From contig JAPPIK010000014.1 in the NCBI GenBank assembly GCA_028820655.1, forward strand, positions 271,079 to 335,078: 64,000 bases of DNA. The letters run 5' to 3'. This document shows, piece by piece, positions 1 through 64,000 of the stretch; positions within the stretch are counted from its first letter, which is position 1; the number at the start of each line of letters is the position of its first letter. This DNA is from Candidatus Poribacteria bacterium (lineage in GTDB: Bacteria > Poribacteria > WGA-4E > JAJDTR01). The position numbers and the translations under genes are program-made. The notes beneath the pieces were generated by a model. The model was given only the letters and a program-made list of their open reading frames with translations. It was not told the origin of the DNA and did not search any database.

Positions 1-24
1 TACTTTAATCCATCCGTGTAGTGA

Positions 25-624
25 GTGATTGCCCCCGAAGGATTCACAAATCCGTCGGCATATCCGGTGGAGGTACATGTGTCAGATTGGCGCCCGAAGT
101 TTCGCCCCGAACACTTCTACTTCGTTACGACAAGTGCGGTTGATTCCCTCCATATCTTCCGGCGTGATGTTATCAAGCGTCTACTTGTGGACACTCTTGA
201 TTGTTTCTGTCATCACAAGCGGATGCGACTTTTTGGATTCGTCATTATGCCGAATCATCTCCACTTCATCGCACGCTTTTCGGCGACTGATCCAATGGCT
301 AGTGTTGTTAGGGACTTCAAACGACAGACCGCCGACCGGGTGATTCGACATCTGAAGGCCGAAGAGAATCAAACGGCACTCGTTGAGCTTCGGGCACGCG
401 TGAAACGACTTGAAAAGCAGAGGTACAAGGTATGGGAAGACGGATACAATGCCAAGGATGTTGTTTCCGAGACGTTCTTGCTGCAGAAGATGGAGTATAT
501 CCACAATAATCCGTGCCAACCGCATTGGAGCCTATGCAAAAAGGCCAGAGTACTATATCTGGTCAAGCGCGCGGTTTTATATGACGAGTTCGGCGTGTAT
601 TATTCCGATCGAAGATGTGCGTAA
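25..624 (+). CDS. REP-associated tyrosine transposase (RAYT) / IS200-like Y1 HuH transposase; GTG start, may be 5'-truncated by window edge
   Basis: HuH motif 'MPNHLHFI' and catalytic Tyr motif 'EYIHNNP' typical of IS200/RAYT family. Confidence 0.75.
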   Translation: MIAPEGFTNPSAYPVEVHVSDWRPKFRPEHFYFVTTSAVDSLHIFRRDVIKRLLVDTLDCFCHHKRMRLFGFVIMPNHLHFIARFSATDPMASVVRDFKRQTADRVIRHLKAEENQTALVELRARVKRLEKQRYKVWEDGYNAKDVVSETFLLQKMEYIHNNPCQPHWSLCKKARVLYLVKRAVLYDEFGVYYSDRRCA

Positions 625-658
625 GGCGCTGGGGTGATGCGATGTGATAGGCTAGGAT

Positions 659-682
659 GCTGTGGATTTGCCAATCCACAGC
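659..682. repeat. Perfect 10-bp-stem palindrome (gctgtggatt-tgcc-aatccacagc) 35 bp downstream of RAYT stop; candidate REP-like hairpin
   Basis: Read directly: reverse complement of 659-668 equals 673-682. Confidence 0.4.
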
Positions 683-969
683 GAGCGGCCGGTGGGCGAG
701 CAGTGAAGGGAACTCGGGAGCGGGCTAATGGGAGAACGATCAAAGTGGATTCACGTACACCAGTGTATTCGCTGGATCGTAACTGTTTGGTGCATCGTTT
801 GATTCGTGTTAATACAAGCCGTTGCATCTATTCTGTACAAGCGAGCTCCCCCAATTCATCCGAATTAGCATTGTGCTTCCATACTCGGCGCGATCTATGC
901 CCGCTCGGTCTCGATTGGCAAATCCAGACTGGCGAACTATACAATTACGTTGAATCGAAAACAGAATGG

Positions 970-1956
970 CTATTTTGTGAGAGTGATGTCGTTGTTCAGA
1001 TAGCCCTGAATCCATGGACTGACTCGTTCCGCCATGCCGGCTAGATCGTGGAGGTGCAGCCAAAGCGTCATGCCGCGGAGGTAGGCGAGTTTGAGGTGAG
1101 AGGGCAGCGAGTTTTGTTCGGAGGTCGTGAGAGAGGAGACCTCCTCGTAGGCTTCAAGAAACACGAATTTCTGGTCGGGGGTTAGGGGTGTGTCTCGGTA
1201 GACGGCGGGGAAAAAGACCAGTGCATACGCGAGATCGTAGGTACGGTCGGCGGGACGTGCAGTGTCAAGATCCAAAATAGCCTTCACCTTTCCACCGGCA
1301 TCGAATTTCAGGTTCTGTGCGCGGTAATCGCCGTGGATAATCCAATCTCCCCGGTCCCGCACGGGAAGTTCCGCAGCCAGTCTCTCCACCTCCCCCATCC
1401 ACTCGGCAATCCGGCTCCCTAATACCGGATATCCGCCGGTTTCGGATTCAGCGGTGCGTATCCGCTCAAGCCGCCGGCGCAGTGTCCCGATGACTTCGTC
1501 GCGCATTGGCTCCCACCGGATGTCAACCTCGGGATGGAAGCCTCGCAATTCATGGTGAATTCGTCCCAGGGTTTCGCCGGCGGATTGCAGCGCTCCGACG
1601 GGTTGAACGGCGTCAAAGTCACATCCCTCCACAAATTCGGAAATCGCGTAGATTTCATGTCCCTCTATCGTTAGCGTGCCGCCGCTGCGGTTTCGGAGGA
1701 GGCGGGGGACAGGGAAGTCCCTCGCGCAAAGGTAGTTCTGTGCATCATGGGTGAAGGAAATGCGAGAGATCTCCGCGGCCTGATCGAGGTTGGGGGTCGA
1801 TTCGCACCGATAGCGTTTCAGGAACAACCTCCCTTGGTCCGTGTGGAGGAGCATGGTGGCGCTCATGGCGCCGGTGCCTATCGGTATGGCGGCAGCGACT
1901 TTCAACCCGTAGTGTTGGTGGATATTTGCCTGTTCTTGAGGCGAAAGCGTTTTCAT
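970..1956 (-). CDS. Phosphotransferase enzyme family protein (APH / homoserine-kinase-II-like kinase fold)
   Basis: Brenner-type motif 'IIHGDYRAQNLKFD' plus downstream 'DLDTARPADRTYDLA'; 328 aa. Confidence 0.6.
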   Translation of the reverse strand: MKTLSPQEQANIHQHYGLKVAAAIPIGTGAMSATMLLHTDQGRLFLKRYRCESTPNLDQAAEISRISFTHDAQNYLCARDFPVPRLLRNRSGGTLTIEGHEIYAISEFVEGCDFDAVQPVGALQSAGETLGRIHHELRGFHPEVDIRWEPMRDEVIGTLRRRLERIRTAESETGGYPVLGSRIAEWMGEVERLAAELPVRDRGDWIIHGDYRAQNLKFDAGGKVKAILDLDTARPADRTYDLAYALVFFPAVYRDTPLTPDQKFVFLEAYEEVSSLTTSEQNSLPSHLKLAYLRGMTLWLHLHDLAGMAERVSPWIQGYLNNDITLTK

Positions 1957-2206
1957 GAGTGAGTGTATTTCCCTTGATTCCTTGTCTTCGATTAGCGCCG
2001 CTTCTCCTAGGATATTCTCAGTCGCGCCGAGTTCGTTGTCAAGTTTTAATCGGGATTATTTCGACGTGTTTGGTTTTTTGAGAGGCGTAGGTGGTTTGAT
2101 GATATACGCTACCCCTTTCAAAGGCTGGTGCGCAGTGCACACTCTACGGAATCTATTGCCTCATGAAGTGCCTTTGGTGTATGATGAGAAAATGGACCGC
2201 GTTTAG

Positions 2207-4264
<2,058 letters not shown>

Positions 4265-4408
4265 CTTCGACCGGGTTTCCATTGGTAATCTTTTCAGAAA
4301 CTTTAATTACTCCCGTTTTCTTGTTCCCTTTCTCGAATTGGATTGATTTGCTCACCTCACGTTGTTACAATGCGAGCACGACAAAATACATCCCAAAGGA
4401 GTCATATT

Positions 4409-5173
4409 ATGCCCACATCGCAAATTGCCGCGCAACTTTATACAGTGCGCGATTTTACGAAAACGCCGACTGATATCGCCCAAACGCTGAAGAGGGTGAA
4501 GCAACTCGGTTACGATGCCGTTCAATGTTCGGCACTCGGTCCCATCGAGACCGCCGAATTGAAACGCCTGGTCGATGAAGAGGGATTGAGCATTTGCGCC
4601 ACGCACACCGATTATGAACGAATGCGCACCGAACCTCAATCGGTGATCGACGAACACCAGCTTCTAGATTGCAAGTATGTTGCGATTAGCAGCATACCCG
4701 GGTCGGATCGCAGTGCCGAAGGGTTTGCGCGTTTCGCCAAGGAAGCATCGGAGGTGGCGAAGCGACTCGCGGAGGGCGGACTTGTGGTTTCGTATCACAA
4801 TCACAGTTTTGAATTAGAGAGATTTGACGGGCGCACCGGCTTGGAGATTTTGTACGCCGAGAGCGATCCCGAATTTCTCAAGAGCGAGCTTGACACCTAC
4901 TGGATTCAACATGGAGGCGGCGATCCGGCGGCTTGGATCCGCACATTGAAAGGACGCATCCCGATCATTCATGTTAAGGATATGGAGATGCAGGGGAGCA
5001 CTCAACTGTTCGCCGAAGTCGGAGAGGGGAATCTGAATTGGCCGGCAATTCTCGAGGCGTCCAGAGACGCCGGGGTCGAGTGGTATATTGTGGAACAGGA
5101 TACCTGCCAGCGCGACCCGTTTGAGAGTTTGGGAATCAGTTTGAGGAATCTGAAGGCGATGGGAATTGAGTAG
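4409..5173 (+). CDS. Sugar phosphate isomerase/epimerase (xylose-isomerase-like TIM barrel)
   Basis: Family resemblance ('SYHNHSFELE', 'HVKD'); start chosen at ATG 4409 preceded by aaaggag RBS (ORF-track start 4343 probably too early). Confidence 0.65.
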   Translation: MPTSQIAAQLYTVRDFTKTPTDIAQTLKRVKQLGYDAVQCSALGPIETAELKRLVDEEGLSICATHTDYERMRTEPQSVIDEHQLLDCKYVAISSIPGSDRSAEGFARFAKEASEVAKRLAEGGLVVSYHNHSFELERFDGRTGLEILYAESDPEFLKSELDTYWIQHGGGDPAAWIRTLKGRIPIIHVKDMEMQGSTQLFAEVGEGNLNWPAILEASRDAGVEWYIVEQDTCQRDPFESLGISLRNLKAMGIE

Positions 5174-5511
5174 CCGGCAAGTCATCAGAATAGGAATGTT
5201 ACGGAACGAAAATCGGCGATCAGGAGATCGCTCCCACCGAGCCATGATTCGTTCGCTTGAGCCATAGCGGACAACAAGGTTTTGGTTTTCGCAAGGAACC
5301 TGAATTCATAAATCGGAGTCAGCATCTACTCGTACATGGTTGGGTTTCGCTGTACTACGTGCGACGAGGCATTGGGAAGTGGGTTCCCTTATACGCTGAA
5401 TGAAGCTTGTTCGTTGGCCGCTCGACCCAACGTATAGCACGACGCTCATGGATCGGCACGGGGGTCGCCCCCTACTCCTATGTGATCGTCGTGCTTGACA
5501 AGAATTTTTGC

Positions 5512-5540
5512 TTGCAATAGGCATCAAATTGTGATATTAT
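5512..5540 (+). promoter_or_regulatory. Sigma-70-type promoter: -35 TTGCAA (5512-5517), 17-bp spacer, extended -10 TGaTATTAT (5532-5540)
   Basis: Read directly from sequence; near-consensus spacing and extended -10. Confidence 0.5.
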
Positions 5541-5550
5541 TTTGATCCAG

Positions 5551-5599
5551 CCGCGAAGAACCTTTCCATCAGTGGAAGGAAAAGCATCGCGGTTTTTTT
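5551..5599 (+). terminator. Two-tier GC-rich hairpin (ccgcga...tcgcgg with inner ccttcc/ggaagg helix) followed by T7 tract; intrinsic terminator/attenuator or end of a ~50-nt sRNA starting ~5549
   Basis: Stem 5551-5556/5587-5592, inner stem 5562-5567/5574-5579, T-run 5593-5599. Confidence 0.45.
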
Positions 5600-5792
5600 G
5601 TGCGTCTGGCACCACCGACATTTGATTATTCGTCGATGCGGAAAGACTTGAGATGACAAGCAGTGTGTGAGTTGACGGCGACCTTGGATCGTCTATTCAT
5701 ATCATACTATACGTCCTAGTTTTGGTGTACGGCATTATTTTGAGAGTGGGGTGTTATTCCCGCTCTTTTATTTTTAACGCAAAGAATTCCAA

Positions 5793-6251
5793 ATGACATC
5801 TATCTTAAAGTCCTCTATGATCGACCTGCTTACTCCTGTGCTCGATCAAGCGGGGATTGAATTCGTCGATGTCGAGTTTCAGGGTAACGACATAGTAGGT
5901 ACGATTCGGTGCCTGATTTACAAGCCCGGCGGCATTACTGTTAAAGACTGCCAACAAGTGAGCCGCATGGTGCATCCGATCCTCGAAGTCAACGGGTTGA
6001 TAGACGGCAACATGGCGCTTGAGGTTGCATCACCCGGGATTGACAGGCCGCTTGTAACCGAAGCAGATTTTCGCAGGAATATCGGGCGTGCAGTTCAAAT
6101 AGAAACGACCTCTGAAACGGGGGAATCGCATGAATTGGGTGGAACCGTGCTAGATGTCAAGGACGGTGTGCTTCGCCTTGAAGAATCCGGAACAGTAACC
6201 GAACTTCAAATTTCAACTATCATAAAGGCTCAAATACAACTGATGTGGTAA
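5793..6251 (+). CDS. rimP: Ribosome maturation factor RimP
   Basis: Motif 'LEVASPGIDRPL' and position immediately upstream of nusA. Confidence 0.85.
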   Translation: MTSILKSSMIDLLTPVLDQAGIEFVDVEFQGNDIVGTIRCLIYKPGGITVKDCQQVSRMVHPILEVNGLIDGNMALEVASPGIDRPLVTEADFRRNIGRAVQIETTSETGESHELGGTVLDVKDGVLRLEESGTVTELQISTIIKAQIQLMW

Positions 6252-6280
6252 TAGCTTGCGTGGGTAGTGGAGAATGAACT

Positions 6281-7564
6281 ATGACAAATGATTTGTTGAT
6301 GATTGTTCGTCAAATCATGGACCAGACGGAATTACCGCAAGAGACCTTCATTGAAGCAATAGAAGCCGCGCTCTATTCCGCAGCGAAGAGGCGTTACGGC
6401 TCAACACACGGGGTAACAATCAGAATAGATCCCGAGTTAGGCGAGATAAAGTGTTATGTACCCAAGAAGGTCGTCGAAATCATGCAGAGCTTCGCCAAGG
6501 AGATTCCGATTGAGGAAGCGGTAAAGCTGAAACCCGACGCCCAACTAGACGAGATGATCGAGGTCGAAGTAGACCCTAAAGAGTTTGGAAGAATCGAAGC
6601 CCAGACCGCACGTCAGATCCTCGTTCAGAAAATCAAGGAAGCGGAACGACAACAGGTATATGAGGAATATAAAGACCGGGAAAGCGAGGTTGTTACCGGG
6701 CACGTGCAGCGTATGGAGCGCGGTAGTCTTATACTTGATTTGGACCGGACGGAAGGCGTTCTGCCGTTTAGCGAAATGCCCCATCCGAACAATTACCAGC
6801 GGAATGACATTCTGAAGTGCCTCATTCTGGAGGTCCAAGACAACATGAAGGGACCGCAGGTTGTCCTTTCTCGTACTCACAAGACTCTGGTTGCTCGTTT
6901 ATTCGAGATGGAAGTTCCGGAGATTTATGATGGGCTTGTCCATCTGAAGGCTATTGAACGAGATCCGGGCGATCGTGCGAAAGTCGCCGTGACCGCCACC
7001 GTTGACGATATAGACGCAGTCGGCACATGTGTCGGGGTCAAGGGTTCCCGCGTTCAGACGGTTGTCCGCGAGTTAGATGGCGAGAAGATCGATCTTCTTG
7101 AGTGGGATGAAGATCCCAAAGTGTTCATTGCCAATGCGCTGCAGCCTGCCACGGTATCTCGAGTCACGATAGGTGAGGACGACAATGCAGAAGTGATTGT
7201 TCCGGACGATCAGCTTTCATTGGCAATCGGAAGGCGCGGACAGAATGCGCGGCTTGCCGCGCGGTTGACAGGATGGAAGGTTGATATCAAGAGCGAGTCT
7301 GAAGCGGGGTCCCAATTCAAGGAGGAGATCGTTGGTGAACTCTTTGGAACCGATTCCGATTCAGTCTCCGCAGATATCGGGCTAGACTTATCCGAGTTAG
7401 ACGGAGTCGGCTCAAAGATTGCGACGGCGCTCAAGGATTCCGAATTTCCAACCGTTGAGCTTGTTGCAAATGCCTCGTTGGAGGATTTGTCGTCTATCCC
7501 GGGCATCGGCGCCAAGACGGCCGAAAAGATACAGCGTTCCGCATTGGAGATGCTTGAACCGTAG
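6281..7564 (+). CDS. nusA: Transcription termination/antitermination factor NusA
   Basis: NusA N-domain, S1, KH1/KH2 ('LAIGRRGQNARLAARLTGWKVDI') and C-terminal acidic repeat; 427 aa. Confidence 0.95.
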   Translation: MTNDLLMIVRQIMDQTELPQETFIEAIEAALYSAAKRRYGSTHGVTIRIDPELGEIKCYVPKKVVEIMQSFAKEIPIEEAVKLKPDAQLDEMIEVEVDPKEFGRIEAQTARQILVQKIKEAERQQVYEEYKDRESEVVTGHVQRMERGSLILDLDRTEGVLPFSEMPHPNNYQRNDILKCLILEVQDNMKGPQVVLSRTHKTLVARLFEMEVPEIYDGLVHLKAIERDPGDRAKVAVTATVDDIDAVGTCVGVKGSRVQTVVRELDGEKIDLLEWDEDPKVFIANALQPATVSRVTIGEDDNAEVIVPDDQLSLAIGRRGQNARLAARLTGWKVDIKSESEAGSQFKEEIVGELFGTDSDSVSADIGLDLSELDGVGSKIATALKDSEFPTVELVANASLEDLSSIPGIGAKTAEKIQRSALEMLEP

Positions 7565-7607
7565 GTTATACTGAAGAGAACCATCGAAGCTCCGATCGGT
7601 AGGAGGC

Positions 7608-7910
7608 ATGGTGGCAGTTATTGCTTTGCGCACCTGTATCGGGTGCCGAGGTATATTTCCCAAGAAGGCGTTGCTACGATTCGTGTGTCACTTGGATTTA
7701 CAACTCAGATCGGACGAAACGGGAAAAGTACCCGGGCGCGGGGCATATGTATGCGAGTCGCAATCTTGTGTCACCAAGGCTTTCAAGTCACATAAGCGCA
7801 TCAATTCACTGTTGCGAACCAATCTCTCGAGAGAAAGCGTCATGCAATTCAAACAGGAGCTTCTACATACGGTGAGTCAAGATAGTGCAAGAGGGAAAGG
7901 ACACCAATGA
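7608..7910 (+). CDS. ylxR: YlxR/RnpM family RNA-binding protein (DUF448)
   Basis: 'RTCIGCR...GRGAYVC' motif; conserved nusA-ylxR-infB synteny; 4-nt overlap with infB. Confidence 0.7.
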   Translation: MVAVIALRTCIGCRGIFPKKALLRFVCHLDLQLRSDETGKVPGRGAYVCESQSCVTKAFKSHKRINSLLRTNLSRESVMQFKQELLHTVSQDSARGKGHQ

Positions 7911-9985
7911 GAAAACGCACCGAGAAAAAGAAACCGCCCGCCGCTAAAGCGTCGGCAGACGAAACGAAGAACGTTCGAATATATGAGCTTGCAAAGCAGT
8001 ATGACATAACAAGCAAAGAACTGATCGAAGAACTTCGACGCTATGGCATTGCAGTCAAGAATCATATGAGTTCTCTTGACGGGGAGACTGTTGCCCTCAT
8101 CGAAGCCGAGCGCAAAGGAGCGGAATCCCCCAAGTCGAAAACACCTAAAGAAAAAAAGGCGCGGGGCCCCAAGCGTTCTCGTGACAAACCCGCCGAGTCA
8201 GTGGTCGAATCAAAACAACCGGAGACTGATGCGTCCGGGCGATTGCAAATTAAGGAGAATGTAACCGTCGGGGAGTTGGCTTCGACCTTGGGCTTCCGAC
8301 CACCGGAAATGATTATGCGGCTGATGAAGCTGGGCATCATGGCCAATGTCAACCAGCGTCTGGGTTATGAGGCACTACAAGCGATAGGCGACACGTTTGA
8401 TTTTGACGCCATCCGCGAATTGACCTTGGCGGAAAAACTCCTGGTGGACGAAGAGGACGATCCGTCAGACTTGGTGCCGCGGGCACCGGTGACCACGATT
8501 ATGGGCCATGTGGACCACGGTAAAACCTCTCTTCTAGATGCCATCCGTGAGTCGAATGTCATGGAATCCGAGGCGGGAAACATCACGCAGCATATCGGCG
8601 CCTACAATGTGAATCTTGAAACCGGAAACGTCGTATTTCTTGACACTCCTGGGCATGCGGCTTTCACTGCCATGCGCGCGCGCGGGGCGCAGGTGACGGA
8701 TGTCGTTGTTCTCGTGGTGGCGGCGGACGATGGTGTTATGCCGCAGACAATCGAAGCAATAAACCATGCAAAGGCAGCCGATGTGCCAATTGTAGTTGCA
8801 ATCAACAAGATTGATGCCGACGGAGCCCGAATTGATTATGTAAAAGAGCAGTTGGGGCATCAGAATCTGATACCTGAGGAGTGGGGCGGCCAAACGGTCT
8901 TCGTTGAAATCTCCGCCAAGGAAAGAATTGGAATCGATTTTCTTTTGGAGATGCTACTGCTGGAAGCCGAGTTGCTTGAATTGACGGCAAACCCGCGGGG
9001 GCCCGCACGCGGCACGGTTGTCGAGGCGAAATTGGACAAGGGGCGCGGTCCGGTATCAACCGTGCTTATGCAAAACGGCACGCTAAAAGTCGGAGACGCT
9101 TTCGTTGCGGGACGCTATTATGGAAGAGTTCGGGCAATGATGGACGACCTCGGGCATCGCCTCAAAGAGGCAGGTCCAGCCACTCCGGTTGAGGTGTTGG
9201 GTTTCACAGGGGTTCCGGAAGCGGGAGATCGATTCTATTCTGTGGAATCCGAGAGGGATGCAAGAGCGATCAGCGATTCGCGGCAGGAGGAGCACCGGCA
9301 AACCCAACTCGGATCTCATAGCCACGTCAGCTTGGAGGACTTATTCCAGCACATTCAAGAGGGTGAGATTAAGGAATTGAACATCATTGTTAAAGGCGAT
9401 GTTCAAGGGTCCGTTCAGGCGGTCTCCGGTGAATTAGACAAACTGAGCACGGCGGAGGTCAAGATAAATGTGATTCACCAAGCCGTCGGCGGAATTACGG
9501 AACCGGACATTCTGTTAGCGTCCGCTTCGAATGCGATCGTCGTCGGATTCAACGTGCACCCAACGACGGGCGCCGTGCAGTTGAAGGAGACCGAAGAAAT
9601 AGATGTGCGAACGTACAACGTCATCTACGATCTGACTTCGGATGTTCAGTCGGCCATGGAGGGTCTATTGGATCCGGAGGTGCGCGAAGTGGTCATCGGC
9701 AGAGCTATAGTCCGAGATTTATTCAAAGTACCGCGGATGGGGACCGCAGCGGGTAGTTATGTGAATTGGGGGCGGGTGTCGCATAACCAGCCGGTGCGTG
9801 TACTCCGCGATAACCGTCTGGTGTATGATGGCAAGGTCGATTCGCTCCGCCGATTCAAAGAGAATGTGAATGAAGTCCAAGCCAATTACGAATGTGGCAT
9901 TGGCATCAATGACTTCTCGGATTTCAAAGTGAACGATGTGTTGGAATGTTATGTCTACGAACACGTTCGCCGCACCTTGAAGTAG
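7907..9985 (+). CDS. infB: Translation initiation factor IF-2
   Basis: G-domain motifs 'GHVDHGKTS', 'DTPGH', 'NKID'; 692 aa. Confidence 0.95.
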
Positions 9986-10027
9986 AGCCGGGGTTTTCGT
10001 GAAGGTACCGAATAAACAAGATTGCGC

Positions 10028-10309
10028 ATGCGAATCGGAATTTGCCGGATCTTCCTTAGGATTCCTGAAAATCATTCTTTAAAGTAGAAACGCCAGGTCG
10101 TCAAGAGTGTTATCGACCGAGTGAAGAATCGATTCAATGTGGCAATTGCGGAGGTCGATGCACTTAATTCTCATCAAACCGCGGTTCTCGGCGCCGTGAC
10201 GGTGTCCAACGACTCCAGGCACGTTAACCGTATCTTGTCGCACGTCGTGAAATTTGTTGAAGATACCGCATCCGCAGAACTGACTGACTACGAGATTGAA
10301 TTGAGCTGA
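10028..10309 (+). pseudogene. DUF503 family gene interrupted by an in-frame TAG (10085-10087) at the conserved SLK[D/E]KR position
   Basis: Translation reads MRIGICRIFLRIPENHSLK*KRQVVKSVIDRVKNRFNVAIAEVD...; N- and C-terminal parts are in the same frame and match the DUF503 pattern. Confidence 0.6.
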
Positions 10310-10323
10310 GAGGGTGGGTCGAA

Positions 10324-10704
10324 ATGTTGGAATACAACCGTTCGGATCGCGTCGGCGCGCTTCTTCAACGAGAGTTGAGCGATATCATTCATCGTTCTAT
10401 AAAAGATCCACGCGTAGGTTTCTGCACGGTAGGCCATGTCGAAGTATCCTCAGATCTGAAATATGCCGATGTCTTGGTTAGCGTGGTGGGTGATAATAAA
10501 CAGAAGCAGGCTACGCTTGCTGGGTTGAGAAGCGCCCGAGGTTTCCTTAGGCGTGAAGTGGGGAATCGAATTGACTTGCGCTATACTCCCGAACTTCGTT
10601 TCGCGCTGGATAAATCCGCGGACCATCTAATGAAGATAGATCGTCTCCTCAAGCAAGTGGAACAAGAAACGGAAAAAGACGGGTCCGCAGTATCCGGCGA
10701 GTAG
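10324..10704 (+). CDS. rbfA: Ribosome-binding factor A
   Basis: RbfA family pattern 'RVGALLQRELSDII...DPRVGFCTV..VEVSSDLKYA.V'. Confidence 0.9.
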   Translation: MLEYNRSDRVGALLQRELSDIIHRSIKDPRVGFCTVGHVEVSSDLKYADVLVSVVGDNKQKQATLAGLRSARGFLRREVGNRIDLRYTPELRFALDKSADHLMKIDRLLKQVEQETEKDGSAVSGE

Positions 10705-10706
10705 CC

Positions 10707-11705
10707 ATGGAAGATTACCAAGCGATTTTGGATGTGTTCGACCAGCATCACTCTTTTGCTCTTTCGGTTCACATCAACCCCGATGGCGACGCCGTCGGCT
10801 CAGAGTTGGCGCTCTATTCCTTTCTGCGAGACTTGGGAAAACAGGTCCGGGTCTTCAATACGGACGCAGTTCCCGACAATTATCACTTCCTTCCTTTCAG
10901 CGAAGTAATCCAAGGACCTGACGACGTTCAAGACTATTCTCCGGAAATCCTTGTCATCCTTGATGCCAGTACCCGGATGCGAATCGGCGACAAACTGTGC
11001 CGAACGCTCATTCCGACCAAAGCTGTGGTCAACATAGATCATCACGACACGGGAGATCGCTTCGGTGATTATAACCTGGTAGAGACAGATGCCTCGTCAA
11101 CGTCGGAAATTATCTTTCGACTAATCAAACATCGTGAAATGCCTATCGGGCGGGATCGCGCGCTTTGCCTCTATACCGGTATTATGTTCGACACCGGTTG
11201 TTTTCGCTACAACAATTCTGCACCTGTTGCTCATCGGATTGCGGCGGAACTCATTGAACAGGGCAATTTTCCTGTGGATGGCGTGTACCGTCAAGTGTAC
11301 GAGTCAGTCTCGATTGGGAAAATGCGGCTTTTGGCAGAAGTGTTGCAGACATTGAATCTGACCCAAGACGGCAAAATTGGTTGGCTGTGGGCCACACAGG
11401 AGATGTTTCGGAAAACCGGCACGACTCCCGATGATGTGGAGGGCTTCGTGAATCATGTTCGCGCGATTGATTCAGTCGAGGTTTCTATCTTTGTGAGCGA
11501 GCTTGAGGATGGAAGGTCGAAGGCTAGTCTGCGAAGCGAGGCACATGTTGATGTTGGAAAAGTCGCGGCTGATTTTGACGGGGGAGGACACCAACGCGCC
11601 TCCGGTTGCGTGATCCATGCGTCGCATGAGTTGGCAGTCAAGCGGCTTGTTGAAAATACCCAAAAACGGATGAGATCCATCACGAACGGTAACTCTGGAA
11701 GATAG
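10707..11705 (+). CDS. nrnA: DHH/DHHA1 phosphoesterase (NrnA-like oligoribonuclease / pAp phosphatase)
   Basis: DHH motif 'NIDHHDTG', 'HINPDGDAVGS', C-terminal 'GGGH' DHHA1 motif. Confidence 0.8.
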   Translation: MEDYQAILDVFDQHHSFALSVHINPDGDAVGSELALYSFLRDLGKQVRVFNTDAVPDNYHFLPFSEVIQGPDDVQDYSPEILVILDASTRMRIGDKLCRTLIPTKAVVNIDHHDTGDRFGDYNLVETDASSTSEIIFRLIKHREMPIGRDRALCLYTGIMFDTGCFRYNNSAPVAHRIAAELIEQGNFPVDGVYRQVYESVSIGKMRLLAEVLQTLNLTQDGKIGWLWATQEMFRKTGTTPDDVEGFVNHVRAIDSVEVSIFVSELEDGRSKASLRSEAHVDVGKVAADFDGGGHQRASGCVIHASHELAVKRLVENTQKRMRSITNGNSGR

Positions 11706-11749
11706 CTCGGAAACACCGAAGGTCTCAACCGACTATCTCCGGGACCCGG

Positions 11750-12496
11750 TTGATAGTCACCATGTGCGTAGACGGCGTATTTAATCTAAACAAACCACCA
11801 GGAATGACCTCCAGACAAGCCGTCGATCGAGTGAAGCGTGTCTTGAAAGCACCGAAGGCTGGACACGGCGGCACATTGGATCCGGAGGCCACAGGGGTTT
11901 TACTCGTCTGCTTGGGAAAGGGGACGAAGCTGTTCGACCAATTACAACTGGGAACCAAGGAGTACGAGGGTACACTCAGGTTGGGGATTACGACGGACAC
12001 GCTTGATGCCAGCGGCAGAGTCCAAAGCGTGTCTGATGTCGGTCAAGTTACCCCGGAGAAGATTCGGGTTATCGCACAGCAGTTTGTAGGTGAGATTGTT
12101 CAGGCCGTTCCAATGTATTCGGCGGTGAAGTACAGGGGAAAACGACTGTACAAGCTGGCGCATCGCGGCGTTGAGTTGGAGGAACTGCCGAAGAGAACGG
12201 TTCACGTTCAATCCGTGGAAATTCTGTCGGTGCGCCTTCCAGATGTTCGATTCCGGGTGGTGTGTTCGAAGGGTACTTACATTCGAGTTCTCGCTGCGGA
12301 CATAGGGGCATCCCTCGGCTGCGGGGCTCATCTCACGCAATTGACTCGAACACGGTCAGGAAATTTCACGCTCGAATCATCTCATACACTTGAGTGGCTT
12401 GAGGAACAGCCACGGCGAGGCCACGAGGCGGTTGTGCCGGTGGATGCCGTGATTGAAACTAGCGACGGGGCATCGGCAGTCACGTGTTGCCGTTAG
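11750..12496 (+). CDS. truB: tRNA pseudouridine(55) synthase TruB
   Basis: Catalytic motif 'GHGGTLDPEATGVL'; TTG start at 11750 or ATG at 11762. Confidence 0.9.
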   Translation: MIVTMCVDGVFNLNKPPGMTSRQAVDRVKRVLKAPKAGHGGTLDPEATGVLLVCLGKGTKLFDQLQLGTKEYEGTLRLGITTDTLDASGRVQSVSDVGQVTPEKIRVIAQQFVGEIVQAVPMYSAVKYRGKRLYKLAHRGVELEELPKRTVHVQSVEILSVRLPDVRFRVVCSKGTYIRVLAADIGASLGCGAHLTQLTRTRSGNFTLESSHTLEWLEEQPRRGHEAVVPVDAVIETSDGASAVTCCR

Positions 12497-12619
12497 CTAG
12501 TTTTCCGCACCACAATCCTCATTCGGTTTTCAACACGAATCGGACTACAAAATCCCATCTTTAGTGTGCGTTCCGGGTCATGATTGGCATTTCCAATCCG
12601 AAGCCCTGGAGATTGAAGT

Positions 12620-13549
12620 TTGCAGATTTACTACAATTTGGAAGATATTCCTGTAACTGATAGGGACTCGGTTGTGACCTTCGGCGTGTTTGACGGACTG
12701 CATCTCGGTCACCAAGCTGTCATTCATCAGGTTGTTCGCGACGCAACCGCCGAAGATCTTTCGAGTACCGTGCTCGCGTTCCATCCCCACCCGATGGCGT
12801 TTCTCGCTCCCGAAAGATGCCCCCCGATCCTCACTCCTCGACGAAAACGACTTGAGCTTCTTGAGAGGTTGTCCGTCGACATGTCGATCTTTGTTCGATT
12901 CGACTCTTATTTGGCAGAAATGTCGCCCTGCACCTTTGTCCGAGAAGTGCTTGTCCGTAAATTGCGTGCACGGCAGGTCATTGTTGGATACGAATGCCAA
13001 TTTGGCAAGAATCGTGCGGGAAATGCAGAAGTCTTACGGACGTTAGGGGCGCAATTCAAATTCGATGTCACGATTATGCCTCCGACGATAGTTGACGAGG
13101 AACCTGTTCATAGTACTCGCGTTCGCAAAGCCGTGGTGGAAGGCGAGTTGGATTTCGTTATAAAGCTACTCGGAAGGCCTTACTCAATCATCGGTAGGGT
13201 TGTTCGAGGCGATGGACTAGGGCGCCAACTCGGATTCCCCACGGCGAATATCAACGACGAGAATCAGATTCATCCTCCAAACGGTGTTTATGCCATTCGG
13301 GCTAAACTAGAGAACAGGTTATATGGGGGAATACTAAATATGGGTATGCGGCCAACCGTCGATGGTTTGAATTATCAAATCGAAGCACACTTGTTCAACT
13401 TCAATGAGGATGTTTATGGCAGGGAGATTGAGATCTTTTTCATCAAAAAGGTCCGCGACGAACAGAAATTTCCGGACATGGATCGCCTCGTGAATCAGAT
13501 CAATCATGATGTCGAAATTGCACGAAGCATGCTAGATGCCGAGACGTGA
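12620..13549 (+). CDS. ribF: Bifunctional riboflavin kinase / FAD synthetase
   Basis: 'GVFDGLHLGHQ' nucleotidyltransferase motif and C-terminal riboflavin-kinase domain; TTG start. Confidence 0.9.
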   Translation: MQIYYNLEDIPVTDRDSVVTFGVFDGLHLGHQAVIHQVVRDATAEDLSSTVLAFHPHPMAFLAPERCPPILTPRRKRLELLERLSVDMSIFVRFDSYLAEMSPCTFVREVLVRKLRARQVIVGYECQFGKNRAGNAEVLRTLGAQFKFDVTIMPPTIVDEEPVHSTRVRKAVVEGELDFVIKLLGRPYSIIGRVVRGDGLGRQLGFPTANINDENQIHPPNGVYAIRAKLENRLYGGILNMGMRPTVDGLNYQIEAHLFNFNEDVYGREIEIFFIKKVRDEQKFPDMDRLVNQINHDVEIARSMLDAET

Positions 13550-13729
13550 AAAAGGTAATGGCGTATTTTTGATGTCAATTCCGTGCATATATGCGGAATC
13601 GGCGATGTCTGGCGACAGAAAAGAAACTTGCCGAAGGGAAATCGGATGGAAAATGGACGATTTGATATTCACAGATGTCCCACTGTTAGAATTCCATGCG
13701 ATTGCGATTTTGGCGCCGGAACTTTCCCT

Positions 13730-13758
13730 TTCGCAATTTTGACTGCGTGTGATATAAT
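13730..13758 (+). promoter_or_regulatory. Putative rpsO promoter: -35 TTCGCA, 17-bp spacer, extended -10 TGaTATAAT (13750-13758)
   Basis: Read from sequence; followed by leader and aaggagg RBS 8 nt before rpsO ATG. Confidence 0.45.
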
Positions 13759-13815
13759 AGGGATCAACTATGTAGAGAGAAGTGAAGAATCTACTGAATA
13801 AGGAGGTGAATCTAG

Positions 13816-14106
13816 ATGGCACTCAGCGCGGAACAGAAGGAAGAACTGATCCAAACACACAGGAAGCACGATAAGGATACCGGGTCGCCAGAAGCACAAG
13901 TGGCACTCATTAACGCTCGGATACGACAATTGACCGACCATTTTCGCACGCACAGAAAAGACCATCATTCGAGGTACGGACTCTTCAAACTTGTGGGAAA
14001 ACAACGTCGATTATTACGCTACCTTTATAAGAAGGACAGTCAACGATATTATCAACTTATCAATCAACTCGGAATACGGGACACACTAGGATCGAGAGGG
14101 AATTGA
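13816..14106 (+). CDS. rpsO: 30S ribosomal protein S15
   Basis: S15 signature 'GSPEAQVALIN.RI..LT.HF..H.KDHHSRYGL'; classic rpsO-pnp synteny. Confidence 0.9.
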   Translation: MALSAEQKEELIQTHRKHDKDTGSPEAQVALINARIRQLTDHFRTHRKDHHSRYGLFKLVGKQRRLLRYLYKKDSQRYYQLINQLGIRDTLGSRGN

Positions 14107-14140
14107 CCATCCACCGTAGGAGTGTTGAGGAGGAAAAATA

Positions 14141-16396
14141 GTGAAAGTAGAAATGCAACTTGGAGGTGAGCAACTTTCAATTGAAACAGGGAAGGTTGCC
14201 AAGCAGGCAGATGGAGCTGTCTGGGTACAGTACGGTGGAACGGTCGTCTTAGTGACAGTCGTTGCCGAAACGAGAGAAAGCAACCTCGATTTTTTTCCGC
14301 TAACGGTAGATTATCGAGAACGCGCTTATGCCGCAGGACGTATTCCAACGGTTTATGGTCGGCGTGAACCGCGCCCCGGGGTAGGAGAGCAGTTGGTCTC
14401 GCGATTAATCGACCATTGCATACGGCCTTTGTTTCCTAAGGATTTTAAGGCGGAGGTACAAATTTTATGCAACGTTCTTTCTTCAGATCAGGTGCATCCG
14501 GCTGATGTACCAGCGTTGATTGGGACTTCGGCGGCTCTATGCATCTCGGATGTACCTTTCAGTGGTCCCGTTGGAGCAGTTACCGTCGGCAAGTTAGATG
14601 GATCTTTGGTTATCAATCCGGTCTATGAACAATTGGAACCGGCGGAAATGGAACTTTTCGTCAGCGGTACTGCGGACGCGGTAATGTCCGTCGAAGGGGG
14701 CGGCCACGAGATTCCAGAGGACGAGGTGATCGACACAATCAATGTAGCGCATGAGGAGATTAAAGAGATCATCAGGTTGCAAGAGGGTTTAATCGCCCTC
14801 TGTGGGAAACCGACTCGTGAATACCAAACGAAAGAAATTGGTGAAGCGCTAAACACTCGAATTCGTAGCCTCGCTACGTCAAAGATTCGGGAATCAATCG
14901 GCATGGAGGACAAGAAAACCCGCGAGGATTATCTGGAGCAAGTCCAGGTAGATGTTCTTTCGGAAATCCTTGATGCCGATGTTGAAGAGGAAGACGTTGT
15001 CGCACTGGAGAAGGATACCATTTCCATATTGGGTGACATCGAAAAAGAGCAAATGCGCCAATCTATTCTGGATGAAGGAAAGCGAGTTGACGGGCGCAGC
15101 ACTACAGACATTCGGCAGATCTCGGGAGAGGTGTCGGTGCTTCCGAGGACACACGGGTCCTCGCTTTTCACCCGCGGACAGACGCAAGCTCTATGCGTGA
15201 CGACACTCGGAACGGCCGGTGATGAAGACTTGCAACGCCGACTTGATGGTGAAACGAGACATTCGTTTTTCCTTCACTACAATTTTCCTCCATTTAGCAC
15301 CGGCGAGGTAAAGCGAATGATGGGTCCCGGTCGACGCGAGATAGGTCACGGATCGCTTGCCGAAAAAGCCATAGAACCGGTGATTCCGTCCAAAGACGAT
15401 TTTCGCTACACGATTCGAGTTGTGTCCGAAATTCTTGAATCGAACGCCTCGTCATCGATGGCGTCCGTTTGCGGCGCGACTTTGGCGCTTATGGACGCTG
15501 GCGTCCCTATCACGAAACCTGTAGCCGGGATTGGTGTTGGATTAATCAAGGAAGGCGATCAGGAAGTCATTCTGACGGATATGCTTGGTACCGAAGATTT
15601 CCTCGGAGATATGGATTTCAAAGTTGCCGGGACTCGTGACGGTGTTACGGCGATTCAGATGGACATAAAGATTGACGGGGTTACTCCGGACTTGATGAAG
15701 AGGGCTATCTATCAAGCGCGAGATGGGCGTTTAGCCGTGCTTGACAGTATGAGCCAGGTAATTACCGAACCTCGTGCGGATATCTCCGTGTATGCGCCGC
15801 GCATTTACAACATTCAGATTTCTCCGAACAAAATCAAGGATCTCATTGGACCGCGCGGTAAGGTTATTCAAACCATTCAGGAAGAGACAAACACCACGGT
15901 AAACGTTGAAGACAGCGGCAACGTCGAAATTGCGGCAACGAGCGCCGAGGCGGCGAACAAGGCGGAGGAGATGATCCGCGAAGTTACCGCTATGCCCGAG
16001 GTCGGCAAAGAATACAACGGGAAAGTTGTACGAACGACGACTTTCGGAGCTTTTGTCGAGATTCTTCCCGGTCAGGATGGGTTGGTGCACATATCGCAAA
16101 TGGGCGATGGATACGTCCGAAAAGTGGAAGACGTGATGCAGGTCGGGGATGAGGTCACCGTTAGCGTAATAACAATTGATGACCAGGGACGGGTAGATCT
16201 TGCTCTTGCCGGTGCAAGTGCAGAGCTGTCTTCAAAAGAGTCCTCAGCAGGCGAAGGTGATCGTGGTGAATCCCGCGATGCCGATCGAGCACGTTCTTCC
16301 TCACGCGACTCTCGAAGCAACCGACCCGGGCGCGGTGAGAATTCGCGTGAATCTCGCAACCGGCGATCACCGCGAATTCCCAAGGGCCGTTTCTAG
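14141..16396 (+). CDS. pnp: Polyribonucleotide nucleotidyltransferase (PNPase) with Arg/Ser/Asp-rich C-terminal tail
   Basis: Two RNase PH domains, KH and S1 domains; GTG start 7 nt after gaggagg; 751 aa. Confidence 0.95.
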   Translation: MKVEMQLGGEQLSIETGKVAKQADGAVWVQYGGTVVLVTVVAETRESNLDFFPLTVDYRERAYAAGRIPTVYGRREPRPGVGEQLVSRLIDHCIRPLFPKDFKAEVQILCNVLSSDQVHPADVPALIGTSAALCISDVPFSGPVGAVTVGKLDGSLVINPVYEQLEPAEMELFVSGTADAVMSVEGGGHEIPEDEVIDTINVAHEEIKEIIRLQEGLIALCGKPTREYQTKEIGEALNTRIRSLATSKIRESIGMEDKKTREDYLEQVQVDVLSEILDADVEEEDVVALEKDTISILGDIEKEQMRQSILDEGKRVDGRSTTDIRQISGEVSVLPRTHGSSLFTRGQTQALCVTTLGTAGDEDLQRRLDGETRHSFFLHYNFPPFSTGEVKRMMGPGRREIGHGSLAEKAIEPVIPSKDDFRYTIRVVSEILESNASSSMASVCGATLALMDAGVPITKPVAGIGVGLIKEGDQEVILTDMLGTEDFLGDMDFKVAGTRDGVTAIQMDIKIDGVTPDLMKRAIYQARDGRLAVLDSMSQVITEPRADISVYAPRIYNIQISPNKIKDLIGPRGKVIQTIQEETNTTVNVEDSGNVEIAATSAEAANKAEEMIREVTAMPEVGKEYNGKVVRTTTFGAFVEILPGQDGLVHISQMGDGYVRKVEDVMQVGDEVTVSVITIDDQGRVDLALAGASAELSSKESSAGEGDRGESRDADRARSSSRDSRSNRPGRGENSRESRNRRSPRIPKGRF

Positions 16397-16436
16397 GAGT
16401 TTACTGACGAAAACCGAGTATCGAGATATTTTTCCG

Positions 16437-16763
16437 ATGCAGACACGATACCGCAATCCCAGGAAATCTCGCCGATCCAAAGGCGATTTATTGGATCAGA
16501 AATGGTTAACCTATCTCTTGGTGTTGATATTGATTGCGTTGATTGGAATTTTTGTTGCGTCGTTGCGATATCAAGACGCTCTTGTCCGGTACGCGAAAGA
16601 CTTTGTACAACAAGCAAAGGATGCAGTCTCCGCCAGTCTCGGATTGAAAGCGATGCCTAGGGAAATAGAGAATGGAGGCATCGTGGACCGATTGACAGTA
16701 CTACCCGATACTGCGTCACCCAAACCGTACAGATTCTCTCCTCTCGATTTTCTCCTTCATTAG
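16437..16763 (+). CDS. Hypothetical small single-TM membrane protein
   Basis: ATG after pnp stop; basic N-terminus then hydrophobic helix 'WLTYLLVLILIALIGIFVA'; no recognised family. Confidence 0.35.
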   Translation: MQTRYRNPRKSRRSKGDLLDQKWLTYLLVLILIALIGIFVASLRYQDALVRYAKDFVQQAKDAVSASLGLKAMPREIENGGIVDRLTVLPDTASPKPYRFSPLDFLLH

Positions 16764-16822
16764 CTGCCTGCAATGGATGCAAGTCGGTCGCCATTGAAAA
16801 ATACGCACTATAGGGCTGGCTT

Positions 16823-17338
16823 ATGTACGCTAAATTCCTCAACCGGTGTTCACCTATCTTGATGTGCCTCGTGCTAGGATGCGGGTACGTTTCAACCTCC
16901 TCCTATCTCGAACACATCAAGACCGTCCAAATTGCTCCGGTCCAAATCGAGGACTCCGATATTGTATACGATGTCCAGTCCGATCGACCTTATGATGAGA
17001 TTCTTCAGGAAAAACTGACAAAGCGCTTTACCCGCAAGTGGCGCGATGGGAACGACGCATTGCTTGAAGTAAGAATCTTGGACTATGATCTGAGAGAGGT
17101 TGACTTCGGAGCAACCAATCAAGCGGAAAAGTTGCGCATGAGTTTGCAGGTTGATTATAGGTTTTTGGACCGTGTCAACAACAAGATAATCGATCAGGAC
17201 GATAGTTATTTTCAAGTTCTTGATTTCTTTGTCGTGTCCGGAAGAGATGAAGAACCCAAATCGGTGCAACAAGCACGTACCGAAATCTTTGATGAGTTTG
17301 TTGACGATCTGTTTCAACAACTCGCGGAACAATGGTAA
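16823..17338 (+). CDS. Putative lipoprotein (weakly LptE-like)
   Basis: Signal peptide with lipobox 'LVLGCGY'; size and beta-rich pattern after Cys reminiscent of LptE. Confidence 0.4.
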   Translation: MYAKFLNRCSPILMCLVLGCGYVSTSSYLEHIKTVQIAPVQIEDSDIVYDVQSDRPYDEILQEKLTKRFTRKWRDGNDALLEVRILDYDLREVDFGATNQAEKLRMSLQVDYRFLDRVNNKIIDQDDSYFQVLDFFVVSGRDEEPKSVQQARTEIFDEFVDDLFQQLAEQW

Positions 17339-18372
17339 AATTTAAGGGATGCCGGTGGATCAAGCCGGTGCGTGCAATTGCCCTCGCATGTTTCATGGCG
17401 TATCTCCCTTCCTGCAGTGCCGACCGAGAGAATTACACCGTTCTCGTACGGGAAGGGCACTACCTTTATGGTGTATGGAACATACATTCTGAGAAAGCTG
17501 CGACAAAATTCATCCATCAGATGACTCAGGCGGGTGTCGAGGAAAACCTGCAAATCCTTCCCTTACCGATCGAAACTTCTCTTAAATCCGCAGACTTGCT
17601 ACCCACCAATGGTGCAGTTTCCGACTGGATTAGATCGCGCGAACCAAGCGGGTATACCGCGGAGAACCTATACCACGACACGCTTGGAGGACAGCCTGAA
17701 CTGTATCGTTCTTACGGCGTGATTCGACAAGCCGAAGTGGAATTCCAGACGCCTTTGCTCGGCTCTTACCCCTTGATTCGAGTAGAAATTTTCGACATGG
17801 GCACACCGGAGAGCGCTTTCGGGATTTATAGTTTCAACCTGTATCCGGAAGCGGAATCTGAATGGATCGGCAACCGAGCTGTCATTACCGGAAAATTTCT
17901 GCGATTCTGGAAAGGGAAGTATTTCGTCGAGATTGAAGGATATGAATTTGCCACAAAGGTTGAGGAAGGAATGGTTAAATTAGCAGAGGTGATTGCTAAT
18001 AGCATTGAAGACCCGCCATCAAAACCGCACCTTCTGACATTACTTCCCCCCAACAGAATCCCGCACAGTGTGAAATTCTTTCGCGACGATGCGACTCTAC
18101 GAAAAATCTATAGTTTTCTGCCAAGCGATGGCCTTCAGTTGGGTGCCAATGCAACTGGCGTTTCCGCCTCCTATGCCGACACGGAGAACAGCAATGAGCA
18201 TTGGACTGAAACAGCAGTTGCCTTCCTAATACGTTATCCCAACGAGTCGGCGGCGAGCGATGCCTACAGAAGCTATGGGGATTATCTTGAAGGTTACGCC
18301 GCTTCTGTCAGCAAGCTTGAACACGGAGGGGTTGTTGTCCAGCAACCACAAAAATCCAATTCATCAAATTGA
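17332..18372 (+). CDS. Hypothetical secreted/lipoprotein
   Basis: N-terminal signal sequence ending 'YLPSCSAD'; no recognised domain; 346 aa. Confidence 0.45.
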   Translation: MVKFKGCRWIKPVRAIALACFMAYLPSCSADRENYTVLVREGHYLYGVWNIHSEKAATKFIHQMTQAGVEENLQILPLPIETSLKSADLLPTNGAVSDWIRSREPSGYTAENLYHDTLGGQPELYRSYGVIRQAEVEFQTPLLGSYPLIRVEIFDMGTPESAFGIYSFNLYPEAESEWIGNRAVITGKFLRFWKGKYFVEIEGYEFATKVEEGMVKLAEVIANSIEDPPSKPHLLTLLPPNRIPHSVKFFRDDATLRKIYSFLPSDGLQLGANATGVSASYADTENSNEHWTETAVAFLIRYPNESAASDAYRSYGDYLEGYAASVSKLEHGGVVVQQPQKSNSSN

Positions 18373-18441
18373 ATTTACCGCCTGATGCAACACAGGAGTT
18401 CGTTGTTTTGTTAATTGTTGCATTATTTTCCTTGGATCGCC

Positions 18442-19539
18442 ATGTCGGACAATCTGAAGCAAACCCCTCTCGTTGAAATCCACAAACAGCTCGGTGCGCG
18501 GATGACTGGATTTGGCGGCTGGGAAATGCCGATCCAATACAGTAGCATAGTTGCGGAACATAAAGCAGTCAGGTCCAATGTAGGCATATTTGATTTGTCT
18601 CACATGGGAGAGATTGAGATCAGAGGTGCCAGAGCGCTTTCCCTGATTCAAAAACTCGTCACCAATGATGTCTCAAAACTCCGCAATGGAAGAGCTCTGT
18701 ATTCTCCGATGTGTACGGAATCGGGCGGGATTGTGGACGATGTTCTCGTGTATCGCTTTACCGCATCTCGGTACATGCTGGTCGTGAACGCCTCGAATAT
18801 CGATAAGGATTGCGATTGGGTTCATTCTCACAACAAAAACGGAGCAGAGATTTGCAATGTAAGTGATGAAACCGTATTGATCGCATTGCAGGGCAAGAAT
18901 GCTAGAACTATTCTTCAGCGGCTAACGGATGTCGACATCTCAACAATCGACTACTTTGCGTTCACGGAGGGTAAGGTTGATGGCATTCCGGTCGTCATCT
19001 CGAGGACGGGATATACAGGTGAGGTCGGATTCGAGATATATGTTGAAACGAATTACGGCGAAGAAGTGTGGAACACACTGCATGCCGCCACGACAAGTGA
19101 AGGTGGAGAACCTATCGGTCTTGGCGCGAGGGATACGCTGCGCCTAGAAATGAAATTCTGTCTGTACGGGAACGACATTGACGAATCCACGACGCCGCTA
19201 GAAGCCGGTCTCGGCTGGACCGTAGCATTTCGCAAGGGGGAATTCATCGGGTCGGACGCATTGACCCGACAGAACGAGGAGGGAATCAAACGACACCTCA
19301 GAGGATTCAAAATGCTGGATCGCGGCATTGCACGGTCACACCACAAAGTGTATCATGGGAATGCGCCTGTTGGGGAAGTTACCAGCGGCGCTCCGTCACC
19401 AAGCCTAGGTTGCAACATCGGCCTCGCGTACTTGCCGACAGAATGGAGCAAGAGACATACGAGCATCAATGTCGAGATTCGGGGGAAACGCCACCCCGCC
19501 GAGGTGGTAGCAACCCCCTTTTATAAGTCATCAAATTAA
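18442..19539 (+). CDS. gcvT: Glycine cleavage system aminomethyltransferase T
   Basis: 'TPL...H..LGA.M..FGGWEMP.QY' N-terminus typical of GcvT; ATG 18442 preferred over upstream ORF start. Confidence 0.9.
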   Translation: MSDNLKQTPLVEIHKQLGARMTGFGGWEMPIQYSSIVAEHKAVRSNVGIFDLSHMGEIEIRGARALSLIQKLVTNDVSKLRNGRALYSPMCTESGGIVDDVLVYRFTASRYMLVVNASNIDKDCDWVHSHNKNGAEICNVSDETVLIALQGKNARTILQRLTDVDISTIDYFAFTEGKVDGIPVVISRTGYTGEVGFEIYVETNYGEEVWNTLHAATTSEGGEPIGLGARDTLRLEMKFCLYGNDIDESTTPLEAGLGWTVAFRKGEFIGSDALTRQNEEGIKRHLRGFKMLDRGIARSHHKVYHGNAPVGEVTSGAPSPSLGCNIGLAYLPTEWSKRHTSINVEIRGKRHPAEVVATPFYKSSN

Positions 19540-19582
19540 GCGTTACTCAATGTGAACTTTCAAGAAAAAGTCAGGAGATTGG

Positions 19583-19972
19583 ATGTTTCCCGCAGAATTA
19601 AAGTATATGGAGAGTCACGAATGGGCAAAAAGCGAGGGAGACCTGATTACAGTAGGCGTCTCGGATTATGCTCAACAAGAGATTCAAGATATTGTCTACG
19701 TTGAACTTCCAGAAATCGGTCAGAAGCTTGAACAGAAGAAGGAATTTGCAGTCATAGAATCTGTCAAGGCTGCGTTCGACATCTACGCTCCCGCCAGCGG
19801 TGAGGTTGTTGAAATCAACGTGGAACTTGAGGACACCCCGGAATGTATCAACGAAGATCCCTACGGGGCGGGGTGGATCATCAAGATTCACTTGAGCAAT
19901 CCCGGTGAGTTAGACAACCTTATGTCTGTCGATGAATATCGGGCGAAGATTGAGGCGGAAGCGGAAGCGTAG
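19583..19972 (+). CDS. gcvH: Glycine cleavage system H protein (lipoyl carrier)
   Basis: 'ESVKAA.D.YAP.SGEV.E.N' lipoyl-lysine region; RBS aggag 5 nt upstream. Confidence 0.9.
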
Positions 19973-19973
19973 G

Positions 19974-22877
19974 ATGGATTCAACGAGAGAAAAAGCCGCG
20001 CGAGCCCTCGATTTTACCGATAGATTCGTGAATCGTCACATTGGTCCTCAGCCAGGCGACATTGAACAGATGTTGGAAAAGGTTGGATACGACTCGCTTC
20101 AGACATTCATTGAGGATATTATCCCATCTGACATCCGCCTCAATCAGCCGCTGAATATCGGTCCAGGATATACCGAACACGAAGCCTTGCGGCTTTTAAG
20201 TGATATTGCCTCGCGGAACGAGGTGTATCGATCATTCATCGGAATGGGCTACTATAACTGTATCCTTCCGCCGGTAATTCAACGGAACATACTTGAAAAC
20301 CCCGGCTGGTACACGGCATACACCCCGTATCAAGCGGAAATCTCGCAAGGACGTCTAGAAGCTCTACTAAATTTTCAGACGATGATTATCGATCTTTGCG
20401 GGTTGCCGGTCGCCAATGCCTCGCTTCTTGACGAGGCAACCGCCGCGGCTGAAGCCATGGGGATGTGCCTTGCCGCAACGAAGCATCGGAAAACACCGGC
20501 GTTTTTCATATCGGAAACCTGCCATCCACAGACAATCGCCGTCCTCCAAACGCGCGCCGAATCAATGGGAATTGAGTTGGTTCTCGACGATCATCGCAAC
20601 GCCCAATTTCATCAACCTATTGTGGGGGCAATTGTGCAATATCCTGCCAGTGACGGGGTGATTCACGATTATCGTGGTTTCGCCGAACAGGTTCATGAGG
20701 CAGGAGGATTGCTTATTACTGCGACCGATCTTCTCGCCTTGACTCTTATCCTTCCCCCCGGCGAGTTTGGCGCGGATATTGCGATTGGATCGGCGCAGAG
20801 GTTTGGGGTTCCTATGGGTTACGGCGGTCCGCACGCCGCCTTCTTGGCTACAAAAGAGAAATTCAAGCGCAGCGTGCCCGGACGAATTGCCGGACTTTCG
20901 CAGGACACCGAGGGAGTACCTGCAATTCGGCTTGCACTTCAGACTCGAGAACAACACATCCGCAGGGAGAAAGCCACGAGCAATATCTGCACAGCGCAAG
21001 TGCTGTTAGCCGTGATGGCGAGCATGTACGCCGTTTACCACGGTCCGGTAGGGCTGCGCCGGATTGCGAAACGTGTTCATAAACTGACCGCGATCTTGCG
21101 GCGAGGACTAGAATCGTTGCAATACAAAATTTGCAACGGTGTGTTCTTTGATACAATCAGTGTCGATCTTGGTTCTGCCAACCTAGACCGGCTGTTGGAC
21201 GCGGCTCGCGGGATGAAGATGAACCTCAGAGTGTTTGACCGCAGCCGCGTCGGTATGTCGCTTGACGAGGCGACTACCGCTAAGGATGTGCAAGACTTAC
21301 TTGAAATTTTCGCGCTTGGAGGCAGACAGGCGGCTAAATTTGAGAGTTTGACCTTGGATGGCGCCGTCTCGAATACGGAGATTCCGACACGGTTGCAGCG
21401 AACTACCCAGTATCTTTCACACCCCGTCTTTAACAGCTACCATTCAGAGACGGAGATGTCGAGGTACATCCACAAACTTCAGGCGAAAGACCTCTCTCTT
21501 ATTCACTCAATGATACCGTTGGGCTCCTGCACGATGAAATTGAACGCGACTACCGAGATGATTCCAGTGTCTTGGGACGAGTTCTCGCAGATTCATCCGT
21601 TTGCGCCCCGCAAGCAGACGATCGGATATCAAACACTGTTTTCACAACTTGAATCGTGGCTCTCCGAAATCACGGGATTTGCCGGTGTCTCCTTACAGCC
21701 TAACGCGGGATCTCAAGGGGAATATACCGGGCTTTTGGTGATTCGCAAATATCATCGGAGTCGAGGTGAAGGACATCGAAATGTCTGCTTAGTCCCCAGA
21801 TCCGCGCATGGGACGAATCCTGCGAGCGCAGTCATGGCGGGTATGAAGGTCGTCGCAATTGATTGCGACGATGCGGGAAACATTCATCTTTTCGACCTAA
21901 GAAGAAAGAGCGAGGAGCACAGTCGTAATCTAGCGGCTTCCATGATTACGTATCCTTCCACTCACGGTGTGTTCGAGGAGGGCATCCGGCAAATCTGCGA
22001 CATTGTGCATCAACACGGTGGGCAGGTCTATATGGATGGCGCGAATATGAACGCGATGGTGGGCTTGTGCCGCCCGGGAGATTTCGGGCCGGATGTATGC
22101 CATCTGAATCTACACAAAACATTCTGTATTCCGCATGGCGGCGGCGGTCCCGGAATGGGACCCATCGGAGTGAAGGAACATCTAACTCGCTTCCTCCCGA
22201 CGCATCCACTTGTGTGCGTGGGTGGAGAGGACGGTGTGGGAGCGATTTCCGGCGCGCCGTGGGGTAGTCCGAGTATTCTCCCGATTTCATGGGCATACAT
22301 CGCCATGATGGGGAATGAAGGTTTGAAGAGAGCCAGTGAAGTGGCTATTCTAAACGCCAACTATGTTGCGAAGTGTTTGGAACCGCATTATTCGGTGCTC
22401 TATAAGGGGAGTCACGGGCTGGTGGCACACGAATGCATTGTCGATCTTCGAGGTGTAAAGAGTGCCACCGGTGTCGGGGTCGCCGACATCGCTAAACGCC
22501 TGATGGATTACGGTTTTCATGCACCGACGGTATCGTGGCCGGTTAACGAAACCATGATGATTGAACCCACGGAGAGCGAATCCAAACAGGAATTGGATCG
22601 GTTTTGCGAAGCACTGATTTCTATTCGCCAAGAGATTGCAGAAATCGAAAATGGGCAAGCGGATCGCTCGGATAATGTCCTCAAAAATGCGCCTCATACG
22701 GCATTCCACGTTACACAATCGGAGTGGACGCACGGTTACTCACGGGAAAAAGCGGCGTTCCCCGCATCTTGGACTCACGGAAGTAAGTACTGGCCACCAG
22801 TGTCGCGGGTCGATGAAGTACATGGAGATCGAACACTGATCTGCGCTTGTCCTCCTATTGACTCATATGGCAGTTGA
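19974..22877 (+). CDS. gcvP: Glycine dehydrogenase (decarboxylating), single-chain P protein
   Basis: ~968 aa, two PLP-dependent halves; start ATG immediately after gcvH stop. Confidence 0.95.
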
Positions 22878-22928
22878 AGTGGCGGATTCATCATAATGGA
22901 TTCAGTGTTGATGTAGTCGGCTAACCAG

Positions 22929-24296
22929 ATGAAAGCAATTATCATAGGAGCCGGGGAAGTTGGCTTCCACACCGCGCGGGTGCTGACAGCCGAGAGGGAC
23001 AACGATGTTGTGCTTATCGACCAGTCAGCTACGGTCTGTCAGCGCGCACAGGAACAGTTGGATCTACTTGCCCTGCAAGGATCGGGCGCGTCTCCAACGC
23101 TATTGATGAGGGCGGGAATTGAAGAAGCGGGATTGTTAATCGCCGTGACCAACAGCGATGAGATTAATATCCTCGCGTGCACGATTGCAGCGCAATTTCG
23201 AGTTCGAACAAAAGTCGCGCGCGTCTCTTCCCCGGAATACTTTGAGGAACAGAGCAGCCTTCGACCGGAAGATTTGAAAATAGATCTTCTCATCAATCCT
23301 GAACAACTCTGTGCACAAGAATTTTATCGTCTCCTGAACACGCCTGAAACGCGTGAAATAGTCGAATTTGAGGATGGCAAAGTTCGATTAGTTGCATTCC
23401 GCGTAAAAGCACCGAACCCGTTTCAGGGTAAATCGATGATTCAGCTAGGGAGCGAAGGGCTGGTTTCCAATCTGAGATTCACCGGGATTAAGCGCGTAGA
23501 CAGCACAACAGTTGTTCCCAAAGGCAACGACGTAATTTACGAAGGGGACGAGGTATTTGCAATAGGCAGTCAAGACGCCATTGCGGTGCTGCTAGAACGT
23601 TCAGGGGTTTCCCTTGATGAAAAATTACATCGCGTGGTTATCGCGGGAGCAGGACGAATCGGGATATATCTTGCTCGGACACTTGAACGGGACGGGGTGA
23701 GCGTCAAGCTAATCGAGGTGGATAGAGAAAAGGCGGAGATTGCGTCAAGGACCCTGAAACGCACAACGGTTCTCCATGGGGATTACCTTAAACCCGGCTT
23801 TCTTGAGGAGGCGGGTGTCCAAGAAGCCGACGGATTCGTCTCCGTTACCGGGGATGATGAGAATGACGTTATGGCCTGTGTCACGGCAAAACAAAGCGGC
23901 GCCGCACGTGTTCTGGCATTGGTTCAGCAACCGCGTTATCTACCCATCCTCGCAGCCATTCCCACGCTAGATTCGGCGGTGAGCCGCCATTTGACCGCGG
24001 TCGGCAGTATCTTGGGCCTCGTTCGGAGAGGGCACATCGTTTCGGTAGCATCGCTTCGAGAAATAGAAGCGGAAGTCATTGACATCGTAGCGCAAGCCAA
24101 TTCCAAAATCGTTCGCAAAGATTTGATCTCACTGGGACGAAGATTTCCTCGCGACGCACTCATCGGTGCCATTGTGCGGCGCGAAAAAGTGTTAGTACCT
24201 ACAGGGAAAAGCGTTATTCAGGTGGGTGACCGCGTCATTATTTTCAGCATGCCCCACGCAATCCCGGAAATTGAGGATCTTTTTACGGCGCGGTAG
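22929..24296 (+). CDS. trkA: Trk system K+ uptake protein TrkA (tandem NAD-binding/RCK domains)
   Basis: Two Rossmann motifs 'IIGAGEVG' and 'IAGAGRIG' each followed by a TrkA-C region. Confidence 0.9.
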   Translation: MKAIIIGAGEVGFHTARVLTAERDNDVVLIDQSATVCQRAQEQLDLLALQGSGASPTLLMRAGIEEAGLLIAVTNSDEINILACTIAAQFRVRTKVARVSSPEYFEEQSSLRPEDLKIDLLINPEQLCAQEFYRLLNTPETREIVEFEDGKVRLVAFRVKAPNPFQGKSMIQLGSEGLVSNLRFTGIKRVDSTTVVPKGNDVIYEGDEVFAIGSQDAIAVLLERSGVSLDEKLHRVVIAGAGRIGIYLARTLERDGVSVKLIEVDREKAEIASRTLKRTTVLHGDYLKPGFLEEAGVQEADGFVSVTGDDENDVMACVTAKQSGAARVLALVQQPRYLPILAAIPTLDSAVSRHLTAVGSILGLVRRGHIVSVASLREIEAEVIDIVAQANSKIVRKDLISLGRRFPRDALIGAIVRREKVLVPTGKSVIQVGDRVIIFSMPHAIPEIEDLFTAR

Positions 24297-24473
24297 TTCT
24301 TAAGCCTTGGATATTAAGGTGCCCGGAGCAGTCGGTTCGGTTGCCGCATGCGACAGTATTAAGCGCTTCCAAGATTCGAGTTCTTGCGCGGACAAGCACA
24401 ACCCGTCACTTATGCGGTCTTTACCGTACTCCGCGATCCAATGTGTCACAGATCTCCTACCCACTAGCCAATC

Positions 24474-25970
24474 TTGAATTTTAGATTAGTTCTCTACACA
24501 CTTGGCAACCTGCTGATTTTCCTCGCAGGATCAATGCTCCTTCCTCTTGTTGTAGCCCTGATTTATAGAGGAGCGGAAGGCGATACCGACCTCCGGGCGT
24601 TCGTGTTTTCTTTTGCGATTACATGTCTGACAGGGATTGTCCTGCGCTTTGGCGCCAGATCCAAGGAAGAATTGCGCAACAAGGAGGGAGCTGCAGTTGT
24701 CGCGTTCGGTTGGACTGCATGTGCTTTATTCGGCTCTCTCCCCTATCTCATCAACGGCGTCTTTGGCAACATCGACAGGAACATCCTGGTCGAGTTCTCG
24801 TTCTGTTTTTTTGAATCCATGTCGGGGTTTACGACCACGGGAGCGACAGTCCTCACACAGATTGAAGGGATTTCCGAAGGCATTCTCTTCTGGCGCAGTT
24901 TTACTCACTGGCTAGGCGGGATGGGGATCGTTGTTTTGGCCGTCGCAATTCTGCCGATGCTCGGCGTCGGAGGGATGCAGTTGTTCCGAGCGGAAACGCC
25001 AGGTCCCCATAAGGAACGCTTAACACCACGTATCGCCCAGACGGCGAAATTGCTCTGGGGCGTCTACGTGCTGTTTTCGACGGTCGAGGTGTTATTGTTG
25101 CGGCTAGGAGGTATGACGTGGTTCGACGCGCTTTGTCATACGTTTGGCACGATGGCGACTGGGGGGTTTTCTACCAAGAATCTGAGCATTGGTCAGTATG
25201 ACAGTGTTTATATCGATGTGGTAATTACTATCTTTATGTTCCTCGCCGGGACCAATTTTGCGCTGCATTACCGCGCACTGCGCGGAAACTTTAACAGTTA
25301 TCTCAGAGATGCCGAATTTCGCTTTTTCGGACTCATCTTCCTTCTGTGTACAGGGTTAATCGTTTGGAACACGATGAGCATGACAGTGGGAGATTCCGTC
25401 GTCTATGATTCATTTGGAGACGCGCTGCGCTATGCTTCCTTTCAGGTCGGCGCCATCCTTACAGGGACCGGCTACGGAACCTATGACTTCGAATCATGGC
25501 CCGCACTTTCGCAATTTCTATTGGTGGTTCTCATGTTCTTTGGCGGGTGCGCCGGATCTACGACCGGCGGGTTGAAGCAGATACGATTTCTACTCCTAAT
25601 CAAACAGGGGTACGTGGAGATAAAAAGATTTATACTCCCTCACGCCGTATTACCCGTCAAGGTCGGTGATCGAGTCGTTCCACAAGAGGTGATGACCAAT
25701 GTGCTCGGAATTTTCTTTCTCTTTATCGGCATCTTCGCCATTGTGACTTGCATAATGGCGGCGCTTGGATTGGACATGGTTAGTGCGGCGGCCTCCACTA
25801 TTGCAACGTTGGCGAACATTGGCCCCGGACTGGGCAGTGTGGGGCCTACTGACAACTACGCCCATATCCCGACAGTCGGGAAATTCATCCTTAGTTTTTG
25901 TATGCTGCTTGGACGCTTGGAGCTATATACCGTGCTCGTTCTGTTTGCCCCCGAGCTGTGGAGGAAATGA
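24474..25970 (+). CDS. trkH: Trk/Ktr family K+ transporter membrane subunit TrkH
   Basis: Repeated selectivity-filter-like 'GFTTTG' / 'TGGFST' / 'TGYGT' segments; polytopic. Confidence 0.9.
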   Translation: MNFRLVLYTLGNLLIFLAGSMLLPLVVALIYRGAEGDTDLRAFVFSFAITCLTGIVLRFGARSKEELRNKEGAAVVAFGWTACALFGSLPYLINGVFGNIDRNILVEFSFCFFESMSGFTTTGATVLTQIEGISEGILFWRSFTHWLGGMGIVVLAVAILPMLGVGGMQLFRAETPGPHKERLTPRIAQTAKLLWGVYVLFSTVEVLLLRLGGMTWFDALCHTFGTMATGGFSTKNLSIGQYDSVYIDVVITIFMFLAGTNFALHYRALRGNFNSYLRDAEFRFFGLIFLLCTGLIVWNTMSMTVGDSVVYDSFGDALRYASFQVGAILTGTGYGTYDFESWPALSQFLLVVLMFFGGCAGSTTGGLKQIRFLLLIKQGYVEIKRFILPHAVLPVKVGDRVVPQEVMTNVLGIFFLFIGIFAIVTCIMAALGLDMVSAAASTIATLANIGPGLGSVGPTDNYAHIPTVGKFILSFCMLLGRLELYTVLVLFAPELWRK

Positions 25971-26006
25971 CCCGCACGGCGCAATGTGTGAAGAAACGGG
26001 ATAAAT

Positions 26007-26645
26007 ATGGAAACGGATGAACTTCGTCGAGAGTACAATTCCGCCGGTTTGCCAGAATCGGCCGCGTCTAAGAACCCGTTTGACCAATTTAAACTTTGGT
26101 TTCAACAGGCGGTTGACGCGAAGATCGATTTACCGGACGCCATGACGCTCGCGACAGTGTCAAAGGATTCCATCCCGTCGGCGAGAATAGTCCTGCTACG
26201 GGGATTCGATGAACGCGGTTTGGTTTTTTTTACAGATTATCAGAGTCAAAAAGGACAGGAACTGGCGGTAAACCCACATGCCGCATTGGTTTTTTTTTGG
26301 CGAGAGCTGGACCGGCAAATCCGAGTTTCGGGAACAGTGAATACGGTTTCGCGTGAGGAATCGGACAAATATTTTCGAAGCCGCCCTGTCGGTAGTCAGT
26401 TGGCAGCGTTGGCATCAAACCAGGGCGAAGTCATTCCCAATCGGCAGAAATTAGAAAGTAAGTACATGCAACTGGCGGAAACCTATCGGCATAAGGAGGT
26501 TCCACTTCCGCCGTACTGGGGCGGATTTCGTCTATCGCCTGACTGGTTCGAGTTTTGGCAGGGGCGCCCCAACCGCCTGCACGACCGTCTCCGCTATACC
26601 CAGCGTTCCGATGAAGGCTGGAAAATCGAAAGGCTATCACCGTAG
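26007..26645 (+). CDS. pdxH: Pyridoxamine 5'-phosphate oxidase
   Basis: 'RIVLLRGFDERG..FFT.Y.S.KG.EL..NP.AALVFFW..L.RQ.R' and C-terminal 'GGFR..P...EFWQGR..RLHDR'. Confidence 0.9.
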   Translation: METDELRREYNSAGLPESAASKNPFDQFKLWFQQAVDAKIDLPDAMTLATVSKDSIPSARIVLLRGFDERGLVFFTDYQSQKGQELAVNPHAALVFFWRELDRQIRVSGTVNTVSREESDKYFRSRPVGSQLAALASNQGEVIPNRQKLESKYMQLAETYRHKEVPLPPYWGGFRLSPDWFEFWQGRPNRLHDRLRYTQRSDEGWKIERLSP

Positions 26646-26697
26646 AATTTCTTCGAAAAGACACCAATTCAAGCTGCGTTCAATGTCGAAAAAATTC

Positions 26698-26726
26698 TTG
26701 ACACAGTTCCTAGAATATGTGATAAT
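26698..26726 (+). promoter_or_regulatory. Sigma-70-type promoter: -35 TTGACA (26698-26703), 17-bp spacer, -10 GATAAT (26721-26726), ~310 nt upstream of nuoA
   Basis: Read from sequence. Confidence 0.45.
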
Positions 26727-26968
26727 ATAATCGCATTTTGACTAATTGGTAGGTAGTATAGAGGACGGGTTGTTGTAACCTGTTCCCCGAGTTGACACGA
26801 ATTGTCCCACCATTGAACCGCGCGATTGGATATTGTGCGTGTCCGATGTCCCGGTCTCCTAGTTAGAATTAGGATTTACTCCGTTGCAAGGCTTCTTCTT
26901 TCTTCGTAAATTGGATTTTGAAACTAGAAAATGGGCGGCATCTTGCCCACTTCTTTTTGGCTTGGGCA

Positions 26969-26984
26969 TGTGAAAAATTTCACA
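26969..26984 (+). promoter_or_regulatory. Perfect CRP-family-type palindrome TGTGA-N6-TCACA centred ~41.5 bp upstream of a possible TSS (-10 TATCTT 27006-27011), 57 bp before nuoA
   Basis: tgtgaaaaatttcaca read directly; matches canonical CRP/FNR-family half-sites with 6-bp spacer. Confidence 0.45.
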
Positions 26985-27040
26985 AGCGCAACATTCCCGG
27001 CCGCATATCTTGATCTGAGCACATCGTTCAGCGCACACGA

Positions 27041-27409
27041 ATGCTAATTGATTACCTGCCAATTCTGCTGTTATTGGTCTTTGCCATCGGCTTTGCGGCT
27101 ATCAACCTCGCCCTTTCTCATCTCCTCGGTCCAAAGAAACCAACCCCATCGAAGCTTTCCGTCTACGAATCCGGCGTTCAACCTGTGGGAAACGCGCGCC
27201 AGCGATTCACCATTCGATTCGATCTCATCGCCATGCTTTTCATTATTTTCGATATTGAGGTGGTGTTTCTCTATCCTTGGGCGATTGTATTCAAGAAATT
27301 CTCGGAGAGCAGCGGCTATTTCATTTTAATCGAGATGCTGGTTTTCATCGGCATTCTCTTTTTGGGTTACATCTACGCGTGGAAGAAAGGTGGTTTGACA
27401 TGGGATTAG
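27041..27409 (+). CDS. nuoA: NADH-quinone oxidoreductase subunit A
   Basis: Three TM helices, 'YESG..P.G.AR.RF...F...A.LF..FD.E..FL.PW' pattern. Confidence 0.9.
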
Positions 27410-27912
27410 AAAATAGATCTGACGACAATATCATCACTACCACTGTCGACAAGGTAATCAATTGGGGGCGAAAAAACTCGCTCTGGCCGATGCCATTCGG
27501 GACTGCTTGTTGCGCCATTGAAATGATGGCTACGCTGGCATCAAAGTATGATTTGTCGCGCTTTGGGGCGGAAGCCATCCGATTTTCACCGCGCCAATCG
27601 GATTTGCTAATTGTTTCCGGTCGGATTTCGCTCAAAATGATGCCGGTGCTGAAGAAGATTTATGATCAGATGCCGGAGCCCAAGTGGGTCATCTCAATGG
27701 GGGCGTGCGCGTCTTGCGGCGGCGTATTTGATACGTACACGTTGATCCAGGGTGTCGATCAGTTTCTTCCCGTTGATATGTATATTCCAGGTTGTCCACC
27801 CCGCCCCGAAGATTTGATTGATGCAGTGCTGCAGATTCAGCGTCAAATCGATGCGGGTGAATTCCCCAAAGGTACAATTCCCGATGCGAACAGCGTTAGT
27901 GTCGCAGGATAA
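27400..27912 (+). CDS. nuoB: NADH-quinone oxidoreductase subunit B (20 kDa, N2 cluster)
   Basis: '[11 protein letters not shown]', 'GACASCGG', 'IPGCPPRPE' Fe-S ligands; overlaps nuoA stop by 10 nt. Confidence 0.95.
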
Positions 27913-27918
27913 ATCATC

Positions 27919-28473
27919 ATGAGTGAAGAGGAAAAAGACACCACGAATTCAGAAAAATCACCTGCGGTTTTTGAGAGGGTCAAGGAACAGTTTCAGGATG
28001 GCGTCCTTGACCTCTCGGAGGAGTTTGACGAGTTATCGATTGTCGCGCACAAAGATTTCGTGTACGGCATATTGGAATTCCTGAAAAACGACGCCGAACT
28101 GTCGTACGATTTTCTCGTCGATGTCACCGCGGTTGATTATTCCCAGATGGAGGACGTGCTGACGAAGTACGATTATGCGCGATTCATGGTGGTCTATCAC
28201 CTCTACTCCTATAAAACGGGTCACCGCCTGCGCGTTAAGGCGCCGGTGCATGAAAAAGAGTTGTCGGTTCGCACAGTGACATCACTCTGGAAGGGCGCGG
28301 CTTGGCTGGAGCGAGAGGCGTACGATATGTTCGGGATTACCTTCGAGAACCACCCGGATCTTCGTCGGATATTGATGCCGGACGATTTTGAAGGGTACCC
28401 ACTCTGCAAAGATTATCCGTTGCGAGGTCGCGGCGAACGTGAAACCTTTGATTTTGAGCGTCAAAATGCCTAA
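27919..28473 (+). CDS. nuoC: NADH-quinone oxidoreductase subunit C (30 kDa)
   Basis: 'W..A.W.EREAYDMFGI.F..HPDLRR' signature. Confidence 0.9.
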   Translation: MSEEEKDTTNSEKSPAVFERVKEQFQDGVLDLSEEFDELSIVAHKDFVYGILEFLKNDAELSYDFLVDVTAVDYSQMEDVLTKYDYARFMVVYHLYSYKTGHRLRVKAPVHEKELSVRTVTSLWKGAAWLEREAYDMFGITFENHPDLRRILMPDDFEGYPLCKDYPLRGRGERETFDFERQNA

Positions 28474-28514
28474 CCTCAATTCAATCCGGTCTTGACGAGG
28501 GGGTCATACAAGAT

Positions 28515-29711
28515 ATGCACGCAGATATGGAACGGGTAGCGGGCGAAAAAATGATGTTGAACTTCGGTCCTCAACATCCGGCGACGCACGGCACACTCCG
28601 GATCGTGTTGGAGCTTGACGGCGAAACGGTTGTCAAAGCCACGCCTCATCTCGGCTACCTCCATACCGGTTTTGAAAAACTCGGCGAACACCTTGACTAC
28701 AATCAGTACATTGTTGTCACGGACCGGATGAACTATCTCTCTCCCCTTTCCAACAACTTTGGCTACGTCCTCGCCGTTGAAAAGCTGCTCGGCTTGGAAA
28801 TACCCAAGCGCGGCGAGTACGTGCGGGTTATCATGGCAGAGTTGTCGCGTCTTGCCGATCACCTTATCTGGTTGGGAATGGGCGCTCTCGATCTTGGCGC
28901 ATTCACCGCATTTCTTTACGGATTCAAAGAGCGCGAGAAACTGTACAGCATTTTCGAGAAGACAACAGGAGCCCGCTTAACCACGAGCTATACGCGCGTC
29001 GGGGGTGTTTTGAGAGATTTGTATGACGGATTCGAGGAGGAAGTCAATGCGTTTCTTTCAGCGTTTCCGAAAACGCTCAAGGAGGTGCACACGCTCTTGA
29101 CCCGGAATCGTATCTGGATGGATCGGACGAAAGAGGTTGGCGTCATCTCGGGCGAAGATGCCATCAGTTACGGTTTGACGGGACCTTGTCTGCGCGCCTC
29201 CGGTGTAGGGCACGATCTGAGAAAGGCTGAACCTTACTCTTCTTACGAGGATTTTGATTTTGACGTAGCGGTGGGCGACAACGGAGACGTGTACGACCGC
29301 TATCTCGTTCGGATGGAGGAGATGGTGCAGAGTTGTCATATCGTTAGACAGGCGATGGACAATCTTCCCGATGGGCCCGTCAATGTTCCGGACAACAAAA
29401 TCATGTTGCCTGAGAAGAAGGATGCCTACGGACATATCGAGGGGTTAATCCACCACTTCAAGATCATAATGGACGGGCACGGCGTTCAGCCGCCGCGCGG
29501 TGAAATCTATTCCGCCACCGAGTCGCCTAACGGCGAACTCGGATTCTACATCGTCAGCGATGGAAGTGGCACCGCTTATCGGATTCGCATTCGTCCACCG
29601 AGCTTACTGCAATATCAGGTGGTACCCCACATGATCGAGGGGGGCATGGTATCGGACGTCGTTGCTGTGCTGGGTAGTTTGAATGTTATTGCCGGAGAGT
29701 TGGATCGGTAG
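28515..29711 (+). CDS. nuoD: NADH-quinone oxidoreductase subunit D (49 kDa)
   Basis: 'NFGPQHPATHGTLR' N-terminal signature; 398 aa. Confidence 0.95.
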   Translation: MHADMERVAGEKMMLNFGPQHPATHGTLRIVLELDGETVVKATPHLGYLHTGFEKLGEHLDYNQYIVVTDRMNYLSPLSNNFGYVLAVEKLLGLEIPKRGEYVRVIMAELSRLADHLIWLGMGALDLGAFTAFLYGFKEREKLYSIFEKTTGARLTTSYTRVGGVLRDLYDGFEEEVNAFLSAFPKTLKEVHTLLTRNRIWMDRTKEVGVISGEDAISYGLTGPCLRASGVGHDLRKAEPYSSYEDFDFDVAVGDNGDVYDRYLVRMEEMVQSCHIVRQAMDNLPDGPVNVPDNKIMLPEKKDAYGHIEGLIHHFKIIMDGHGVQPPRGEIYSATESPNGELGFYIVSDGSGTAYRIRIRPPSLLQYQVVPHMIEGGMVSDVVAVLGSLNVIAGELDR

Positions 29712-29771
29712 AATTGATTAGGTTGCCGCTGCTGTTTAAGTTAAGAATACGGGATATTCGAGGAAAGTTGT

Positions 29772-30113
29772 GTGAAACTCGGGGGCATCATACTCTTTAT
29801 CAAGGACATGCAGCGCGCTATCGTGTATTACCGCGATATCATCGGCTTGCATCCGGATGAAGAGCAACCGTATTCGGCCGACAGTTTTTTCCGCTTTGAC
29901 ACCGGACAATGTAAACTCTGTCTCCACAAAGCGGGGAAGCCGAACGGCGGAAGACAGAAGATTGTCTTTCACGTTGAGAGTGTCAGCGAGGTCCATCGGA
30001 ACTTGAAGGCGAAAGGATTGCAACTGAGACCATTGAAGAATGAGGATGGGCTAGCGGTGTTCGACATTAGAGATCCCGAAGGCAACCGGATTCAGTTTTG
30101 GGGGAGCTACTAG
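29772..30113 (+). CDS. VOC family protein (glyoxalase/bleomycin-resistance/dioxygenase fold) inserted between nuoD and nuoE
   Basis: ~113 aa, GTG start after gaggaaag RBS; beta-alpha-beta(3) VOC pattern 'GGIILFIKDMQRAIVYYRDIIGL...FHVESVSEVHRNLKAKG...DPEGNRIQF'. Confidence 0.65.
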   Translation: MKLGGIILFIKDMQRAIVYYRDIIGLHPDEEQPYSADSFFRFDTGQCKLCLHKAGKPNGGRQKIVFHVESVSEVHRNLKAKGLQLRPLKNEDGLAVFDIRDPEGNRIQFWGSY

Positions 30114-30471
30114 AAAAGTGTCTCGTAGCAAGTTCAACATGCCGGCATAGATAACCCAGACCAGGCTTCTTTGGCTCTTGGCGATTGTTTATCTGTTTAT
30201 ACCATTTCGCTTGAAAAATAGTGCATATGATGTCTTTACTATATCGATCACTTACTCCGTAGGCGGGGCATCTTGCCCCGCATTGGAGCAACTTAATTCA
30301 CGTCATTTATGCACTGTCATTCTAAAGAAATGGAATTAGGAGCCGTCGTCCCGATTATTGGTATAGTTGTCGCTGTAGCCTCTCGCACTGATAGTTCTCC
30401 GGACTGATGTAAACCACTGATGCCCATTCTCCAGTTCCCGAGACACCTCGTACGCATGGCTCGTAAGGAAA

Positions 30472-30999
30472 TTGCAGATGTCTGATGAGTTGATTCATAT
30501 CGAAACACCATTTGAATTTTCAGAATCAAACAGACAGGAAGTTAACGAACTCATCCAGCGGTATCCGGTGAAGGAAGCCGCCATGCTGCCCGTTCTTCAT
30601 GTTGCGCAAAAACAGGCGGGCTACATCACGCCGGGGGTCATGAGACACGTCGCGGAACTCCTGGAGGTTTCGGTGATGAAGGTCAAGGATGTGGTGACGT
30701 TCTATCCCATGTTCTTCGAAGAACCTGTGGGGGAGTATGTTATTCGTGTCTGTTACACGCTGCCCTGCGCACTGCGCGATTGCAAATTGGTGCTAGATCA
30801 TTTGAAAGAGAAACTCGGAACAGATATAGCATCCGAGACGGACTTGGCGAAAGGGACAACCGGTGATGGAAAATTCACCATTCTCAAATCTGAGTGCCTA
30901 GCATCTTGTGATGTAGCCCCCGTAATGATGGTCAACGACGATCTCTACAAAAACCTCACACCGGAAAAGGTCGATGAAATTCTGGGCGGCTTAACATAA
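30472..30999 (+). CDS. nuoE: NADH-quinone oxidoreductase subunit E (24 kDa, 2Fe-2S)
   Basis: Cys ligands 'CYTLPC' ... 'CLASCDVAP' in thioredoxin-like fold. Confidence 0.9.
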   Translation: MQMSDELIHIETPFEFSESNRQEVNELIQRYPVKEAAMLPVLHVAQKQAGYITPGVMRHVAELLEVSVMKVKDVVTFYPMFFEEPVGEYVIRVCYTLPCALRDCKLVLDHLKEKLGTDIASETDLAKGTTGDGKFTILKSECLASCDVAPVMMVNDDLYKNLTPEKVDEILGGLT

Positions 31000-31014
31000 G
31001 GTGAGAGCGGAACC

Positions 31015-32487
31015 ATGATTCAAGAACGACGAATACTCTACGAACACCTTGATGTCCCGGGCATAAACACCTTCGATGTGTTTCGCCAGTACGATGGCTA
31101 CAAACGCTTCGAGAAGACACTGGACGAGTATCAGCCGGACGAGATTGCGGACATGGTGATGAAGTCGGGATTGAAGGGCAGAGGCGGCGCGGGATTCTCG
31201 ACCGGACTCAAATGGAGTTTTGTGCCGCGCGATATCGAGCCTCGTTACTTGTGCTGCAACGCCGATGAGAGCGAGCCCGGCACCTTTAGCAATCGGTATG
31301 TCTTGGAGAAAAACCCGCACCTGCTCATTGAGGGCATTCTCATCTGTTGCTACGCAATGGGTATTCATACGACATATATCTATATACGCGGCGAATTTAC
31401 GCTCGGCAAGCGGATGCTCGATCAAGCGATCGCGGAAGCTTACGAGCACGGGTATCTGGGCAAGGACATCCTCGGCAAAGGGTTTGATTTGGATGTGTAT
31501 TCTCACCCGGGCGCCGGCGCCTATATCTGTGGCGAAGAGACGGGACTGATTGAATCGCTGGAAGGAAAACGAGGCCAACCGCGAAACAAGCCGCCGTTCC
31601 CGGCGGTGTCCGGGGTGTTCAACAAACCGACCGTCGTACAAAATGTGGAGACATTGTGCAATCTGCCGTTCATCGTTGATAAAGGGGTCGAATGGTATAC
31701 AAGCATGGGACCCACTTATGGCGACACGAGATTCGATCCGCCTCAGGCTGACCAAAACACCGGCACAAAGCTTTACTGCATCAGCGGAGATGTAGAAAAA
31801 CCCGGCGTCTACGAGCTAGACCTTGGACTCACTTGCGAGGAGTTGATTGAGGTTGCGGGCGGGCTGAGAGGAGATCGGGTAAAAGCCGTTATTCCAGGCG
31901 GCAGTTCGGCGCCAATTCTGGCGCACTATGAGTTGGACACGCGCTTGGACTTCACTTCCCTGACGTTGGCGAAGTCTATGCTCGGATCGGGCGGAATCAT
32001 TGTGATGAATGACACTCGTAACATCGTCGACTGCCTGCTGAATATCATGAAGTTTTATGCGCACGAATCCTGCGGACAGTGCACGCCGTGCCGCTGGGGA
32101 ACACCTTGGGTGCGGGACATTGTCCAACGCATCGCGGATGGCGAGGGGCGTACATCCACGATCACTCGACCGAAGTTTGGCGTCACGGAAAACGGCAGAT
32201 GGGGCGACACGGGGGAGATAGAGGAAATCTACGAGGATCTTGACTTGCTGGAGAGCGTTGCGAACAACATCGCGAATGTGGACACGATGACGTGGAATAC
32301 AATCTGTGTGTTCGGCATTGCCGTCTCCTGGCCCGCCGTAAGTTACATGCGGAAATTTCGTCCGGAGTTTGAAGCGTGCATTCGCGAAGGCAAGCTGGTT
32401 ACGCTTCCGGTAGACGAAGCGACGGTACCACCCGAAGAGAATTATGCTTACCAACAGCGGATTATCCCCAAGCTGCTTGAAACGTAA
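31015..32487 (+). CDS. nuoF: NADH-quinone oxidoreductase subunit F (51 kDa, FMN/NADH site, N3 cluster)
   Basis: 'GRGGAGFSTGLKWSF', 'ESCGQCTPCR'; ~60-aa C-terminal extension relative to typical NuoF. Confidence 0.95.
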   Translation: MIQERRILYEHLDVPGINTFDVFRQYDGYKRFEKTLDEYQPDEIADMVMKSGLKGRGGAGFSTGLKWSFVPRDIEPRYLCCNADESEPGTFSNRYVLEKNPHLLIEGILICCYAMGIHTTYIYIRGEFTLGKRMLDQAIAEAYEHGYLGKDILGKGFDLDVYSHPGAGAYICGEETGLIESLEGKRGQPRNKPPFPAVSGVFNKPTVVQNVETLCNLPFIVDKGVEWYTSMGPTYGDTRFDPPQADQNTGTKLYCISGDVEKPGVYELDLGLTCEELIEVAGGLRGDRVKAVIPGGSSAPILAHYELDTRLDFTSLTLAKSMLGSGGIIVMNDTRNIVDCLLNIMKFYAHESCGQCTPCRWGTPWVRDIVQRIADGEGRTSTITRPKFGVTENGRWGDTGEIEEIYEDLDLLESVANNIANVDTMTWNTICVFGIAVSWPAVSYMRKFRPEFEACIREGKLVTLPVDEATVPPEENYAYQQRIIPKLLET

Positions 32488-32604
32488 ACTGTGGAGCAAC
32501 GCATTGTACGTCTCGGATTAGATGTCATATGTAGAAATTAAAATTGCATAAGGTGTTTGCTGGAGGGAACCCGAAACGCCAAATCGAACTGACCGGTAAA
32601 ATGC

Positions 32605-33390
32605 TTGAAAATGATTCGTGTCTCTCATCTTACAAAGAAATACGGGACGAGCATCGCGGTTGATGATATTAGCTTCGAGGTTCCGGCAGGAGAGATTGTT
32701 GGATACTTGGGGCCCAACGGCGCGGGAAAAAGCACCACACTGAAGATGCTTGTCGGTTTGGTTGAACCGACCGCGGGCGACATATCAGTCGCCGGCTGCG
32801 ATGCTGCGACCGATTTGCTGGAACTCAAAAAACGCGTCGGATACGTTACCGAAAATGCGCAGTTATTTGAAAGCCTGACTTTGGCGGAGCATCTTCAGTT
32901 AATGGGGAGGCTCTACCATGTCGAAGAGTCGCTTATTCACAAGAAAATATTGGAGTTCGCCCGTCTTTTTGACATGGCTCCGAATACGAAACAGAAGATA
33001 AGCAGCTTTTCGCAAGGTATGCGCCAGAAGTTGCTGATCATGTCCGCGCTGCTGCACAATCCGGATGTTCTGTTATTTGACGAGCCCTTTACCAACTTGG
33101 ATGTGACGACAGTCACGCTCATGAAAACGATGTTACAGCGGCTCGCCGAGACTGGGAAGACGGTTCTGTACTGCACGCATATCCTTGAAGTGGCGGAAAC
33201 TCTGTGTCCCCGGATCATGATTATCAACAAGGGAAAACTGATTGCCGATGCCAGTGTTGAAGAACTACAAAAGATGACAAGTCAAACGGAGTTGGCTCAG
33301 ATCTTCGCGCAACTCACCGATACTGCCAGCGGAATTGATCAAAAAACCGAGGATGCGGTTCGGATTGTGATGGGAGGGGCAGATGCTTGA
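32605..33390 (+). CDS. ABC transporter ATP-binding protein (ABC-2/DrrA-like) inserted after nuoF
   Basis: Walker A 'GPNGAGKST', signature 'FSQGMRQKL', Walker B 'VLLFDEP', H-loop 'CTHIL'. Confidence 0.85.
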   Translation: MKMIRVSHLTKKYGTSIAVDDISFEVPAGEIVGYLGPNGAGKSTTLKMLVGLVEPTAGDISVAGCDAATDLLELKKRVGYVTENAQLFESLTLAEHLQLMGRLYHVEESLIHKKILEFARLFDMAPNTKQKISSFSQGMRQKLLIMSALLHNPDVLLFDEPFTNLDVTTVTLMKTMLQRLAETGKTVLYCTHILEVAETLCPRIMIINKGKLIADASVEELQKMTSQTELAQIFAQLTDTASGIDQKTEDAVRIVMGGADA

Positions 33391-35026
33391 TAAAATCGCA
33401 CAGATTTACGGGGTAGACCCGGCGCACTTCAAGCAACTTCTCAAATTGGATAAGACTGTGGCAAGCCGGGCAAAGGGTGACAAAAATGGGTCTGCCATTT
33501 TCTCGTATGGTTTGGTGTGCTGCTTCCATGTCATTTTGGGCCTTCCGGTCGCATTCATTCTGCTTTTTCGATTGTTAGATGCACCTGTAGATGGGTTCGA
33601 CTATGCGATTATTGGTCTATCGTACACAATGGTTATGACAGCGTTTTTGAGTTACTCGCGCCTCGAGTTTATTTTGAACCCGATTGACTATCTCGTCTTG
33701 GCGCATACACCGGTTTCGTCACGTACATTTTTCCTCGCGAAGTTGACAAGGCTGCTAGCGTCTACTGCAGTCATGTCGAGTTGTTTGAATCTGTTGCCGG
33801 CTATCACCGGGTATTGGACAGCGGAACGAAGCCCGTTATTTCCGGTTGTATATCTCGGCGTCTCCGTCATCGCCGGTTTTTTCAGCGTTGGTGTATTAAC
33901 GGTGATTACAGGCTATGTGACGAAACTACACACTTATGAAAAGTTGCGAAGTATTTCCAAGTATTCAGAATTGGCTTTTCCCGTTCTTTTTCCGTTTGTC
34001 TATCTCGTTGTTCCTCGTTTGTTGCCGGAACTAAAGATAGTTTCGGACAAGTTGATTCCGTTCCTTACCGCGTTTTATCTGCTCCCCAATAGTTGGTTTG
34101 CCGGGATGGTGGCGTTTGGACTGGGTGATGTACACTACCGTTTTCTAATTCTGACGGCGGTTGCAATTTTAGCTATGCTGCTGTTGGTGGTAGGTCCTCT
34201 TCGCAGCGTAGCAAAGGGTTACTCGAGATTCTTGACTTCTCTGTTGGAATCAAGGAAAACGCAGAAGCCCCAACTTAAACTGAGAGCATCGCTCGTTTCA
34301 CGCGTTTTTGAACGGCGAGAGACACGCGTGGGGGCTGACCTCGTTTTTGCATACTTGCGGCGCGATAGGCGAACGCAACTCCGAGTTTTCTCCGCAGTTG
34401 GTACTCCCGTCATTTTTCTCGCCATTTTGTTTCAAGACAATCCCGTTTGGGACTGGATTGGAAAACCCTTCACCATCTGGCTTGCCCTTGGCGTCTCCGC
34501 AATTTTCTTCTTTGGATGTTCAACTATGGTGAGTTCTTTCCTCGGCCAGATTCGGTACTCGGATCATTGGAAGGCAAAATGGATTTTTCAATGCGCTCCG
34601 TTAACAGTTCCGCACGCTTTATGGCGGGGCACGCTAGCGACCACCCTCATCTACATAGTTCTCCCTTATACTATACTGTTGTTGACATTGGCGACAATCT
34701 TTTGGCGAGGGCTTTGGGGAATGTTTTACCTATTGCCGGGATTAAGCGCCTTGCTCGTTTACGCCGTTTGTTACCCAAAACCGAATTCCGGGCTACCGCT
34801 TTCCGAGGAGTTTATTCAAAGCGGCTGGAATTTGGAGCAGCTTTGGCTCTTGATCCGGTTCATCTGCACTCAACTCATCTTCGGCGTCGTCCTGGCAATC
34901 CAATTTGTAATGTATAAGCTTGGCGTAGGGCTTTACATCGGGTGTTACGCCTTCATCGTTATCGGCGGAATTCTAATTTTCATCCATAACTTTAACAAAA
35001 AACAGTTGGGAGAGGTTCATGTATGA
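33383..35026 (+). CDS. Polytopic membrane protein, probable cognate ABC permease (uncharacterised family)
   Basis: ATG overlaps ATPase stop by 8 nt (translational coupling), gggagggg RBS; >=10 predicted TM segments; no recognised motif. Confidence 0.5.
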   Translation: MLDKIAQIYGVDPAHFKQLLKLDKTVASRAKGDKNGSAIFSYGLVCCFHVILGLPVAFILLFRLLDAPVDGFDYAIIGLSYTMVMTAFLSYSRLEFILNPIDYLVLAHTPVSSRTFFLAKLTRLLASTAVMSSCLNLLPAITGYWTAERSPLFPVVYLGVSVIAGFFSVGVLTVITGYVTKLHTYEKLRSISKYSELAFPVLFPFVYLVVPRLLPELKIVSDKLIPFLTAFYLLPNSWFAGMVAFGLGDVHYRFLILTAVAILAMLLLVVGPLRSVAKGYSRFLTSLLESRKTQKPQLKLRASLVSRVFERRETRVGADLVFAYLRRDRRTQLRVFSAVGTPVIFLAILFQDNPVWDWIGKPFTIWLALGVSAIFFFGCSTMVSSFLGQIRYSDHWKAKWIFQCAPLTVPHALWRGTLATTLIYIVLPYTILLLTLATIFWRGLWGMFYLLPGLSALLVYAVCYPKPNSGLPLSEEFIQSGWNLEQLWLLIRFICTQLIFGVVLAIQFVMYKLGVGLYIGCYAFIVIGGILIFIHNFNKKQLGEVHV

Positions 35027-35104
35027 GCCGCTCTCTTTCAGTTTTCGGTTTTGTGTTTGCACGCAGTACGCTTCATTCTCTTTGTCCGAGGTATTGAGGA
35101 AATC

Positions 35105-36775
35105 ATGGCACTCATCAAACTAAACGACCTTGAAGTTGAAGTACCGGACGGAATCAATGTTGTGGAAGCTGCGCGCATGCACGGCATCGAGGTGCCGCAT
35201 TACTGCTATCATCCGGGATTGAGCAGCCCGGCAAACTGCCGCATGTGCCTTGTAGAGCCTCACGTGTTTTTCCCGCCCGCCGGCAAGGTGGTGCCGGACC
35301 GCCAGTTGGCGACGGGGTGCACCGCCATGATTAGAACCGCGCCGCCCGACCGGAAACTTGATGGTAAATTTGACTACATCGTTCAGACAGACTCCCCGCG
35401 TGTCAAGAAGGCGCGTGAGGATATCCTTGAGTTTTTGCTGGTTCATCACCCCTTGGATTGTCCGGTGTGCGATCAGGCTGGCGAGTGCGACCTCCAGGAC
35501 TTCAGTTACCGACACGGGCATGACAAGAGCAGGTATGTCGAGGTCAAGAACGTTCCGCCCAAAAAGGATTTGGGGCCCGATGTTCTTCTTTATTCCACGC
35601 GCTGTATTGTCTGCACGCGCTGCATCCGATTTTGCGATGAAGTGGCGGGTTCCGGAGAGCTAGGACTAATTCAACGCGGCTCGCATGATGAGATTGACAT
35701 CCCACGCGCGCATGATGGAACGCCTCTGCAACTGTTGGACAACAAGCTAGCTGGCAATGTCGTGGATATCTGCCCGGTGGGAGCGCTGATTAGCAAAGAT
35801 TTCCTGTTCAAGTCCCGACCATGGTTCATGAAGAAGGTGAACAGCGTCTGTCCCGGATGCAGCGTGGGGTGTAACATCACGGTTGAATACAAAGAGGATG
35901 GCGTTTACCGCTTGAAACCGCGTTACCACGCGGACATCAACGAACACTGGATGTGCGACGACGGTCGTCTGGGTTACGAATACGTCAATAGCGAAGACCG
36001 GCTCCAAATTCCGATGAAACGAGAAAACGAGGAACTTACCGCGACCTCTTGGGAGGACGTGCTACAACTGATGGCGGACAGGCTGTCGGCAGCGGAAGCG
36101 GATTCTATCGTCGTCATAGGGTCGGCGCAGGGCACGAATGAGGAGAACTATCTCTTGAAGAAGCTGGCGCATGATGTTCTCAAAACGGATCGGATCGGTT
36201 TATTCGGGCGCAATGTGGGCGAGGAGCACAAGTTCCCGCAGTTCACGATTGAATCGGACAAGAACCCGAACACACGCGGCGCACGGGATATGCTGGGAGC
36301 ATTTACAAATGGGAATGGGACCGCTGCTGCCGTCATAGAGGGAGATAAACTCTGGGAGAGTTTATCCGATGCAAAGGTCGTATACCTCGTGAACGGCTCG
36401 CCGGAACGCCCTCTCACCGATGCGGAGAGAACTGCTTTAGAAAACGTGGATTTCCTCATTGTGCAGGATATCTTCCTGTCCGACGTTGCACAACTCGCGG
36501 ATGCGGTCTTGCCGAGTACAACCTTTACGGAAAAGGATGGCAGTTTTACCAATTCAGCGGGCTGGGTACAGCGCATCCACAAAGCCACGGATCCGCCCGG
36601 CGAAGCGCGCGTTGATTGGGAGATTATCCAGCAGGTAGCAAAGCGTTTAGCCGGGGAATTCGAGTATCATTTCGCAGGAGAAATTGCGGCAGAGATTGCC
36701 GCCACCGTGCCCGGTTATTCCGAGGCAACGCACCAGCAGATTGGGGATGGCGGCGTAAAACTTCGAGACGAATAA
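35105..36775 (+). CDS. nuoG: NADH-quinone oxidoreductase subunit G (75 kDa), short form
   Basis: N-terminal 2Fe-2S 'C..H.G.....NCRMCLVE', 4Fe-4S motifs 'HPLDCPVCDQAGECDLQD' and 'CI.CTRC..F'; start ATG 35105 after gaggaa. Confidence 0.9.
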   Translation: MALIKLNDLEVEVPDGINVVEAARMHGIEVPHYCYHPGLSSPANCRMCLVEPHVFFPPAGKVVPDRQLATGCTAMIRTAPPDRKLDGKFDYIVQTDSPRVKKAREDILEFLLVHHPLDCPVCDQAGECDLQDFSYRHGHDKSRYVEVKNVPPKKDLGPDVLLYSTRCIVCTRCIRFCDEVAGSGELGLIQRGSHDEIDIPRAHDGTPLQLLDNKLAGNVVDICPVGALISKDFLFKSRPWFMKKVNSVCPGCSVGCNITVEYKEDGVYRLKPRYHADINEHWMCDDGRLGYEYVNSEDRLQIPMKRENEELTATSWEDVLQLMADRLSAAEADSIVVIGSAQGTNEENYLLKKLAHDVLKTDRIGLFGRNVGEEHKFPQFTIESDKNPNTRGARDMLGAFTNGNGTAAAVIEGDKLWESLSDAKVVYLVNGSPERPLTDAERTALENVDFLIVQDIFLSDVAQLADAVLPSTTFTEKDGSFTNSAGWVQRIHKATDPPGEARVDWEIIQQVAKRLAGEFEYHFAGEIAAEIAATVPGYSEATHQQIGDGGVKLRDE

Positions 36776-36795
36776 TCTGCACCAAATAGGTATTT

Positions 36796-37980
36796 ATGGA
36801 ATTACCACTTCATGTTCTCATCATTAGTTCGCTAATCAAGATTCTCATCGTGGTCCATGTGCTACTGATTGGCGTCATGGCGATGATTCTGGCGGAACGA
36901 AAGGTTAGTGGCTGGATACAGGATCGGCATGGGCCGAACCGTGTCGGACCGTGGGGGATATTGCAGCCAATTGCCGACGGCATCAAATTTTTCTTGAAGG
37001 AGGATTTGATTCCCGACCATGTGGACAAACCGATATATGTGCTTGCTCCCGCGATACTCCTCGTACCGGCGCTCATCATTTGCGCGGTGGTACCCTTCGG
37101 GAGTTCGATCACGGTGGCCGGATATGAGATACCACTCCAGATTGCGGACATAAACATCGGTATTCTCTATGTTCTGGCGATTACTTCGTTAGGAGTCTAC
37201 GGGGTCGTTCTTGGCGCATGGGCATCGAATAACAAATACTCGCTGCTTGGCGGTTTGCGGTCTTCGGCGCAGATGATCAGCTATGAGCTAACGTTGGGAC
37301 TCGCCATTATAGGAGTGCTAATGTTGTCGGGTTCACTCAGCCTGCGAGAGATTGCCATTGCGCAAGGTGCCAATATCTGGAATTGGAACTTCCTGATTCA
37401 TCTTCCCGCATTTCTCGCTTTCACGACCGCCGCATTCGCGGAAACCAATCGCTTGCCTTTTGATCTCGCCGAAGCCGAACAGGAGCTTGTCGCCGGATAC
37501 CACACCGAATATAGCAGCATGAAGTTCGCCATGTATTTCATGGCGGAATACATGAACATGATTGTGGGTTCGGCTGTCGCCGTTACGCTATTTCTCGGCG
37601 GTTGGCACCTCTTCGGGTTGGAGAACCTGGGCGGTCCCTTCTGGAGCGGCGTGATTTCAATCGCAATCTTTTCCGCCAAGACCGCACTCTTCCTTTTTGT
37701 ATTCATCTGGGTTCGCTGGACGCTACCGCGTTTTCGATACGACCAGTTGATGAATCTGGGATGGAAATTCCTGCTGCCCGTCGCTCTCACTTCAATCGTT
37801 GTTACGGCGATAGTATGGATTGGAACGCAGTCGAAGCTGTTGGTGGGGGTGTGCAACGTCGTAGCCGCCTCTGTTGTTGTCGCAATCGTTGCAAGTACGT
37901 TGGCGATGCGCCGTGAACCGGAGCAGATTGAACGTCAGGAACCCAGCTTCATGAAAGGATCCTCGTCTGGAAGGACTTAG
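36796..37980 (+). CDS. nuoH: NADH-quinone oxidoreductase subunit H
   Basis: 'ERK..G..Q.R.GPNRVGP.G.LQP.ADG.K' signature; 394 aa with C-terminal extension. Confidence 0.95.
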   Translation: MELPLHVLIISSLIKILIVVHVLLIGVMAMILAERKVSGWIQDRHGPNRVGPWGILQPIADGIKFFLKEDLIPDHVDKPIYVLAPAILLVPALIICAVVPFGSSITVAGYEIPLQIADINIGILYVLAITSLGVYGVVLGAWASNNKYSLLGGLRSSAQMISYELTLGLAIIGVLMLSGSLSLREIAIAQGANIWNWNFLIHLPAFLAFTTAAFAETNRLPFDLAEAEQELVAGYHTEYSSMKFAMYFMAEYMNMIVGSAVAVTLFLGGWHLFGLENLGGPFWSGVISIAIFSAKTALFLFVFIWVRWTLPRFRYDQLMNLGWKFLLPVALTSIVVTAIVWIGTQSKLLVGVCNVVAASVVVAIVASTLAMRREPEQIERQEPSFMKGSSSGRT

Positions 37981-38016
37981 CGATGGGTCGCAGCAATATG
38001 CAGTGTAAGGAGAGAG

Positions 38017-38724
38017 ATGAACGCTGAACCTATTCTATTCATCGCATTCGGAGCACTCGCCCTCATAGGCGCGGTTGCTGTAATCGGATTCAAGAATCCG
38101 GTCTATAGCGCCATTGCCTTGATCGTCACATTTTTTGCGCAAGCGGGACTATTTATCTTGCTCGGCGCGCACTTTGTCGCCGCCGTTCAGGTCATCGTCT
38201 ATGCGGGCGCGATTATGGTGCTGTTTCTGTTCGTAATCATGCTGCTCAACCTAGGTAGCGTTGACGTGGATCGTCCAAAGGCTGGAATTGCAAAAGGCGC
38301 GGCGGTCATTTTGGGCATTGTATTCGCGCTTGAAGGTGTCTATATCGCCGTGAATGCCTCCAAAGGTACGGCTGTGGCGCGAGTGAAACGGGAAAGCGCT
38401 GTTGGCGGAGGGTCAATAAGCGCAATGCAACTTAAAGAATTGAACAAGATACAAGCGACCTATCAGCTAACACGCGATGAGATTGACACTGAATACGTCC
38501 CGAAGGTAGCAGCGGCAGACAAAACAGTGGAAGATCTGACAGCGGACGAGGCTCGGACGCTGATTCAAACACTTCAAGGCGAGATGGGTAAAACCGAACG
38601 AATCGGAACCGTATTGTTTAGCAAATTTCTTCTGCCTTTTGAAGTAACTTCGTTAATTCTCCTCGCTGCCCTGATTGGCGTTATTGCGCTAGTGAAACGG
38701 GAGGAACCGAAAGAGGTTTCCTAG
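38017..38724 (+). CDS. nuoJ: NADH-quinone oxidoreductase subunit J (long form)
   Basis: N-terminal three TM helices typical of NuoJ; ~60-aa soluble insert before last TM; directly follows nuoH (no nuoI). Confidence 0.85.
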   Translation: MNAEPILFIAFGALALIGAVAVIGFKNPVYSAIALIVTFFAQAGLFILLGAHFVAAVQVIVYAGAIMVLFLFVIMLLNLGSVDVDRPKAGIAKGAAVILGIVFALEGVYIAVNASKGTAVARVKRESAVGGGSISAMQLKELNKIQATYQLTRDEIDTEYVPKVAAADKTVEDLTADEARTLIQTLQGEMGKTERIGTVLFSKFLLPFEVTSLILLAALIGVIALVKREEPKEVS

Positions 38725-38754
38725 CCCCGACTAGAGATCGTCGAGGATTGAGAT

Positions 38755-39054
38755 ATGAGTTTGGAATGGTATCTAGCATTAAGCGCATTACTTTTTACCG
38801 TTGGCGTAATTGGAGTGTTGATCCGAAGGAATGCCATCATTATCTTCATGTGTATCGAGTTGATGCTCAACGCGGCGAACCTTGCCTTTGTGGCTATATC
38901 GCGTGAACTAGGGGATCCATCGGGACAGGTGTTCGTCTTCTTCGTGATGACCGTGGCGGCTGCAGAAGTGGCTATCGGGTTGGCGATCATTGTAAGTGTC
39001 TTTAAGCATCGCGAGACGGTGAATGTTGATGAGGTTGATTCGCTCAAGGGATAA
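38755..39054 (+). CDS. nuoK: NADH-quinone oxidoreductase subunit K
   Basis: 99 aa, three TM helices, conserved E in '[13 protein letters not shown]'. Confidence 0.9.
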
Positions 39055-39078
39055 GCAGTCTCAACGTAAAGATTTGAT

Positions 39079-41082
39079 ATGTCCATAAACCTCATAGTTC
39101 TTCTTCTAATTTCCCCACTGATTGGGTTCCTCATCAACGGTCTGTTCGGTAAATGGTTGAGAAATGCCGAGAAGCTGAGTGGCGGGATTGCGTGCTTTGC
39201 CGTCCTGATCTCACTTATCTGCTCGGTTATCGTGTTTACCCACGTCAAAGACGGCGTCGAGTTAAACCAGAGGCTCTACGATTGGATTGCCTTTGAATCA
39301 TTTGGGTTCAGCAAAGCCGAACTAGGTTCTGCCGAGTCACCTACCCCCATATTCGAGTGGATTACCGGCAACTTTGCGTTCAACATCGGGTTTCACGTTG
39401 ATTCCCTTACCGCCGTGATGTTGCTGATTATTACGGGTATCGGATTTCTCATCCACGTCTACTCGATTGGTTATATGCACGGTGATGCCGGGTATACGCG
39501 GTACTTCGCCTATCTCAACCTCTTCGTGTTCGCGATGTTGATTCTAGTTTTGGCGGACAACTATCTAATGATGTTCGTCGGTTGGGAGGGCGTTGGACTG
39601 TGTTCATATTTGTTAATCGGTTTCTGGTACGAGAAAAAATCTGCAACCGACGCCGGCAAGAAAGCATTCATCGTTAACCGAATAGGTGATTTCGGCTTCC
39701 TGCTAGGGATGTTCACTTTGTTCGCTGCCTTCGGCACGTTGGACTTTATTCCGATTTTTGAGCAAGCCGAATTCTTTGAGCGTGCTGAATCAACCGGTTC
39801 CAACCTAGTCTTTGGGGGAAACACGCAATTTGGGGCAAGTACGCTAGCTGTTGCGACCTTGCTTCTCTTTGTCGGTGCGGTGGGAAAATCGGCGCAAATC
39901 CCGCTGTATGTCTGGCTGCCCGATGCGATGGAGGGCCCAACTCCGGTAAGCGCTCTCATTCACGCAGCTACAATGGTCACGGCGGGTGTCTATATGGTAG
40001 CGCGTTCCTCCGTGCTATTTGAAATTGCCGGCACGGGCGATGTGGTTGCGTGGATCGGCGTCCTCACGGCAGTCTTCGCCGCCATCATGGCGTTAGCTGC
40101 CAATGACATCAAGCGTGTGTTGGCGTATTCCACTGTGAGCCAACTCGGTTATATGTTCGTGGGCGTGGGAATCGGCGCCTATGCGTCCGGTATTTTTCAT
40201 CTAATGACGCACGCTTTCTTCAAGGGTTTGATGTTCCTGACGGCTGGCAGCGTGATGCACGCACTGTCCAACGAGCTTGACATGAGAAAAATGGGAGGCT
40301 TGCGGTCGAAACTTCCGATTACGCATGTGACGTTTCTCGTCGGGGCGCTCGCCATCTCAGGATTCCCGCTTCTGAGCGGTTTCTGGAGCAAAGATGAAAT
40401 TCTGCACAGCGCATGGGAGAAGGGGCATCCTATCATTTACGTGATAGGATTGGTGACGGCTTTTCTCACGGCATTCTACATGTTTCGCCTAATCTTCGGG
40501 ACATTTTACGGCAAATCCCGAGTTGATGCGAACGTTCATCCGCACGAGTCGCCGCCGGTTATGTGGGTGCCCCTGGCAATTCTCGCCATTCCGTCGGCGC
40601 TCATCGGTCTTGCCCTATTGAGTTGGAAGGGACATGACAGCGCGTTCCATCATTTCATCGGCGGTGCCTTTGTCCACCACGGCGAAAAAGCAGCCCATCA
40701 CGCAGACAATGTGCTGCTCTTCATGGCAATATCATCTATTGTGGGTATCGCGGGGATTGCTTTGGCTTGGGTGAAGTACCGCGATTGGACACCGCTAGAT
40801 CAACCGCGATCAGCAATTCACAAGCTGGCTGCGGAGAAGTTCTACGTAGATGAAATCTACAACGCTGTGATCGTTCAACCCATCAAGAATGCTTCCCAAT
40901 TCGTGCTGTGGCGAGGCGTGGATGTCTCAATTATTGACGGAATCGTGAACGGCGTCGCTTTTGTCGTGCGTACCGTGGGAGGCTCGCTGCGGCGGTTTCA
41001 GACGGGTGTTGTTCAGTCGTATATTGTATCAATGGTTATCGGCATCATCATTTTTTTGGCGTATTACCTGTTTATTCGATAG
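39079..41082 (+). CDS. nuoL: NADH-quinone oxidoreductase subunit L (antiporter-like, with long C-terminal helix)
   Basis: 667 aa; Mrp-antiporter-like core 'GWEGVGLCSYLLIGFW'. Confidence 0.95.
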   Translation: MSINLIVLLLISPLIGFLINGLFGKWLRNAEKLSGGIACFAVLISLICSVIVFTHVKDGVELNQRLYDWIAFESFGFSKAELGSAESPTPIFEWITGNFAFNIGFHVDSLTAVMLLIITGIGFLIHVYSIGYMHGDAGYTRYFAYLNLFVFAMLILVLADNYLMMFVGWEGVGLCSYLLIGFWYEKKSATDAGKKAFIVNRIGDFGFLLGMFTLFAAFGTLDFIPIFEQAEFFERAESTGSNLVFGGNTQFGASTLAVATLLLFVGAVGKSAQIPLYVWLPDAMEGPTPVSALIHAATMVTAGVYMVARSSVLFEIAGTGDVVAWIGVLTAVFAAIMALAANDIKRVLAYSTVSQLGYMFVGVGIGAYASGIFHLMTHAFFKGLMFLTAGSVMHALSNELDMRKMGGLRSKLPITHVTFLVGALAISGFPLLSGFWSKDEILHSAWEKGHPIIYVIGLVTAFLTAFYMFRLIFGTFYGKSRVDANVHPHESPPVMWVPLAILAIPSALIGLALLSWKGHDSAFHHFIGGAFVHHGEKAAHHADNVLLFMAISSIVGIAGIALAWVKYRDWTPLDQPRSAIHKLAAEKFYVDEIYNAVIVQPIKNASQFVLWRGVDVSIIDGIVNGVAFVVRTVGGSLRRFQTGVVQSYIVSMVIGIIIFLAYYLFIR

Positions 41083-41112
41083 GCTGACTAGACAGTTCTT
41101 CGGGGGTAAAGT

Positions 41113-42651
41113 TTGCTACTTTCAGCAGTTATCTTTCTGCCGCTCATCGGAGCGATAATCATCGCGCTGTTGAGAACGATCGTTGGCACATCGGCAATTA
41201 AAAGCATTGCCTTCGCAATTGCCTTGCTGACATTTGTCGTTTCGTTATCACTTTACACCGGATTCGACGAGACGACGCACTTCATGCAATTCAAGGTGCA
41301 AAAATCGTGGATTCCGGAGTTAGGCATTAGCTACCAGTTGGGAATCGACGGCATCTCATTATGGTTGGTTTTGTTGACGACCTTCTTGACTCCGATTTGT
41401 GTCTTGGCGGCTTGGGGATCGATTGAAAAAGGTACCAGCGGCTTCATGATTTCACTGCTGATGCTAGAGACAGGGATGCTGGGCGTATTCTGTGCACTCG
41501 ATCTATTCCTGTTCTTCGTATTCTGGGAGTCGATGCTCATTCCGATGTACCTGCTGATAGGAGTTTGGGGCGGCAAACGGCGAATTTACGCGACGGTCAA
41601 ATTCGTGCTCTATACGATGGCGGGCAGCGCGTTGATGCTTGTTGGAATCTTGTATCTCTATTTCCAGAATGACAACAGTTTTGACCTCATGACGTTGTAC
41701 GACAAAGCCGGATCTTTGGCGCATCAGCGTCTGCTGTTCCTCGGTTTCTTTATCGCATTTGCGATCAAGGTCCCACTATTCCCGTTTCATACTTGGCTTC
41801 CCGATGCGCACGTTGAGGCCCCAACGGTCGGCAGCGTGATTCTTGCGGGCGTGTTGCTCAAAATGGGAACCTACGGGATATTGCGATTCTGCATTCCACT
41901 TTTCCCCGAAGGCACGGTCGCTTTTACGCCGCTCATCTCCACGCTTGCGGTTATCGGCATCATCTATGGCGCTCTCGTTGCCATGGTGCAGCCCGACCTA
42001 AAAAAGTTGGTGGCATATTCGAGTGTCAGTCACCTCGGATTTGTCGTACTCGGGTTGTTTGCGCTGAACAGTCAAGGAGTACAGGGCGGAATCATTCAGA
42101 TGGTCAACCACGGGTTGAGCACGGGGGCGCTGTTCCTGCTTGTCGGTATGATTTATGAGCGTAGGCACACCCGCATGATTGCTGACTTCGGTGGATTGGC
42201 GAAGTGCATGCCTATCTTTGCCACGATATTCCTGATTGTTACCTTGTCATCAATCGGATTACCCGGGCTGAATGGTTTTGTCGGCGAATTCATGATTTTG
42301 CTCGGAAGCTTCATTTCAGGGGCTTTTTCCAAAGTGTATGCCGTGCTTGCCGCAACCGGTGTCATTCTCGCGGCTGTCTATATGCTGTGGATGTTCCAAC
42401 GCGTGATGTTTGGAAAGCTTGACAAACCGGAAAATCAGAGTTTGAAAGATTTGAATCTTCGGGAAGTTATCGTGCTACTTCCCATACTCCTGTTTATCGT
42501 GTGGATTGGCGTGTATCCCAAGCCGTTCCTGAGTCGGATAGAGAAATCCGTCAATCACGTTTTGAAAGAGCATACGAAGGTCATGGCGGCGATTACCGAT
42601 TCTCAAAACGCCGTGGTGGTAGATGCCGGATACGAAGAGGACCGTAAATAA
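41113..42651 (+). CDS. nuoM: NADH-quinone oxidoreductase subunit M
   Basis: 512 aa antiporter-like subunit; 'HTWLPDAHVEAPT' motif; TTG start. Confidence 0.95.
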   Translation: MLLSAVIFLPLIGAIIIALLRTIVGTSAIKSIAFAIALLTFVVSLSLYTGFDETTHFMQFKVQKSWIPELGISYQLGIDGISLWLVLLTTFLTPICVLAAWGSIEKGTSGFMISLLMLETGMLGVFCALDLFLFFVFWESMLIPMYLLIGVWGGKRRIYATVKFVLYTMAGSALMLVGILYLYFQNDNSFDLMTLYDKAGSLAHQRLLFLGFFIAFAIKVPLFPFHTWLPDAHVEAPTVGSVILAGVLLKMGTYGILRFCIPLFPEGTVAFTPLISTLAVIGIIYGALVAMVQPDLKKLVAYSSVSHLGFVVLGLFALNSQGVQGGIIQMVNHGLSTGALFLLVGMIYERRHTRMIADFGGLAKCMPIFATIFLIVTLSSIGLPGLNGFVGEFMILLGSFISGAFSKVYAVLAATGVILAAVYMLWMFQRVMFGKLDKPENQSLKDLNLREVIVLLPILLFIVWIGVYPKPFLSRIEKSVNHVLKEHTKVMAAITDSQNAVVVDAGYEEDRK

Positions 42652-44151
42652 GTGAAAAATACTAACTACCAATCCGTTTCTGTCGCCCTTGTTTTTGGTG
42701 TCATCTTTCTGCTGCTCCCCACGGTTGCAATTTCAGCCGAAAAGGGACATGATGCGACGCATGAAGGTGGCGCACATGCTCACGGCGAGCATCACGGAGT
42801 CAATGGCGCGGAACTGCCTCTCTGGAGCATAATTCCATTCTTGGGCATCTTGTTGTCGATCGCATTTTGGCAACTTATCGCACCGCACTTTTGGCATCAC
42901 AATTACGGAAAAATATCGCTCGCCTGGGCGCTTATTTTTGCTATACCCTACCTGATATTTTATCATGGGAGCGCGCTTTACGATATTCTGCACATCTATC
43001 TGATTGATTATATTCCGTTCATAATCTTGCTATGGGGATTGTTCACGGTTGCGGGCGGCATTGTGGTGCGCGGCACACTGCGCGGTACACCGGTTGTGAA
43101 CTTCGTTCTGCTGTTGATCGGTACCGCGATCGCGTCATGGATAGGGACAACCGGCGCCTCAATGTTGCTGATTCGGCCCCTCATTCGCGCCAACGCCTAT
43201 CGCAAAAACAAGACGCACCTCATTATCTTTTTCATCTTTCTGGTGAGCAACATCGGCGGCTCCCTGACACCGTTGGGCGACCCTCCCTTGTTCTTGGGAT
43301 TTCTGCACGGCGTGCCGTTTTTCTGGACCACGACGGCGCTGCTACCGCACATGCTATTCATCTGTGTGCTGCTGCTTGCGATATTCTTCATCGTGGATAC
43401 CGTCATGTTCAAGCGAGAGGGCGGCGTGGTTCCCGATGATGGCGAGAAAGAACCGATTCGGGTCGCGGGATTGTTTAATTTGATATTCCTCGGCGGAATT
43501 ATTGCCGGAGTGTTGATGAGCGGCACCTTTCAGTGGGGCGAGATCAACGTGTTGGGTGTACACGTCGCGTGGCAGAATATCCTGCGCGATCTGGCTATTG
43601 TCGCGATGGGGTTGCTCTCGTTGAAGTTTACTCCCTTCTCGGGCGCGCTGCGGCGTGAAAATCAGTTTGAGTGGGAACCGATTGCGGAAGTTGCCAAGTT
43701 GTTCGCTGGAATCTTCATGACAATCATCCCGGCGCTTGCGATTCTCAAAGCCGGGGAACAGGGGGCGCTAAGTGCGTTGATTCGCGCGGTGAAGGAGCCG
43801 TGGCACTATTTCTGGATCACCGGTGTTCTATCCAGTTTCCTCGACAATGCACCGACGTACCTGACATTCTTCAATACCGCACTCGGGAAACTCCATCTGA
43901 CGGAGGCGATGGCGCACAAAATACTTATCGGGGCGGCGGCGAATCCCGAATTCGTCAGGCTGCTGACCGCTATCTCTGTCGGTGCTGTGTTCATGGGTGC
44001 CAATACCTACATCGGGAACGCACCCAATTTTCTCGTCAGAGGAATTGCCGAGTCAAGCGGAATACGGATGCCAAGTTTCTTCGGATTCATGCTTTGGTCC
44101 GTCGGCATCTTGCTGCCGCTCTTTGTGGTTATAACTCTTGTGTTCTTTTAG
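42652..44151 (+). CDS. Ion-transporter-superfamily permease (ArsB/NhaD/CitMHS-like) with signal peptide and His-rich periplasmic N-terminus, inserted between nuoM and nuoN
   Basis: GTG start directly after nuoM stop; 'AEKGHDATHEGGAHAHGEHHG' after signal peptide; ~12 TM with duplicated hairpin-like 'GGSLTPLGDPP' / 'FLDNAPTYL' segments. Confidence 0.55.
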   Translation: MKNTNYQSVSVALVFGVIFLLLPTVAISAEKGHDATHEGGAHAHGEHHGVNGAELPLWSIIPFLGILLSIAFWQLIAPHFWHHNYGKISLAWALIFAIPYLIFYHGSALYDILHIYLIDYIPFIILLWGLFTVAGGIVVRGTLRGTPVVNFVLLLIGTAIASWIGTTGASMLLIRPLIRANAYRKNKTHLIIFFIFLVSNIGGSLTPLGDPPLFLGFLHGVPFFWTTTALLPHMLFICVLLLAIFFIVDTVMFKREGGVVPDDGEKEPIRVAGLFNLIFLGGIIAGVLMSGTFQWGEINVLGVHVAWQNILRDLAIVAMGLLSLKFTPFSGALRRENQFEWEPIAEVAKLFAGIFMTIIPALAILKAGEQGALSALIRAVKEPWHYFWITGVLSSFLDNAPTYLTFFNTALGKLHLTEAMAHKILIGAAANPEFVRLLTAISVGAVFMGANTYIGNAPNFLVRGIAESSGIRMPSFFGFMLWSVGILLPLFVVITLVFF

Positions 44152-44170
44152 TTGAGTTCGGAGGAAGTAA

Positions 44171-45613
44171 ATGACGGTGCCTGTCATCAACTGGCACATG
44201 CTGATGCCCGAATTGGTCATTGTCCTGACGTTTGTCATCGTGATGGTTTTTGACCTGTTCAAGTCAATCCGGAAGTCGATTCTCGCTTGGGTGACCATTA
44301 TCGGCAGCGCAATCGCGTTATGGGCATCCGTAGAAATGCTCCATGCAGGGGTGAACGGGAGCCAGTTCAACGGCATGTTGGCCGTAGATCGTTTTTCGAT
44401 GTTTTTCAAAATCATCTTCCTTGTGTCAACAATTTTAGTATCGCTAATTTCCATCAATTATTTGGACCGAGGAGATAAGCGGCAAGGGGAATACTACGTG
44501 TTAATCCTCTTGGCGACACTGGGCATGATGTTGATGGCATCTGGCAACGAATTGATTGTAGTTTTCCTCGGGTTGGAGTTGATGTCGCTGTCGTTGTATG
44601 TGTTGGCAGGATATTTCCGCTCCGTGCAGGTATCCAGCGAAGCCGGGATGAAGTATCTATTGCTGGGCGCATTCGCCAGCGGGTTCTTCCTATACGGCAT
44701 CGCGCTGATATACGGCGGCGCCGGGACAACGAGCATTCCCGAGATTGCCTCGGTACTGGAAGACGGAGAAAAATCTCCATTGATGCTCGCTGGGATGTTC
44801 CTGCTAATTGTGGGGTTCGGTTTCAAAGTGGCTCTTGTGCCGTTCCACCAATGGGCCCCCGACGTATACGAAGGCGCGCCAACCACAATCGCCGCTTTCA
44901 TTTCGGCGGGACCAAAGGCAGCCGGCTTCGCCGCATTTCTCAGGATTTTCACGAGTGCACTGGAGAGCCTCCAACCGGAGTGGATTGTCGTGATTGTCAT
45001 TCTCGCGGCGTTAACGATGACCGTCGGAAACGTGATCGCGACAGCTCAAAGCAACATCAAACGAATGCTGGCCTATTCGAGCGTCGCGCACGCCGGTTAT
45101 GTGCTGGTCGCGTTAGCGGCGGCTAACAAAGATGGCATTTCCAGCGCCATGCTTTACCTGCTCGTCTACTGCGTGATGAATATCGGCGCATTTGCCGCGG
45201 TTATCCTTGCGACAACCGAGGATGGCGAAAATCTCAAAATCTCCGACTACGCCGGACTCGGGTTTCGGAAGCCGCTGCTTGCGTTGTTCCTGTCCATCAT
45301 GCTAGTGTCCCTTGCAGGGTTTCCGCCCACAGCCGGCTTCGTCGGAAAGTTTTACGTGTTCCGTTCCGCCGTGGATGCGGGCCACATTTGGTTAGTTGTG
45401 ATCGCGGCGATCAATACCGCAATTTCAGCGTTTTATTATCTTCGCGTCGTTGTGGTGATGTATATGCAGGAACCTGACGAAGAACTCGAATATCACGCAT
45501 ACCCGGGTCTACTGGTATTTACGCTTCTTCTCGCTACAATCGGAGTCGTTCTGATTGGGGTATTGCCTTCGTATTTCTTGGGGCCCGCCCAAATTAGCAC
45601 ACAGTTCTTCTAG
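44171..45613 (+). CDS. nuoN: NADH-quinone oxidoreductase subunit N
   Basis: 480 aa antiporter-like subunit; N-terminal pattern typical of NuoN. Confidence 0.9.
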   Translation: MTVPVINWHMLMPELVIVLTFVIVMVFDLFKSIRKSILAWVTIIGSAIALWASVEMLHAGVNGSQFNGMLAVDRFSMFFKIIFLVSTILVSLISINYLDRGDKRQGEYYVLILLATLGMMLMASGNELIVVFLGLELMSLSLYVLAGYFRSVQVSSEAGMKYLLLGAFASGFFLYGIALIYGGAGTTSIPEIASVLEDGEKSPLMLAGMFLLIVGFGFKVALVPFHQWAPDVYEGAPTTIAAFISAGPKAAGFAAFLRIFTSALESLQPEWIVVIVILAALTMTVGNVIATAQSNIKRMLAYSSVAHAGYVLVALAAANKDGISSAMLYLLVYCVMNIGAFAAVILATTEDGENLKISDYAGLGFRKPLLALFLSIMLVSLAGFPPTAGFVGKFYVFRSAVDAGHIWLVVIAAINTAISAFYYLRVVVVMYMQEPDEELEYHAYPGLLVFTLLLATIGVVLIGVLPSYFLGPAQISTQFF

Positions 45614-45642
45614 ACCAGGTTTCCACGGGCGCGAGTCGCAAT

Positions 45643-45939
45643 GTGCCAAATGTATTAACAATGGCTATGTTTAAGCGGAGTCCGGAAGAGTGGAGCAGCC
45701 TTGGTCTCGTGATGATTGGAAGCACGCTTGTATTTGCAATCGGCATCGGATCCGGATTGGGTTGGTGGATTGGCGGGAAGTTGGGTAATCAAAAGATCGG
45801 GCTAATCATCGGGTTTGTCGTCGGAACCGCGGCGGGTTTCAGGGAGATGTTTCGAACGGTGTCGCGCTGGAATCGGCGGATGGAGGAACAGGATCGGACA
45901 AATCGAATCCATGAAGATGATTCGGGAGAGGGTTCATAA
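45643..45939 (+). CDS. atpZ: AtpZ/AtpI-family small membrane protein preceding ATP synthase genes
   Basis: Two Gly-rich TM helices 'LGLVMIGSTLVFAIGIGSGLGWWIGG' / 'IGLIIGFVVGTAAGF'; position upstream of atpI-atpB. Confidence 0.6.
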   Translation: MPNVLTMAMFKRSPEEWSSLGLVMIGSTLVFAIGIGSGLGWWIGGKLGNQKIGLIIGFVVGTAAGFREMFRTVSRWNRRMEEQDRTNRIHEDDSGEGS

Positions 45940-45940
45940 G

Positions 45941-46360
45941 ATGAGTTCTCGGTCCCCATTCGAAGTAGATGACAATTTTCTTCGGCAAGTCTATCGATTG
46001 ACGGTAGTGTTAGGTGTCATCGGTACGGTGATTCTCTGGACGGTTTACGGCACGCCGGAAGGGTTAAGTTTCGCGATCGGCGGCTTTCTCAGTTTAAGCG
46101 CGATTTTATCGTTGGAGTACGTCGTTCGCCGCTTGGTTAAACCCGGTGGTCCATCGCGAGCCAAACGTTTGATCGGGTTCATTTTATTGGGTAAATACAC
46201 GGTGATTTTTGGAGGGTTTTATCTGTTGATGAAGACGGATTGGCTAAACGTCTATTCCCTCGCAGCCGGAATTGGCGTGGTACAACTTGTGATTATCCTT
46301 AAAGCCGTCAAACTCATGACTGGCATTCTATTCAGCGACAAGACAACCAAAGATACTTGA
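45941..46360 (+). CDS. atpI: ATP synthase protein I
   Basis: ~140 aa, four hydrophobic segments, located between atpZ and atpB; ATG right after atpZ stop (alternative ATG 45911). Confidence 0.6.
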   Translation: MSSRSPFEVDDNFLRQVYRLTVVLGVIGTVILWTVYGTPEGLSFAIGGFLSLSAILSLEYVVRRLVKPGGPSRAKRLIGFILLGKYTVIFGGFYLLMKTDWLNVYSLAAGIGVVQLVIILKAVKLMTGILFSDKTTKDT

Positions 46361-46370
46361 TGACATTGCA

Positions 46371-47276
46371 ATGAAAAAACACTGTTTGCTTTTCTTTGTT
46401 ACGGTTTTCGTTCTGTTTGGAGTTGGATTCGATTTTGGGTTTGCGGCAGACGATGCCCATGATTCCTCACACGATACTCAGAGCGAAGGGGAACATGGCG
46501 GCGGCGGAGCCCATCCCCACTATTCTTGGCTGCATCCGTTGTCCAAAATCATTCCGAACCATATTATTCCGGAACCCCTCGGCTGGCAGCAGCCGGACCT
46601 GATCCTCAATGCCTATTTCGTAGTGTTGGTTATCACCATCCTTTTCTTTTTCGGGACGCGAAAGATGAAACGACTCCCCGAAGGCAGAGGACAGACTTTG
46701 CTGGAGTTGTTTGTCGGCGGATTGATAAACTTCTTTGGTGGGATTTTGGGTGAACACGGGAAAAAATATGTCCCGTTTGTCGGATCCTACTTTATTTTTA
46801 TCCTGTTCCTAAACTATATTGGTCTAATTCCCGGCTTTCTATCTCCGACAGCGGATTTGAACACGACGGTCGCGCTTGGTATTTCCGCGTTAATCGGTGT
46901 TCATGTCATAGCTATCAAGGAAAACGGGATCATCGGTTATTTGAAGCATTTTGTTGGCGATCCGTGGTGGCTTGCGCCTTTGATGTTTCCATTGCACATT
47001 ATCGGAGAAATTGCGCGCGCCGGGTCGCTAGCAATTCGGCTCTTTGGAAATATTTTTGGCGAGGAATCAGTCATAATCAACTTGACCATCTTAGGGCTTG
47101 CAGTTCCGCACATTTTCGGTATGATACCTTGGGCGCCAATTCAGGTGCCCATGCTGTTTTTCGGACTATTTGGCGGATTTTTGCAGGCGCTTGTGTTCTC
47201 GATGTTGACATCAATCTACATCGTTACGTTCCTTGAGCATCATGACGAAGAGCATGGTGCGGAGGCACATCACTAA
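46371..47276 (+). CDS. atpB: F0F1 ATP synthase subunit a with signal-peptide-like N-terminus and His-rich periplasmic extension
   Basis: Conserved Arg in 'IGEIARAGSLAIRLFGN'; N-terminal 'AADDAHDSSHDTQSEGEHGGGGAHPHY'. Confidence 0.9.
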   Translation: MKKHCLLFFVTVFVLFGVGFDFGFAADDAHDSSHDTQSEGEHGGGGAHPHYSWLHPLSKIIPNHIIPEPLGWQQPDLILNAYFVVLVITILFFFGTRKMKRLPEGRGQTLLELFVGGLINFFGGILGEHGKKYVPFVGSYFIFILFLNYIGLIPGFLSPTADLNTTVALGISALIGVHVIAIKENGIIGYLKHFVGDPWWLAPLMFPLHIIGEIARAGSLAIRLFGNIFGEESVIINLTILGLAVPHIFGMIPWAPIQVPMLFFGLFGGFLQALVFSMLTSIYIVTFLEHHDEEHGAEAHH

Positions 47277-47362
47277 ATGATGAGCGGCTATTGCCGTTCG
47301 TTCACACTGTTCTTCAGTGTTTCAATCTCGGTAAAAGTTCACAAATCTAAGGAGGAAATTCG

Positions 47363-47680
47363 ATGATTTATCTTGCAGTTTTAGCTTTCGGGGTGGCGCT
47401 CGGTTTGCCGATTGCGGTAATCGCGGCATCGACCGCACAGGGAAAGGCAACGAGTACCGCTCTTGAGGGCATTGCACGCCAGCCCGAGGCTGCACCCAGG
47501 ATTCAGGTAGCGATGATTATCGGTTTGGCTCTTATTGAGTCTCTTGTCATCTATTCGCTGCTTATCTTTTTCCTGTTGATGGGAAAACTCCCGGACGTTA
47601 CGCCGGCTGAAGGGGAAAAGGTTAGCCCGCTCGAGAAGATTATGCAAGCAGCGCCGAGCGAAGAAAGTCACGACCATTAG
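47363..47680 (+). CDS. atpE: F0F1 ATP synthase subunit c with ~25-aa C-terminal tail ending SEESHDH
   Basis: Hairpin with 'ARQPEA' loop and carboxylate in 'LALIESLVIY'; ggagg RBS. Confidence 0.9.
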   Translation: MIYLAVLAFGVALGLPIAVIAASTAQGKATSTALEGIARQPEAAPRIQVAMIIGLALIESLVIYSLLIFFLLMGKLPDVTPAEGEKVSPLEKIMQAAPSEESHDH

Positions 47681-47761
47681 AAAAACATACTGCATGAAAC
47701 GTACTGCGCGATCTTTGCGGTCGCGCGCTATGTTTCAGCGCAAACGACATTGCGAGTCATC

Positions 47762-48361
47762 ATGAAAAGATTTGGAAATTTAGCCTTACTCATCTGCATT
47801 AACATATTGATTGCGGCCCCGTATTCGTTTGCTGCCGGCGGAGAATCCGGAGGCGGCGGGCTGTTGGGCGCCATCGGACTCGACCCCAAGACAGTCATCC
47901 TACAAGTGCTGGGCTTTCTCGTGGTTCTGTCGGTGCTCTGGAAATTCGTTTTTAGCCGCGTCGGCGGACTGTTGGATGAACGACAGAACGAGATAAACTC
48001 GCGCATGGAAAAACTGGAGACGGACCAACAGGAGTTGGATCGGTTGAACGCCGAAACTCGTCAACGATTGAACGAGATTGAAGCGGAGGGACAAGCCAAG
48101 ATTCAATCCGCCATCAATGAAGGAAATGCCGAGAGACAGCGTATTCTCGATCAGGCGCGTCAAGAAGCCTCTGCCGAACTTGATAGAGCACGGGCGGAGA
48201 TTCAGCGCGAAAAAGATGAGGCCATCCTCGAATTGCGGAGCACTGTCGCCGAGGTTGCGATTGACGCGGCGAGCAAAATAATCGATCAAACGCTAGATGC
48301 CGAGAGACATCAGCACATTATCGATGAATCAATTCGCCGCCTGCCTTCACATAGCGCTTGA
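47762..48361 (+). CDS. atpF: F0F1 ATP synthase subunit b
   Basis: N-terminal TM then long charged coiled-coil (Q/E/R/A-rich); alternative TTG start 47750. Confidence 0.8.
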   Translation: MKRFGNLALLICINILIAAPYSFAAGGESGGGGLLGAIGLDPKTVILQVLGFLVVLSVLWKFVFSRVGGLLDERQNEINSRMEKLETDQQELDRLNAETRQRLNEIEAEGQAKIQSAINEGNAERQRILDQARQEASAELDRARAEIQREKDEAILELRSTVAEVAIDAASKIIDQTLDAERHQHIIDESIRRLPSHSA

Positions 48362-48501
48362 TGCTTTAGAATATTTGCCCGGAAGTTAATACACACTCGA
48401 GAAAAGCCGTAAGCAAGATGCCGGATGCCGTCAGTCTGCATGAAAGACGATCTTACGGAAGAATGTCATCACATGTCACTGTATATCGGAGCGTATAACC
48501 G

Positions 48502-49041
48502 ATGAGAGATGTTCGGATTGCCAAACCATACGCGCAGGCGTTGTACGATGCGGCGGCGGAGCAGGATGCTTTGGATCGCATCGTGGAGGATGCCAACCAA
48601 GTCCTGAGCTTGGCGCAAGAATCGGAAGATTTTGAAGGGTTCCTGACCAATCCGATTCTGTCGCCGCAGTTCAAGAGCGAGATGTTTCAGCAGCTCCTGT
48701 CGGAATTCATTCATCCGCTCACTCTGAACTTTCTGTCACTTCTGGCATCGAAACAGCGAGAAAGGTTCCTCGTGGCAATCTTACGGGCATTTTTGGAACT
48801 CGTCGATTTGAAAGCGGGACGTCTGGTTGCGCAGGTGACGTCTGCGGCTCCGCTCAGCGAGGCGCAGAAAGCTAGTCTTGTACAACACCTCAGCGATTAT
48901 TCCGGTGCCGAAGTGAGACTTGATTTGAGCGAAGATAGTGAGATCAAAGGCGGAATTGTCGTGCGGCTAGGCGACACGGTATTTGATGGAAGCGTCACGA
49001 CACAGTTACGGCGGCTACGATCGCTGCTTGCTAGAGGATAG
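48502..49041 (+). CDS. atpH: F0F1 ATP synthase subunit delta (OSCP)
   Basis: 'YA.ALY..A' N-terminus and C-terminal 'IKGG..VR.GD...DGS' typical of delta. Confidence 0.8.
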   Translation: MRDVRIAKPYAQALYDAAAEQDALDRIVEDANQVLSLAQESEDFEGFLTNPILSPQFKSEMFQQLLSEFIHPLTLNFLSLLASKQRERFLVAILRAFLELVDLKAGRLVAQVTSAAPLSEAQKASLVQHLSDYSGAEVRLDLSEDSEIKGGIVVRLGDTVFDGSVTTQLRRLRSLLARG

Positions 49042-49091
49042 ACCGGCAAGCAAAAGCAAGTTTGCTGTCGAATGAGGGGAGAAAATAGCTC

Positions 49092-50621
49092 ATGGCAAGG
49101 GAAGTTAGACCCGATGAAGTTTCAAATATACTAAAGCAACAATTGCTGCAATTCAATCAACAAGTAGACGTGTATGATTCCGGGACGGTGTTGGATGTCG
49201 GTGACGGAATCGCTCGCGTGCACGGGCTTGCCAATGTGATGGCGAGCGAGATGATTGAATTTCCGAATGACGTATTCGGCATGGCTTTCAATTTGGAAGA
49301 GGACAACGTCGGTTGCGTGCTTTTCGGCGAAGACAAGCTGATTCACGAAGGCGACATCGCCAAACGGACCAATCGATTGCTTGAGGTGCCGGTCGGGGAG
49401 GAGTTGCTCGGTCGAGTCGTCAATGCGCTGGGGCAGCCGATCGACGGCAAAGGGGAACTCGGTACCAGCGAGACACTACCCGTGGAACGAAAGGGTTTGG
49501 GCATTGTGCAGCGTCAGCCTGTTAGCGAGCCGCTGTATACCGGTTTGAAAGCAATCGACAGCATGACGGCTATCGGGCGAGGGCAGCGTGAGTTGATCAT
49601 CGGTGACCGGCAAACGGGCAAAACCGCAATCCCAATTGATACAATCATCAACCAGAAAAACACCGACGTGTTCTGCATTTACGTGGCGATCGGCCAGAAG
49701 GGATCTACGGTTGCCCAGGTTGTGACAACGCTTGAGCAGCACGGCGCGATGGACTACACCATTGTTGTCTCGGCGCCTGCCAGTGAACCGTCGCCGCTGC
49801 AATATCTTGCGCCGTATACCGGCACATCCATGGGAGAATTCTTCCGTGACAGGGGGCAGCATGCGCTGATCATTTACGATGATCTAACCAAGCACGCTTG
49901 GGCGTACCGGCAGATGTCCCTGCTCTCACGTCGACCGCCGGGGCGAGAAGCCTATCCCGGCGATGTCTTCTACCTGCACTCAAGATTGCTCGAACGCTCG
50001 GCGAAACTGAGTGACGAATTGGGAGCCGGTTCATTGACTTCGTTGCCTATAATCGAGATTTTTGAGGGCGACTTGACAACATACATTCCAACCAACGTGA
50101 TTTCGATTACGGACGGACAGATATACCTAACGTCGGAACTGTTCAATCAAGGTGTCCGTCCTGCGATTGATGTCGGTACGTCGGTTTCCCGTGTGGGTGG
50201 GGACGCACAGACTAAGGCTATGAAAGCCGATGAGGTGGCAGGCACGCTGAAGCTGGATTTAGCTAGTTTCCGTGAGGTCGCCGCCTTTGCTCAGTTTGGT
50301 TCCGATCTTGATGCATCCACGCAATCGCAACTTCGCCGCGGAGAGCGATTGGTGGAACTGCTTAAGCAGCCGCAATACGCGCCTATGCCCGTCGAGAGGG
50401 AGATTGTCTCGATATTCTGCGGATCGACGGGATATTTGGACGACGTTGAAGTGGCAGATGTTGAAAGGTTTGAGTCCGAATTTCTTGCCTACATGGATAG
50501 AAATCATGAAGGACTTCTGAAGGAGATTGCAGAAACGGGTGTTTTGAGTGATGACCTTATTGAGAGTCTTCATGACGCGGTGAAGAGTTTCAAGGAGCAG
50601 TTCCAAGTGAATGAGGCATAG
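49092..50621 (+). CDS. atpA: F0F1 ATP synthase subunit alpha
   Basis: P-loop 'GDRQTGKTA', 'YDDLTKHA' and overall alpha signature; 509 aa. Confidence 0.97.
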
Positions 50622-50835
50622 AGGTGACGAGGTGAAACTAAAAATCATTCTGCATGAAGCGGAAGAGGGAGGATATTGGGCTGAAGTCCCGTCAATTGAG
50701 GGATGTGTGAGTCAAGGTGAGACGCTTGACGACTTGATTGAGAACATCTCTGAGGCGGTAGAAGGCTGTTTATCTGTGGATATCAGTGAACGCGATATCG
50801 GCGAGAAAGATACAGTCATGGAGATAGCCGTTTGA
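50611..50835 (+). CDS. hicB: HicB-family antitoxin (UPF0150 / RNase-H-like fold only, no DNA-binding domain)
   Basis: '[39 protein letters not shown]' matches HicB N-domain pattern; start ATG 50611 (overlapping atpA stop) or GTG 50632. Confidence 0.6.
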
Positions 50836-51038
50836 AATCCCTAACGGGAAAAGAGTTTTGCCGCTTATTGAATAAGAAGGGATGGGAATTGAAGCGTGTA
50901 AAGGGCAGTCATTACATTTTCGCCAAAGGTACGCCTTCTGCTCGAATCTCAGTTCCTGTTCACGGGAATAAGACTCTCAAGCAGGGCTTGCAGCGGCATC
51001 TTATGAAAATAGCTGGTATTGATGAAAGTGAATTGTAG
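50832..51038 (+). CDS. hicA: HicA-family mRNA interferase toxin
   Basis: 'LTGKEFCRLLNKKGWELKRVKGSHYIF...ISVPVH' with conserved catalytic His in GSH; TTG start overlaps hicB stop by 4 nt. Confidence 0.7.
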   Translation: MKSLTGKEFCRLLNKKGWELKRVKGSHYIFAKGTPSARISVPVHGNKTLKQGLQRHLMKIAGIDESEL

Positions 51039-51059
51039 CAAGGAGTTCAGGGGTTTATA

Positions 51060-51926
51060 ATGGCAACGTTACGAGAGATCAGACGACGGATTGCGAGTGT
51101 TGAGAACATCAAACAAGTAACAGAAGCGATGCGAGTGGTTGCAGCGGCGAGGTTACGCCGCGCCCAAGAGAACATCTTGGCGACACGGCCGTTCGCCGAG
51201 AAGTTTAACGCGATTTTGAGCCACTTGATTGCGCAGATTGAGAATCCCACCCATCCGTTGCTAGAGAATAGGGAATTAAAAAACGTCTGTCTCATCTCTA
51301 TCAGCGCCGATCGCGGATTGTGCGGCAGTTTCAATAGTAATGTGATTCGTACCACGACGGAGAGAGCGCAGCATTATCAAGATGCCGGTGCCGCCGTGAA
51401 GATCATCTGTGTAGGCAGACGTACCCGGGACTATTTTGCACGGCGGGACTATGAGGTCATCGCCGAATATGTCAACATATTTCGAGATCTCAAGTTCGAA
51501 TCCGCTGTGGACATCGTTCATGAATTTGAGCATCTTTATACTGCACTGCAGATTGACAGGGTAGAGGTAATCTACAATAACTTCAAGTCCGCTATACTGC
51601 AGACGGTGCTCGTTGAACAGCTATTGCCGCTTACCCCGGAAGCACCGACGGGTGACGAACTCTTTCTCGATTATCTGTATGAGCCGGGACAGGAGGAAAT
51701 CTTCCAGTCGGTGTTGGCGAAACACCTGAACATGCAGATGTGGAAGGTATTGCTGGATTCCAACGCCGCGGAGCAGGCGGCGCGGATGGCAGCCATGGAA
51801 AACGCAACACGTAACGCCACGGATCTGATTGACGAGTTGATTTTGCAGCGCAACCGGGCGCGACAAACCCAGATTACGACGGAGATCTCCGAGATTGTGA
51901 GCGGTGCAGCGGCATTGGAGGGTTAG
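51060..51926 (+). CDS. atpG: F0F1 ATP synthase subunit gamma
   Basis: 'MATLREIRRRIASVENIKQVTEAM' N-terminus and C-terminal helix 'ITTEISEIVSGAAAL'. Confidence 0.9.
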   Translation: MATLREIRRRIASVENIKQVTEAMRVVAAARLRRAQENILATRPFAEKFNAILSHLIAQIENPTHPLLENRELKNVCLISISADRGLCGSFNSNVIRTTTERAQHYQDAGAAVKIICVGRRTRDYFARRDYEVIAEYVNIFRDLKFESAVDIVHEFEHLYTALQIDRVEVIYNNFKSAILQTVLVEQLLPLTPEAPTGDELFLDYLYEPGQEEIFQSVLAKHLNMQMWKVLLDSNAAEQAARMAAMENATRNATDLIDELILQRNRARQTQITTEISEIVSGAAALEG

Positions 51927-51927
51927 T

Positions 51928-53553
51928 GTGCTAGTAATGTTAAAAACTTTTGTCCGTTCTTGTATTGTTTTCACGTTTTTGGCTATTGGGTGCTTGTCCG
52001 CATTCGGTCACGGCGACGTTCTCCCTCTGTTGGAGGATGTCAACAATGACGGCGTCGTGAACATCTTGGACCTCGTCATTGTGGCAAACGCCTTGGGGCA
52101 GCCCGTGGATCGGGATATGGAGCAGAATCCGGATGTCAATCGCGATGGCGTCACTAACATCTTGGATCTCGTTCGAGTTGCCAACCGATTAGGCGAACGC
52201 GCGGCAGTTGACAACTCAACCTATCACGATTTTCAGGACTACATTTTCAACAAGAGTTGTACCGCAAGCTACTGTCACGCAGCTCCGACTAACGCCGGAA
52301 ATTTAAACCTCACAAGCGGTGTTTCATACGAAGATTTGGTTGGCCGCGTGCCGCAAAACCTTGCGGCGGCGTCTGCCGGGATGAAGCGCGTTGATCCGGG
52401 CAATCCAGACAATAGTTTTCTGTTGACGAAGCTCGTAGGTCCGTCCACTCCGGCAGAAGGAGGCCGCATGCCCTTGGGGGCGGGACCGCTCCATAGCGGA
52501 AAGATAGATGCCATTCGAAAATGGATTGCCGCGGGAGCACCTCGGAATGAAAAACTAACCGGCATCGGCGATCTAAGCCTGTTACGCGACCCGCTTGAAT
52601 CCTTTGAACCGCTCCCGCCGCCGCCGCCCGGAGAAGGTTATCAGCTTCATATGCCGGCTTTTAGAATTGAACCCGGTACGGAGCGGGAAGTCTTCTACGA
52701 TATGCAGATCACAGACGCAGCGGGACAGCCGTTGCAGGAGGATATCTTCGTCAACAAGTACGAGATCGCGTATCCGACCGGCAGTCATCACTTCATCCTG
52801 TATCGGTTGACTGAAAAGGCGTTGGAAGATGACCTACGTAATGTCGGAGTGACACCGGGAGTCGGGGTGAATACGCAAGATAAGTTCCGAGTGTTGGATC
52901 CTGCGAATCCGCAAGCGCTCGGAAATTTTGGCAAGCACCGCGTCTACAACACGGGCACCCAAACCGGCGAAAAGACGGTTTTTCAATTTCCCCAAGGCGT
53001 GGCTCTGCGGCTTGCGGGAGACACAATTTACGACCTGAACGCACATTTCGTGAATCTGTTGGGCACGGAAGCGATCGAGGGAGAGGTTTACGTCAATTTC
53101 TACACCATCCCTCCGGAAGCGGTTGAGCATGAAGCAGTGGAACTTTTCTCCGCCAATACCGACATTTTTGTTCCGCCGGGAACAACGCGTGTGGCAAAGA
53201 GGGACGAGACCGTGAGGGAGGAGATTGAACGCCGCGGTAACGATCCGAACACCGTGTTGAATCTCCTTATGATTACGTCTCATATGCACCGACACGGCGA
53301 ATTGTTTGAGATTTTTCAGATGTCAACGGGGAGTTTGCTCCATCGAAGTCTGGCTTACGACGATGCGCCCATCACGGTGTTCGACCCGCCGTTGGTTCTC
53401 GGCGCGGACGACGGCATCACCTACGAATGCACACATAATAATTATGATCGGGATGTTCCACTTACTTTCGGATTTACGTCCGAGGATGAGATGGCAATAA
53501 TTATGGGGTATTACTATCCCACAACCGAGAGTGTGGATACCTCAAGTGAGTGA
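51928..53553 (+). CDS. Secreted multidomain protein: signal peptide + 2 dockerin-type Ca-binding repeats + Planctomycete-cytochrome-C-like (PSCyt1-like) domain with Cx4CH + PHM/DBH-like type-2 copper monooxygenase domain
   Basis: Repeats 'DVNNDGVVNILDLV' / 'DVNRDGVTNILDLV'; 'IFNKSCTASYCH...GNPDNSFLLTKLVG...MPLGAGPL...IRKWIAAGAP'; Cu sites 'GSHHF'...'NAHF' and 'HMHRHG' ... 'SEDEMAIIMGYYYP'; start GTG 51928 or ATG 51937. Confidence 0.55.
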   Translation: MLVMLKTFVRSCIVFTFLAIGCLSAFGHGDVLPLLEDVNNDGVVNILDLVIVANALGQPVDRDMEQNPDVNRDGVTNILDLVRVANRLGERAAVDNSTYHDFQDYIFNKSCTASYCHAAPTNAGNLNLTSGVSYEDLVGRVPQNLAAASAGMKRVDPGNPDNSFLLTKLVGPSTPAEGGRMPLGAGPLHSGKIDAIRKWIAAGAPRNEKLTGIGDLSLLRDPLESFEPLPPPPPGEGYQLHMPAFRIEPGTEREVFYDMQITDAAGQPLQEDIFVNKYEIAYPTGSHHFILYRLTEKALEDDLRNVGVTPGVGVNTQDKFRVLDPANPQALGNFGKHRVYNTGTQTGEKTVFQFPQGVALRLAGDTIYDLNAHFVNLLGTEAIEGEVYVNFYTIPPEAVEHEAVELFSANTDIFVPPGTTRVAKRDETVREEIERRGNDPNTVLNLLMITSHMHRHGELFEIFQMSTGSLLHRSLAYDDAPITVFDPPLVLGADDGITYECTHNNYDRDVPLTFGFTSEDEMAIIMGYYYPTTESVDTSSE

Positions 53554-53644
53554 AAGAAAAATTCGGAAAGTTGCAATCTAAACGGTTGTGAAACTATTCT
53601 TAACGATTGATGTGCCAAGTAATTTAGTCAAAGGAGGACAACCA

Positions 53645-54466
53645 ATGGTACTTGGACCAAGAGGGACAATTCTCGTCATTCTGATGGCGTTGATAGCTTT
53701 GAGCGGGTGTGAGCAAGGCACCAATATCTTGGCGGACGCGCTGTCGCCCGAGGATCCGGAAATAGAGGCGACGCCGATTGAGGAAATATCGATGGAGGAC
53801 CCTCCATCCGAACCCATTATGGAAACTGTAGACGCGGAGTCTGTACCGGTCAAAATGGTGTGGTTAGTCGACTATCCGCTAGGCGGAAAGGAGGAGTATG
53901 TTGCATGGATCGCGTCCGTAGCGCCAATGCTGCTAGCTCCGGAAGAGCTTAATCGGGCGGCGTCTTACGACAACGTTGACGGATCCAATCCGCACCGCCT
54001 TGTCGAGTTCGAATTTGACAGTTTTGCCGATCTCGCGCACTATCTGAACCGTCCCGAAATTGCTGCGGTCTCTGCCGATATGCCGAATCACACCAGTAGC
54101 GCGAGTACGCACATATTTATCCAGCGCGGCGATTATTCGAAAAACGAGAGCACGAGCCGTAAGGTTAAAACCGTTTACTTAGTTGACTATCCGCTTGGAG
54201 GAAAAACTGAGTACCTGGAATGGATTGCCGCTATAGCGCCGATGCTGCAAGCCCCCGAAGAGGTAAAGCGGATAGCATCTTACGACAACTATTATGGCGT
54301 AACTCCACACCGGTATGTCGAGTTTGAGTTCGATAGCTATGAAGAAGCGAATACGTACCAAGAACTCCCGTACGTGCAGCAGCATGTTAATGCGGAGTTG
54401 CCTAATCGAACCAGCCGCACGTCTGTCCTGACCTTTGAGTTGCGATCCGATTACGTCAACGAATAG
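53645..54466 (+). CDS. Lipoprotein with two tandem ~100-aa repeats (dimeric alpha/beta-barrel, ABM/Dabb-like by pattern)
   Basis: aggagga RBS, lipobox 'ALSGC'; repeat 1 'VKMVWLVDYPLGGKEEYVAWIASVAPML..PEE..RAASYDN...PHRLVEFEFDS', repeat 2 'VKTVYLVDYPLGGKTEYLEWIAAIAPML..PEE..RIASYDN...PHRYVEFEFDS'. Confidence 0.5.
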   Translation: MVLGPRGTILVILMALIALSGCEQGTNILADALSPEDPEIEATPIEEISMEDPPSEPIMETVDAESVPVKMVWLVDYPLGGKEEYVAWIASVAPMLLAPEELNRAASYDNVDGSNPHRLVEFEFDSFADLAHYLNRPEIAAVSADMPNHTSSASTHIFIQRGDYSKNESTSRKVKTVYLVDYPLGGKTEYLEWIAAIAPMLQAPEEVKRIASYDNYYGVTPHRYVEFEFDSYEEANTYQELPYVQQHVNAELPNRTSRTSVLTFELRSDYVNE

Positions 54467-54581
54467 TCGAGGGCGTTGTCGTTACGCCGTAGGCATTAAC
54501 TAGGAAGAGATGCTGGAAGCGGATGATCGGGCTAGTGTTTACAGCGCGAGTAGGAGGAGACTTTTGAGCACATCGAAGCCG

Positions 54582-54950
54582 ATGGTCATCAATCAGTCGG
54601 AGCAGTCTTGGGAGGGCTGGGATGATGCCGAACTCGCGGACAAAAGTGCGATTCGCTGGAAAATCCTTATATCCGGCGAACGCGGATTAGTCACCGGTAT
54701 AGCGGAGTTTCCGGTCGGCACTCGACTTCCCCTTCACCACCACGAACCCCCGGAGACCTATTACATCGTCAGCGGGAAGGGAACCATGGAGATGGACGGT
54801 CACAAAACAGACATCGGACCTGGATCGGCGGTCTACATCCCGTCCAATGCGAAACACGCTGTATGGTGCACGGGAAATGAACCATTAGTATTCGTATTTT
54901 CCTTCGCGAGTGATCGATTCGACCAGATAGTCTATCACTTTGACGAATAA
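54582..54950 (+). CDS. Cupin domain protein (RmlC-like cupin)
   Basis: Cupin motifs 'G.RLPLHHHEPPETYYIVSGKG' and 'G..VYIPSNAKHAV'; alternative TTG start 54564 after aggagg. Confidence 0.7.
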   Translation: MVINQSEQSWEGWDDAELADKSAIRWKILISGERGLVTGIAEFPVGTRLPLHHHEPPETYYIVSGKGTMEMDGHKTDIGPGSAVYIPSNAKHAVWCTGNEPLVFVFSFASDRFDQIVYHFDE

Positions 54951-54984
54951 GCGATTCGCGGAGGGGGCGCCAAAAAATCAACAC

Positions 54985-55293
54985 ATGCTTTACGATGTTG
55001 ACAAACAGATTCAAGAGGCAATCGATCGGGGAGACTTTAAGGATCTGCGCGGAAAGGGAAAGCGGCAGGAGTTAGAAGAGAACGCTTATGTTCCGCGCGA
55101 AACTCGGATTGTTAACCAGATGCTTAAAGAAAACGGATTTGCGCCGCGTTGGATAGAGGTAGACAAAGAAATCCGTGCCGAGCGTGAACAATCCGGAAAG
55201 CTGCTGCGGAATATCAAACGGCGGCGCCGACATTTAGAAGCAGCGATTCACGCCCAACCACTCGACATCGACAGGGTACGTCGAGTTTTTTAA
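54985..55293 (+). CDS. DUF1992 (DnaJ-homolog-subfamily-C28-like) protein
   Basis: 'IQEAIDRGDFKDLRGKGKRQELEENAYVP...IVNQMLKENGFAPRWIE' matches DUF1992 pattern; alternative TTG start 54940. Confidence 0.5.
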   Translation: MLYDVDKQIQEAIDRGDFKDLRGKGKRQELEENAYVPRETRIVNQMLKENGFAPRWIEVDKEIRAEREQSGKLLRNIKRRRRHLEAAIHAQPLDIDRVRRVF

Positions 55294-55391
55294 CTTGAAC
55301 GTGCGCGGGCGCTAGCGGCATACGTAAGCCAACTGAAGAGGATTAATCAAAAGATTCTCAGATATAATCTTACAGCGCCAGGGCGCGGTAG

Positions 55392-56927
<1,536 letters not shown>

Positions 56928-57001
56928 GTTGCATGTAAAAGCGATGGTCGGTCTCCAGCATCGACCACTCAACATTGGATCCCTATTTTACGTGAATAGC
57001 C

Positions 57002-57409
57002 ATGCTTGAAAGAAGATTTCACCTCGAAATCCGAACACCGCAGAAACTCATATATGATGGCGACGTAAGCAGCGTCAAAGCGCCCGGGGAACTGGGCTCA
57101 TTTGAAATCCTTCCCGGTCACATTCCTTTTTTGACGGTTTTGGAAACGGGCGAGATTCGCATCCGAGAGACTGATACACCCCAGTCACTCGCGGTCAGCG
57201 GCGGGGTTTTCGAGGTATTGCGAACAGGGGTTACGGTATTGTCCGACACGGCGGAATGGGCGCATGAAATTGATGTTGAACGGGCAGAGACAGCTCTTCA
57301 ACGCGCTCAAGAGCATCTGGCTTCGGGAGATTCGGGGATCAACCGAGGACGCGCGGAAGCCGCATTGGAGCGCGCCAAGAATCGGGTAAAGGTCGCCAAT
57401 TCCTCGTAA
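57002..57409 (+). CDS. atpC: F0F1 ATP synthase subunit epsilon
   Basis: 'SVKAPGELGSFEILPGHIPFLT.L..GE' beta-sandwich signature and C-terminal helical hairpin. Confidence 0.9.
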   Translation: MLERRFHLEIRTPQKLIYDGDVSSVKAPGELGSFEILPGHIPFLTVLETGEIRIRETDTPQSLAVSGGVFEVLRTGVTVLSDTAEWAHEIDVERAETALQRAQEHLASGDSGINRGRAEAALERAKNRVKVANSS

Positions 57410-57527
57410 ACACTGCGCTGCGAACTATCGTAACCTGCGTATTCCGACTTTGGGCGGCCGCCATGTATATGTAGAGTGGCATCGCCCCACTATCACTGCT
57501 TTATCCCGTCACGCATTACGCATTGTC

Positions 57528-58280
57528 TCACACCATCCGCCGGTAGTGCTTCGTTAATTCCTCCAAATTATCCTCATCATCCGTGCTGTTCCCATTAGAC
57601 GACACCTCCATCTGGCGTTCAAAGAATTCTTTTGTGGTGCGATAGATTTCCCGCAAATCCGATCGGCTGGGACGATGACCCGAAAGATGGATCATGTCGC
57701 ACGTCCGAAGAATTTCCCCAACATGATCCGCCACCGAGCTTGTTAGATCGTGCGGAAGCGATCCCAAGATCTCCCCGGTTGTGGCGTCGAGCGTCTTAAC
57801 ACCGTATTTCTGCTCAACATAGCGCTTCACGATTGAGGAGATTCTGTTGTAATACTCGTGGAACTCTCTATGAGAATGATGAGAGGCAATTTGATTCAAC
57901 TCGCGAAGCGACAAGGCTTCTGGCGTATCCCCTTGGGCGGCTGAGGGAGTTGGCGGCCCCCTTTCCGTCTCTAGTTGTGAAGCCTGCGGCGGTGCCGCCG
58001 ATCTTCTTGGATTGGTGGGCACACCACTCGGGAGGTTAAACCGGGGCATGCGGCGGACACCGTGGGAGGGTCGGTTGCGCCTCTTTCCGATCCATGAGTA
58101 TATTCCCACGCCAATAGCGGCGAAAACCGCCATCCACACAACGACCCAAACGACTGCGGAGAGTAACCCGGACGAACGCACGTCGGGATCTGTCTCTTGG
58201 GCAAACAACCCCGCGTTTCCGGATATCAGAAGTATGAGCAATATTAAGCCGCAAGGGGCAAGCCTCGTTAATCGTTGCAC
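57528..58280 (-). CDS. Hypothetical bitopic membrane protein (signal peptide, one TM, ~170-aa cytoplasmic domain), co-oriented and overlapping with the sigma-54 activator
   Basis: N-terminal 'LILLILLISGNAGLFAQ' then TM 'LLSAVVWVVVWMAVFAAIGVGIYSWI'; 13-nt overlap with upstream regulator. Confidence 0.45.
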   Translation of the reverse strand: MQRLTRLAPCGLILLILLISGNAGLFAQETDPDVRSSGLLSAVVWVVVWMAVFAAIGVGIYSWIGKRRNRPSHGVRRMPRFNLPSGVPTNPRRSAAPPQASQLETERGPPTPSAAQGDTPEALSLRELNQIASHHSHREFHEYYNRISSIVKRYVEQKYGVKTLDATTGEILGSLPHDLTSSVADHVGEILRTCDMIHLSGHRPSRSDLREIYRTTKEFFERQMEVSSNGNSTDDEDNLEELTKHYRRMV

Positions 58281-59695
58281 AAGTCGTATTCCTTGATTTT
58301 CCTAAAGATGGTTCTCTTGTTGACGCCCAATATATTGGCTGCCTTGGCTCGGTTGTTTCCGACGTAGTCGAGTGTTGCTCGTATGGCTTCCTCTTTGATT
58401 TCCTCCATCGACATTCCGACTTCAACATTCAAACGGCGGTCGGAAGCCACAGCCGGATCTGCATTCACTGCTGTCGGCGCAGAGACGACAATGGGGGTGC
58501 CGATTCCCGTGAACTTGAGAACGCGCTCCGGAAGATCCGCCAAACCCAACTCGCGGCTGTTCGACATCACGACCATGCCTTCGATACAGTTTCTGAGGTC
58601 GCGCACGTTCCCGGGCCAATCGAATTTCATGAGTGCTCTTAACGCATCCGGGGAGATGAATTTGGACGCTTTGCGGTTCTCTTGGCAGAATTCCTCGATG
58701 AAGGTCTTGACCAGAAGCGGTATATCTCCTTTCCGCTCGCGAAGAGGCGGCAAATATATCGAAATCACATCAAGGCGATCGTACAGATCCGCCATAAATT
58801 TGCCCTCTTCGACCGCTTTCTCCAGATCTCGATTTGTTGCGCAGACGACCCGGACGTCCACCTTTACAACCTCATTACCGCCGACGCGGTGAAATTCCCT
58901 TTCTGCCAACACCCTCAGCAGCCTAGCCTGGTTCGGCAAACTCAACTCGCCGATTTCATCAAGCAGCAGTGTGCCGCCGTTAGCCGATTCAAATTTTCCT
59001 TTTCGTTGCTGATCGGCGCCGGTGAATGCACCCCGTTCATATCCAAAGAGTTCCGATTCTGCAAGACTCTCGCTCAGCGCGGCGCAATTGAAGACGACAA
59101 GCGGGCCTCTGCGTAAACTTCGATAATGGATGGCGCGGGCGACTAACTCTTTTCCGGTGCCGCGTTCACCGCGAATCATCACGGTCGATTTCGTCGGAGC
59201 GACCTGAGCAATGATCTCCCGGACCTCCTGGATGTGCTGGGAGTGGCCGGTAAGACGGAGCAAGCCCTCTCTTTCATCAATCTGGGACTGTAATTGACGG
59301 TTTTCTGCGGTAAGGCGCTGATTTTCAAGTATTTTGTGTAGAAGCGCCTTCAAATGGATGGGATTCGGGGGCTTCGGCAAAAAGTAGCTTGCTTCATGAT
59401 GGAGCATCGCCTTTATGCCTACATCTGTTTGCAGGACATCATGAGTGGTCATGAATACCACGCCGACGTCGGGATACTTTTGCCGAGCGGCTTCCATCAG
59501 TTGCAACCCGTCAAGCCGGTCTGCCTTTAGCGGCGCAACCAGAATGTCAATCCCTAGCCGATCCACCCGATCAAGCGCTTCATACATGTTCCGAGTGACG
59601 ACAAGACGCAATCCTTCACCTTCAAGCGCGCGGCATACGGTTTCACGCTCCCTTTGATCCGGATTGACGACGAGGACGGTTTTCTGTTGGCTCAT
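58268..59695 (-). CDS. Sigma-54-dependent Fis-family transcriptional activator with degenerate (non-phosphorylatable) receiver domain
   Basis: AAA+ Walker A 'GERGTGKE', 'GAFTGA' sigma-54 contact motif, C-terminal Fis-type HTH; receiver has 'VVNPDQ' and 'ILVAPLKADRLDG' in place of DDD / phospho-Asp. Confidence 0.85.
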   Translation of the reverse strand: MSQQKTVLVVNPDQRERETVCRALEGEGLRLVVTRNMYEALDRVDRLGIDILVAPLKADRLDGLQLMEAARQKYPDVGVVFMTTHDVLQTDVGIKAMLHHEASYFLPKPPNPIHLKALLHKILENQRLTAENRQLQSQIDEREGLLRLTGHSQHIQEVREIIAQVAPTKSTVMIRGERGTGKELVARAIHYRSLRRGPLVVFNCAALSESLAESELFGYERGAFTGADQQRKGKFESANGGTLLLDEIGELSLPNQARLLRVLAEREFHRVGGNEVVKVDVRVVCATNRDLEKAVEEGKFMADLYDRLDVISIYLPPLRERKGDIPLLVKTFIEEFCQENRKASKFISPDALRALMKFDWPGNVRDLRNCIEGMVVMSNSRELGLADLPERVLKFTGIGTPIVVSAPTAVNADPAVASDRRLNVEVGMSMEEIKEEAIRATLDYVGNNRAKAANILGVNKRTIFRKIKEYDLCND

Positions 59696-59863
59696 TGTTT
59701 TCACCCAATTGCGTTGGGAAATTCGAACATGAGTCAGAATGTAACCCCAAATAATACCGTATTCATACAATTTCGTCAAGCGGAATGAAAGCGTCTTCTA
59801 TCTCGATTTTGTTCAAAGGACCAGTGGCTAAGGCTAGGGAATTGAGGGATGATTGCGGAAGGG

Positions 59864-60067
59864 TGGAAGATTGGAAGGCTGGAAGGGGTGTAGGAGTCGT
59901 TGTCTGAATCACGGATTACACGGATTAAAGACGTCGCACTGACGCTTATTTGCGCCTTTCTAATTACCCGCAAATGGGCCTCCCTGTACCGCAAACTGTT
60001 AGTTTGCGGATATCACAATCTAACAGATTATGGTACAGAATAACGTCGTTCCCCAAAAGCATGTGTA
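59864..60067. repeat. Copy 1 of ~200-bp direct repeat containing 21-bp palindrome ccgcaaact-gtt-agtttgcgg (59989-60009), flanked by ctgtacc/ggtacag inverted pair, and tandem 'cacggatta' units
   Basis: Read directly; near-identical to 60124-60339. Confidence 0.6.
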
Positions 60068-60123
60068 GTTATTAGTTGCGATGACTATAGAACGAGAGCG
60101 CAAGTCGGAGATTGGGATTGGAA

Positions 60124-60339
60124 GTTTGGAAGGCTATAAGGGGTGTAGGAGCCGTTGTCTGAATCACGGATTACACGGATTAAAGGATTTCACGGATTAA
60201 AGACGTCGCACTGACGCTTATTTGCGCCTTTCTAATTACCCGCAAATGGGCCTCCCTGTACCGCAAACTGTTAGTTTGCGGATATCAAAATCTAACAGAT
60301 TGTGGTACAGAAGAATGTCATACCCCAAAACATGTGTAA
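60124..60339. repeat. Copy 2 of ~200-bp direct repeat (one extra 17-bp 'aggatttcacggattaa' unit, few substitutions)
   Basis: Read directly; period ~260 bp relative to copy 1. Confidence 0.6.
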
Positions 60340-60606
60340 TTGAGGTTGGACGGGAGGAAAATCGGCTGGATGCACGGGCCCTGGAGACAGAGAGTTTTCG
60401 AAAAAAGGGATATCTATGGGACGGCACGGGGACCGTCCCCTACAAGGCGGTGCGATTATTCCGTATACGCCGAGTATTTTTATCTGATATAATCCAACCC
60501 GAATTTTTAATGTTCAAAGCCTGTGGGTGATTGCCGTATCTTGGGGGCGATCACCCCTATTCCCATGCCAACGCTTTAATACCGGAATCGGTTGGGAGGA
60601 ATGAAA

Positions 60607-61779
60607 ATGGAAATCTATAGATCGCCATCGGCGGCGGACTCTGAAGAGGCAGCCAAATACTACCGTGCCACGGCATTCGCAGATTCGAAGCCGGCGCTTG
60701 CGGCGCCCGGTGCGACGCCGGAGCGTTTGGAACACTTCAAAGAGCACGGTTTCGTGATTGTCACCGACTTCGTCGGCAGCCCGTGGATTCCGATTCTGCG
60801 AGAAGCCGGCAGGCGTGTCACCGAGGCGTGTGCTCCCGAGAACGGCTACAGCAAGATTGATTGCTCCAAAGGCTACGTGCATCGGGCGGCAGAGGATGAA
60901 CCGTGGGCAATCCGAGGAATTATCCATCCGGCTTTCGGCGAGTCGAGTTTTGCCGAATTCTACGGTTCGGAAGAGTTTCTCGGCTTTGTCCGTGATTGGT
61001 GCCACGGATTGGAACCGAAAGATCTCGTCATGAGCCCGATGCTCCTCTGGTGCAATCCCAAGAAGAACGAGAATGGTCCCAGTTGGCATCGCGATACGAC
61101 ATGGTGGGGCTCCGGAGCGGGCTATTTCGCACAACGGCCGGTACAGGAAGGTCCGGAAGCCTTTTCGGAGGAGGTTGAGAGGCGGCGTTGGAAAGAGATT
61201 CAAGAGGAAAACTTGAAATCGATCGCCGAAAGAAAGGGCGTCAGTATGTTTCTTGCACTTACCGACGATGAGTGCCATGAACTGATTCCCGGAAGTCACC
61301 ACCGGTGGCGAACGCCGTTTGAGCATGATGTATTACTCCCGAAAGCCATGAAGGATCAAGGCGTCCCGTACACGCCGAGTTGGAACGGTGTCGATCCGTT
61401 GCCGAATCAGGCTGCAATTCGGTTGAAGCCCGGTGAAGCGCTCATCCGGAACGGCGCCACCATCCACACGGGGCACACCGTCCCCGACCGCGAGCGCAAC
61501 ACATTGGCAATCGGTTGGAGCAAATGGTCGGGGCCTTTCACGGAAGAACCGGCCGTGTCGGACGTGCGCAACGCATGGCAACTGGATCCCGCCGTGCGGG
61601 AGGCGTTGCCGCACGAGTGGATGAAGACGACGTGGGATCGTTGGGCGGAGACGGTGAAACTCGGGGATACGTTAGAGGACCGCTACACAGGATATGATAT
61701 CAACAACATCAAGGCTGGGCAAGTATTGGGTTGGCGCGGCGAGTTGGAGAGGCAAGCGGCGGCGGCTGGAGAGGAGTAG
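60607..61779 (+). CDS. Phytanoyl-CoA dioxygenase (PhyH) family Fe(II)/2-oxoglutarate-dependent oxygenase
   Basis: 'SWHRDTTWWG' (HxD) and 'TIHTGHT' distal His; gggagga RBS 6 nt before ATG 60607. Confidence 0.65.
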   Translation: MEIYRSPSAADSEEAAKYYRATAFADSKPALAAPGATPERLEHFKEHGFVIVTDFVGSPWIPILREAGRRVTEACAPENGYSKIDCSKGYVHRAAEDEPWAIRGIIHPAFGESSFAEFYGSEEFLGFVRDWCHGLEPKDLVMSPMLLWCNPKKNENGPSWHRDTTWWGSGAGYFAQRPVQEGPEAFSEEVERRRWKEIQEENLKSIAERKGVSMFLALTDDECHELIPGSHHRWRTPFEHDVLLPKAMKDQGVPYTPSWNGVDPLPNQAAIRLKPGEALIRNGATIHTGHTVPDRERNTLAIGWSKWSGPFTEEPAVSDVRNAWQLDPAVREALPHEWMKTTWDRWAETVKLGDTLEDRYTGYDINNIKAGQVLGWRGELERQAAAAGEE

Positions 61780-61997
61780 GAAGCCTATCGGAGGCTGGAT
61801 CAACGGCATCGCGTTAACCTGCATTAGACTAATGTTGCAGGAGGGCGAAAACGAGAAGACAAGAAAACAGGAAAACGAGATACGTGACAATCAAGATCGG
61901 TTCCGTCGTGAGTTGTAGAGAATCTCCATGATGGGCTATGGACTTTATTGGCTTTCTTGGCCTTACGCTGGAGAGGGCGGATTCCCCGTTTGGCGGC

Positions 61998-62025
61998 GTA
62001 GGGAACGCAGATCTCCGTTCCCTAC
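61998..62025. terminator. Perfect 10-bp-stem hairpin gtagggaacg-cagatctc-cgttccctac between convergent genes; possible bidirectional terminator (no clear U-tract)
   Basis: Read directly. Confidence 0.3.
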
Positions 62026-62105
62026 TGATGTAATGATTGGAAGATAATCGAGGTTTCAGGGTTTTCACTGACCACTAGCCACTAAACACTTACCTTGAGT
62101 CAAAC

Positions 62106-63332
62106 CTATGGCATTCCCGCAATGATGTTCTGAACATCGGCTTCCAATTCAAGGGTGATTTGTTGGGTCGTCTGTCTTTTCTGTTTTTTGTAGGCCTCAT
62201 AGGAATCCAAGAGGTTCTTGGGCGTTCCAATACGCAGGAAGGCATTCAAGGCACCTTTGACGTTTGATCGACCGTAGACTTCGACCTCGAGGCGCGTGAT
62301 GACCTCCAGGAAGCGTTCTTGGGAGGGATCTTCTCCGATGTAGCCTTCGTAGATGGCGATCGAGTTCACGATGCGGCGCACGTCGGTGTAAAACTGCCGA
62401 AACTTGTCAACGCGCTGGGCGTGAACTCCTCTCTCGTATTCCGTCATCTCATCCACATCCCGGTAAATCTCCTCGTCGATTCGATTCTGGATTGCCCGCA
62501 CCCGCCTGAGCGGGTTGCGGTCGGATTGCGGTGAGATTTCCAGGAAGCTCTCCATCTGCGACAGAATGTGTTCGCGCATCTGTAGGATACGGTCGTTCAG
62601 TGTCGCCCCTTCATCAAAGCGCAGGTGATACTCTCTCGCCAGTATCGACAGCAGGCTACCTCCCACGTTCTTCACGCGCTCGTACAGGTCTGTGGGTCGG
62701 TCGGCGGGGTCGGGCAGCACGCTGCGTTCCAGATTTGCCAGCGCCTCCTCGATTTGATCCCACATGTCGTTTCTGTAGACGTACTTAATCCCGACGGGCA
62801 CGAGGTAGAGCGGTTTCAGGTCGCCCGCCTTCTCCATGTCGTTGAGCGCCCACATTCCGAACTGAACGATGCCGCTCTCAAACGGCATGATGGTTTCGTT
62901 CTGGTGCGAGATTTCGCCTTCGCCGAAGATGACCAGCTTGCGCGCCCCTTTGGCTAGGGTTTCGCGCGTCAGCCGGAACGAGTCGCGGTCCACGGCGCCG
63001 CGCACGACGGAATAGACGCCCAGGCGCGTCATGAAGAAGCCTCTCAATTTCAGCCCCGCTATTTTGCGGTCGAAGGTTTCGCGCGCGCACATGTACCGGA
63101 ATCGTTCGCCGCATCGGGTTGAAAGTGTGAACAACACGTGGGGATCGGCGCGGGAGGGATGGTTCGGTACCAGGATGGTCGCGTAGCCATCGGTAGACTT
63201 CAGCCTGTCGAGGGATTCGGAGTCGATATCGACATGCGAAACCCTTGTCGTGAGGCGCATCAGGAGCGGCAGCAGGAGTTTGACGCTCCCGATGACGAAG
63301 GTGTTGTCTTTTGGGGGTTTGAAGTCTAGCAT
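62106..63332 (-). CDS. Lysophospholipid/glycerol-3-phosphate acyltransferase family protein
   Basis: HX4D motif 'NHPSRADP' and 'IFGEGEIS' (block III) typical of PlsC/GPAT superfamily; 408 aa. Confidence 0.65.
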   Translation of the reverse strand: MLDFKPPKDNTFVIGSVKLLLPLLMRLTTRVSHVDIDSESLDRLKSTDGYATILVPNHPSRADPHVLFTLSTRCGERFRYMCARETFDRKIAGLKLRGFFMTRLGVYSVVRGAVDRDSFRLTRETLAKGARKLVIFGEGEISHQNETIMPFESGIVQFGMWALNDMEKAGDLKPLYLVPVGIKYVYRNDMWDQIEEALANLERSVLPDPADRPTDLYERVKNVGGSLLSILAREYHLRFDEGATLNDRILQMREHILSQMESFLEISPQSDRNPLRRVRAIQNRIDEEIYRDVDEMTEYERGVHAQRVDKFRQFYTDVRRIVNSIAIYEGYIGEDPSQERFLEVITRLEVEVYGRSNVKGALNAFLRIGTPKNLLDSYEAYKKQKRQTTQQITLELEADVQNIIAGMP

Positions 63333-63580
63333 TGGTTTGCTCCAGGATTATTTAGCTCGACTTTGTACATTTGTAGGGTGGGCACTGCCCACCATTCCTT
63401 GTAAGGTGTGCACTGCGCCCCAGCCTCTGGAAGTGCCAGCGGGATCAACCGAACGAATAGCGAGTTCGATAGGAATCCCCTTGCCCGATCCACACAAGTT
63501 TCTTTACTTAATCCACGCAATCAATACACTTGAACTTTTGAGAATTGGTATAAGTAAAGATTTTCAAACAGGTCGTAAGA

Positions 63581-63898
63581 CTAAGACAACGCGTGCAAAT
63601 CCCGCTGCCGCTCCTCCCAATCCGGCAGATAGGCGTGCATGAAACTCCGAAACAGCCTGCCGTGATTCGGGGCGAGAAGATGGACGAGTTCATGCACAAT
63701 CACAAACTCTCCCAACGCCACCGGGAGGTCAAGTAGTTCGGTGCTCAAAGTCAATCGCCCAGTTGTGGATATAGATGCCCACTTTTTCCGCATGTCCCGC
63801 AGATGAACCTCGCGCACGGTTACGCCCATATGCTGCGCCCACTGGTGTACCGTGCTCTTCAAAGTGGCCGAATCATGCCGTGGGTTCTCGCAATTCAT
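63581..63898 (-). CDS. DUF45/YgjP-like metal-dependent hydrolase, C-terminal HExxH region only (short or truncated)
   Basis: 'FVIVHELVHLLAPNHGRLFRSFMHAYLPDWEERQRDL' matches DUF45 zincin-like C-terminus; expected N-terminal ~120 aa absent from ORF. Confidence 0.4.
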   Translation of the reverse strand: MNCENPRHDSATLKSTVHQWAQHMGVTVREVHLRDMRKKWASISTTGRLTLSTELLDLPVALGEFVIVHELVHLLAPNHGRLFRSFMHAYLPDWEERQRDLHALS

Positions 63899-64000
63899 AG
63901 TCGTTTTCTCGCTATCAAATGGGGTGGGTCGGGTGTGGTTTGGATTCTTGTAAAGGGTTAATTCTCCTCACGGAGTTAAATCAGAGCGACATCAATGCTT

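Follow-up and report, generated by a model that had tools for sequence, protein, structure and literature searches.

Why does a gene for a membrane permease stand between nuoM and nuoN, among the membrane-arm genes of complex I in a Candidatus Poribacteria genome, and what does its product transport? The gene (42652..44151, + strand; 499 amino acids with a GTG start, as given by the list of open reading frames) lies in a contiguous 64-kb stretch of DNA, referred to here as the window. Its product is described below as a CitMHS_2 protein and a probable Na+/H+ antiporter of the NhaE type, a reading that is built from the junctions of the gene, its setting in related genomes, its family and fold, and its likeness to a system known from Rhodothermus marinus.

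The gene is set tightly between its neighbors. The nuoM stop codon TAA (42649-42651) is followed without a gap by the GTG start (42652-42654), and a Shine-Dalgarno-like AGAGGA (42636..42641), read from the sequence, falls within the 3′-end of nuoM about 10 nt 5′ of the GTG. At the other end the TAG stop (44149-44151) is separated from the nuoN ATG at 44171 by a 19-nt spacer (44152..44170) that includes GGAGG, all of these features being on the + strand. The coordinates thus confirm the original prediction, which had described a GTG immediately after the nuoM stop and a nuoN start 19 nt past that of the permease. The TAA-GTG junction is kept in five other Poribacteria (L011, L014, L015, L020 and L027), together with an AAGGAGG in the 3′-end of nuoM. 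Apparent open reading frames of 1016-1050 amino acids in the same five loci were considered as candidate NuoM-permease fusions and ruled out, since TAA stands directly 5′ of GTG in every one of them. Around the permease gene no promoter- or terminator-like sites rise above chance when compared with shuffled sequence, and at the gene itself there is no break in GC content or anomaly of composition that would signal horizontal transfer or an artefact. The spacing of the genes suggests that the permease is co-transcribed with the membrane-arm genes, and the abutting TAA and GTG, with a Shine-Dalgarno-like site inside nuoM, suggest that its translation is coupled to that of nuoM. With stop and start directly adjoining, and with this layout shared by several phyla, co-expression of the permease with the membrane-arm genes of complex I is almost certain.

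The cluster into which the gene is built opens with nuoA, B, C and D, a glyoxalase-family ORF, nuoE and F, and genes for an ABC ATPase and a 547-aa membrane protein without a Pfam match. It continues with nuoG, H, J, K, L and M, the permease and nuoN, and runs on into atpZ-like, atpI, atpB, atpE, atpF, atpH, atpA and atpG. Pfam assignments fix the order of the antiporter-like subunits around the permease as nuoL, nuoM, permease, nuoN. The first of these membrane-arm subunits is encoded by nuoL (39079..41082, + strand, 667 aa; PF00361 and PF00662), followed by nuoM (41113..42651, + strand, 512 aa; PF00361, E = 4.3e-80), and the complex I cluster closes with nuoN (44171..45613, + strand, 480 aa; PF00361, E = 2.6e-80). 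Directly 3′ of nuoN begins the F-ATP synthase operon (45643..47680, + strand), whose atpZ-like, atpI, atpB and atpE genes are recognized by PF09527, PF03899, PF00119 and PF00137; atpE, which encodes the c-subunit, occupies 47363-47680 on the + strand.

That this arrangement is a general one is seen from a survey in which the Nuo and Atp proteins of the window were compared against the loci of the best 80 of 577 relatives of the permease. Within these best 80 of 577, the order nuoM-permease-nuoN recurs in 43 loci from four or more phyla, and two further loci show nuoM-permease at the end of a contig. The permease follows nuoN in the order nuoM-nuoN-permease in two (L066 and L069), heads atpZ/atpI-atpB-atpE in three, stands directly after atp(H)AGD(C) in 12 and occurs in other contexts in 18. 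The permease is therefore found inside or beside a chemiosmotic operon in 62 of the 80 loci, and in at least six lineages. The 43 loci with nuoM-permease-nuoN take in nearly all the Poribacteria, joined by Gemmatimonadota (L040), Latescibacterota (L041, L045 and L068) and Marinimicrobia/Fidelibacterota (L058, L070 and L077, the last placed by clustering). The closest orthologues, 94-95% identical, come from Candidatus Poribacteria MAGs, several of them complete chromosomes. The nuoM-permease-nuoN layout is real and conserved and is not an assembly artefact, because the same order recurs in dozens of genomes assembled independently, complete chromosomes among them; the original prediction had allowed for such an artefact and had proposed that the arrangement be sought in other genomes. 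The 12 loci with the permease after the F1 genes are mostly from Syntrophales or ‘Deltaproteobacteria’, and Pfam confirms the F1 genes on one of them (L054). A crude neighbor-joining tree places the nuo-embedded genes in at least three separate clades and is too weak for a choice between one ancient insertion and several.

So precise a position might mean that the permease is an accessory subunit attached to complex I, docked on the NuoM/NuoN side, with pumping coupled directly to Na+/H+ exchange. The exact nuoM-nuoN slot is kept from Poribacteria to Gemmatimonadota, Latescibacterota and Marinimicrobia/Fidelibacterota, translation is apparently coupled to that of nuoM, and operon order often mirrors the order of assembly. 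The wider survey speaks against attachment. Two of the three loci in which the permease heads the atp operon are themselves from Poribacteria (L009 and L010); they have no nuo flanks, and in a rough tree they nest within the nuo-embedded Poribacteria clade. Elsewhere, relatives that are 59-66% identical to the permease adjoin atp genes or sit in other places, and in L066 and L069 the gene lies outside the slot, on the far side of nuoN. NuoM-permease fusions do not occur in the loci where they had seemed to, a TAA separating the two genes, and the subunits reported for complex I purified from R. marinus are not known to include the antiporter. A physically attached subunit is accordingly very unlikely, and a separate antiporter made alongside complex I is the preferred reading. 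The same relatives bear on the original claim that the permease is obligately co-expressed with complex I: the embedding, the abutting codons and the conserved layout all stand, whereas the word ‘obligate’ does not survive the relatives found beside atp genes or elsewhere.

With regard to family, profile matches assign the permease to PF16980 (CitMHS_2). The transporter core, residues 53-499 (42808..44148, + strand), covers model positions 2-448 of 448 with a score of 604.1 bits (E = 1.8e-181), the gathering cut-off being 25.7 bits. PF03600 (CitMHS) gives a weak match of 45.7 bits that extends over residues 129-412 only. The difference between 604 bits for CitMHS_2 and 46 for CitMHS sets the permease apart from PF03600 (NhaD/CitMHS), which by these scores is a superfamily relative and a separate family, and no NCBIfam model matches the permease. 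Proteins of the PF16980 type number 937 at E <= 1e-30 in a library of 50%-identity representatives, and identity within the permease family is about 60% between phyla.

No solved structure is related to the permease by sequence, whether the single protein or a 40-sequence profile is used as the query. An AlphaFold (AF2) model built on the 40-sequence alignment has a mean pLDDT of 76.8 and a pTM of 0.75. The top 14 Foldseek matches of this model in the PDB are all members of the ion-transporter (IT) superfamily (probability 1.00, TM-score 0.4-0.6, 12-16% identity). They include Drosophila INDY, NaDC1, NaCT, VcINDY, NaS1, yeast Pho90 and ArsB, which are elevator transporters (TM-score 0.5-0.6 for INDY, NaDC1, VcINDY, Pho90 and ArsB), and as modelled the permease belongs to the IT superfamily and has an elevator-type fold. 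The original assignment to this superfamily is upheld by both lines of evidence, the full-length CitMHS_2 match with its weak CitMHS companion and the fold matches to DASS, Pho90 and ArsB. NhaD, ArsB and CitMHS (PF03600 and PF02040; TC 2.A.62, 2.A.45 and 2.A.11) share the superfamily and fold class of the permease, and ArsB (10tp_A) is a structural neighbor at a TM-score of 0.53-0.60 and 16% identity. The best fold matches are the DASS proteins (VcINDY, INDY, NaDC1 and NaCT) and Pho90, elevator-type transporters built around a pair of helical hairpins and a pair of broken helices, the tips of which bind ions; a counterpart architecture is present in the permease model.

Four points at which a helix breaks and resumes in the model each fall on a motif that does not vary between phyla: TTGA (residues 165-168), GDPP (residues 209-212, 43276-43287), DNAP (residues 398-401, 43843-43854) and GNAP (residues 455-458, 44014-44025), all on the + strand. 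The last three are invariant columns in two alignments, and they stand where DASS and Pho90 have their SNT tips. The repeated hairpins of ArsB/NhaD/CitMHS type noted in the original prediction are thus present at the level of motifs and model, but the two halves of the protein show no significant sequence repeat, a profile-profile comparison with hhalign giving E = 0.09 over 14 columns. The tips carry invariant acidic and amide residues, D210, D398/N399 and N456/N459, of the kind expected at a cation site.

Most of its structural neighbors in the PDB carry anions (DASS, Pho90 and ArsB), so the substrate of the permease cannot be read from the fold. The protein might move another cation in exchange for H+ (K+, Li+ or NH4+) or an anion (citrate-metal, dicarboxylate, phosphate, sulfate or arsenite). 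The Pfam label of PF16980, ‘putative citrate transport’, points in the latter direction, as do the weak PF03600 match and the Na+-coupled anion symporters, Pho90 and ArsB among the best structural matches. The permease, however, is no more than 13-16% identical to those structures (13-14% for DASS and Pho90), and none of them is related to it by sequence. Its repeated occurrence in the operons of complex I and of ATP synthase, moreover, fits the handling of a coupling ion better than the uptake of a nutrient, and PGAP applies the name ‘sodium:proton antiporter’ to the orthologues and to relatives of 52-65% identity. IMG calls the relatives ‘Na+/H+ antiporter NhaD/arsenite permease-like protein’, and one older record has ‘citrate transporter’. 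Transport of something other than Na+/H+ is on this evidence unlikely, and Na+/H+ exchange is the reading carried forward.

The only characterized proteins that can plausibly be tied to the permease family are the NhaE antiporters, and to our knowledge only two members of the NhaE family, from R. marinus and Neisseria meningitidis, have been characterized. Work of 2005 is reported to have found the R. marinus gene, then named nhaD, inside the nqo10-nqo14 operon and co-transcribed with it, in the slot between nqo13 and nqo14 that corresponds to the one occupied by the permease here; we know of no report that places the N. meningitidis gene, described in 2013 by Sousa et al., in a complex I operon. 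The NhaE family (TC 2.A.111, IT superfamily) was proposed from the R. marinus antiporter, which when expressed in Escherichia coli confers resistance to Na+, and not to Li+, at pH 6.5-7.5, and N. meningitidis supplied the second member, whose activity around neutral pH covers both Na+ and Li+ (PMC9408914). The “nhaD” gene, later NhaE, was described among the complex I genes of R. marinus (Melo et al. 2005, BBA 1709:95, pmid 16023073; Melo et al. 2006, BBRC 348:1011).

What marks out the R. marinus antiporter, a gene set among those of the complex I membrane arm, is also true of the permease, and both are IT-superfamily transporters. R. marinus is furthermore a member of the FCB group, to which several of the phyla with nuoM-permease-nuoN also belong. 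Compared by description, the permease is unlike R. marinus NhaE in its Poribacteria host, in its long His-rich periplasmic head and in the ATP synthase operon that follows directly after nuoN. N. meningitidis NhaE is of the same proposed family, and beta-proteobacterial CitMHS_2 proteins that are about 52% identical to the permease, such as that of Trinickia soli, are named sodium:proton antiporter. Rhodothermus does not occur among the best 80 of 577 relatives, and neither Rhodothermus nor Neisseria appears among the homologue-search, 50%-representative and cluster matches listed. The permease is probably of the NhaE type, an assignment that draws on database names, synteny and published accounts of the characterized proteins.

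The N-terminal head of the permease presents a separate question. Read by eye, residues 1-29 (42652..42738, + strand; MKNTNYQSVSVALVFGVIFLLLPTVAISA) resemble a signal peptide, with the basic n-region MKNTNYQ, a hydrophobic core and an I-S-A site, and they are followed by a His- and acidic-rich linker (residues 30-52, 42739..42807, + strand; EKGHDATHEGGAHAHGEHHGVNG) that is predicted to be periplasmic and disordered. The signal-peptide-like start and the His-rich stretch that the original prediction had pointed out are therefore both apparent, with six His in the 25 residues after the I-S-A site. In the AlphaFold model residues 6-24 form a helix and residues 20-47 are disordered (pLDDT < 50). 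Nearly all related loci and aligned homologues examined share one layout, in which a signal peptide is followed by a linker with few basic residues and then by a conserved start of TM1 with the consensus (H)-H-G-x-(L/I)-G-x-x-L-P-x-W-S. Within the linker itself only the His-x-(L/I)-G beside TM1 is widely kept, and both length and His count (0-10) vary widely among homologues. Linkers with 5-10 His occur in some Poribacteria, KSB1 and Calditrichota, those of Gemmatimonadota, Latescibacterota and Marinimicrobia have few residues and zero or one His, and many more distant family members lack the head altogether and begin at the core.

A periplasmic His cluster could be taken to capture metal, making the permease a transporter of Zn, Ni or Cu or a metal-sensing permease, as the original prediction suggested for Zn and Ni. 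The density of His in the mature N-terminus and the acidic linker with its few basic residues are compatible with such a role. Against this stand the disorder of the head, its highly variable length and His content, and its near disappearance in Gemmatimonadota and Latescibacterota, where the gene holds the same slot and the core is more than 60% identical. Comparable stretches also occur in two proteins of the window that are not metal transporters: the most His-dense 25-residue segments of the 64 kb are those of NuoL, with seven His in a loop at residues about 517-541 (about 40627-40701, + strand), the permease with six, and AtpB with five. The NuoL motif (HESP... FHHF) is partly general to NuoL. 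A Pfam scan of the neighboring genes found no metal-homeostasis genes near the permease. Metal transport is thus extremely unlikely. Because the linker varies widely and is nearly free of His in the same nuoM-nuoN slot, the His-rich head is a variable accessory feature that neither distinguishes the nuo-embedded genes nor speaks for a metal as substrate.

The head of AtpB (46371..47276, + strand), a signal peptide followed by AADDAHDSSHDTQSEGEHGGGGAHPH, had been thought akin to that of the permease. The alignment called for in the original prediction was run, and a homology of the two heads was rejected: the mature segments align with p about 0.04 against shuffles, so the likeness is compositional only. 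The full N-termini do beat shuffles, which reflects only their shared order of a hydrophobic block and then a hydrophilic one. Whether AtpB carries the insert in a related genome does not depend on the His count of the permease there.

Taken with the preferred reading, these results suggest a role. The permease is probably a CitMHS_2 antiporter in the nuo operon, most likely of the NhaE-type Na+/H+ kind, that is coupled to nuoM and expels Na+, with the specificity for Na+ and H+, the direction in which the ions move and the part played by the linker being what we infer. Since it would be transcribed within the nuo operon, with translation coupled to nuoM, its amount should scale with that of the proton-pumping membrane arm of complex I. 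The proton gradient built by complex I would drive the antiporter, H+ returning to the cytoplasm as Na+ leaves it, and the expulsion of Na+ would keep the cytoplasmic Na+ concentration low and build a sodium gradient for Na+-coupled uptake. The signal peptide would place the disordered His/acidic linker in the periplasm, where it might serve as an accessory surface feature, a local proton buffer or pH-sensitive element, and not as a substrate-binding site. A proposal for R. marinus has its complex I carry H+ outward and Na+ inward (Batista et al. 2010, cited by PMC3464577), and the permease could likewise re-export Na+ let in by complex I. Ion handling by Na+/H+ exchange coupled to the respiratory chain, one of the functions at first suspected for the gene, accordingly stays its most likely role.

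The nuo-embedded permease of Poribacteria is a further case of an oddity known from R. marinus since 2005, a precedent that the original prediction had missed, and not a new system. What is added to the 2005 report is the breadth of the layout, which spans Poribacteria and at least three phyla of the FCB group, the linkage to ATP synthase genes and the conserved stop-start junction; a literature search of incomplete coverage found no papers describing any of the three. A curiosity of a single species is thereby widened to a pattern, the one seen in 62 of the loci of the best 80 of 577 relatives and in at least six lineages. That the permease family recurs inside or beside the operons of complex I or F-ATP synthase argues for selection that keeps the capacity for Na+/H+ exchange in step with the primary proton machinery. 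For annotation, it follows that genes named ‘citrate transporter’ or ‘arsenite permease-like’ inside nuo operons, whether of Poribacteria or of several phyla in the FCB group, are probable NhaE-type Na+/H+ antiporters co-expressed with complex I. The permease is also relevant to an old dispute over Na+ movements ascribed to complex I, because a co-expressed antiporter could confound measurements made on membranes.

A more far-reaching view would treat the whole nuo-permease-atp stretch as one chemiosmotic module, composed of an H+ pump, a Na+/H+ converter and an ATP synthase that might use Na+, with the His/acidic segments as a shared proton-collecting surface. The segments of NuoL (in a loop that would be periplasmic) and the heads of the antiporter and AtpB might then pass protons locally from the pump to its consumers. 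The c-subunit of the Poribacteria enzyme invites the idea: aligned with that of Ilyobacter tartaricus, it presumably keeps Gln32, Glu65, Ser66 and Tyr70 and has Leu where that enzyme has Thr67, so that Gln, Glu, Ser and Tyr would remain of the five side chains that bind Na+ there. Such a module is nonetheless very improbable, and it is weakened because the same layout co-occurs with plain H+-type c-subunits: the Gemmatimonadota and Latescibacterota that have nuoM-permease-nuoN carry c-subunits with no Gln and with E-G in place of E-S.

Within the window, the three most histidine-dense stretches (in NuoL, the permease and AtpB) all fall inside membrane proteins that handle protons. AtpB (window positions 46371-47276) carries a signal peptide followed by a His-rich head and has the C-terminus HHDEEHGAEAHH, and AtpE, the ATP synthase c-subunit (47363-47680), has a C-terminal tail of about 30 residues that finishes in SEESHDH. 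A loop of NuoL (40627-40701) contains seven histidines in 25 residues. Helix 1 of this c-subunit contains a glutamine and helix 2 the sequence E-S-L-V-I-Y, corresponding to four of the five side chains that act as Na+ ligands in the c-ring of Ilyobacter tartaricus.

The complex I cluster lacks nuoI in the interval leading from nuoH to nuoJ (36796-38724). The ferredoxin motif C..C..C...CP was found in none of the reading frames across the whole window, and nuoI must therefore be sited elsewhere in the genome. In Rhodothermus marinus, the complex I genes nqo8 and nqo9 are likewise separate genes. In addition to the permease, the cluster of the window holds other inserted genes, namely a glyoxalase-family ORF (PF00903) between nuoD and nuoE (29772-30113), and an ABC ATPase (PF00005) together with a 547-aa multi-pass membrane protein without a Pfam match between nuoF and nuoG (32605-35026). 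Shortly upstream of the cluster are genes for the potassium-uptake proteins TrkA and TrkH (22929-25970), followed by a pyridoxamine 5′-phosphate oxidase gene. The atp operon is also interrupted, with three genes breaking up the interval between atpG and atpD (51904-54950): one whose 549-aa product combines dockerin and Cu2_monoox_C domains, a 292-aa ORF whose only match, to Dabb, is below threshold (24.5 bits against a cut-off of 25), and a cupin gene.

The neighbours of the permease gene vary among the related loci (drawn from the 80 best of 577 relatives, and cited here in their own coordinates). Loci of the Syntrophales type have the order atpA-G-D-C, then the permease, then a gene for a soluble protein that is conserved and roughly 196 aa long, as at L054 (7423-8013, 3′ of the permease) and also in L044, L048, L057, L059, L062, L063, L071, L073, L074 and L075; this protein matches no Pfam family, and the window has no equivalent of it. 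The permease is separated from nuoN in Marinimicrobia/Fidelibacterota by a gene for a universal stress protein (PF00582), at positions 7401-7856 in L058 and 7410-7865 in L070, and a gene of this type likewise lies 3′ of the permease in L051. In a single relative, L036, an insert of about 2.4 kb (7461-9917) is located between the permease and nuoN.

What the first reader, a model, noticed from the sequence alone, without database searches (positions are those of the whole stretch)
46371..47680. P-side His-rich or acidic extensions on Fo subunit a (N-terminus) and subunit c (C-terminus), echoing the nuo-inserted permease
Subunit a carries an extra N-terminal module: a signal-peptide-like helix followed by AADDAHDSSHDTQSEGEHGGGGAHPHY. 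It has the same flavour (HD..H, GGAH.H, GEH) as the N-terminus of the permease at 42652.

Subunit c is about 25 aa longer than usual, with a C-terminal tail PAEGEKVSPLEKIMQAAPSEESHDH. Both termini face the P side, where protons or Na+ enter the a/c half-channel.

The c-ring ion site reads Q(helix 1) ... ESLVIY, i.e. Q/E/S/Y of the Na+-type signature but L instead of T/S at +2. These decorations could be ion-capturing antennae or metal-binding sites, as seen in ATP synthases adapted to low proton availability. They might equally be assembly signals.
Basis: partly seen in the sequence, partly recalled or inferred. Interest (0 to 1): 0.55.

Follow-up and report, generated by a model that had tools for sequence, protein, structure and literature searches.

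The report
Histidine-rich tails on ATP synthase stator
A sponge-associated Poribacteria ATP synthase has a membrane subunit a with an export signal and histidine-rich tails at both ends of its proton path, plus a long tail on its rotor subunit c; similar tails occur in several uncultured phyla and may speed proton delivery, which is untested.

Summary
The window is a Candidatus Poribacteria contig with a nuo–atp gene cluster.

**Subunit a**
- Residues 1-25 look like a cleavable Sec-type signal peptide. The -1 residue is Ala in 109 of 117 relatives.
- Residues 26-51 form a His/Asp/Glu/Ser/Gly tail with no Lys or Arg.
- The signal peptide is phylum-wide. The His tail is variable: mature tails run from 6 to 35 residues and were gained or lost between clades.

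**Subunit c**
- It carries a 28-residue tail after an invariant KLP. The tail is phylum-wide, acidic and polar, with a short predicted helix.
- It is not generally His-rich (2.6% His across 43 species).
- The Q...ESLVIY ion site lacks the Thr of the Na+ motif. It recurs in soil, lake-sediment and groundwater lineages, so H+ coupling is more likely.

**Wider picture**
- His enrichment is position-specific: both ends of a and the permease N-terminus, but not b or c.
- His-rich a tails recur in Armatimonadota, Krumholzibacteriia, Eisenbacteria, Omnitrophica and others.

**Interpretation**
- The best precedent is the ice-worm ATP6 His-rich extension, which raised ATP synthesis about 5-fold when grafted onto E. 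coli AtpB.
- The favoured function is a tethered proton shuttle. It is inferred, not shown.

The parts
46371..47276 (+). atpB, F-type ATP synthase subunit a (301 aa)
   Evidence: The Pfam PF00119 score is 176.5 against a cut-off of 33.9. TIGR01131 scores 129.3 against 102.6. The protein aligns to solved a subunits. R223 aligns with E. coli R210.
46371..46445 (+). Predicted cleavable Sec-type signal peptide of subunit a (aa 1-25, MKK...GFA|A)
   Evidence: The n-region is MKK, the hydrophobic core is about 13 residues, and G-F-A sits at -3..-1. In 117 Poribacteria homologues -1 is Ala in 109, -3 is small in 113, and +1/+2/+3 read A/E/(D,E). Cleavage itself is not shown.
46446..46523 (+). Variable His/acid-rich P-side tail of mature subunit a (aa 26-51, ADDAHDSSHDTQSEGEHGGGGAHPHY)
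   Evidence: It holds 6 His in 26 residues and no Lys or Arg. AF2 pLDDT is about 30 over this stretch, though the whole model is poor. Mature tail length in relatives runs from 6 to 35 residues. Long inserts are H 18%, S 16%, E 13%, D 12.5%, G 12% and K 0%.
46518..46610 (+). Conserved periplasmic element leading into helix 1 (aa 50-80, HYSWLHPLS...PEP..W.QPDL..N)
   Evidence: H50, W53, P69, W72, Q74, P75, D76, L77 and N80 are invariant in 34 diverse Poribacteria. The element aligns with the Paracoccus 'FHPMDQF' N-terminal region. Helix 1 contributes to the periplasmic half-channel in Bacillus PS3 (PMC6377231).
47232..47273 (+). His/Glu-rich C-terminal tail of subunit a (aa 288-301, LEHHDEEHGAEAHH), cytoplasmic side
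   Evidence: It is conserved in all 120 listed homologues. The last 14 residues average 29% His and 22% Glu over 45 species. It runs 10 residues past the position aligned with the E. coli C-terminus.
47363..47680 (+). atpE, subunit c (105 aa); hairpin aa 1-77 with Q26 and E59-S60-L61-V62-I63-Y64
   Evidence: PF00137 scores 53.8 against 24 and TIGR01260 scores 45.3 against 43.95. The AF2 hairpin spans 2-39 and 41-73 with pLDDT 78. Q26, E59, S60, L61, Y64, K75, L76 and P77 are invariant.
47594..47677 (+). C-terminal P-side tail of subunit c (aa 78-105, DVTPAEGEKVSPLEKIMQAAPSEESHDH)
   Evidence: It lies beyond the end of every solved c subunit aligned. A tail of 21-60 residues follows KLP in all 120 homologues. 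AF2 predicts coil at 74-88, a helix at 89-96 (PLEKIMQA) and disorder at 100-105.
47762..47833 (+). Predicted signal peptide of subunit b (MKRFGNLALLICINILIAAPYSFA|AGGESGGGG...)
   Evidence: It is present in all Poribacteria loci with a b gene, with the pattern ..FA|A(E/G/D).. It is absent from b of the other phyla fetched. The gene start follows the ENA gene call.
42652..42807 (+). N-terminal module of the CitMHS_2 permease between nuoM and nuoN: signal-like helix + AEKGHDATHEGGAHAHGEHHGVNG
   Evidence: The Pfam domain starts at residue 53. Every Poribacteria locus that carries the permease has a His tract ending in the conserved HHGV(D)G. His averages 20% over 30 species.
40627..40707 (+). 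His-rich loop of NuoL before TM15 (KGHDSAFHHFIGGAFVHHGEKAAHHAD)
   Evidence: It has 7 His in 30 residues. It aligns with the loop that ends in 'EAHH' in the T. thermophilus, M. smegmatis and Paracoccus enzymes, so it is partly generic.

Best explanation
This is a standard-order F-type, most likely H+-coupled, ATP synthase of Poribacteria. Its membrane subunits carry extra extramembrane segments.

**Subunit a**
- It is made with a cleavable Sec-type signal peptide (aa 1-25).
- The signal peptide exports a disordered tail rich in His and carboxylates and free of Lys/Arg (aa 26-51).
- The tail is tethered about 25 residues upstream of helix 1, at the mouth of the periplasmic half-channel.
- A second, better conserved His/Glu cluster forms the C-terminus on the cytoplasmic side, next to the exit half-channel.

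**Proposed mechanism**
- The two clusters act as tethered proton buffers or shuttles. The imidazole pKa is near neutral and is raised by neighbouring carboxylates.
- They would feed protons to the entry mouth and carry them away from the exit mouth, raising turnover at the ~pH 8 of seawater.
- They may be organised by a bound metal.

**Subunit c**
- Its tail is a different kind of part: a phylum-wide acidic/polar cap with a short amphipathic helix on the periplasmic rim of the rotor.

**Shown**: the sequences, their conservation pattern, the position-specific His enrichment, and the wide taxonomic recurrence.
**Inferred**: signal-peptide cleavage, disorder, placement next to the channel mouths, and the proton-shuttle function.

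The confidence given is for the whole statement including function. The anatomical part alone I would put near 0.85.
For: - **Anatomy and identity:**
- **Signal-peptide pattern:** conserved in 117 homologues. Subunit b carries one too.
- **P-side placement:** the positive-inside pattern in AtpI–a fusions. No K/R occurs in the tails.
- **Position-specific His enrichment within one complex, across 45 species:** a N-tail ~15%, a C-tail 29%, permease N-tail 20%, against b N-tail 0.9% and c tail 2.6%, with a background of 2.4%. This argues against plain compositional drift.
- **Independent recurrence:** 28 of 143 representatives at 50% identity have at least 6 His in 30 residues in the N-extension. 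74 of 139 have at least 4 His in the C-tail. The two correlate (Spearman 0.34, p 5.5e-5).
- **Taxa with His-rich tails:** Armatimonadota, Krumholzibacteriia, Eiseniibacteriota, Fibrobacteraceae, Omnitrophica and Sumerlaeota.
- **Proton rather than Na+:** in those phyla the His tails accompany ordinary short c subunits with an EALTIY site.
[quoted passage not shown] A proton-shuttle role was proposed for it (PMC6047255).
- **Channel geometry:** helix 1 lines the periplasmic half-channel (PMC6377231).
Against: - No experiment bears on these proteins.
- The N-terminal tail is dispensable in evolution. About half of the Poribacteria have only AEEAHR, and presence or absence switches between clades.
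- Tail length and sequence are unconserved, as expected for a tolerated low-complexity spacer.
- The lineages with such tails come from lake sediment, groundwater and other habitats, not specifically alkaline or marine ones. An adaptation to low proton availability is therefore not evident.
- The His/carboxylate composition fits transition-metal binding equally well.
- The correlation between N- and C-tail His content is not corrected for phylogeny.
- The mechanism of the ice-worm effect is itself unresolved. That extension sits at the exit side, not the entry side.
- The AF2 model of subunit a was poor (pLDDT 49.7), so disorder and placement rest on inference.
Confidence: 0.4

Rival explanations
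1. The His/Asp/Glu clusters are transition-metal (Zn2+, possibly Ni2+/Cu2+/Co2+) binding sites. At the C-terminus a bound metal would order and cap the cytoplasmic channel, as in Pseudomonas aeruginosa. At the N-terminus, and on the permease, the tails would bind periplasmic metal, either as a regulator or as a sink protecting the channel mouth from inhibitory Zn2+.
For: - In P. aeruginosa, aGlu182, aHis186, aAsp287 and aHis289 hold a metal, probably Zn, that caps the cytoplasmic channel. Single Ala mutants lose 25-45% of synthesis activity (PMC12796488).
- By alignment through E. coli, the four equivalent window positions are H193, D197, H290 and H291. All are potential ligands. H193 and H290 are invariant in Poribacteria.
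- HxH, HH and HxxxH spacings occur in the tails. Tandem HGEA/HGD peptide repeats occur in other phyla.
- A metal ion has been proposed in the P-side channel of the Polytomella enzyme (cited in PMC12796488).
Against: - The ligand identities differ from P. aeruginosa (His/Asp in place of Glu/His). That paper found no similar site in the other species it surveyed.
- The equivalence was derived by transitive alignment, not from a structure.
- A variable-length, position-unconserved N-tail is not a defined site.
- Metal binding and proton shuttling are not mutually exclusive. Known proton-entry clusters also bind Zn2+.
Confidence: 0.25
2. The N-terminal His-rich stretch has no specific function. 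It would be a tolerated low-complexity spacer between the signal-peptide cleavage site and the conserved HxSWL element, expanding and contracting by slippage. Only the signal peptide and the conserved elements would matter.
For: - Mature tail length ranges from 6 to 35 residues, and 52 of 117 homologues have the minimal form.
- Presence and absence alternate between related clades.
- There is no positional conservation.
- Tandem peptide repeats occur in other phyla.
- Low AF2 confidence over the stretch.
Against: - The composition is not that of the other spacers in the same complex. The b and c tails have 0.9% and 2.6% His against ~15-18% here.
- The same His/acid, K/R-free composition arose at the same position in distant phyla and correlates with His-rich C-tails.
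- There are no DNA tandem repeats in the window's module.
- The C-terminal cluster is strongly conserved, so this rival cannot cover it.
Confidence: 0.25
3. The enzyme is Na+-coupled, and the acidic/His decorations concentrate Na+ at the P-side entrance.
For: - Q26, E59, S60 and Y64 match four positions of the I. tartaricus / F. nucleatum Na+ site. There the Q/E32, E65 and S66 side chains bind Na+ and Y70 hydrogen-bonds to E65 (PMC3692424).
- The habitat is a marine sponge, so Na+ is in large excess over H+.
- The c tail is net acidic.
Against: - Thr67, which holds the fifth (water) ligand, is Leu61 here, and +3 is Val.
- The identical Q...ESL[VA]IY site occurs in Armatimonadota from lake sediment and groundwater, in Methylomirabilota and in soil Vicinamibacteria. 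ESLTIY occurs in a solved chloroplast ring.
- Imidazole is a poor Na+ ligand.
- The scores against the alternative (N-type) ATPase models are far below their cut-offs.
Confidence: 0.05

Closest known systems
Ice-worm (Mesenchytraeus solifugus) ATP6 His-rich C-terminal extension (PMC6047255, PMC12035521)
   Same: - It is a short, disordered, His-rich extension on a terminus of subunit a, next to a proton half-channel mouth.
- A proton-shuttle role was proposed for it.
- Grafted on bacterial AtpB it raised ATP synthesis about 5-fold.
- The window's subunit a has such a tail at the same (C-terminal, N-side) end, and a second one at the N-terminus.
   Different: - The ice-worm tail is mitochondrial, 18 residues, (V/P)QDRSQAH(S/A)PGHAHSHGF. 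Its authors reported it as absent from other ATP6 sequences in GenBank.
- Here the tails are native to bacterial AtpB, are more acidic, and occur at both ends. The N-terminal one needs a signal peptide.
- No sequence homology to the ice-worm tail was tested or claimed.
Pseudomonas aeruginosa ATP synthase: metal-capped cytoplasmic channel and c-subunit C-terminal extension (PMC12796488)
   Same: - The C-terminal tail of a, together with a loop before helix 5, binds a metal at the cytoplasmic channel. The equivalent window positions all hold His or Asp.
- P. aeruginosa c subunits have a C-terminal extension that crosses to the neighbouring c subunit and caps the ring exterior at the periplasmic interface.
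   Different: - The P. aeruginosa c chain is 85 residues, only a few longer than E. coli c. The window's tail is 28 residues with a predicted helix.
- The ligand residues differ, and no structure or metal analysis exists for Poribacteria.
- P. aeruginosa subunit a has no signal peptide or N-terminal His tract reported.
Cleavable leaders on Fo subunits (Aquifex aeolicus subunit c and b2 signal peptides; yeast Atp6 and chloroplast CF0-IV N-terminal processing; recalled from memory)
   Same: An N-terminal presequence is removed from an Fo membrane subunit whose mature N-terminus lies on the P side. c subunits with signal-peptide-like N-termini were seen here in Aquificota, Desulfobacterota and Methylomirabilota loci.
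   Different: - In Poribacteria it is subunits a and b, not c, that carry the leader.
- The leader on a is followed by a His-rich tail.
- E. coli a and b insert through SecYEG/YidC without a cleaved leader (PMC9360617).
Alkaliphilic Bacillus pseudofirmus OF4 Fo adaptations (aLys180, c AxAxAxA, cPro51; recalled from memory, ring structure PMC2914638)
   Same: The idea is the same: adapting Fo to scarce protons on the P side. The window's c also replaces the inner-helix GxGxGxG glycines, reading V19-A21-S23-A25.
   Different: - Those adaptations lie inside the membrane.
- The window has Gly230 where the alkaliphile Lys sits, and no Pro near E59.
- The decorations here are extramembrane tails.
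Na+-binding c rings of Ilyobacter tartaricus / Fusobacterium nucleatum (PMC3692424)
   Same: Gln in helix 1, then Glu-Ser and Tyr in helix 2.
   Different: Leu replaces Thr67, which positions the water ligand. The motif is shared with non-marine lineages.

Membership tests
F-type ATP synthase subunit a (PF00119 / TIGR01131) | Profile match above the curated cut-off | tested here: met
   PF00119 scores 176.5 against 33.9. TIGR01131 scores 129.3 against 102.6.
F-type ATP synthase subunit a (PF00119 / TIGR01131) | Essential Arg in helix 5 (E. coli R210) within the RLFGN motif | tested here: met
   R223 in AIRLFGNIFGEE aligns with E. coli R210 and is invariant in 34 homologues.
F-type ATP synthase subunit a (PF00119 / TIGR01131) | atp operon context (I-B-E-F-H-A-G, delta present) | tested here: met
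   AtpZ-like, AtpI, a, c, b, delta, alpha and gamma are in order on the + strand. beta and epsilon lie further downstream.
F-type subunit c (PF00137 / TIGR01260) | Helical hairpin with an RQPE loop and a membrane carboxylate | tested here: met
   PF00137 scores 53.8 against 24 and TIGR01260 scores 45.3 against 43.95. The ARQPE loop and E59 are present. The AF2 hairpin has pLDDT 78.
Na+-translocating F-type c ring (I. tartaricus type) | Gln/Glu32, Glu65, Ser/Thr66 and Tyr70 equivalents | tested here: met
   Q26, E59, S60 and Y64, by alignment through the chloroplast and I. tartaricus chains. Ligand roles come from PMC3692424.
Na+-translocating F-type c ring (I. tartaricus type) | Thr/Ser67 holding the water ligand | tested here: not met
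   L61, invariant in 30 Poribacteria.
Na+-translocating F-type c ring (I. tartaricus type) | Na+-dependent activity, or Na+ protection from DCCD | not testable with these tools
   This is a biochemical assay.
N-type (alternate F1F0) ATPase | Match to TIGR03306 / TIGR03322 above the cut-off | tested here: not met
   The scores are 114.2 against 302.1 and 41.4 against 130.85. The delta subunit is present.
Sec-type signal peptide cleaved by signal peptidase I | Positive n-region, 7-15-residue hydrophobic core, small residues at -3 and -1 | tested here: met
   The pattern is MKK / LLFFVTVFVLFGV / G-F-A. In 117 homologues -1 is Ala in 109 and -3 is small in 113. This is a pattern analysis only; no dedicated predictor was available.
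Sec-type signal peptide cleaved by signal peptidase I | Demonstrated cleavage (mature N-terminus) | not testable with these tools
   It needs N-terminal sequencing or proteomics.
His-rich proton-shuttle extension of subunit a (ice-worm ATP6 type) | Disordered His-rich extension at a terminus of a, next to a half-channel mouth | tested here: met
   The C-tail LEHHDEEHGAEAHH runs 10 residues past the E. coli end. The N-tail has 6 His in 26 residues upstream of helix 1. Adjacency to the channel mouths is inferred from PMC6377231 and PMC12035521.
His-rich proton-shuttle extension of subunit a (ice-worm ATP6 type) | Alternating-His motif (HxHxH) | tested here: inconclusive
   The window has only HPH and HH pairs. 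Clear alternation (HGHDHGHGHGHAHAH, HEHEHEHGH) appears in other bacterial representatives.
His-rich proton-shuttle extension of subunit a (ice-worm ATP6 type) | Raises the ATP synthesis rate | not testable with these tools
   It needs vesicle assays as in PMC12035521.
P. aeruginosa-type metal cap of the cytoplasmic channel | Four ligands at positions equivalent to aGlu182, aHis186, aAsp287 and aHis289 | tested here: inconclusive
   The window has H193, D197, H290 and H291 at the E. coli-equivalent positions E177, Q181, E270 and H271. The mapping to P. aeruginosa was inferred from the paper's E. coli-like mutant description. The residues are ligand-capable but not identical.
P. aeruginosa-type metal cap of the cytoplasmic channel | Bound metal | not testable with these tools
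   It needs cryo-EM or ICP-MS.
Alkaliphile-type Fo (B. pseudofirmus OF4) | Lys at the position of E. coli aGly218 | tested here: not met
   Window G230 in GNIFGEE aligns with E. coli G218.
Alkaliphile-type Fo (B. pseudofirmus OF4) | c inner-helix AxAxAxA and Pro three residues before the carboxylate | tested here: inconclusive
   V19-A21-S23-A25 replaces the four Gly (alignment). There is no Pro near E59 (LALIESL).

The most novel reading that the evidence does not exclude
Tethered His/carboxylate tails are a widespread, so far undescribed design element of bacterial Fo in many uncultured phyla, placed at both mouths of the proton path. In Poribacteria the same chemistry decorates the P side of the nuo-embedded permease and the NuoL loop. 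Together they would form a surface proton relay that hands protons from complex I to ATP synthase, both encoded in one nuo–atp cluster. This would be a molecular basis for localised rather than bulk chemiosmotic coupling.
Probability: 0.1. Interest if true: 0.85.

Novelty: new variant of a known kind. Interest (0 to 1): 0.5.

Why it matters
**Why the question is open**
- How ATP synthase obtains protons fast enough at neutral to alkaline pH is an old problem.
- The only direct experiment with a His-rich tail on subunit a is the ice-worm graft. It gave a striking 5-fold gain, but it rests on a single animal sequence said to be unique.

**What this finding adds**
- Bacteria carry such tails natively. 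They are phylum-wide at the C-terminus in Poribacteria.
- They are frequent at both termini in Armatimonadota, Krumholzibacteriia, Eisenbacteria, Omnitrophica and others.
- A signal peptide delivers the N-terminal tail to the periplasm.

**What becomes testable**
- This gives a large natural series of lengths and compositions, with natural presence/absence pairs among close relatives. They can be tested with the existing E. coli assay.
- It also gives candidate bacterial sources for the ice-worm extension.

If the tails turn out to be metal sites or neutral spacers, the finding reduces to a lineage-specific curiosity of Fo biogenesis: signal peptides on a and b, and a capped c ring.

Tried and rejected
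- **AF2 model of subunit a** from 34 Poribacteria sequences. It was too poor to place the tail (pLDDT 49.7), so no fold search was run.
- **Shared origin of the a and permease His modules.** There was no blastn-short hit, and the peptide similarity is compositional. Rejected as a duplication.
- **DNA tandem repeats in the modules.** None were found.
- **Strict co-variation between the a insert, the His at the end of the c tail and the permease tract** across 45 Poribacteria genomes. Not found. The permease tract is always present, the a insert is patchy, and the c-tail His occurs in a few clades that only partly overlap.
- **NuoL His loop as a special feature.** It is partly generic, because the EAHH motif occurs in solved complex I structures.
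- **NCBIfam name for the permease, AtpZ-like protein and AtpI.** None.
- **Lipoprotein reading of the a leader.** Rejected: there is no conserved lipobox Cys.
- **ATCUN-type N-terminal Cu/Ni site after cleavage.** Rejected: the first His is at mature position 5, not 3.
- **N-type ATPase.** Rejected on scores and operon content.
- **Literature searches for a described N-terminal His-rich extension of subunit a, or for Poribacteria ATP synthase.** Nothing direct was found.
Full report
**Observation**

The coordinates hold two genes on the + strand.
- atpB spans 46371-47276 (301 aa). atpE spans 47363-47680 (105 aa).
- Both pass curated family thresholds: PF00119 and TIGR01131 for a, PF00137 and TIGR01260 for c.
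- The Pfam a domain starts at residue 83. The closest solved homologue (Paracoccus) aligns from residue 54.
- Residues 1-53 are therefore extra: MKKHCLLFFVTVFVLFGVGFDFGFA followed by ADDAHDSSHDTQSEGEHGGGGAHPHY.
- Solved c subunits align to residues 3-77 at most. DVTPAEGEKVSPLEKIMQAAPSEESHDH is a 28-residue surplus.
- Among 45 long ORFs of the window (His 2.4%), only three stretches have at least 6 His in 30 residues. They are the NuoL loop, the permease N-terminus and the a N-terminus. Shuffles give a mean of 0.2, and none of 500 reaches three.

**Source and context**

- The exact a protein is encoded on a 463-kb ENA scaffold (ROBB21-1). Named relatives are all Candidatus Poribacteria.
- The gene order on one strand is nuoL, nuoM, a CitMHS_2 permease, nuoN, an AtpZ-like gene, atpI, atpB, atpE, atpF, atpH, atpA, hicB, hicA, atpG. 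Four unrelated genes follow before atpD and atpC.

**Subunit a, N-terminus**

All 120 listed homologues begin with a signal-peptide-like segment. In 117 that could be parsed:
- position -1 is Ala in 109, and -3 is small in 113
- +1, +2 and +3 are A, E and D/E.

This is the signal peptidase I pattern. The hydrophobic core is about 13 residues, short for a membrane anchor.

Downstream lies a conserved periplasmic element. H50, W53, P69, W72 and Q74-P75-D76-L77 are invariant, and the element leads into helix 1.

Between the cleavage site and H50 the length varies.
- The mature tail is 6 residues (AEEAHR) in 52 homologues and up to 35 in others.
- Long inserts are H 18%, S 16%, E 13%, D 12.5%, G 12%, A 10%, T 9%, with K 0% and R 0.3%.
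- In 45 species-level genomes the insert is present in the window's clade and several others and absent in between, so it was gained or lost repeatedly.

**Topology**

- The N-terminus of bacterial a and the C-terminus of c are periplasmic in solved enzymes. This is established knowledge; PMC12796488 states it for the c C-termini.
- The leader has a positive N-end, and the tail has no Lys or Arg.
- In AtpI–a fusion proteins of other phyla the order is: four AtpI helices, a Lys/Arg-rich linker, one hydrophobic helix, the His tract, then the a core. This obeys the positive-inside rule and puts the His tract outside.
- Helix 1 lines the periplasmic half-channel in Bacillus PS3 (PMC6377231). The tail is therefore tethered near its mouth, which is an inference.
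- The AF2 model of a was poor (pLDDT 49.7) and shows only that residues 20-54 are unstructured in the model.

**Subunit a, C-terminus**

- It is conserved in every homologue. Over 45 species the last 14 residues average 29% His and 22% Glu.
- It extends 10 residues beyond the E. coli end.
- The C-terminus of a is cytoplasmic and sits at the exit channel (PMC12796488, PMC12035521).
- By alignment, window H193, D197, H290 and H291 occupy the positions of E. coli E177, Q181, E270 and H271. From the description in PMC12796488, these correspond to the four ligands of the P. aeruginosa Zn cap.

**His enrichment is position-specific**

| Segment (Poribacteria loci) | His content |
|---|---|
| a N-tail | ~15% |
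| a C-tail | 29% |
| permease N-tail | 20% |
| b N-tail | 0.9% |
| c tail | 2.6% |
| proteome background | 2.4% |

**Beyond Poribacteria**

- Among the nearest 143 representatives at 50% identity, 28 have at least 6 His in 30 residues in an N-extension. Most of these follow one hydrophobic helix, and some are fused to AtpI.
- 74 of 139 have at least 4 His in the C-tail. Some show clear alternation, such as HGHDHGHGHGHAHAH.
- N- and C-tail richness correlate (Spearman 0.34, p 5.5e-5; Fisher odds ratio 4.2, p 0.003). This is not corrected for phylogeny.
- Named sources are Armatimonadota, Krumholzibacteriia, Eiseniibacteriota, Fibrobacteraceae, Omnitrophica, Eisenbacteria and Sumerlaeota. All are uncultured.

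**Subunit c**

- All 120 homologues carry a tail of 21-60 residues after an invariant K75-L76-P77.
- The tail is acidic and polar, with a semi-conserved x-L-x-x-(M/L)-I-x-A-x-A pattern.
- AF2 (pLDDT 78) predicts coil at 74-88, a helix at 89-96 and a disordered end.
- Armatimonadota c subunits have a shorter version of the same KLP + helix tail.
- Terminal His residues occur only in the window's clade and a few others.
- P. aeruginosa offers a small precedent. Its c C-termini extend to the neighbouring subunit and cap the ring at the periplasmic interface (PMC12796488).

The ion site:
- It has Q26, E59, S60 and Y64 but L61 in place of Thr67. The roles of these residues come from PMC3692424.
- The same Q...ESL[VA]IY site occurs in Armatimonadota from lake sediment and groundwater, in Methylomirabilota and in soil Vicinamibacteria. 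ESLTIY occurs in a solved chloroplast ring.
- I therefore read the ring as H+-type.
- The inner-helix GxGxGxG glycines are replaced by V19, A21, S23 and A25. In other systems such replacements go with larger rings. That point comes from memory and was not tested here.

**Subunit b**

In every Poribacteria locus b also starts with a signal peptide (..FA|A..), followed by a short Gly/acid stretch. This is absent from b in the other phyla fetched.

**The 'echo' in neighbouring proteins**

- The permease module lies outside its Pfam domain.
- It is present in every Poribacteria locus that has the gene and ends in a conserved HHGV(D)G.
- It shares no DNA similarity with the a module. It does not co-vary with the a insert.
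- The NuoL loop is partly generic, since EAHH occurs in solved enzymes.

**Mechanism**

I favour tethered proton shuttles at both channel mouths. The reasons are:
- the position-specific His enrichment
- the K/R-free composition
- the recurrence at the same two positions in distant phyla, together with ordinary H+-type c subunits
- the ice-worm experiment, in which an 18-residue His-rich C-terminal extension raised the Vmax of ATP synthesis about 5-fold in E. coli and Caulobacter without changing hydrolysis (PMC12035521; proposal in PMC6047255).

Metal binding is the main rival and may coexist with shuttling. A neutral spacer remains plausible for the N-tail, given its patchy distribution, but not for the C-tail. 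A Na+ antenna is unlikely.

**Novelty**

- I found no description of signal peptides on bacterial a and b, of N-terminal His tracts on a, or of a 28-residue c tail.
- The ice-worm papers state that their extension is absent from other ATP6 sequences. The bacterial C-tails seen here contradict that in spirit.
- I class the finding as a new variant of a known kind.

**Limits**

- Signal-peptide cleavage is inferred from pattern only.
- The His thresholds are arbitrary.
- The representatives are not phylogenetically independent.
- No structure places the tails.
- The mapping to P. aeruginosa residues is indirect.

Noticed in passing
window 39079-51926 (and L060, L065, L073, L080): The nuo genes run straight into the atp genes on one strand (nuoL-M-permease-N, then atpZ-I-B-E-F-H-A-G). 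nuoL-M-N directly upstream of atp is also seen in Vicinamibacterales, Methylomirabilota and Parachlamydiaceae loci.
   Followed up: partly
window 42652-44151: A CitMHS_2 (PF16980) permease is inserted between nuoM and nuoN. It recurs in most Poribacteria loci that reach that far, and all have a conserved HHGV(D)G motif just before the first core helix. It has no NCBIfam name.
   Followed up: partly
window 50611-51038: A HicB/HicA toxin-antitoxin pair sits between atpA and atpG. hicB overlaps the end of atpA by 11 nt.
   Followed up: no
window 51904-55517: atpG is separated from atpD/atpC by four unrelated genes: a dockerin + Cu2_monoox_C protein, an unknown exported protein, a cupin and a DJC28_CD protein.
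   Followed up: no
window 47762-47900; L002-L045: Subunit b of all Poribacteria has a predicted signal peptide followed by a Gly/acid-rich stretch. b of the other phyla fetched does not.
   Followed up: yes
window 47417-47443 (c residues 19-27): The inner-helix GxGxGxG packing motif of subunit c is replaced by V-x-A-x-S-x-A (F at the second position in most Poribacteria). This may mean an unusually wide c ring.
   Followed up: partly
P0274, P0279, P0291, P0296, P0308, P0331 (representatives): These are natural AtpI–subunit a fusion proteins. They have an extra hydrophobic helix and a His-rich tract between the two parts.
   Followed up: partly
P0267, P0255, P0271, P0245, P0344 (representatives): These bacterial subunit a proteins have alternating-His C-terminal tails (for example HGHDHGHGHGHAHAH). 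They resemble the ice-worm ATP6 extension, which was reported as unique (PMC12035521).
   Followed up: partly
L059, L063-L067, L070-L075, L077, L060, L081: c subunits of Thermodesulfobacteriota, Aquificota, Desulfobacterales, Syntrophobacteraceae, Methylomirabilota and Vicinamibacteria carry signal-peptide-like N-terminal extensions.
   Followed up: no
window 40627-40707: The NuoL loop before TM15 has 7 His in 30 residues. It is a richer version of the EAHH motif present in solved complex I structures.
   Followed up: partly

Follow-up and report, generated by a model that had tools for sequence, protein, structure and literature searches.

A HicB-HicA toxin-antitoxin pair, confirmed as genuine by its HMM scores, its predicted fold, and its catalytic histidine, lies between atpA and atpG in a Candidatus Poribacteria genome. 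We consider it probable that this bona fide Class 2 HicBA rides as a passenger in the atpA-atpG spacer of a single Poribacteria lineage, as an old element, selfish or accessory, that is neither a part of the ATP synthase nor a conserved regulator of it. All positions below are those of the window, the whole 64,000-nucleotide stretch that we analyzed, and all features lie on its + strand. The host belongs to the sponge-symbiont Poribacteria.

RESULTS

Two small genes fill the spacer between atpA and atpG

Pfam searches resolved the upstream part of the atp operon (45643 to 49041), with nuoN (44171 to 45613) directly 5' of it, into ATPase_gene1 (45643 to 45939), an atpI-like gene (within 45815 to 46360), atpB (46371 to 47276), atpE (47363 to 47680), atpF (47750 to 48361), and atpH (48502 to 49041). 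Next comes atpA (49092 to 50621), identified by Pfam (ATP-synt_ab, 273 bits, with the N- and C-terminal domains) and by an alignment of its 3' end; it encodes the 509-aa F1 alpha subunit and stops with TAG at 50619 to 50621. The last base of this stop codon is also the first base of a Shine-Dalgarno-like GAGGTGA (50621 to 50627), which is conserved in an alignment of related cassettes and precedes the 67-aa antitoxin gene hicB (50632 to 50835, GTG start). The 68-aa toxin gene hicA (50832 to 51038) starts with a TTG that overlaps the hicB stop by 4 nt (TTGA), and its Shine-Dalgarno sequence, GGAG (50820 to 50823), sits within the 3' end of hicB, 8 nt from the TTG. A 21-nt spacer (51039 to 51059) separates hicA from atpG (51060 to 51926), which encodes the 288-aa F1 gamma subunit (Pfam ATP-synt, 321.7 bits). 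Comparison with relatives indicates that this spacer has kept the native atpG ribosome-binding region, which reads AGGGGTT at 51049 to 51055 and AGAGGTT in cassette-free relatives.

An initial annotation of the window had placed a HicB-HicA pair between atpA and atpG, co-oriented with the atp genes and tightly packed among them; our coordinates and Pfam scores agree, with gaps of 10 nt and 21 nt on the two sides. The same annotation had treated atpA-G-D-C as contiguous, which they are not. The atpD (55443 to 56927) and atpC (57002 to 57409) genes, both assigned by Pfam, lie 3.5 kb past atpG, with four unrelated, co-oriented non-atp genes between (51937 to 55293). Pfam, the gene calls on the identical contig L001, and synteny across 80 loci describe these as a dockerin/Cu2_monoox_C-like gene (ending at 53553), a double Dabb-like gene (53588 to 54466), a cupin gene (54510 to 54950), and a DJC28_CD gene (54940 to 55293). 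The GC content of the cassette is 0.46 to 0.47, and that of its flanks is 0.50 to 0.57. The gene and Pfam annotation of the window contained no defence or mobile-element genes near hicBA, and no second hicA, second hicB, or 23S rRNA IVS-protein gene was found in the window.

The longest open reading frame of hicB (50611 to 50835) would encode 74 aa, from an ATG at 50611 that overlaps atpA by 11 nt. We consider this frame an upstream extension and the true start to be almost certainly the GTG at 50632, because GAGGTGA stands 5' of it, the codon at this position is also a start codon in the aligned cassettes of L008 (ATG) and L017 (TTG), nearly all of the ~8000 HicB homologues found at E < 1e-4 are 67 aa long, and the NCBI gene call on L001 likewise gives 67 aa. 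Given this start, hicB begins just after atpA, 10 nt from its end, and does not overlap it; the initial annotation had allowed for either arrangement.

Both proteins match HicBA families, and the module is of a described type

Profile searches placed both reading frames in the HicA and HicB families above the Pfam cut-offs, far past what chance would give. HicA matched HicA_toxin (PF07927) at 66.3 bits (E 2.5e-18, cut-off 27), with its residues 6 to 63 spanning profile positions 1 to 58 of 58. Its G25-S26-H27 catalytic motif is intact, and H27, W18, R22, and G25 are invariant in an alignment of 42 homologous sequences, which bears out the conserved catalytic histidine of the initial annotation; the counterpart of H27 in Burkholderia pseudomallei HicA (4c26/6g26) is the GS(A/H) position. 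AlphaFold2 predicted an alpha-beta-beta-beta-alpha topology with a pLDDT of 82 (helix 6-15; strands 19-24, 27-31, and 38-42; helix 47-61). The top Foldseek matches of this model in the PDB were 6g26_E/F (TMq 0.68 to 0.70), 1whz (0.76), and 4c26, and a sequence search against solved structures also returned 4c26/6g26 (E 1.5e-3).

HicB matched HicB_lk_antitox (PF15919) at 31.5 bits (cut-off 27) and UPF0150 (PF21748) at 28.3 bits (cut-off 27.3). These matches are marginal, and they are backed by the ~8000 homologues, which have the same Pfam matches. The AlphaFold2 model is a partial RNase-H fold, beta-beta-beta-alpha-beta (strands 2-9, 15-18, and 26-29; helix 32-46; strand 62-66), of moderate confidence (pLDDT 71, with residues 50 to 67 below 65). 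Foldseek matches 1 to 12 were all HicB structures (TMq 0.66 to 0.74), and by sequence the solved structures 6g1n/6g1c were matched at E 3e-5. A search of NCBIfam gave no match for either HicB or HicA. Neither Pfam nor the AlphaFold2 model contained a DNA-binding domain (C-terminal HTH or RHH) in HicB, which ends at residue 67, directly past the final strand of the RNase-H-like domain. Pfam, the homologues, AlphaFold2, and Foldseek are all consistent with the earlier description of this protein as an RNase-H-like domain without a DNA-binding domain.

Class 2 hicBA modules have the order hicB-hicA, a HicB of 57 to 94 aa without a DNA-binding domain, and a HicA of 60 to 85 aa (bioRxiv 10.1101/2023.12.08.570793 / PMC10865869). 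Classes 1 and 2, defined by the missing DNA-binding domain, are the most prevalent HicBA classes, and according to the same preprint none of them has been experimentally tested (bioRxiv 10.1101/2023.12.08.570793). The pair described here likewise has hicB first, sizes within range, and a gene overlap that suggests translational coupling, and the predicted folds, partial RNase-H for HicB and dsRBD-like for HicA, correspond as well. From gene order, HicB size, the missing DNA-binding domain, and overlap, we assign it to the compact Class 2 type. The module appears identical in kind to others of this class, and its location alone, with gaps of 10 nt and 21 nt inside an F1Fo ATP synthase operon, is unusual.

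The best structural matches were to classical autoregulated HicAB systems (Escherichia coli K-12, 6hpb; B. pseudomallei, 6g26; Yersinia pestis HicA3B3, 4p78; Streptococcus pneumoniae HicBA, 5yrz). In those systems HicB has an HTH or RHH domain at its C terminus and acts as a repressor of its own promoter. The HicB described here stops at the end of the RNase-H-like domain, with no promoter region recognized upstream, and its gene order is the reverse of the E. coli type. Three single-domain UPF0150/HicB-like proteins of Thermus thermophilus, TTHA1756 (2yzt), TTHA0281 (2dsy), and TTHA1013 (1wv8), resemble HicB in their size (~67 to 87 aa) and in lacking a DNA-binding domain, and 1whz, a 70-aa HicA-like protein of T. 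thermophilus, is close in size to HicA. However, their sequence similarity is weak (E 0.15 to 0.6 for the HicB-like proteins and 0.036 for 1whz), and they lie outside atp operons.

We found the 407-nt hicB-hicA unit in 79 of the 82 related loci. The subfamily was seen in 55 distinct upstream contexts from metagenomes, of which 39 were co-oriented and 16 divergent, and only 6 lay within 30 nt. The upstream spacer elsewhere was usually 50 to 250 nt, often with a divergent neighbor, and the neighbors were heterogeneous: a PIN gene, a glycosyltransferase, an acetyl-CoA synthetase, and a position inside a dcw cluster. On these grounds we rejected a general rule that Class 2 hicBA hitch-hikes in operons. 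We found no paper linking HicA, HicB, and "ATP synthase operon."

The pair is likely expressed by read-through

A scan of the + strand from 49874 to 51570 found no sigma-70-like or terminator-like site, using consensus sequences that may not be those of Poribacteria. There was no meaningful palindrome near the hicB start, where the gap to atpA is only 10 nt, and an Rfam scan of 49500 to 52000 returned nothing meaningful. With neither a promoter-like nor a terminator-like site on either side of the pair, we think that it is likely expressed by read-through from the atp promoter. A promoter inside the 3' end of atpA could also contribute, since the scan covered only the sigma-70 consensus. The initial annotation had reasoned that without a DNA-binding domain, expression must depend on the atp promoter. 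This is compatible with our scan of the present locus, but it does not extend to this type of HicBA, which elsewhere usually has upstream spacers of 50 to 250 nt.

Homologous cassettes occupy the same site in other species and are often disabled

We compared 81 Poribacteria atpA-atpG junctions, from this genome and 80 related ones. Seven of the 81 contained hicBA, 11 contained a gene of family PF05635 (23S rRNA IVS protein) or a frameshifted copy of it, and several had heptamer footprints of the PF05635 cassette or MITE-like inserts. The other junctions were tight, at 2 to 40 nt, and in most Poribacteria the junction is 2 to 17 nt. In six other genomes, all distinct at the species level (L005, L006, L007, L008, L010, and L017), a DNA-homologous hicBA cassette occupied the identical site, with DNA identities of 92 to 74%, the most distant copy being 74% identical to that of the window, and pairwise dS values of 0.24 to 0.78. 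The cassette is thus old and patchy, and often decaying. Four of the seven carriers have a disabled copy, with hicA frameshifted in three (a 7-nt deletion in L007, +1 in L008, and -1 in L010, the last lesion identical in L169 to L171) and hicB in one (L017, in which HicA also has GSYH in place of GSH, His27 to Tyr). This is not the conserved presence and position of an ATP synthase operon component.

Intact pairs were also found in five more loci (L164 to L168), where hicA is intact yet uncalled by gene callers. We considered reading toxin loss from cluster counts (21 HicB clusters at >87% identity versus 4 HicA clusters at >88%) and discarded this measure, since hicA, with its TTG start, is often overlooked by gene callers. 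Intact hicBA copies had dN/dS values of 0.06 to 0.16 (0.06 to 0.13 for the window against L005 and L006). The value for hicA was 0.06 and that for hicB 0.06 to 0.27. By these ratios hicB is under purifying selection even where hicA is broken, and hicB may have an extra role beyond neutralizing its partner in cis.

An unrelated cassette occupies the spacer in the nearest relatives

In the nearest relatives (L002 to L004), the atpA-atpG spacer holds the PF05635 gene. It resembles hicBA in being small and co-oriented and in lacking a promoter-like region, but its product, a four-helix-bundle protein, is unrelated to HicBA, and the inverted heptamer arrays that bracket it (TACGTAA ... TTACGCA) are absent from the hicBA cassette and had no match in the window. 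A literature search on the IVS protein found nothing useful. The last ~8 codons of atpA vary with the cassette that comes next, as seen in an alignment of the relatives' 3' ends, and the left border of the hicBA cassette is at ~50607. An 18-nt imperfect direct repeat (50580 to 50597 and 51028 to 51045, 78% identity) was considered as a target-site duplication. We rejected it as an insertion border because relatives with another cassette or none conserve the AtpA residues (F-K/Q-x) that lie past the left copy; it probably arose by chance.

The window nested inside the IVS-protein cassette clade (L002 to L004) in an unbootstrapped neighbor-joining tree of AtpA, AtpG, and AtpD; these are flanking proteins, and recombination may have affected them as well. 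Its flanking DNA is 88 to 96% identical to that of L002 to L004, versus 80 to 90% for L005 and L006, and the AtpG of L002, the closest genome by flanking genes and one without hicBA, is 99% identical to that of the window. Against L005, synonymous differences numbered 24 in the 88 sites of the cassette, a small sample, and 109 in the 198 sites of the adjacent atpG (Fisher p = 2e-5). These contrasts suggest that hicBA has been swapped between related species with the unrelated IVS-protein cassette, presumably by recombination.

DISCUSSION

We propose that an atpB-E-F-H-A-(hicB-hicA)-G mRNA carries the pair by read-through, since we could detect neither a promoter nor a terminator belonging to the cassette. 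Translation of hicB, from its GTG and own Shine-Dalgarno sequence, would be coupled to that of hicA, from a TTG with its Shine-Dalgarno sequence in hicB and a 4-nt overlap. By extrapolation from Class 3 and 4 systems, HicB would neutralize HicA through direct binding, and free HicA would be a toxic, His27-dependent, ribosome-independent mRNA interferase. The cassette fills the whole of an ancestral spacer of ~2 to 17 nt but spares the ribosome-binding site of atpG, and expression of the ATP synthase should therefore be able to tolerate it. Purifying selection acts on the intact cassettes, others have been disabled repeatedly, and exchange with the IVS-protein cassette would take place through recombination within the conserved atp genes on either side. 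More tentatively, and with rather more doubt than confidence, we suggest that the spacer is a long-lived "cassette slot," in which two or more unrelated, promoter-less selfish cassettes (hicBA and the IVS-protein gene among them) alternate as alleles across species, are exchanged by homologous recombination with the atp genes as arms, and live off the transcription of the operon. Small repeat elements would enter the slot as well.

Several other explanations of the pair deserve consideration. Toxin-antitoxin systems feature in genome studies of sponge symbionts, and hicBA could serve in abortive infection or another anti-phage function, its location being incidental and the atp site supplying constitutive transcription. 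Such a role is compatible with everything in the passenger-cassette explanation, and one has been proposed for HicA contexts (bioRxiv 10.1101/2023.12.08.570793). However, no defence or mobile-element genes lie nearby, and that relatives have so often lost the toxin speaks against strong selection; we regard this role as unlikely. It is more doubtful still that the pair is a silent relic, nonfunctional or unexpressed, which has yet to acquire a visible lesion. Frequent decay in relatives and the weak start codons of both genes (GTG and TTG) would fit a relic, but both frames are full length with all invariant residues present, dN/dS against L005 and L006 is low, both genes have Shine-Dalgarno motifs, and the operon should be strongly transcribed.

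The initial annotation had raised the possibility of a regulatory tie between the mRNA interferase and the stoichiometry of the ATP synthase. In a fuller form of this reading, HicA encoded on the atp mRNA would cut that or other messages, tuning subunit stoichiometry or coupling energy status to growth arrest, and there would be an adaptive value in a position between the genes for alpha (3 copies) and gamma (1 copy). The tight embedding, the probable co-transcription, the purifying selection on both genes, and the retention of the cassette at an exact site across several species could all be read in this way. Nevertheless, we judge such a tie very improbable: hicBA is confined to 7 of the 81 junctions with toxin or antitoxin disabled in 4 of those 7, the nearest relatives have an unrelated gene or an empty spacer with normal atp genes, and the subfamily occurs elsewhere in unrelated contexts. 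Least credible is a very recent insertion, also suggested at the outset, that would be confined to this strain or species. The lower GC content of the cassette and its absence from L002 would fit, but six other species have a homologous cassette at the identical position, dS reaches 0.78, and there has been time for inactivating mutations to build up independently. If anything here is recent, it may be that an old allele was acquired again through recombination.

As a module the pair is ordinary, and its interest, which is modest, lies in the setting. Position is no guide to function here, since embedding in a bioenergetic operon implies no bioenergetic role. The comparison of 80 genomes indicates that an essential, highly conserved operon can contain an insertion-tolerant spacer in which unrelated small cassettes replace each other, and the repeated decay of the toxin gene beside an antitoxin under selection offers a compact, datable case of toxin-antitoxin turnover in uncultured symbionts. 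How the commonest HicBA classes are regulated has been raised as an open question (bioRxiv 10.1101/2023.12.08.570793), and the pair in this operon, a HicBA without a DNA-binding domain and with apparently no room for a promoter of its own, is a clean natural case that bears on it. If the spacer is indeed a cassette slot, this hicBA allele would be a natural example of expression without autoregulation, with a parallel in the dcw cluster of a Caldilineaceae genome (L083).

A standard Class 2 HicBA module at an unusual site

The two small open reading frames (ORFs) between atpA (49092-50621, + strand) and atpG (51060-51926, +) had been described in the initial annotation as a HicB-HicA toxin-antitoxin pair, and ORF coordinates and Pfam scores confirm both their positions and their identities. 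The 68-aa ORF (50832-51038, +), which starts with TTG and overlaps the preceding stop as TTGA, matches HicA_toxin over its full length (66.3 bits, E 2.5e-18). The 74-aa ORF, the longest available for hicB (50611-50835, +), matches HicB_lk_antitox (31.5 bits, cut-off 27) and UPF0150 (28.3 bits, cut-off 27.3); an NCBIfam profile search returned no match for either protein. The HicA motif G25-S26-H27 is intact, and H27, W18, R22, G25, R38, and H44 are invariant across 42 homologues. Its AlphaFold2 model (alpha-beta-beta-beta-alpha, pLDDT 82) is best matched in the PDB by B. pseudomallei HicA 6g26, T. thermophilus 1whz, and 4c26, which are also matched at the sequence level. The HicB model (pLDDT 71) stops after its beta-beta-beta-alpha-beta fold, and the antitoxin lacks a DNA-binding domain; its Foldseek matches 1-12 are HicB antitoxins throughout (TMq 0.66-0.74), and its sequence matches the solved structures 6g1n/6g1c (E 3e-5).

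The hicB start, described as overlapping the atpA end or lying just behind it, could be refined. GAGGTGA (50621-50627) lies upstream of a GTG at 50632, and in the cassette alignment the matching codon is ATG in one relative (L008) and TTG in another (L017). Initiation there gives 67 aa, the length of the gene call on the identical NCBI contig and of nearly all homologues listed (~8000 HicB homologues were retrieved, from many phyla and one archaeon). We therefore place the start of hicB 10 nt after atpA, without overlap. The atpA-hicB-hicA-atpG region is identical in contig JAPPFS010000377 of GCA_028823835.1.

The pair fits exactly the definition of Class 2 HicBA, namely, the order hicB-hicA, overlapping genes, and a HicB that has 57-94 aa and lacks a DNA-binding domain (bioRxiv 10.1101/2023.12.08.570793), and the missing domain is thus not unusual. 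Classes 1 and 2 are the most prevalent HicBA types, and their regulation is an open question (bioRxiv 10.1101/2023.12.08.570793). We conclude that this is an ordinary Class 2 module whose location is unusual; in the literature searched, we found no paper that places HicBA inside an ATP synthase operon.

The spacers flanking hicBA, of 10 nt and 21 nt, leave no intergenic room for signals, and a consensus scan of the + strand from 49874 to 51570 detected no sigma-70-like promoter or terminator-like hairpin. Given these features, hicBA is probably expressed by read-through from the atp promoter. An Rfam search around the cassette gave no match. Each gene is preceded by a Shine-Dalgarno motif and has a non-ATG start codon, and behind the cassette atpG retains its native ribosome-binding region (AGGGGTT). 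The module is probably still functional in the window genome.

A probably old cassette with recurrent toxin inactivation

We measured the atpA-atpG gap in 80 Poribacteria loci centered on atpG. The window and six of these (L005, L006, L007, L008, L010, and L017) carry hicBA, and the DNA of all seven copies can be aligned over the span between the atpA stop and the atpG Shine-Dalgarno motif. Identity to the window cassette is 92% in L005 and L006, 87% in L007, 86% in L008, 84% in L010, and 74% in L017, and four of the seven copies are disabled. The hicA lesions are a 7-nt deletion in L007, an added nucleotide in an A-run in L008, and a lost nucleotide in L010, identically present in three further contigs (L169-171); L017 has a +1 frameshift in hicB and a HicA reading GSYH instead of the invariant GSH. 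Taken with the selection on the copies (below), this divergence and decay are what one would expect of an old toxin-antitoxin cassette on the chromosome whose toxin is repeatedly inactivated; they do not match the recent insertion that had been suggested, nor a part of ATP synthase.

Intact pairs occur in the window, L005, L006, and five more contigs (L164-168), and dN/dS among intact copies is 0.06-0.16 for both genes, indicating purifying selection. Even beside a broken hicA, hicB retains a dN/dS of 0.06-0.27, which suggests an orphan antitoxin under selection, for instance to counter HicA paralogues encoded at other genomic sites. Full-length hicB accompanies frameshifted hicA in L007 (7582-7785), L008 (7572-7775), and L010 (7574-7777). 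In L164-L168, the intact 68-aa hicA (2722-2928; TTG start, overlapping hicB) is absent from public gene calls, so protein-database counts understate HicA relative to HicB in this subfamily.

Proposed exchange of cassette alleles

In an unbootstrapped neighbor-joining tree of AtpA, AtpG, and AtpD, the window falls in a group with L002-L004, whose copy of the spacer holds a gene for a 23S rRNA intervening-sequence (IVS) protein. A further IVS-protein carrier, L009, sits among the same-clade hicBA carriers L005, L006, L007, L008, and L010, and L017 falls in a different clade; this distribution requires at least three replacements among eleven genomes. The DNA flanking the window cassette is 88-96% identical to L002-4 versus 80-90% to L005/6, and only the final ~40 nt of atpA change allegiance by cassette type. 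Between the window and L005, synonymous differences number 24/88 sites in the cassette versus 109/198 in the adjacent atpG (Fisher p = 2e-5, on few sites); the cassette value is similar to that of atpG between the window and L002 (53/200). On the simplest reading, old alleles of the cassette would pass between lineages via homologous recombination in the conserved flanks, with the caveats that the tree is unbootstrapped and the synonymous sites are few.

An insertion-prone spacer

Most of the 80 atpA-atpG junctions are tight; one large clade has a 2-nt junction with the atpG Shine-Dalgarno motif within atpA, and another has ~17 nt. In 11 loci, the gap holds the ~150-aa IVS-protein gene (23S_rRNA_IVP, PF05635, 61-62 bits): L002 (7478-8000), L003, L004, L009, L016, L022 (7452-8000), L026, L028, L030, L031, and L062. 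Inverted heptamer arrays flank it (left TACGTAA/TGCGTAA, right TTACGCA/TTACTCA); their arms, 24-25 nt long, show 80-88% complementarity and in atp mRNA would enclose the ORF in a long stem, much like the rRNA intervening sequences that RNase III removes. The gene is present twice in L028, one copy being degenerate, and the L004 copy is frameshifted. Gaps of 31-213 nt with heptamer arrays (L011-L013, L015, L019-L021, L025, and L029), which in L029 and L012 also hold internal fragments of the gene, are deletion footprints of this cassette. A different clade (L039, L054, L055, L056, and L059) has a MITE-like element in a 178-202-nt gap, with the hairpin TTGTAGGTTGGGTTGAACGGAGTGAAACCCAACAAATGTAGGAG, and other heptamer tandem arrays (GCGTTATCT..., AACTGAT/AACTGAC) lie in the gaps of L036 and L066. 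This spacer is in general a sink for small insertions.

Operon and subfamily context

Upstream of atpA, Pfam identifies nuoN, an ATPase_gene1 protein, atpI-like, atpB, atpE, atpF, and atpH. About 30 nt separate nuoN from the ATPase_gene1 ORF on the same strand (44171-45939), and in the window the ATP synthase genes and those of respiratory complex I make up a single long co-oriented block. The window AtpG is 96-99% identical to that of Candidatus Poribacteria MAGs from sponge symbionts. The genes atpD (55443-56927, +) and atpC (57002-57409, +) do not directly follow atpG, contrary to the initial annotation: four unrelated co-oriented genes (dockerin/Cu2_monoox_C-like, double Dabb-like, cupin, and DJC28_CD; 51937-55293, +) come first. 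Most of the 80 loci have a DJC28_CD homologue in the interval from atpG to atpD. The separation of beta and epsilon from the other atp genes is therefore old in the phylum, and the F1 genes are split after gamma across Poribacteria, reminiscent of the cyanobacterial atp1/atp2 arrangement. In L017, atpH (793-1332) lies ~4.7 kb 5' of atpA (6031), pointing to another insert between delta and alpha.

We also considered whether riding host operons is a general habit of this subfamily, using 82 loci, 80 from metagenomes and two from genomes, whose HicA is 62-76% identical. The hicB-hicA unit is constant in 79 of the 82, and the neighbors are heterogeneous. Among 55 distinct upstream neighbors, 39 are co-oriented (median gap 99 nt, 30 nt or less in only 6) and 16 divergent, so tight embedding is the exception and we rejected the idea. 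A Caldilineaceae MAG (GCA_019637695.1, JAHBVG010000004; locus L083, 3801-4207; HicA 69% identical, HicB 67 aa) carries its pair in the dcw (cell division and cell wall) cluster, with murC/AAA_33 on one side and murB-ddl-ftsQ-ftsA on the other (gaps 17 and -17 nt), a striking parallel and a second case of this subfamily within an essential operon.

The interpretation in the initial annotation is thus supported in part. A regulatory tie between hicBA and ATP synthase had also been raised, and the patchy carriers, the repeated decay, and the unrelated gene in the same spacer of relatives speak against it. We conclude that, in evolutionary terms, hicBA is a passenger within a spacer prone to insertions rather than an ATP synthase regulator, and that the polymorphism of this cassette slot is the most interesting by-product of the analysis.

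Follow-up and report, generated by a model that had tools for sequence, protein, structure and literature searches.

Probable stepwise accumulation of accessory genes at the atpG-atpD junction of the ATP synthase operon in Poribacteria

We analysed a 64,000-nt stretch of a Candidatus Poribacteria genome (the window), which carries all ATP synthase subunit genes in the canonical order B-E-F-H-A-G-D-C on one strand (45643-57409, from Pfam matches and gene tables). In this operon atpG is not directly followed by atpD; 3,591 nt separate the two genes, and the ORF list and Pfam matches place four co-oriented plus-strand genes between them: ORF1, ORF2, a cupin gene and a DUF1992 gene. From a comparison of junction contents over 79 Poribacteria species we concluded that the junction probably reflects an expansion of the F1Fo operon that is particular to this lineage and inherited vertically, to which genes were added in steps and in which they are tolerated as passengers.

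Organization of the atp operon

An AtpZ/AtpI-like pair precedes the operon. The atpA gene (F1 alpha, 49092-50621, plus strand), with matches to Pfam ATP-synt_ab and its N and C domains, forms the upstream edge of a first variable junction, occupied by hicB (50611-50835) and hicA (50832-51038; joint span 50611-51038, plus strand). These adjacent genes match HicB_lk_antitox (E 2.1e-7) and HicA_toxin (E 2.5e-18), both above the Pfam cut-offs, and encode a putative toxin-antitoxin pair. The atpG gene (F1 gamma, 51060-51926, plus strand; ATP-synt, E 7e-96) is followed after 10 nt by ORF1 (51937-53553, plus strand), whose start is ATG 51937, with an alternative GTG at 51904. ORF2 (53645-54466, plus strand) begins 91 nt downstream of ORF1, and the cupin gene (54510/54564-54950, plus strand) a further 43-97 nt downstream; its start is probably TTG 54564, giving 128 aa. 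The truncated DUF1992 gene occupies 54985-55293 (plus strand). An overlap of the cupin stop with the DUF1992 start, as read in the first-pass annotation, exists only if TTG 54940 is taken as the start codon; since ATG 54985 is the conserved start in relatives, the two genes are separated by 34 nt and do not overlap. Next come an untranslated C-terminal remnant of DUF1992 (55294-55458, plus strand), whose 54 codons stay in frame behind the TAA, and a 59-nt conserved atpD leader with the strong ribosome-binding site GGAAAGGAAG (55459-55517, plus strand). The operon continues on the plus strand with atpD (F1 beta, 55518-56927; ATP-synt_ab_N, ATP-synt_ab and ATP-synt_VA_C), which is called as 469 aa in locus L001, and ends with atpC (F1 epsilon, 57002-57409; ATP-synt_DE_N and ATP-synt_DE). 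The gene after atpC is convergent (57528-58280, minus strand).

The window resembles the canonical F1Fo operon atpIBEFHAGDC of the E. coli or Bacillus type in genes, order and strand. It differs in having 3.6 kb and four unrelated genes between atpG and atpD, and hicBA between atpA and atpG. The earlier reading that four co-oriented accessory genes split atpG from atpD was confirmed by the ORF list, the Pfam matches and independent assemblies.

Proteins encoded in the junction

ORF1 is a putative PHM/DBH-like copper monooxygenase, as judged from its sequence and a model of moderate confidence. It matches Dockerin_1 (E 5.8e-12) and Cu2_monoox_C (E 1.7e-6, 28.1 bits, cut-off 23); the Pfam model of the N-terminal catalytic domain gave no match. 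The type I dockerin is supported by PDB dockerins (E 1.3e-5) and by two DVNxDGxxNILD repeats at the N-terminus. The AlphaFold model has pLDDT mostly 65-90 over residues ~220-538, and Foldseek against the PDB aligned it with DBH (4zel) and PHM (3mll/1phm) over ~315 columns (E ~1e-11, TM(target) 0.63-0.67), indicating the two beta-sandwich domains of the PHM/DBH catalytic core. Ten residues are invariant across 31 homologues (H284, H285, H370, H449, H451, M519, C108, C113, H114 and M178). Matched to PHM by motif order, H284/H285/H370 and H449/H451/M519 would be the CuH and CuM ligands. ORF1 shares with the PHM/DBH copper type II ascorbate-dependent monooxygenases both the two-domain fold and the two invariant copper sites, HH...H and HxH...M. 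It differs from PHM in being bacterial and secreted, in its N-terminal type I dockerin and Cys-x4-Cys-His region, and in an identity of only 14-16%. The middle region has an invariant C-x4-C-H plus a Met. We considered a c-type cytochrome there and rejected it: the motif is not CXXCH, PSCyt1 matched at E 0.065, TIGR03806 matched at E 4e-4 with 19.6 bits where the cut-off is 313, and pLDDT is ~30 in this region. In the earlier description of a secreted dockerin/cytochrome-like/Cu-monooxygenase-like protein, the dockerin and copper monooxygenase parts therefore stand, and the cytochrome-like part is weakly supported.

ORF2 was described as a tandem-repeat lipoprotein, and the sequence agrees: a predicted signal peptide (MVLGPRGTILVILMALIALSG) leads to a lipobox (...LSGC22) with an invariant C22 and nearly invariant L19 and G21 among homologues, and two ~100-aa repeats are 57% identical (E 8e-39; in the DNA, 53848-54026 and 54163-54341). 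According to its structural model (pLDDT 80.5), ORF2 appears to consist of two fused ferredoxin-like repeats of the ABM/Dabb, dimeric alpha/beta-barrel type. Foldseek matched putative monooxygenases (3f44, 3mcs), the anthrone-oxidase-like 5f9p, PenE and chlorite dismutase (E 4e-13 to 1e-8), and the Pfam Dabb score of 24.5 bits lies slightly below the cut-off of 25. The likeness to ABM/Dabb proteins (cofactor-free monooxygenases, chlorite-dismutase-like proteins) lies in the fused two-repeat barrel, with TM(target) 0.6-0.72; ORF2 differs from them in its predicted lipoprotein anchor outside the cytoplasm and in an identity of 8-13%, and the comparison pointed to no catalytic residues.

The cupin, also named in the first-pass annotation, was verified by Cupin_2 (E 5.5e-18, 64.9 bits). 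It is DddK-like: DMSP_lyase (PF16867) scored 31.9 bits (cut-off 27), and the PDB entries 5tfz/6a53, which show the Pelagibacter cupin DMSP lyase DddK, matched at E ~2e-18. In the alignment to these structures (LHHHEPPETYY / LHYHSPAEIYV; NAKHA / NAEHA), H-x-H-x3-E-x-Y, NAxH and the C-terminal Tyr all match, and the metal ligands H-x-H-x3-E...H and the catalytic Tyr two residues past the Glu are present. Differences from DddK are that the generic Cupin_2 model outscores DMSP_lyase and that the gene sits in the atp operon of a sponge symbiont.

The fourth protein was correctly named as DUF1992 (DnaJC28 conserved domain; YhdN family): it matches Pfam DJC28_CD (E 2e-20, 73.1 bits, cut-off 27), and an intact relative matches NCBIfam PRK10203 (E 1.9e-9). 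The reading frame of intact relatives has 157 aa and would extend to 55458 in the window. The window gene is not full length; it stops at 55293 because of an in-frame nonsense codon, GAA to TAA at 55291-55293 (codon 103 of 157). This codon is GAA in 46 and GAG in 12 relatives (58/59), and TAA in the window strain only; the same truncated allele was found in a second assembly (Logan SRR10996926). Translation of the remnant, LERARALAAYVSQLK...ECPSL*, aligns with the C-terminus of the 157-aa relatives, where many residues are invariant. Apart from the family matches, the Poribacteria protein differs from E. coli YhdN in being 157 aa long, with an additional conserved region at the C-terminus, and in its location in the atp operon, YhdN adjoining zntR (PMC12356324); the window copy is in addition truncated.

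Junction contents across Poribacteria

Among the 79 species (79-81 in each count of junction lengths), DUF1992 was found between atpG and atpD in 61, ORF2 in 29, the cupin in 28 and ORF1 in 10; eight species have all four genes and 12 have none. The atpG-atpD gap, with a median of 1,068 nt, is longer than 300 nt in 74/80 species and reaches 5.2 kb; in the other 6/80 the genes are adjacent (49-190 nt apart). At the remaining junctions, gaps above 300 nt occur in 20/81 species for A-G, 3/79 for H-A and 4/79 for D-C, in line with the earlier suggestion that the atp operon is an insertion hotspot. The atpA-atpG site is in relatives either empty (9-230 nt) or filled by hicBA or a ~150-aa 23S_rRNA_IVP gene. 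In other species a TPP enzyme, a Cu/Zn SOD or unknown genes hold the same atpG-atpD junction, and all junction genes of recognisable family lie on the atp strand. Gene order varies by clade: ORF1-Dabb-cupin-DUF1992 in the window, cupin-DUF1992-Dabb(-TPP) in a sister clade and cupin-ORF1-DUF1992 in locus L039. On a quick neighbour-joining tree of AtpA+G+D with midpoint rooting, DUF1992 occurs on both sides of the root and was lost in one subclade. Such a tree, rooted at its midpoint, lets us infer, rather than observe, that DUF1992 is ancestral.

These data do not fit the earlier picture of a single cassette, as the depth in the Poribacteria tree at which each of the four genes entered differs, and so does their order. 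Nor do they fit an extracytoplasmic redox enzyme set: export signals are confined to ORF1 and ORF2, and the cupin and DUF1992, lacking them, are presumably cytoplasmic. The inserted genes are genuine protein-coding genes under selection, and are neither a functional module nor ATP synthase subunits. Their dN/dS ratios (0.06-0.23 overall; 0.08-0.11 for ORF1, 0.06-0.13 for the cupin, 0.06-0.14 for ORF1, ORF2 and cupin together and ~0.2 for DUF1992) indicate that they are functional. ORF1 and ORF2 homologues beyond the window's genus, where contexts were read, lie in unrelated neighbourhoods in other Poribacteria, which argues against a module.

We propose that DUF1992 would have taken its place between atpG and atpD ahead of the divergence of the sampled Poribacteria, and that the junction may then have become a tolerated docking site at which unrelated genes piled up step by step. 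The DddK-like cupin and the tandem barrel lipoprotein (in many species with a TPP enzyme) would have been added in one large clade, and the copper monooxygenase ORF1 may have come last, in the window's genus, while gene order would have been reshuffled locally.

Alternative explanations

The window stems from a metagenome-assembled genome, and contigs wrongly joined at the edge of atpG or atpD could give a similar picture. Independent assemblies with the same junctions refute this: the window junctions were also found in ENA, NCBI and Logan assemblies from different samples, an identical AtpG with ORF1 downstream was present on seven contigs from several samples, and only 10 nt separate atpG from ORF1. 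Moreover, the comparison with related assemblies showed the four genes between atpG and atpD in eight sister species, closed long-read chromosomes among them. We regard the arrangement as true and the chance of a misassembly as negligible. A horizontally acquired island or mobile cassette, inserted as one unit, would account for four unrelated accessory genes, for the toxin-antitoxin pair 1 kb upstream and for the variation of contents among species. Against it, no flanking direct or inverted repeats were seen, the only repeats being the internal one of ORF2 and the atpA/atpD paralogy; no integrase, transposase or recombinase was found among the Pfam matches of the four genes or other junction genes; GC of the inserted genes (0.47-0.56) is like that of the flanks; and in five species pairs their dS is similar to that of the atp genes on either side. 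In addition, close homologues of the junction genes are all from Poribacteria, and the contents track the AtpAGD host tree as if built in steps. Insertion as one unit is thus very improbable, if slightly less so than an assembly error.

Stepwise expansion leaves the question of how atpD and atpC are expressed, for which the first-pass annotation offered either transcription through the inserted genes or promoters and terminators of their own that re-wire atpDC. In cyanobacteria and chloroplasts the atp operon is split into atp1, ending in gamma, and atp2, encoding beta and epsilon; in cyanobacteria these are separate loci with separate promoters. The window shares the breakpoint, the gamma-beta junction; its two halves differ in having stayed together on one strand of a single locus, with no terminator or promoter signals between them. 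A comparable division, into a unit of atpBEFHAG with the passengers and an atpDC unit driven by its own promoter, would be favoured by that precedent, by gaps of up to 5.2 kb, long for read-through, and by clade-specific conserved A/T-rich stretches just ahead of atpD, present irrespective of the preceding gene (such as AATATAAATAATTGATGGAAAGAGAG in the sister clade), which could be an unrecognised promoter or processing site. Consensus scans, whose patterns poribacterial promoters and terminators may not follow, point the other way. Sigma70-like matches upstream of atpD were no commoner than in shuffles (12/74 loci against 11.9%), and none was found at 55300-55518 of the window. Terminator-like sites within 250 nt upstream of atpD were present at 3/74 loci, as opposed to 30/73 downstream of atpC, and their density in the junction (0.30/kb) is at the coding-sequence background (0.24-0.69/kb inside atp genes), against 1.9/kb after atpC. 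The shared strand of the junction genes of recognisable family and the 10-nt spacing of atpG and ORF1 also favour read-through. Intergenic folds within the junction were no stabler than shuffles, the atpD leader has no stable hairpin (z 0.62), and no Rfam element was found in the junction. The six species with 49-190 nt between atpG and atpD also suggest that the ancestral state was one unit. Read-through is therefore the better supported of the two earlier options, re-wiring of atpDC is without support, and a split operon is unlikely, though by a good deal less so than a mobile island. Under stepwise expansion with read-through, the inserted genes would be transcribed as passengers from the atp promoter, and atpD and atpC would keep their output by a strong ribosome-binding site of their own, so that subunit ratios would be set at translation. 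The leader ...TTTACGGAAAGGAAGAyAAACGATG upstream of atpD is kept in the window's genus, and an equivalent A-rich ribosome-binding site precedes atpD in all 78 relatives.

A possible link between DUF1992 and ATP synthase

DUF1992 may be more than a passenger. Its presence in one position in 61/79 species, together with purifying selection (dN/dS ~0.2), exceeds what purely neutral hitch-hiking would give and makes some functional tie with ATP synthase conceivable. DUF1992 might, for instance, be a helper in the assembly or quality control of F1 that is related to the DnaJC28 domain; co-expression would then keep it between gamma and beta, and the other genes would be later passengers beside it. 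The position on both sides of the root and the 8/8 metagenome contigs with at least 45% identical DUF1992 that show atpG-DUF1992-atpD as far as the contigs reach are consistent with such a tie. In E. coli, YhdN is a member of the heat-shock regulon of RpoH, and deleting it causes a phenotype under heat and nutrient stress (PMC12356324); the eukaryotic homologue DNAJC28 is among listed mitochondria-related genes (PMC8774259). On the other side, the gene is dispensable, as 18/79 species lack it at the junction, one whole subclade among them; the nonsense codon in the window strain takes away invariant C-terminal residues; 0/72 more distant metagenome DUF1992 loci lie near an atp gene, many of these contigs being short; and our literature search found no link of DUF1992 or DNAJC28 to ATP synthase. 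We consider the tie doubtful, a little more so than the split operon. The fuller version, in which DUF1992, as bacterial counterpart of the domain conserved in mitochondrial DNAJC28, would be a stress-linked helper of F1 ATP synthase assembly or repair and later passengers would have been drawn by strong uninterrupted transcription at the junction, is more speculative still. The phylum-wide linkage of DUF1992 to the atp operon is the only new lead from this analysis; if the helper role were true, the gamma-beta placement across the phylum would give the first hint from genomic context as to what the widespread DUF1992/DNAJC28/YhdN family does.

Layout and integrity of the interrupted operon

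The forward strand of the window carries, in this order, nuoN (44171-45613), an AtpZ/AtpI-like pair (45643-46360), atpB, E, F and H (46371-49041), atpA (49092-50621), hicB and hicA (50611-51038), atpG (51060-51926), four inserted genes (51937-55293), atpD (55518-56927) and atpC (57002-57409). The first-pass annotation had reported that four genes split atpG from atpD, and this was borne out, the two being separated by 3,591 nt. ORF1 begins 10 nt after the atpG stop codon and is followed by ORF2, a cupin gene and a DUF1992 gene. The proposed overlap of the last two was not found: relatives share the DUF1992 start at the ATG of 54985, which therefore leaves a gap of 34 nt after the cupin stop. 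Directly 5' of the atp operon, a CitMHS-family transporter gene (499 aa, 42652-44151) sits between two Proton_antipo_M (nuoM-/nuoN-like) genes and looks like a second accessory gene within a core respiratory operon.

The closest genomes are without exception Poribacteria MAGs, and the source organism is a sponge symbiont. A 20.9-kb stretch of the window is identical to ENA scaffold ROBB21-1_SAMN13943214 scaffold_15. A misassembly or chimeric join was rejected, as the junctions recur in ENA, NCBI and Logan assemblies of different samples and in sister species. The otherwise identical NCBI MAG contig JAPPFS010000377.1 differs from the window by seven SNPs at 52616-52657, in the Pro-rich linker of ORF1. 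A mobile island was also rejected: no flanking repeats were found around the inserted genes, the Pfam matches of inserted and other junction genes included no mobility genes, and GC content at the inserted genes showed no shift relative to the flanks. In five species comparisons the synonymous divergence of the inserted genes equals that of the flanking atp genes. The inserted genes are real and under selection, with lower constraint than the atp genes, as seen from a dN/dS of 0.06-0.14 for ORF1, ORF2 and cupin and of about 0.2 for DUF1992, compared with 0.005-0.03 for the atp genes (one atpC comparison was higher).

Junction content across Poribacteria

Screening a single genome for each species yielded 80 Poribacteria loci (AtpG 75-99% identical), many of them on closed chromosomes, in which the window proteins were placed by tblastn and the junction ORFs were inventoried. 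Between atpG and atpD lie anywhere from 49 nt to 5.2 kb (median 1,068 nt), and more than 300 nt in 74/80 loci. Among the 79 loci with both atpG and atpD, the junction holds DUF1992 in 61, the ORF2 family in 29, cupin in 28 and ORF1 in 10; these counts are from tblastn, and ORF picking at times took antisense shadow ORFs over DUF1992 or cupin. All four genes are present in 8/79 loci, which are the window's closest relatives, and none of the four in 12/79. Closed genomes with no DUF1992 at the junction include OY763324.1, OZ244889.1, OZ241980.1 and CBDANF01. Other occupants include a ∼598-aa TPP-dependent enzyme in 14 species (e.g., locus L025, 12821-14620, and 13 other loci), for which the top NCBIfam match is benzoylformate decarboxylase-like with a score far under the cut-off, a Cu/Zn superoxide dismutase (L011, 14823-15476), a DUF4258 protein (L041) and, in L053, L058 and L077, an unknown gene pair.

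Gene order varies as well: ORF1-Dabb-cupin-DUF1992 in the window's genus, cupin-DUF1992-Dabb(-Dabb)(-TPP) in the sister clade and cupin-ORF1-DUF1992 in L039. On a neighbour-joining tree of AtpA+AtpG+AtpD (midpoint root), DUF1992 occurs on both sides, with one subclade lacking it, and the remaining genes fall within nested clades. In other Poribacteria, homologues of ORF1 (61-66% identity) are located elsewhere, in the neighbourhood SDR-GT2-ORF1-MetH/MTHFR, and ORF2 homologues are likewise found in unrelated contexts. The first-pass annotation had read the four genes as a single cassette and a redox module. Since occupancy, order, tree placement and outside contexts differ gene by gene, we concluded that they are neither a module nor the product of a single insertion event. 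That the genes are accessory was upheld. There are signs that they are dispensable: three sister species (L008, 10845-12494; L010, 10842-12493; L015, 10842-12493) have ORF1 broken into a pair of ORFs, L013 lacks cupin and DUF1992, and the window DUF1992 carries a nonsense codon. The ORF1 splits reflect either pseudogenisation or indel errors of long-read assemblies. We found no description of the four-gene atpG-atpD layout in the literature searched.

The suggestion that the atp operon is an insertion hotspot held up, with both the atpG-atpD and the atpA-atpG junctions expanded. The latter exceeds 300 nt in 20/81 loci and contains hicBA or a ∼150-aa 23S_rRNA_IVP (PF05635) gene, or both in L003 and L004; in the window hicB and atpA overlap by 11 nt, from the hicB ATG to the atpA stop. 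The content of this junction alternates among species between hicBA, 23S_rRNA_IVP, both and nothing (window 50611-51038, L003 4823-5128, L007, L014 and others). The atpH-atpA and atpD-atpC junctions are short in nearly every locus. In several relatives tblastn gave extra, partial matches to the helical C-terminal portion of AtpC (epsilon) 3' of the real atpC: L080 (13539-13709 and 14737-14877), L046, L051, L061, L070, L074 and L094.

Probable transcription through the atpG-atpD junction

The inserted genes could be transcribed through or bring their own promoters and terminators. Every junction gene of recognisable family lies on the atp strand. In the window, intergenic stretches fold no more stably than shuffled sequence, a consensus scan gave promoter- and terminator-like sites not above chance, and an Rfam scan of 45000-58500 returned no element. 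The sole terminator-like match within the inserted genes (55268-55284, 5-pair stem, locally stable fold with z -3.1) lies over the nonsense codon, within the reading frame of DUF1992, and was discounted as a terminator because the same sequence is coding in relatives. Across species, a terminator-like site occurs within 250 nt 5' of atpD in 3/74 loci with an occupied junction and 3' of atpC in 30/73; the density of such sites is 0.30/kb in the junction, 0.24-0.69/kb in atp coding sequence and 1.9/kb after atpC. Sigma70-like matches 5' of atpD were found in 12/74 loci vs 11.9% in shuffles, i.e., not above shuffles, in scans whose consensus models may be ill suited to Poribacteria. Every species has a strong A/G-rich ribosome-binding site in front of atpD. 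These scans make read-through the likely reading, and the junction shows no excess of promoter- or terminator-like sites. Under read-through, the inserted genes would be passengers co-transcribed with the atp operon, and beta and epsilon output would be fixed at translation. In L016-L036 a clade-specific conserved A/T-rich element, AATATAAATAATTGATGGAAAGAGAG, is located about 40 nt 5' of atpD independent of the preceding gene, and may act as a leader, as a processing site or as a promoter that the scans did not recognise.

ORF1, ORF2 and cupin

Read from the ATG at 51937, ORF1 encodes 538 aa, with a signal peptide and a type I dockerin that matches Pfam at E 5.8e-12 and also PDB dockerins; a poorly modelled Cys-x4-Cys-His region comes next. 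Its C-terminal ∼315 residues (pLDDT mostly 65-90; 60.6 for the whole model) match the catalytic core of peptidylglycine alpha-hydroxylating monooxygenase and dopamine beta-hydroxylase (PHM/DBH) with a Foldseek E of about 1e-11 and a TM to target of 0.63-0.67, and are predicted to fold like the complete core. H284, H285 and H370, together with H449, H451 and M519, are invariant in 31 homologues and would be the residues expected at the two copper sites. The earlier "cytochrome-like" label is weakly supported, by an invariant C-x4-C-H plus Met and by model matches that are sub-threshold. In L087 (8001-11295) and L088 (8001-9659) an ORF1-type dockerin/PHM-like gene, tandemly duplicated in L087, is flanked by a GT2 glycosyltransferase gene and a homocysteine S-methyltransferase/MTHFR fusion gene.

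ORF2 (273 aa) has a lipoprotein signal with an invariant C22 and two repeats 57% identical to each other. In its model (pLDDT 80.5) two ferredoxin-like alpha+beta-barrel domains are fused, with a likeness to putative monooxygenases of the ABM type, anthrone-oxidase-like proteins, PenE and chlorite dismutases. Searching PDB by sequence produced no match for ORF2 or DUF1992. The cupin appears DddK-like by sequence: it is closest to DddK, a DMSP lyase from Pelagibacter (E about 2e-18), with metal ligands and catalytic tyrosine aligned, and it scores above the cut-off of the Pfam DMSP_lyase model. Among the four inserted genes, only ORF1 and ORF2 encode export signals.

DUF1992 and its linkage to the atp operon

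To our knowledge, the widespread DUF1992/DnaJC28 domain has no known molecular function. The junction protein is a DnaJC28 conserved domain protein of the E. coli YhdN family; YhdN is reported to be a member of the RpoH regulon, and its deletion to result in a heat and nutrient-stress phenotype (PMC12356324). In the window, an in-frame TAA at 55291-55293 cuts the gene to 102 of 157 codons, the frame otherwise extending to 55458. This codon is GAA or GAG (invariant Glu103) in 58/59 relatives, and the region stripped off is rich in invariant residues. The truncated allele recurs in a second assembly, Logan SRR10996926, and the window DUF1992 should be annotated as a nonsense allele.

When metagenomes were scanned with the DUF1992 alignment, the eight contigs with DUF1992 at least 45% identical all had the atpG-DUF1992-atpD context as far as they extend, and none of the 72 more distant DUF1992 loci had an atp gene nearby; the linkage is thus Poribacteria-wide, yet Poribacteria-specific in this sample. 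When a DUF1992 of the sister clade served as protein query, matches came back only at 80% identity or more. The literature that we searched neither described this junction layout nor linked DNAJC28 to ATP synthase. A functional tie of DUF1992 to F1 assembly is possible, but it is weakened by the losses among species and by the nonsense allele of the window. The short JGI contigs L091 (Ga0138398_1125170) and L096 (Ga0310342_100429949) run across atpG-DUF1992-atpD; should one of these records be a metatranscriptome assembly, it would show co-transcription directly.

Significance

Few bacterial gene clusters are as conserved as the atp operon. The Poribacteria case is a lineage-specific expanded operon, and the cyanobacterial split atp operon is broken at the same gamma/beta junction. 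It offers a phylum-wide view of atp operon flexibility, with as many as five unrelated genes (5 kb) tolerated between gamma and beta, a stepwise build-up traceable over about 80 species, and a natural experiment in keeping subunit ratios in an interrupted operon. The linkage also provides a testable lead for the function of DUF1992/DnaJC28. Three uncharacterised Poribacteria proteins are flagged, a dockerin-tagged PHM-like Cu monooxygenase, a DddK-like cupin and a tandem ABM-fold lipoprotein, which may be relevant to sponge symbiosis.
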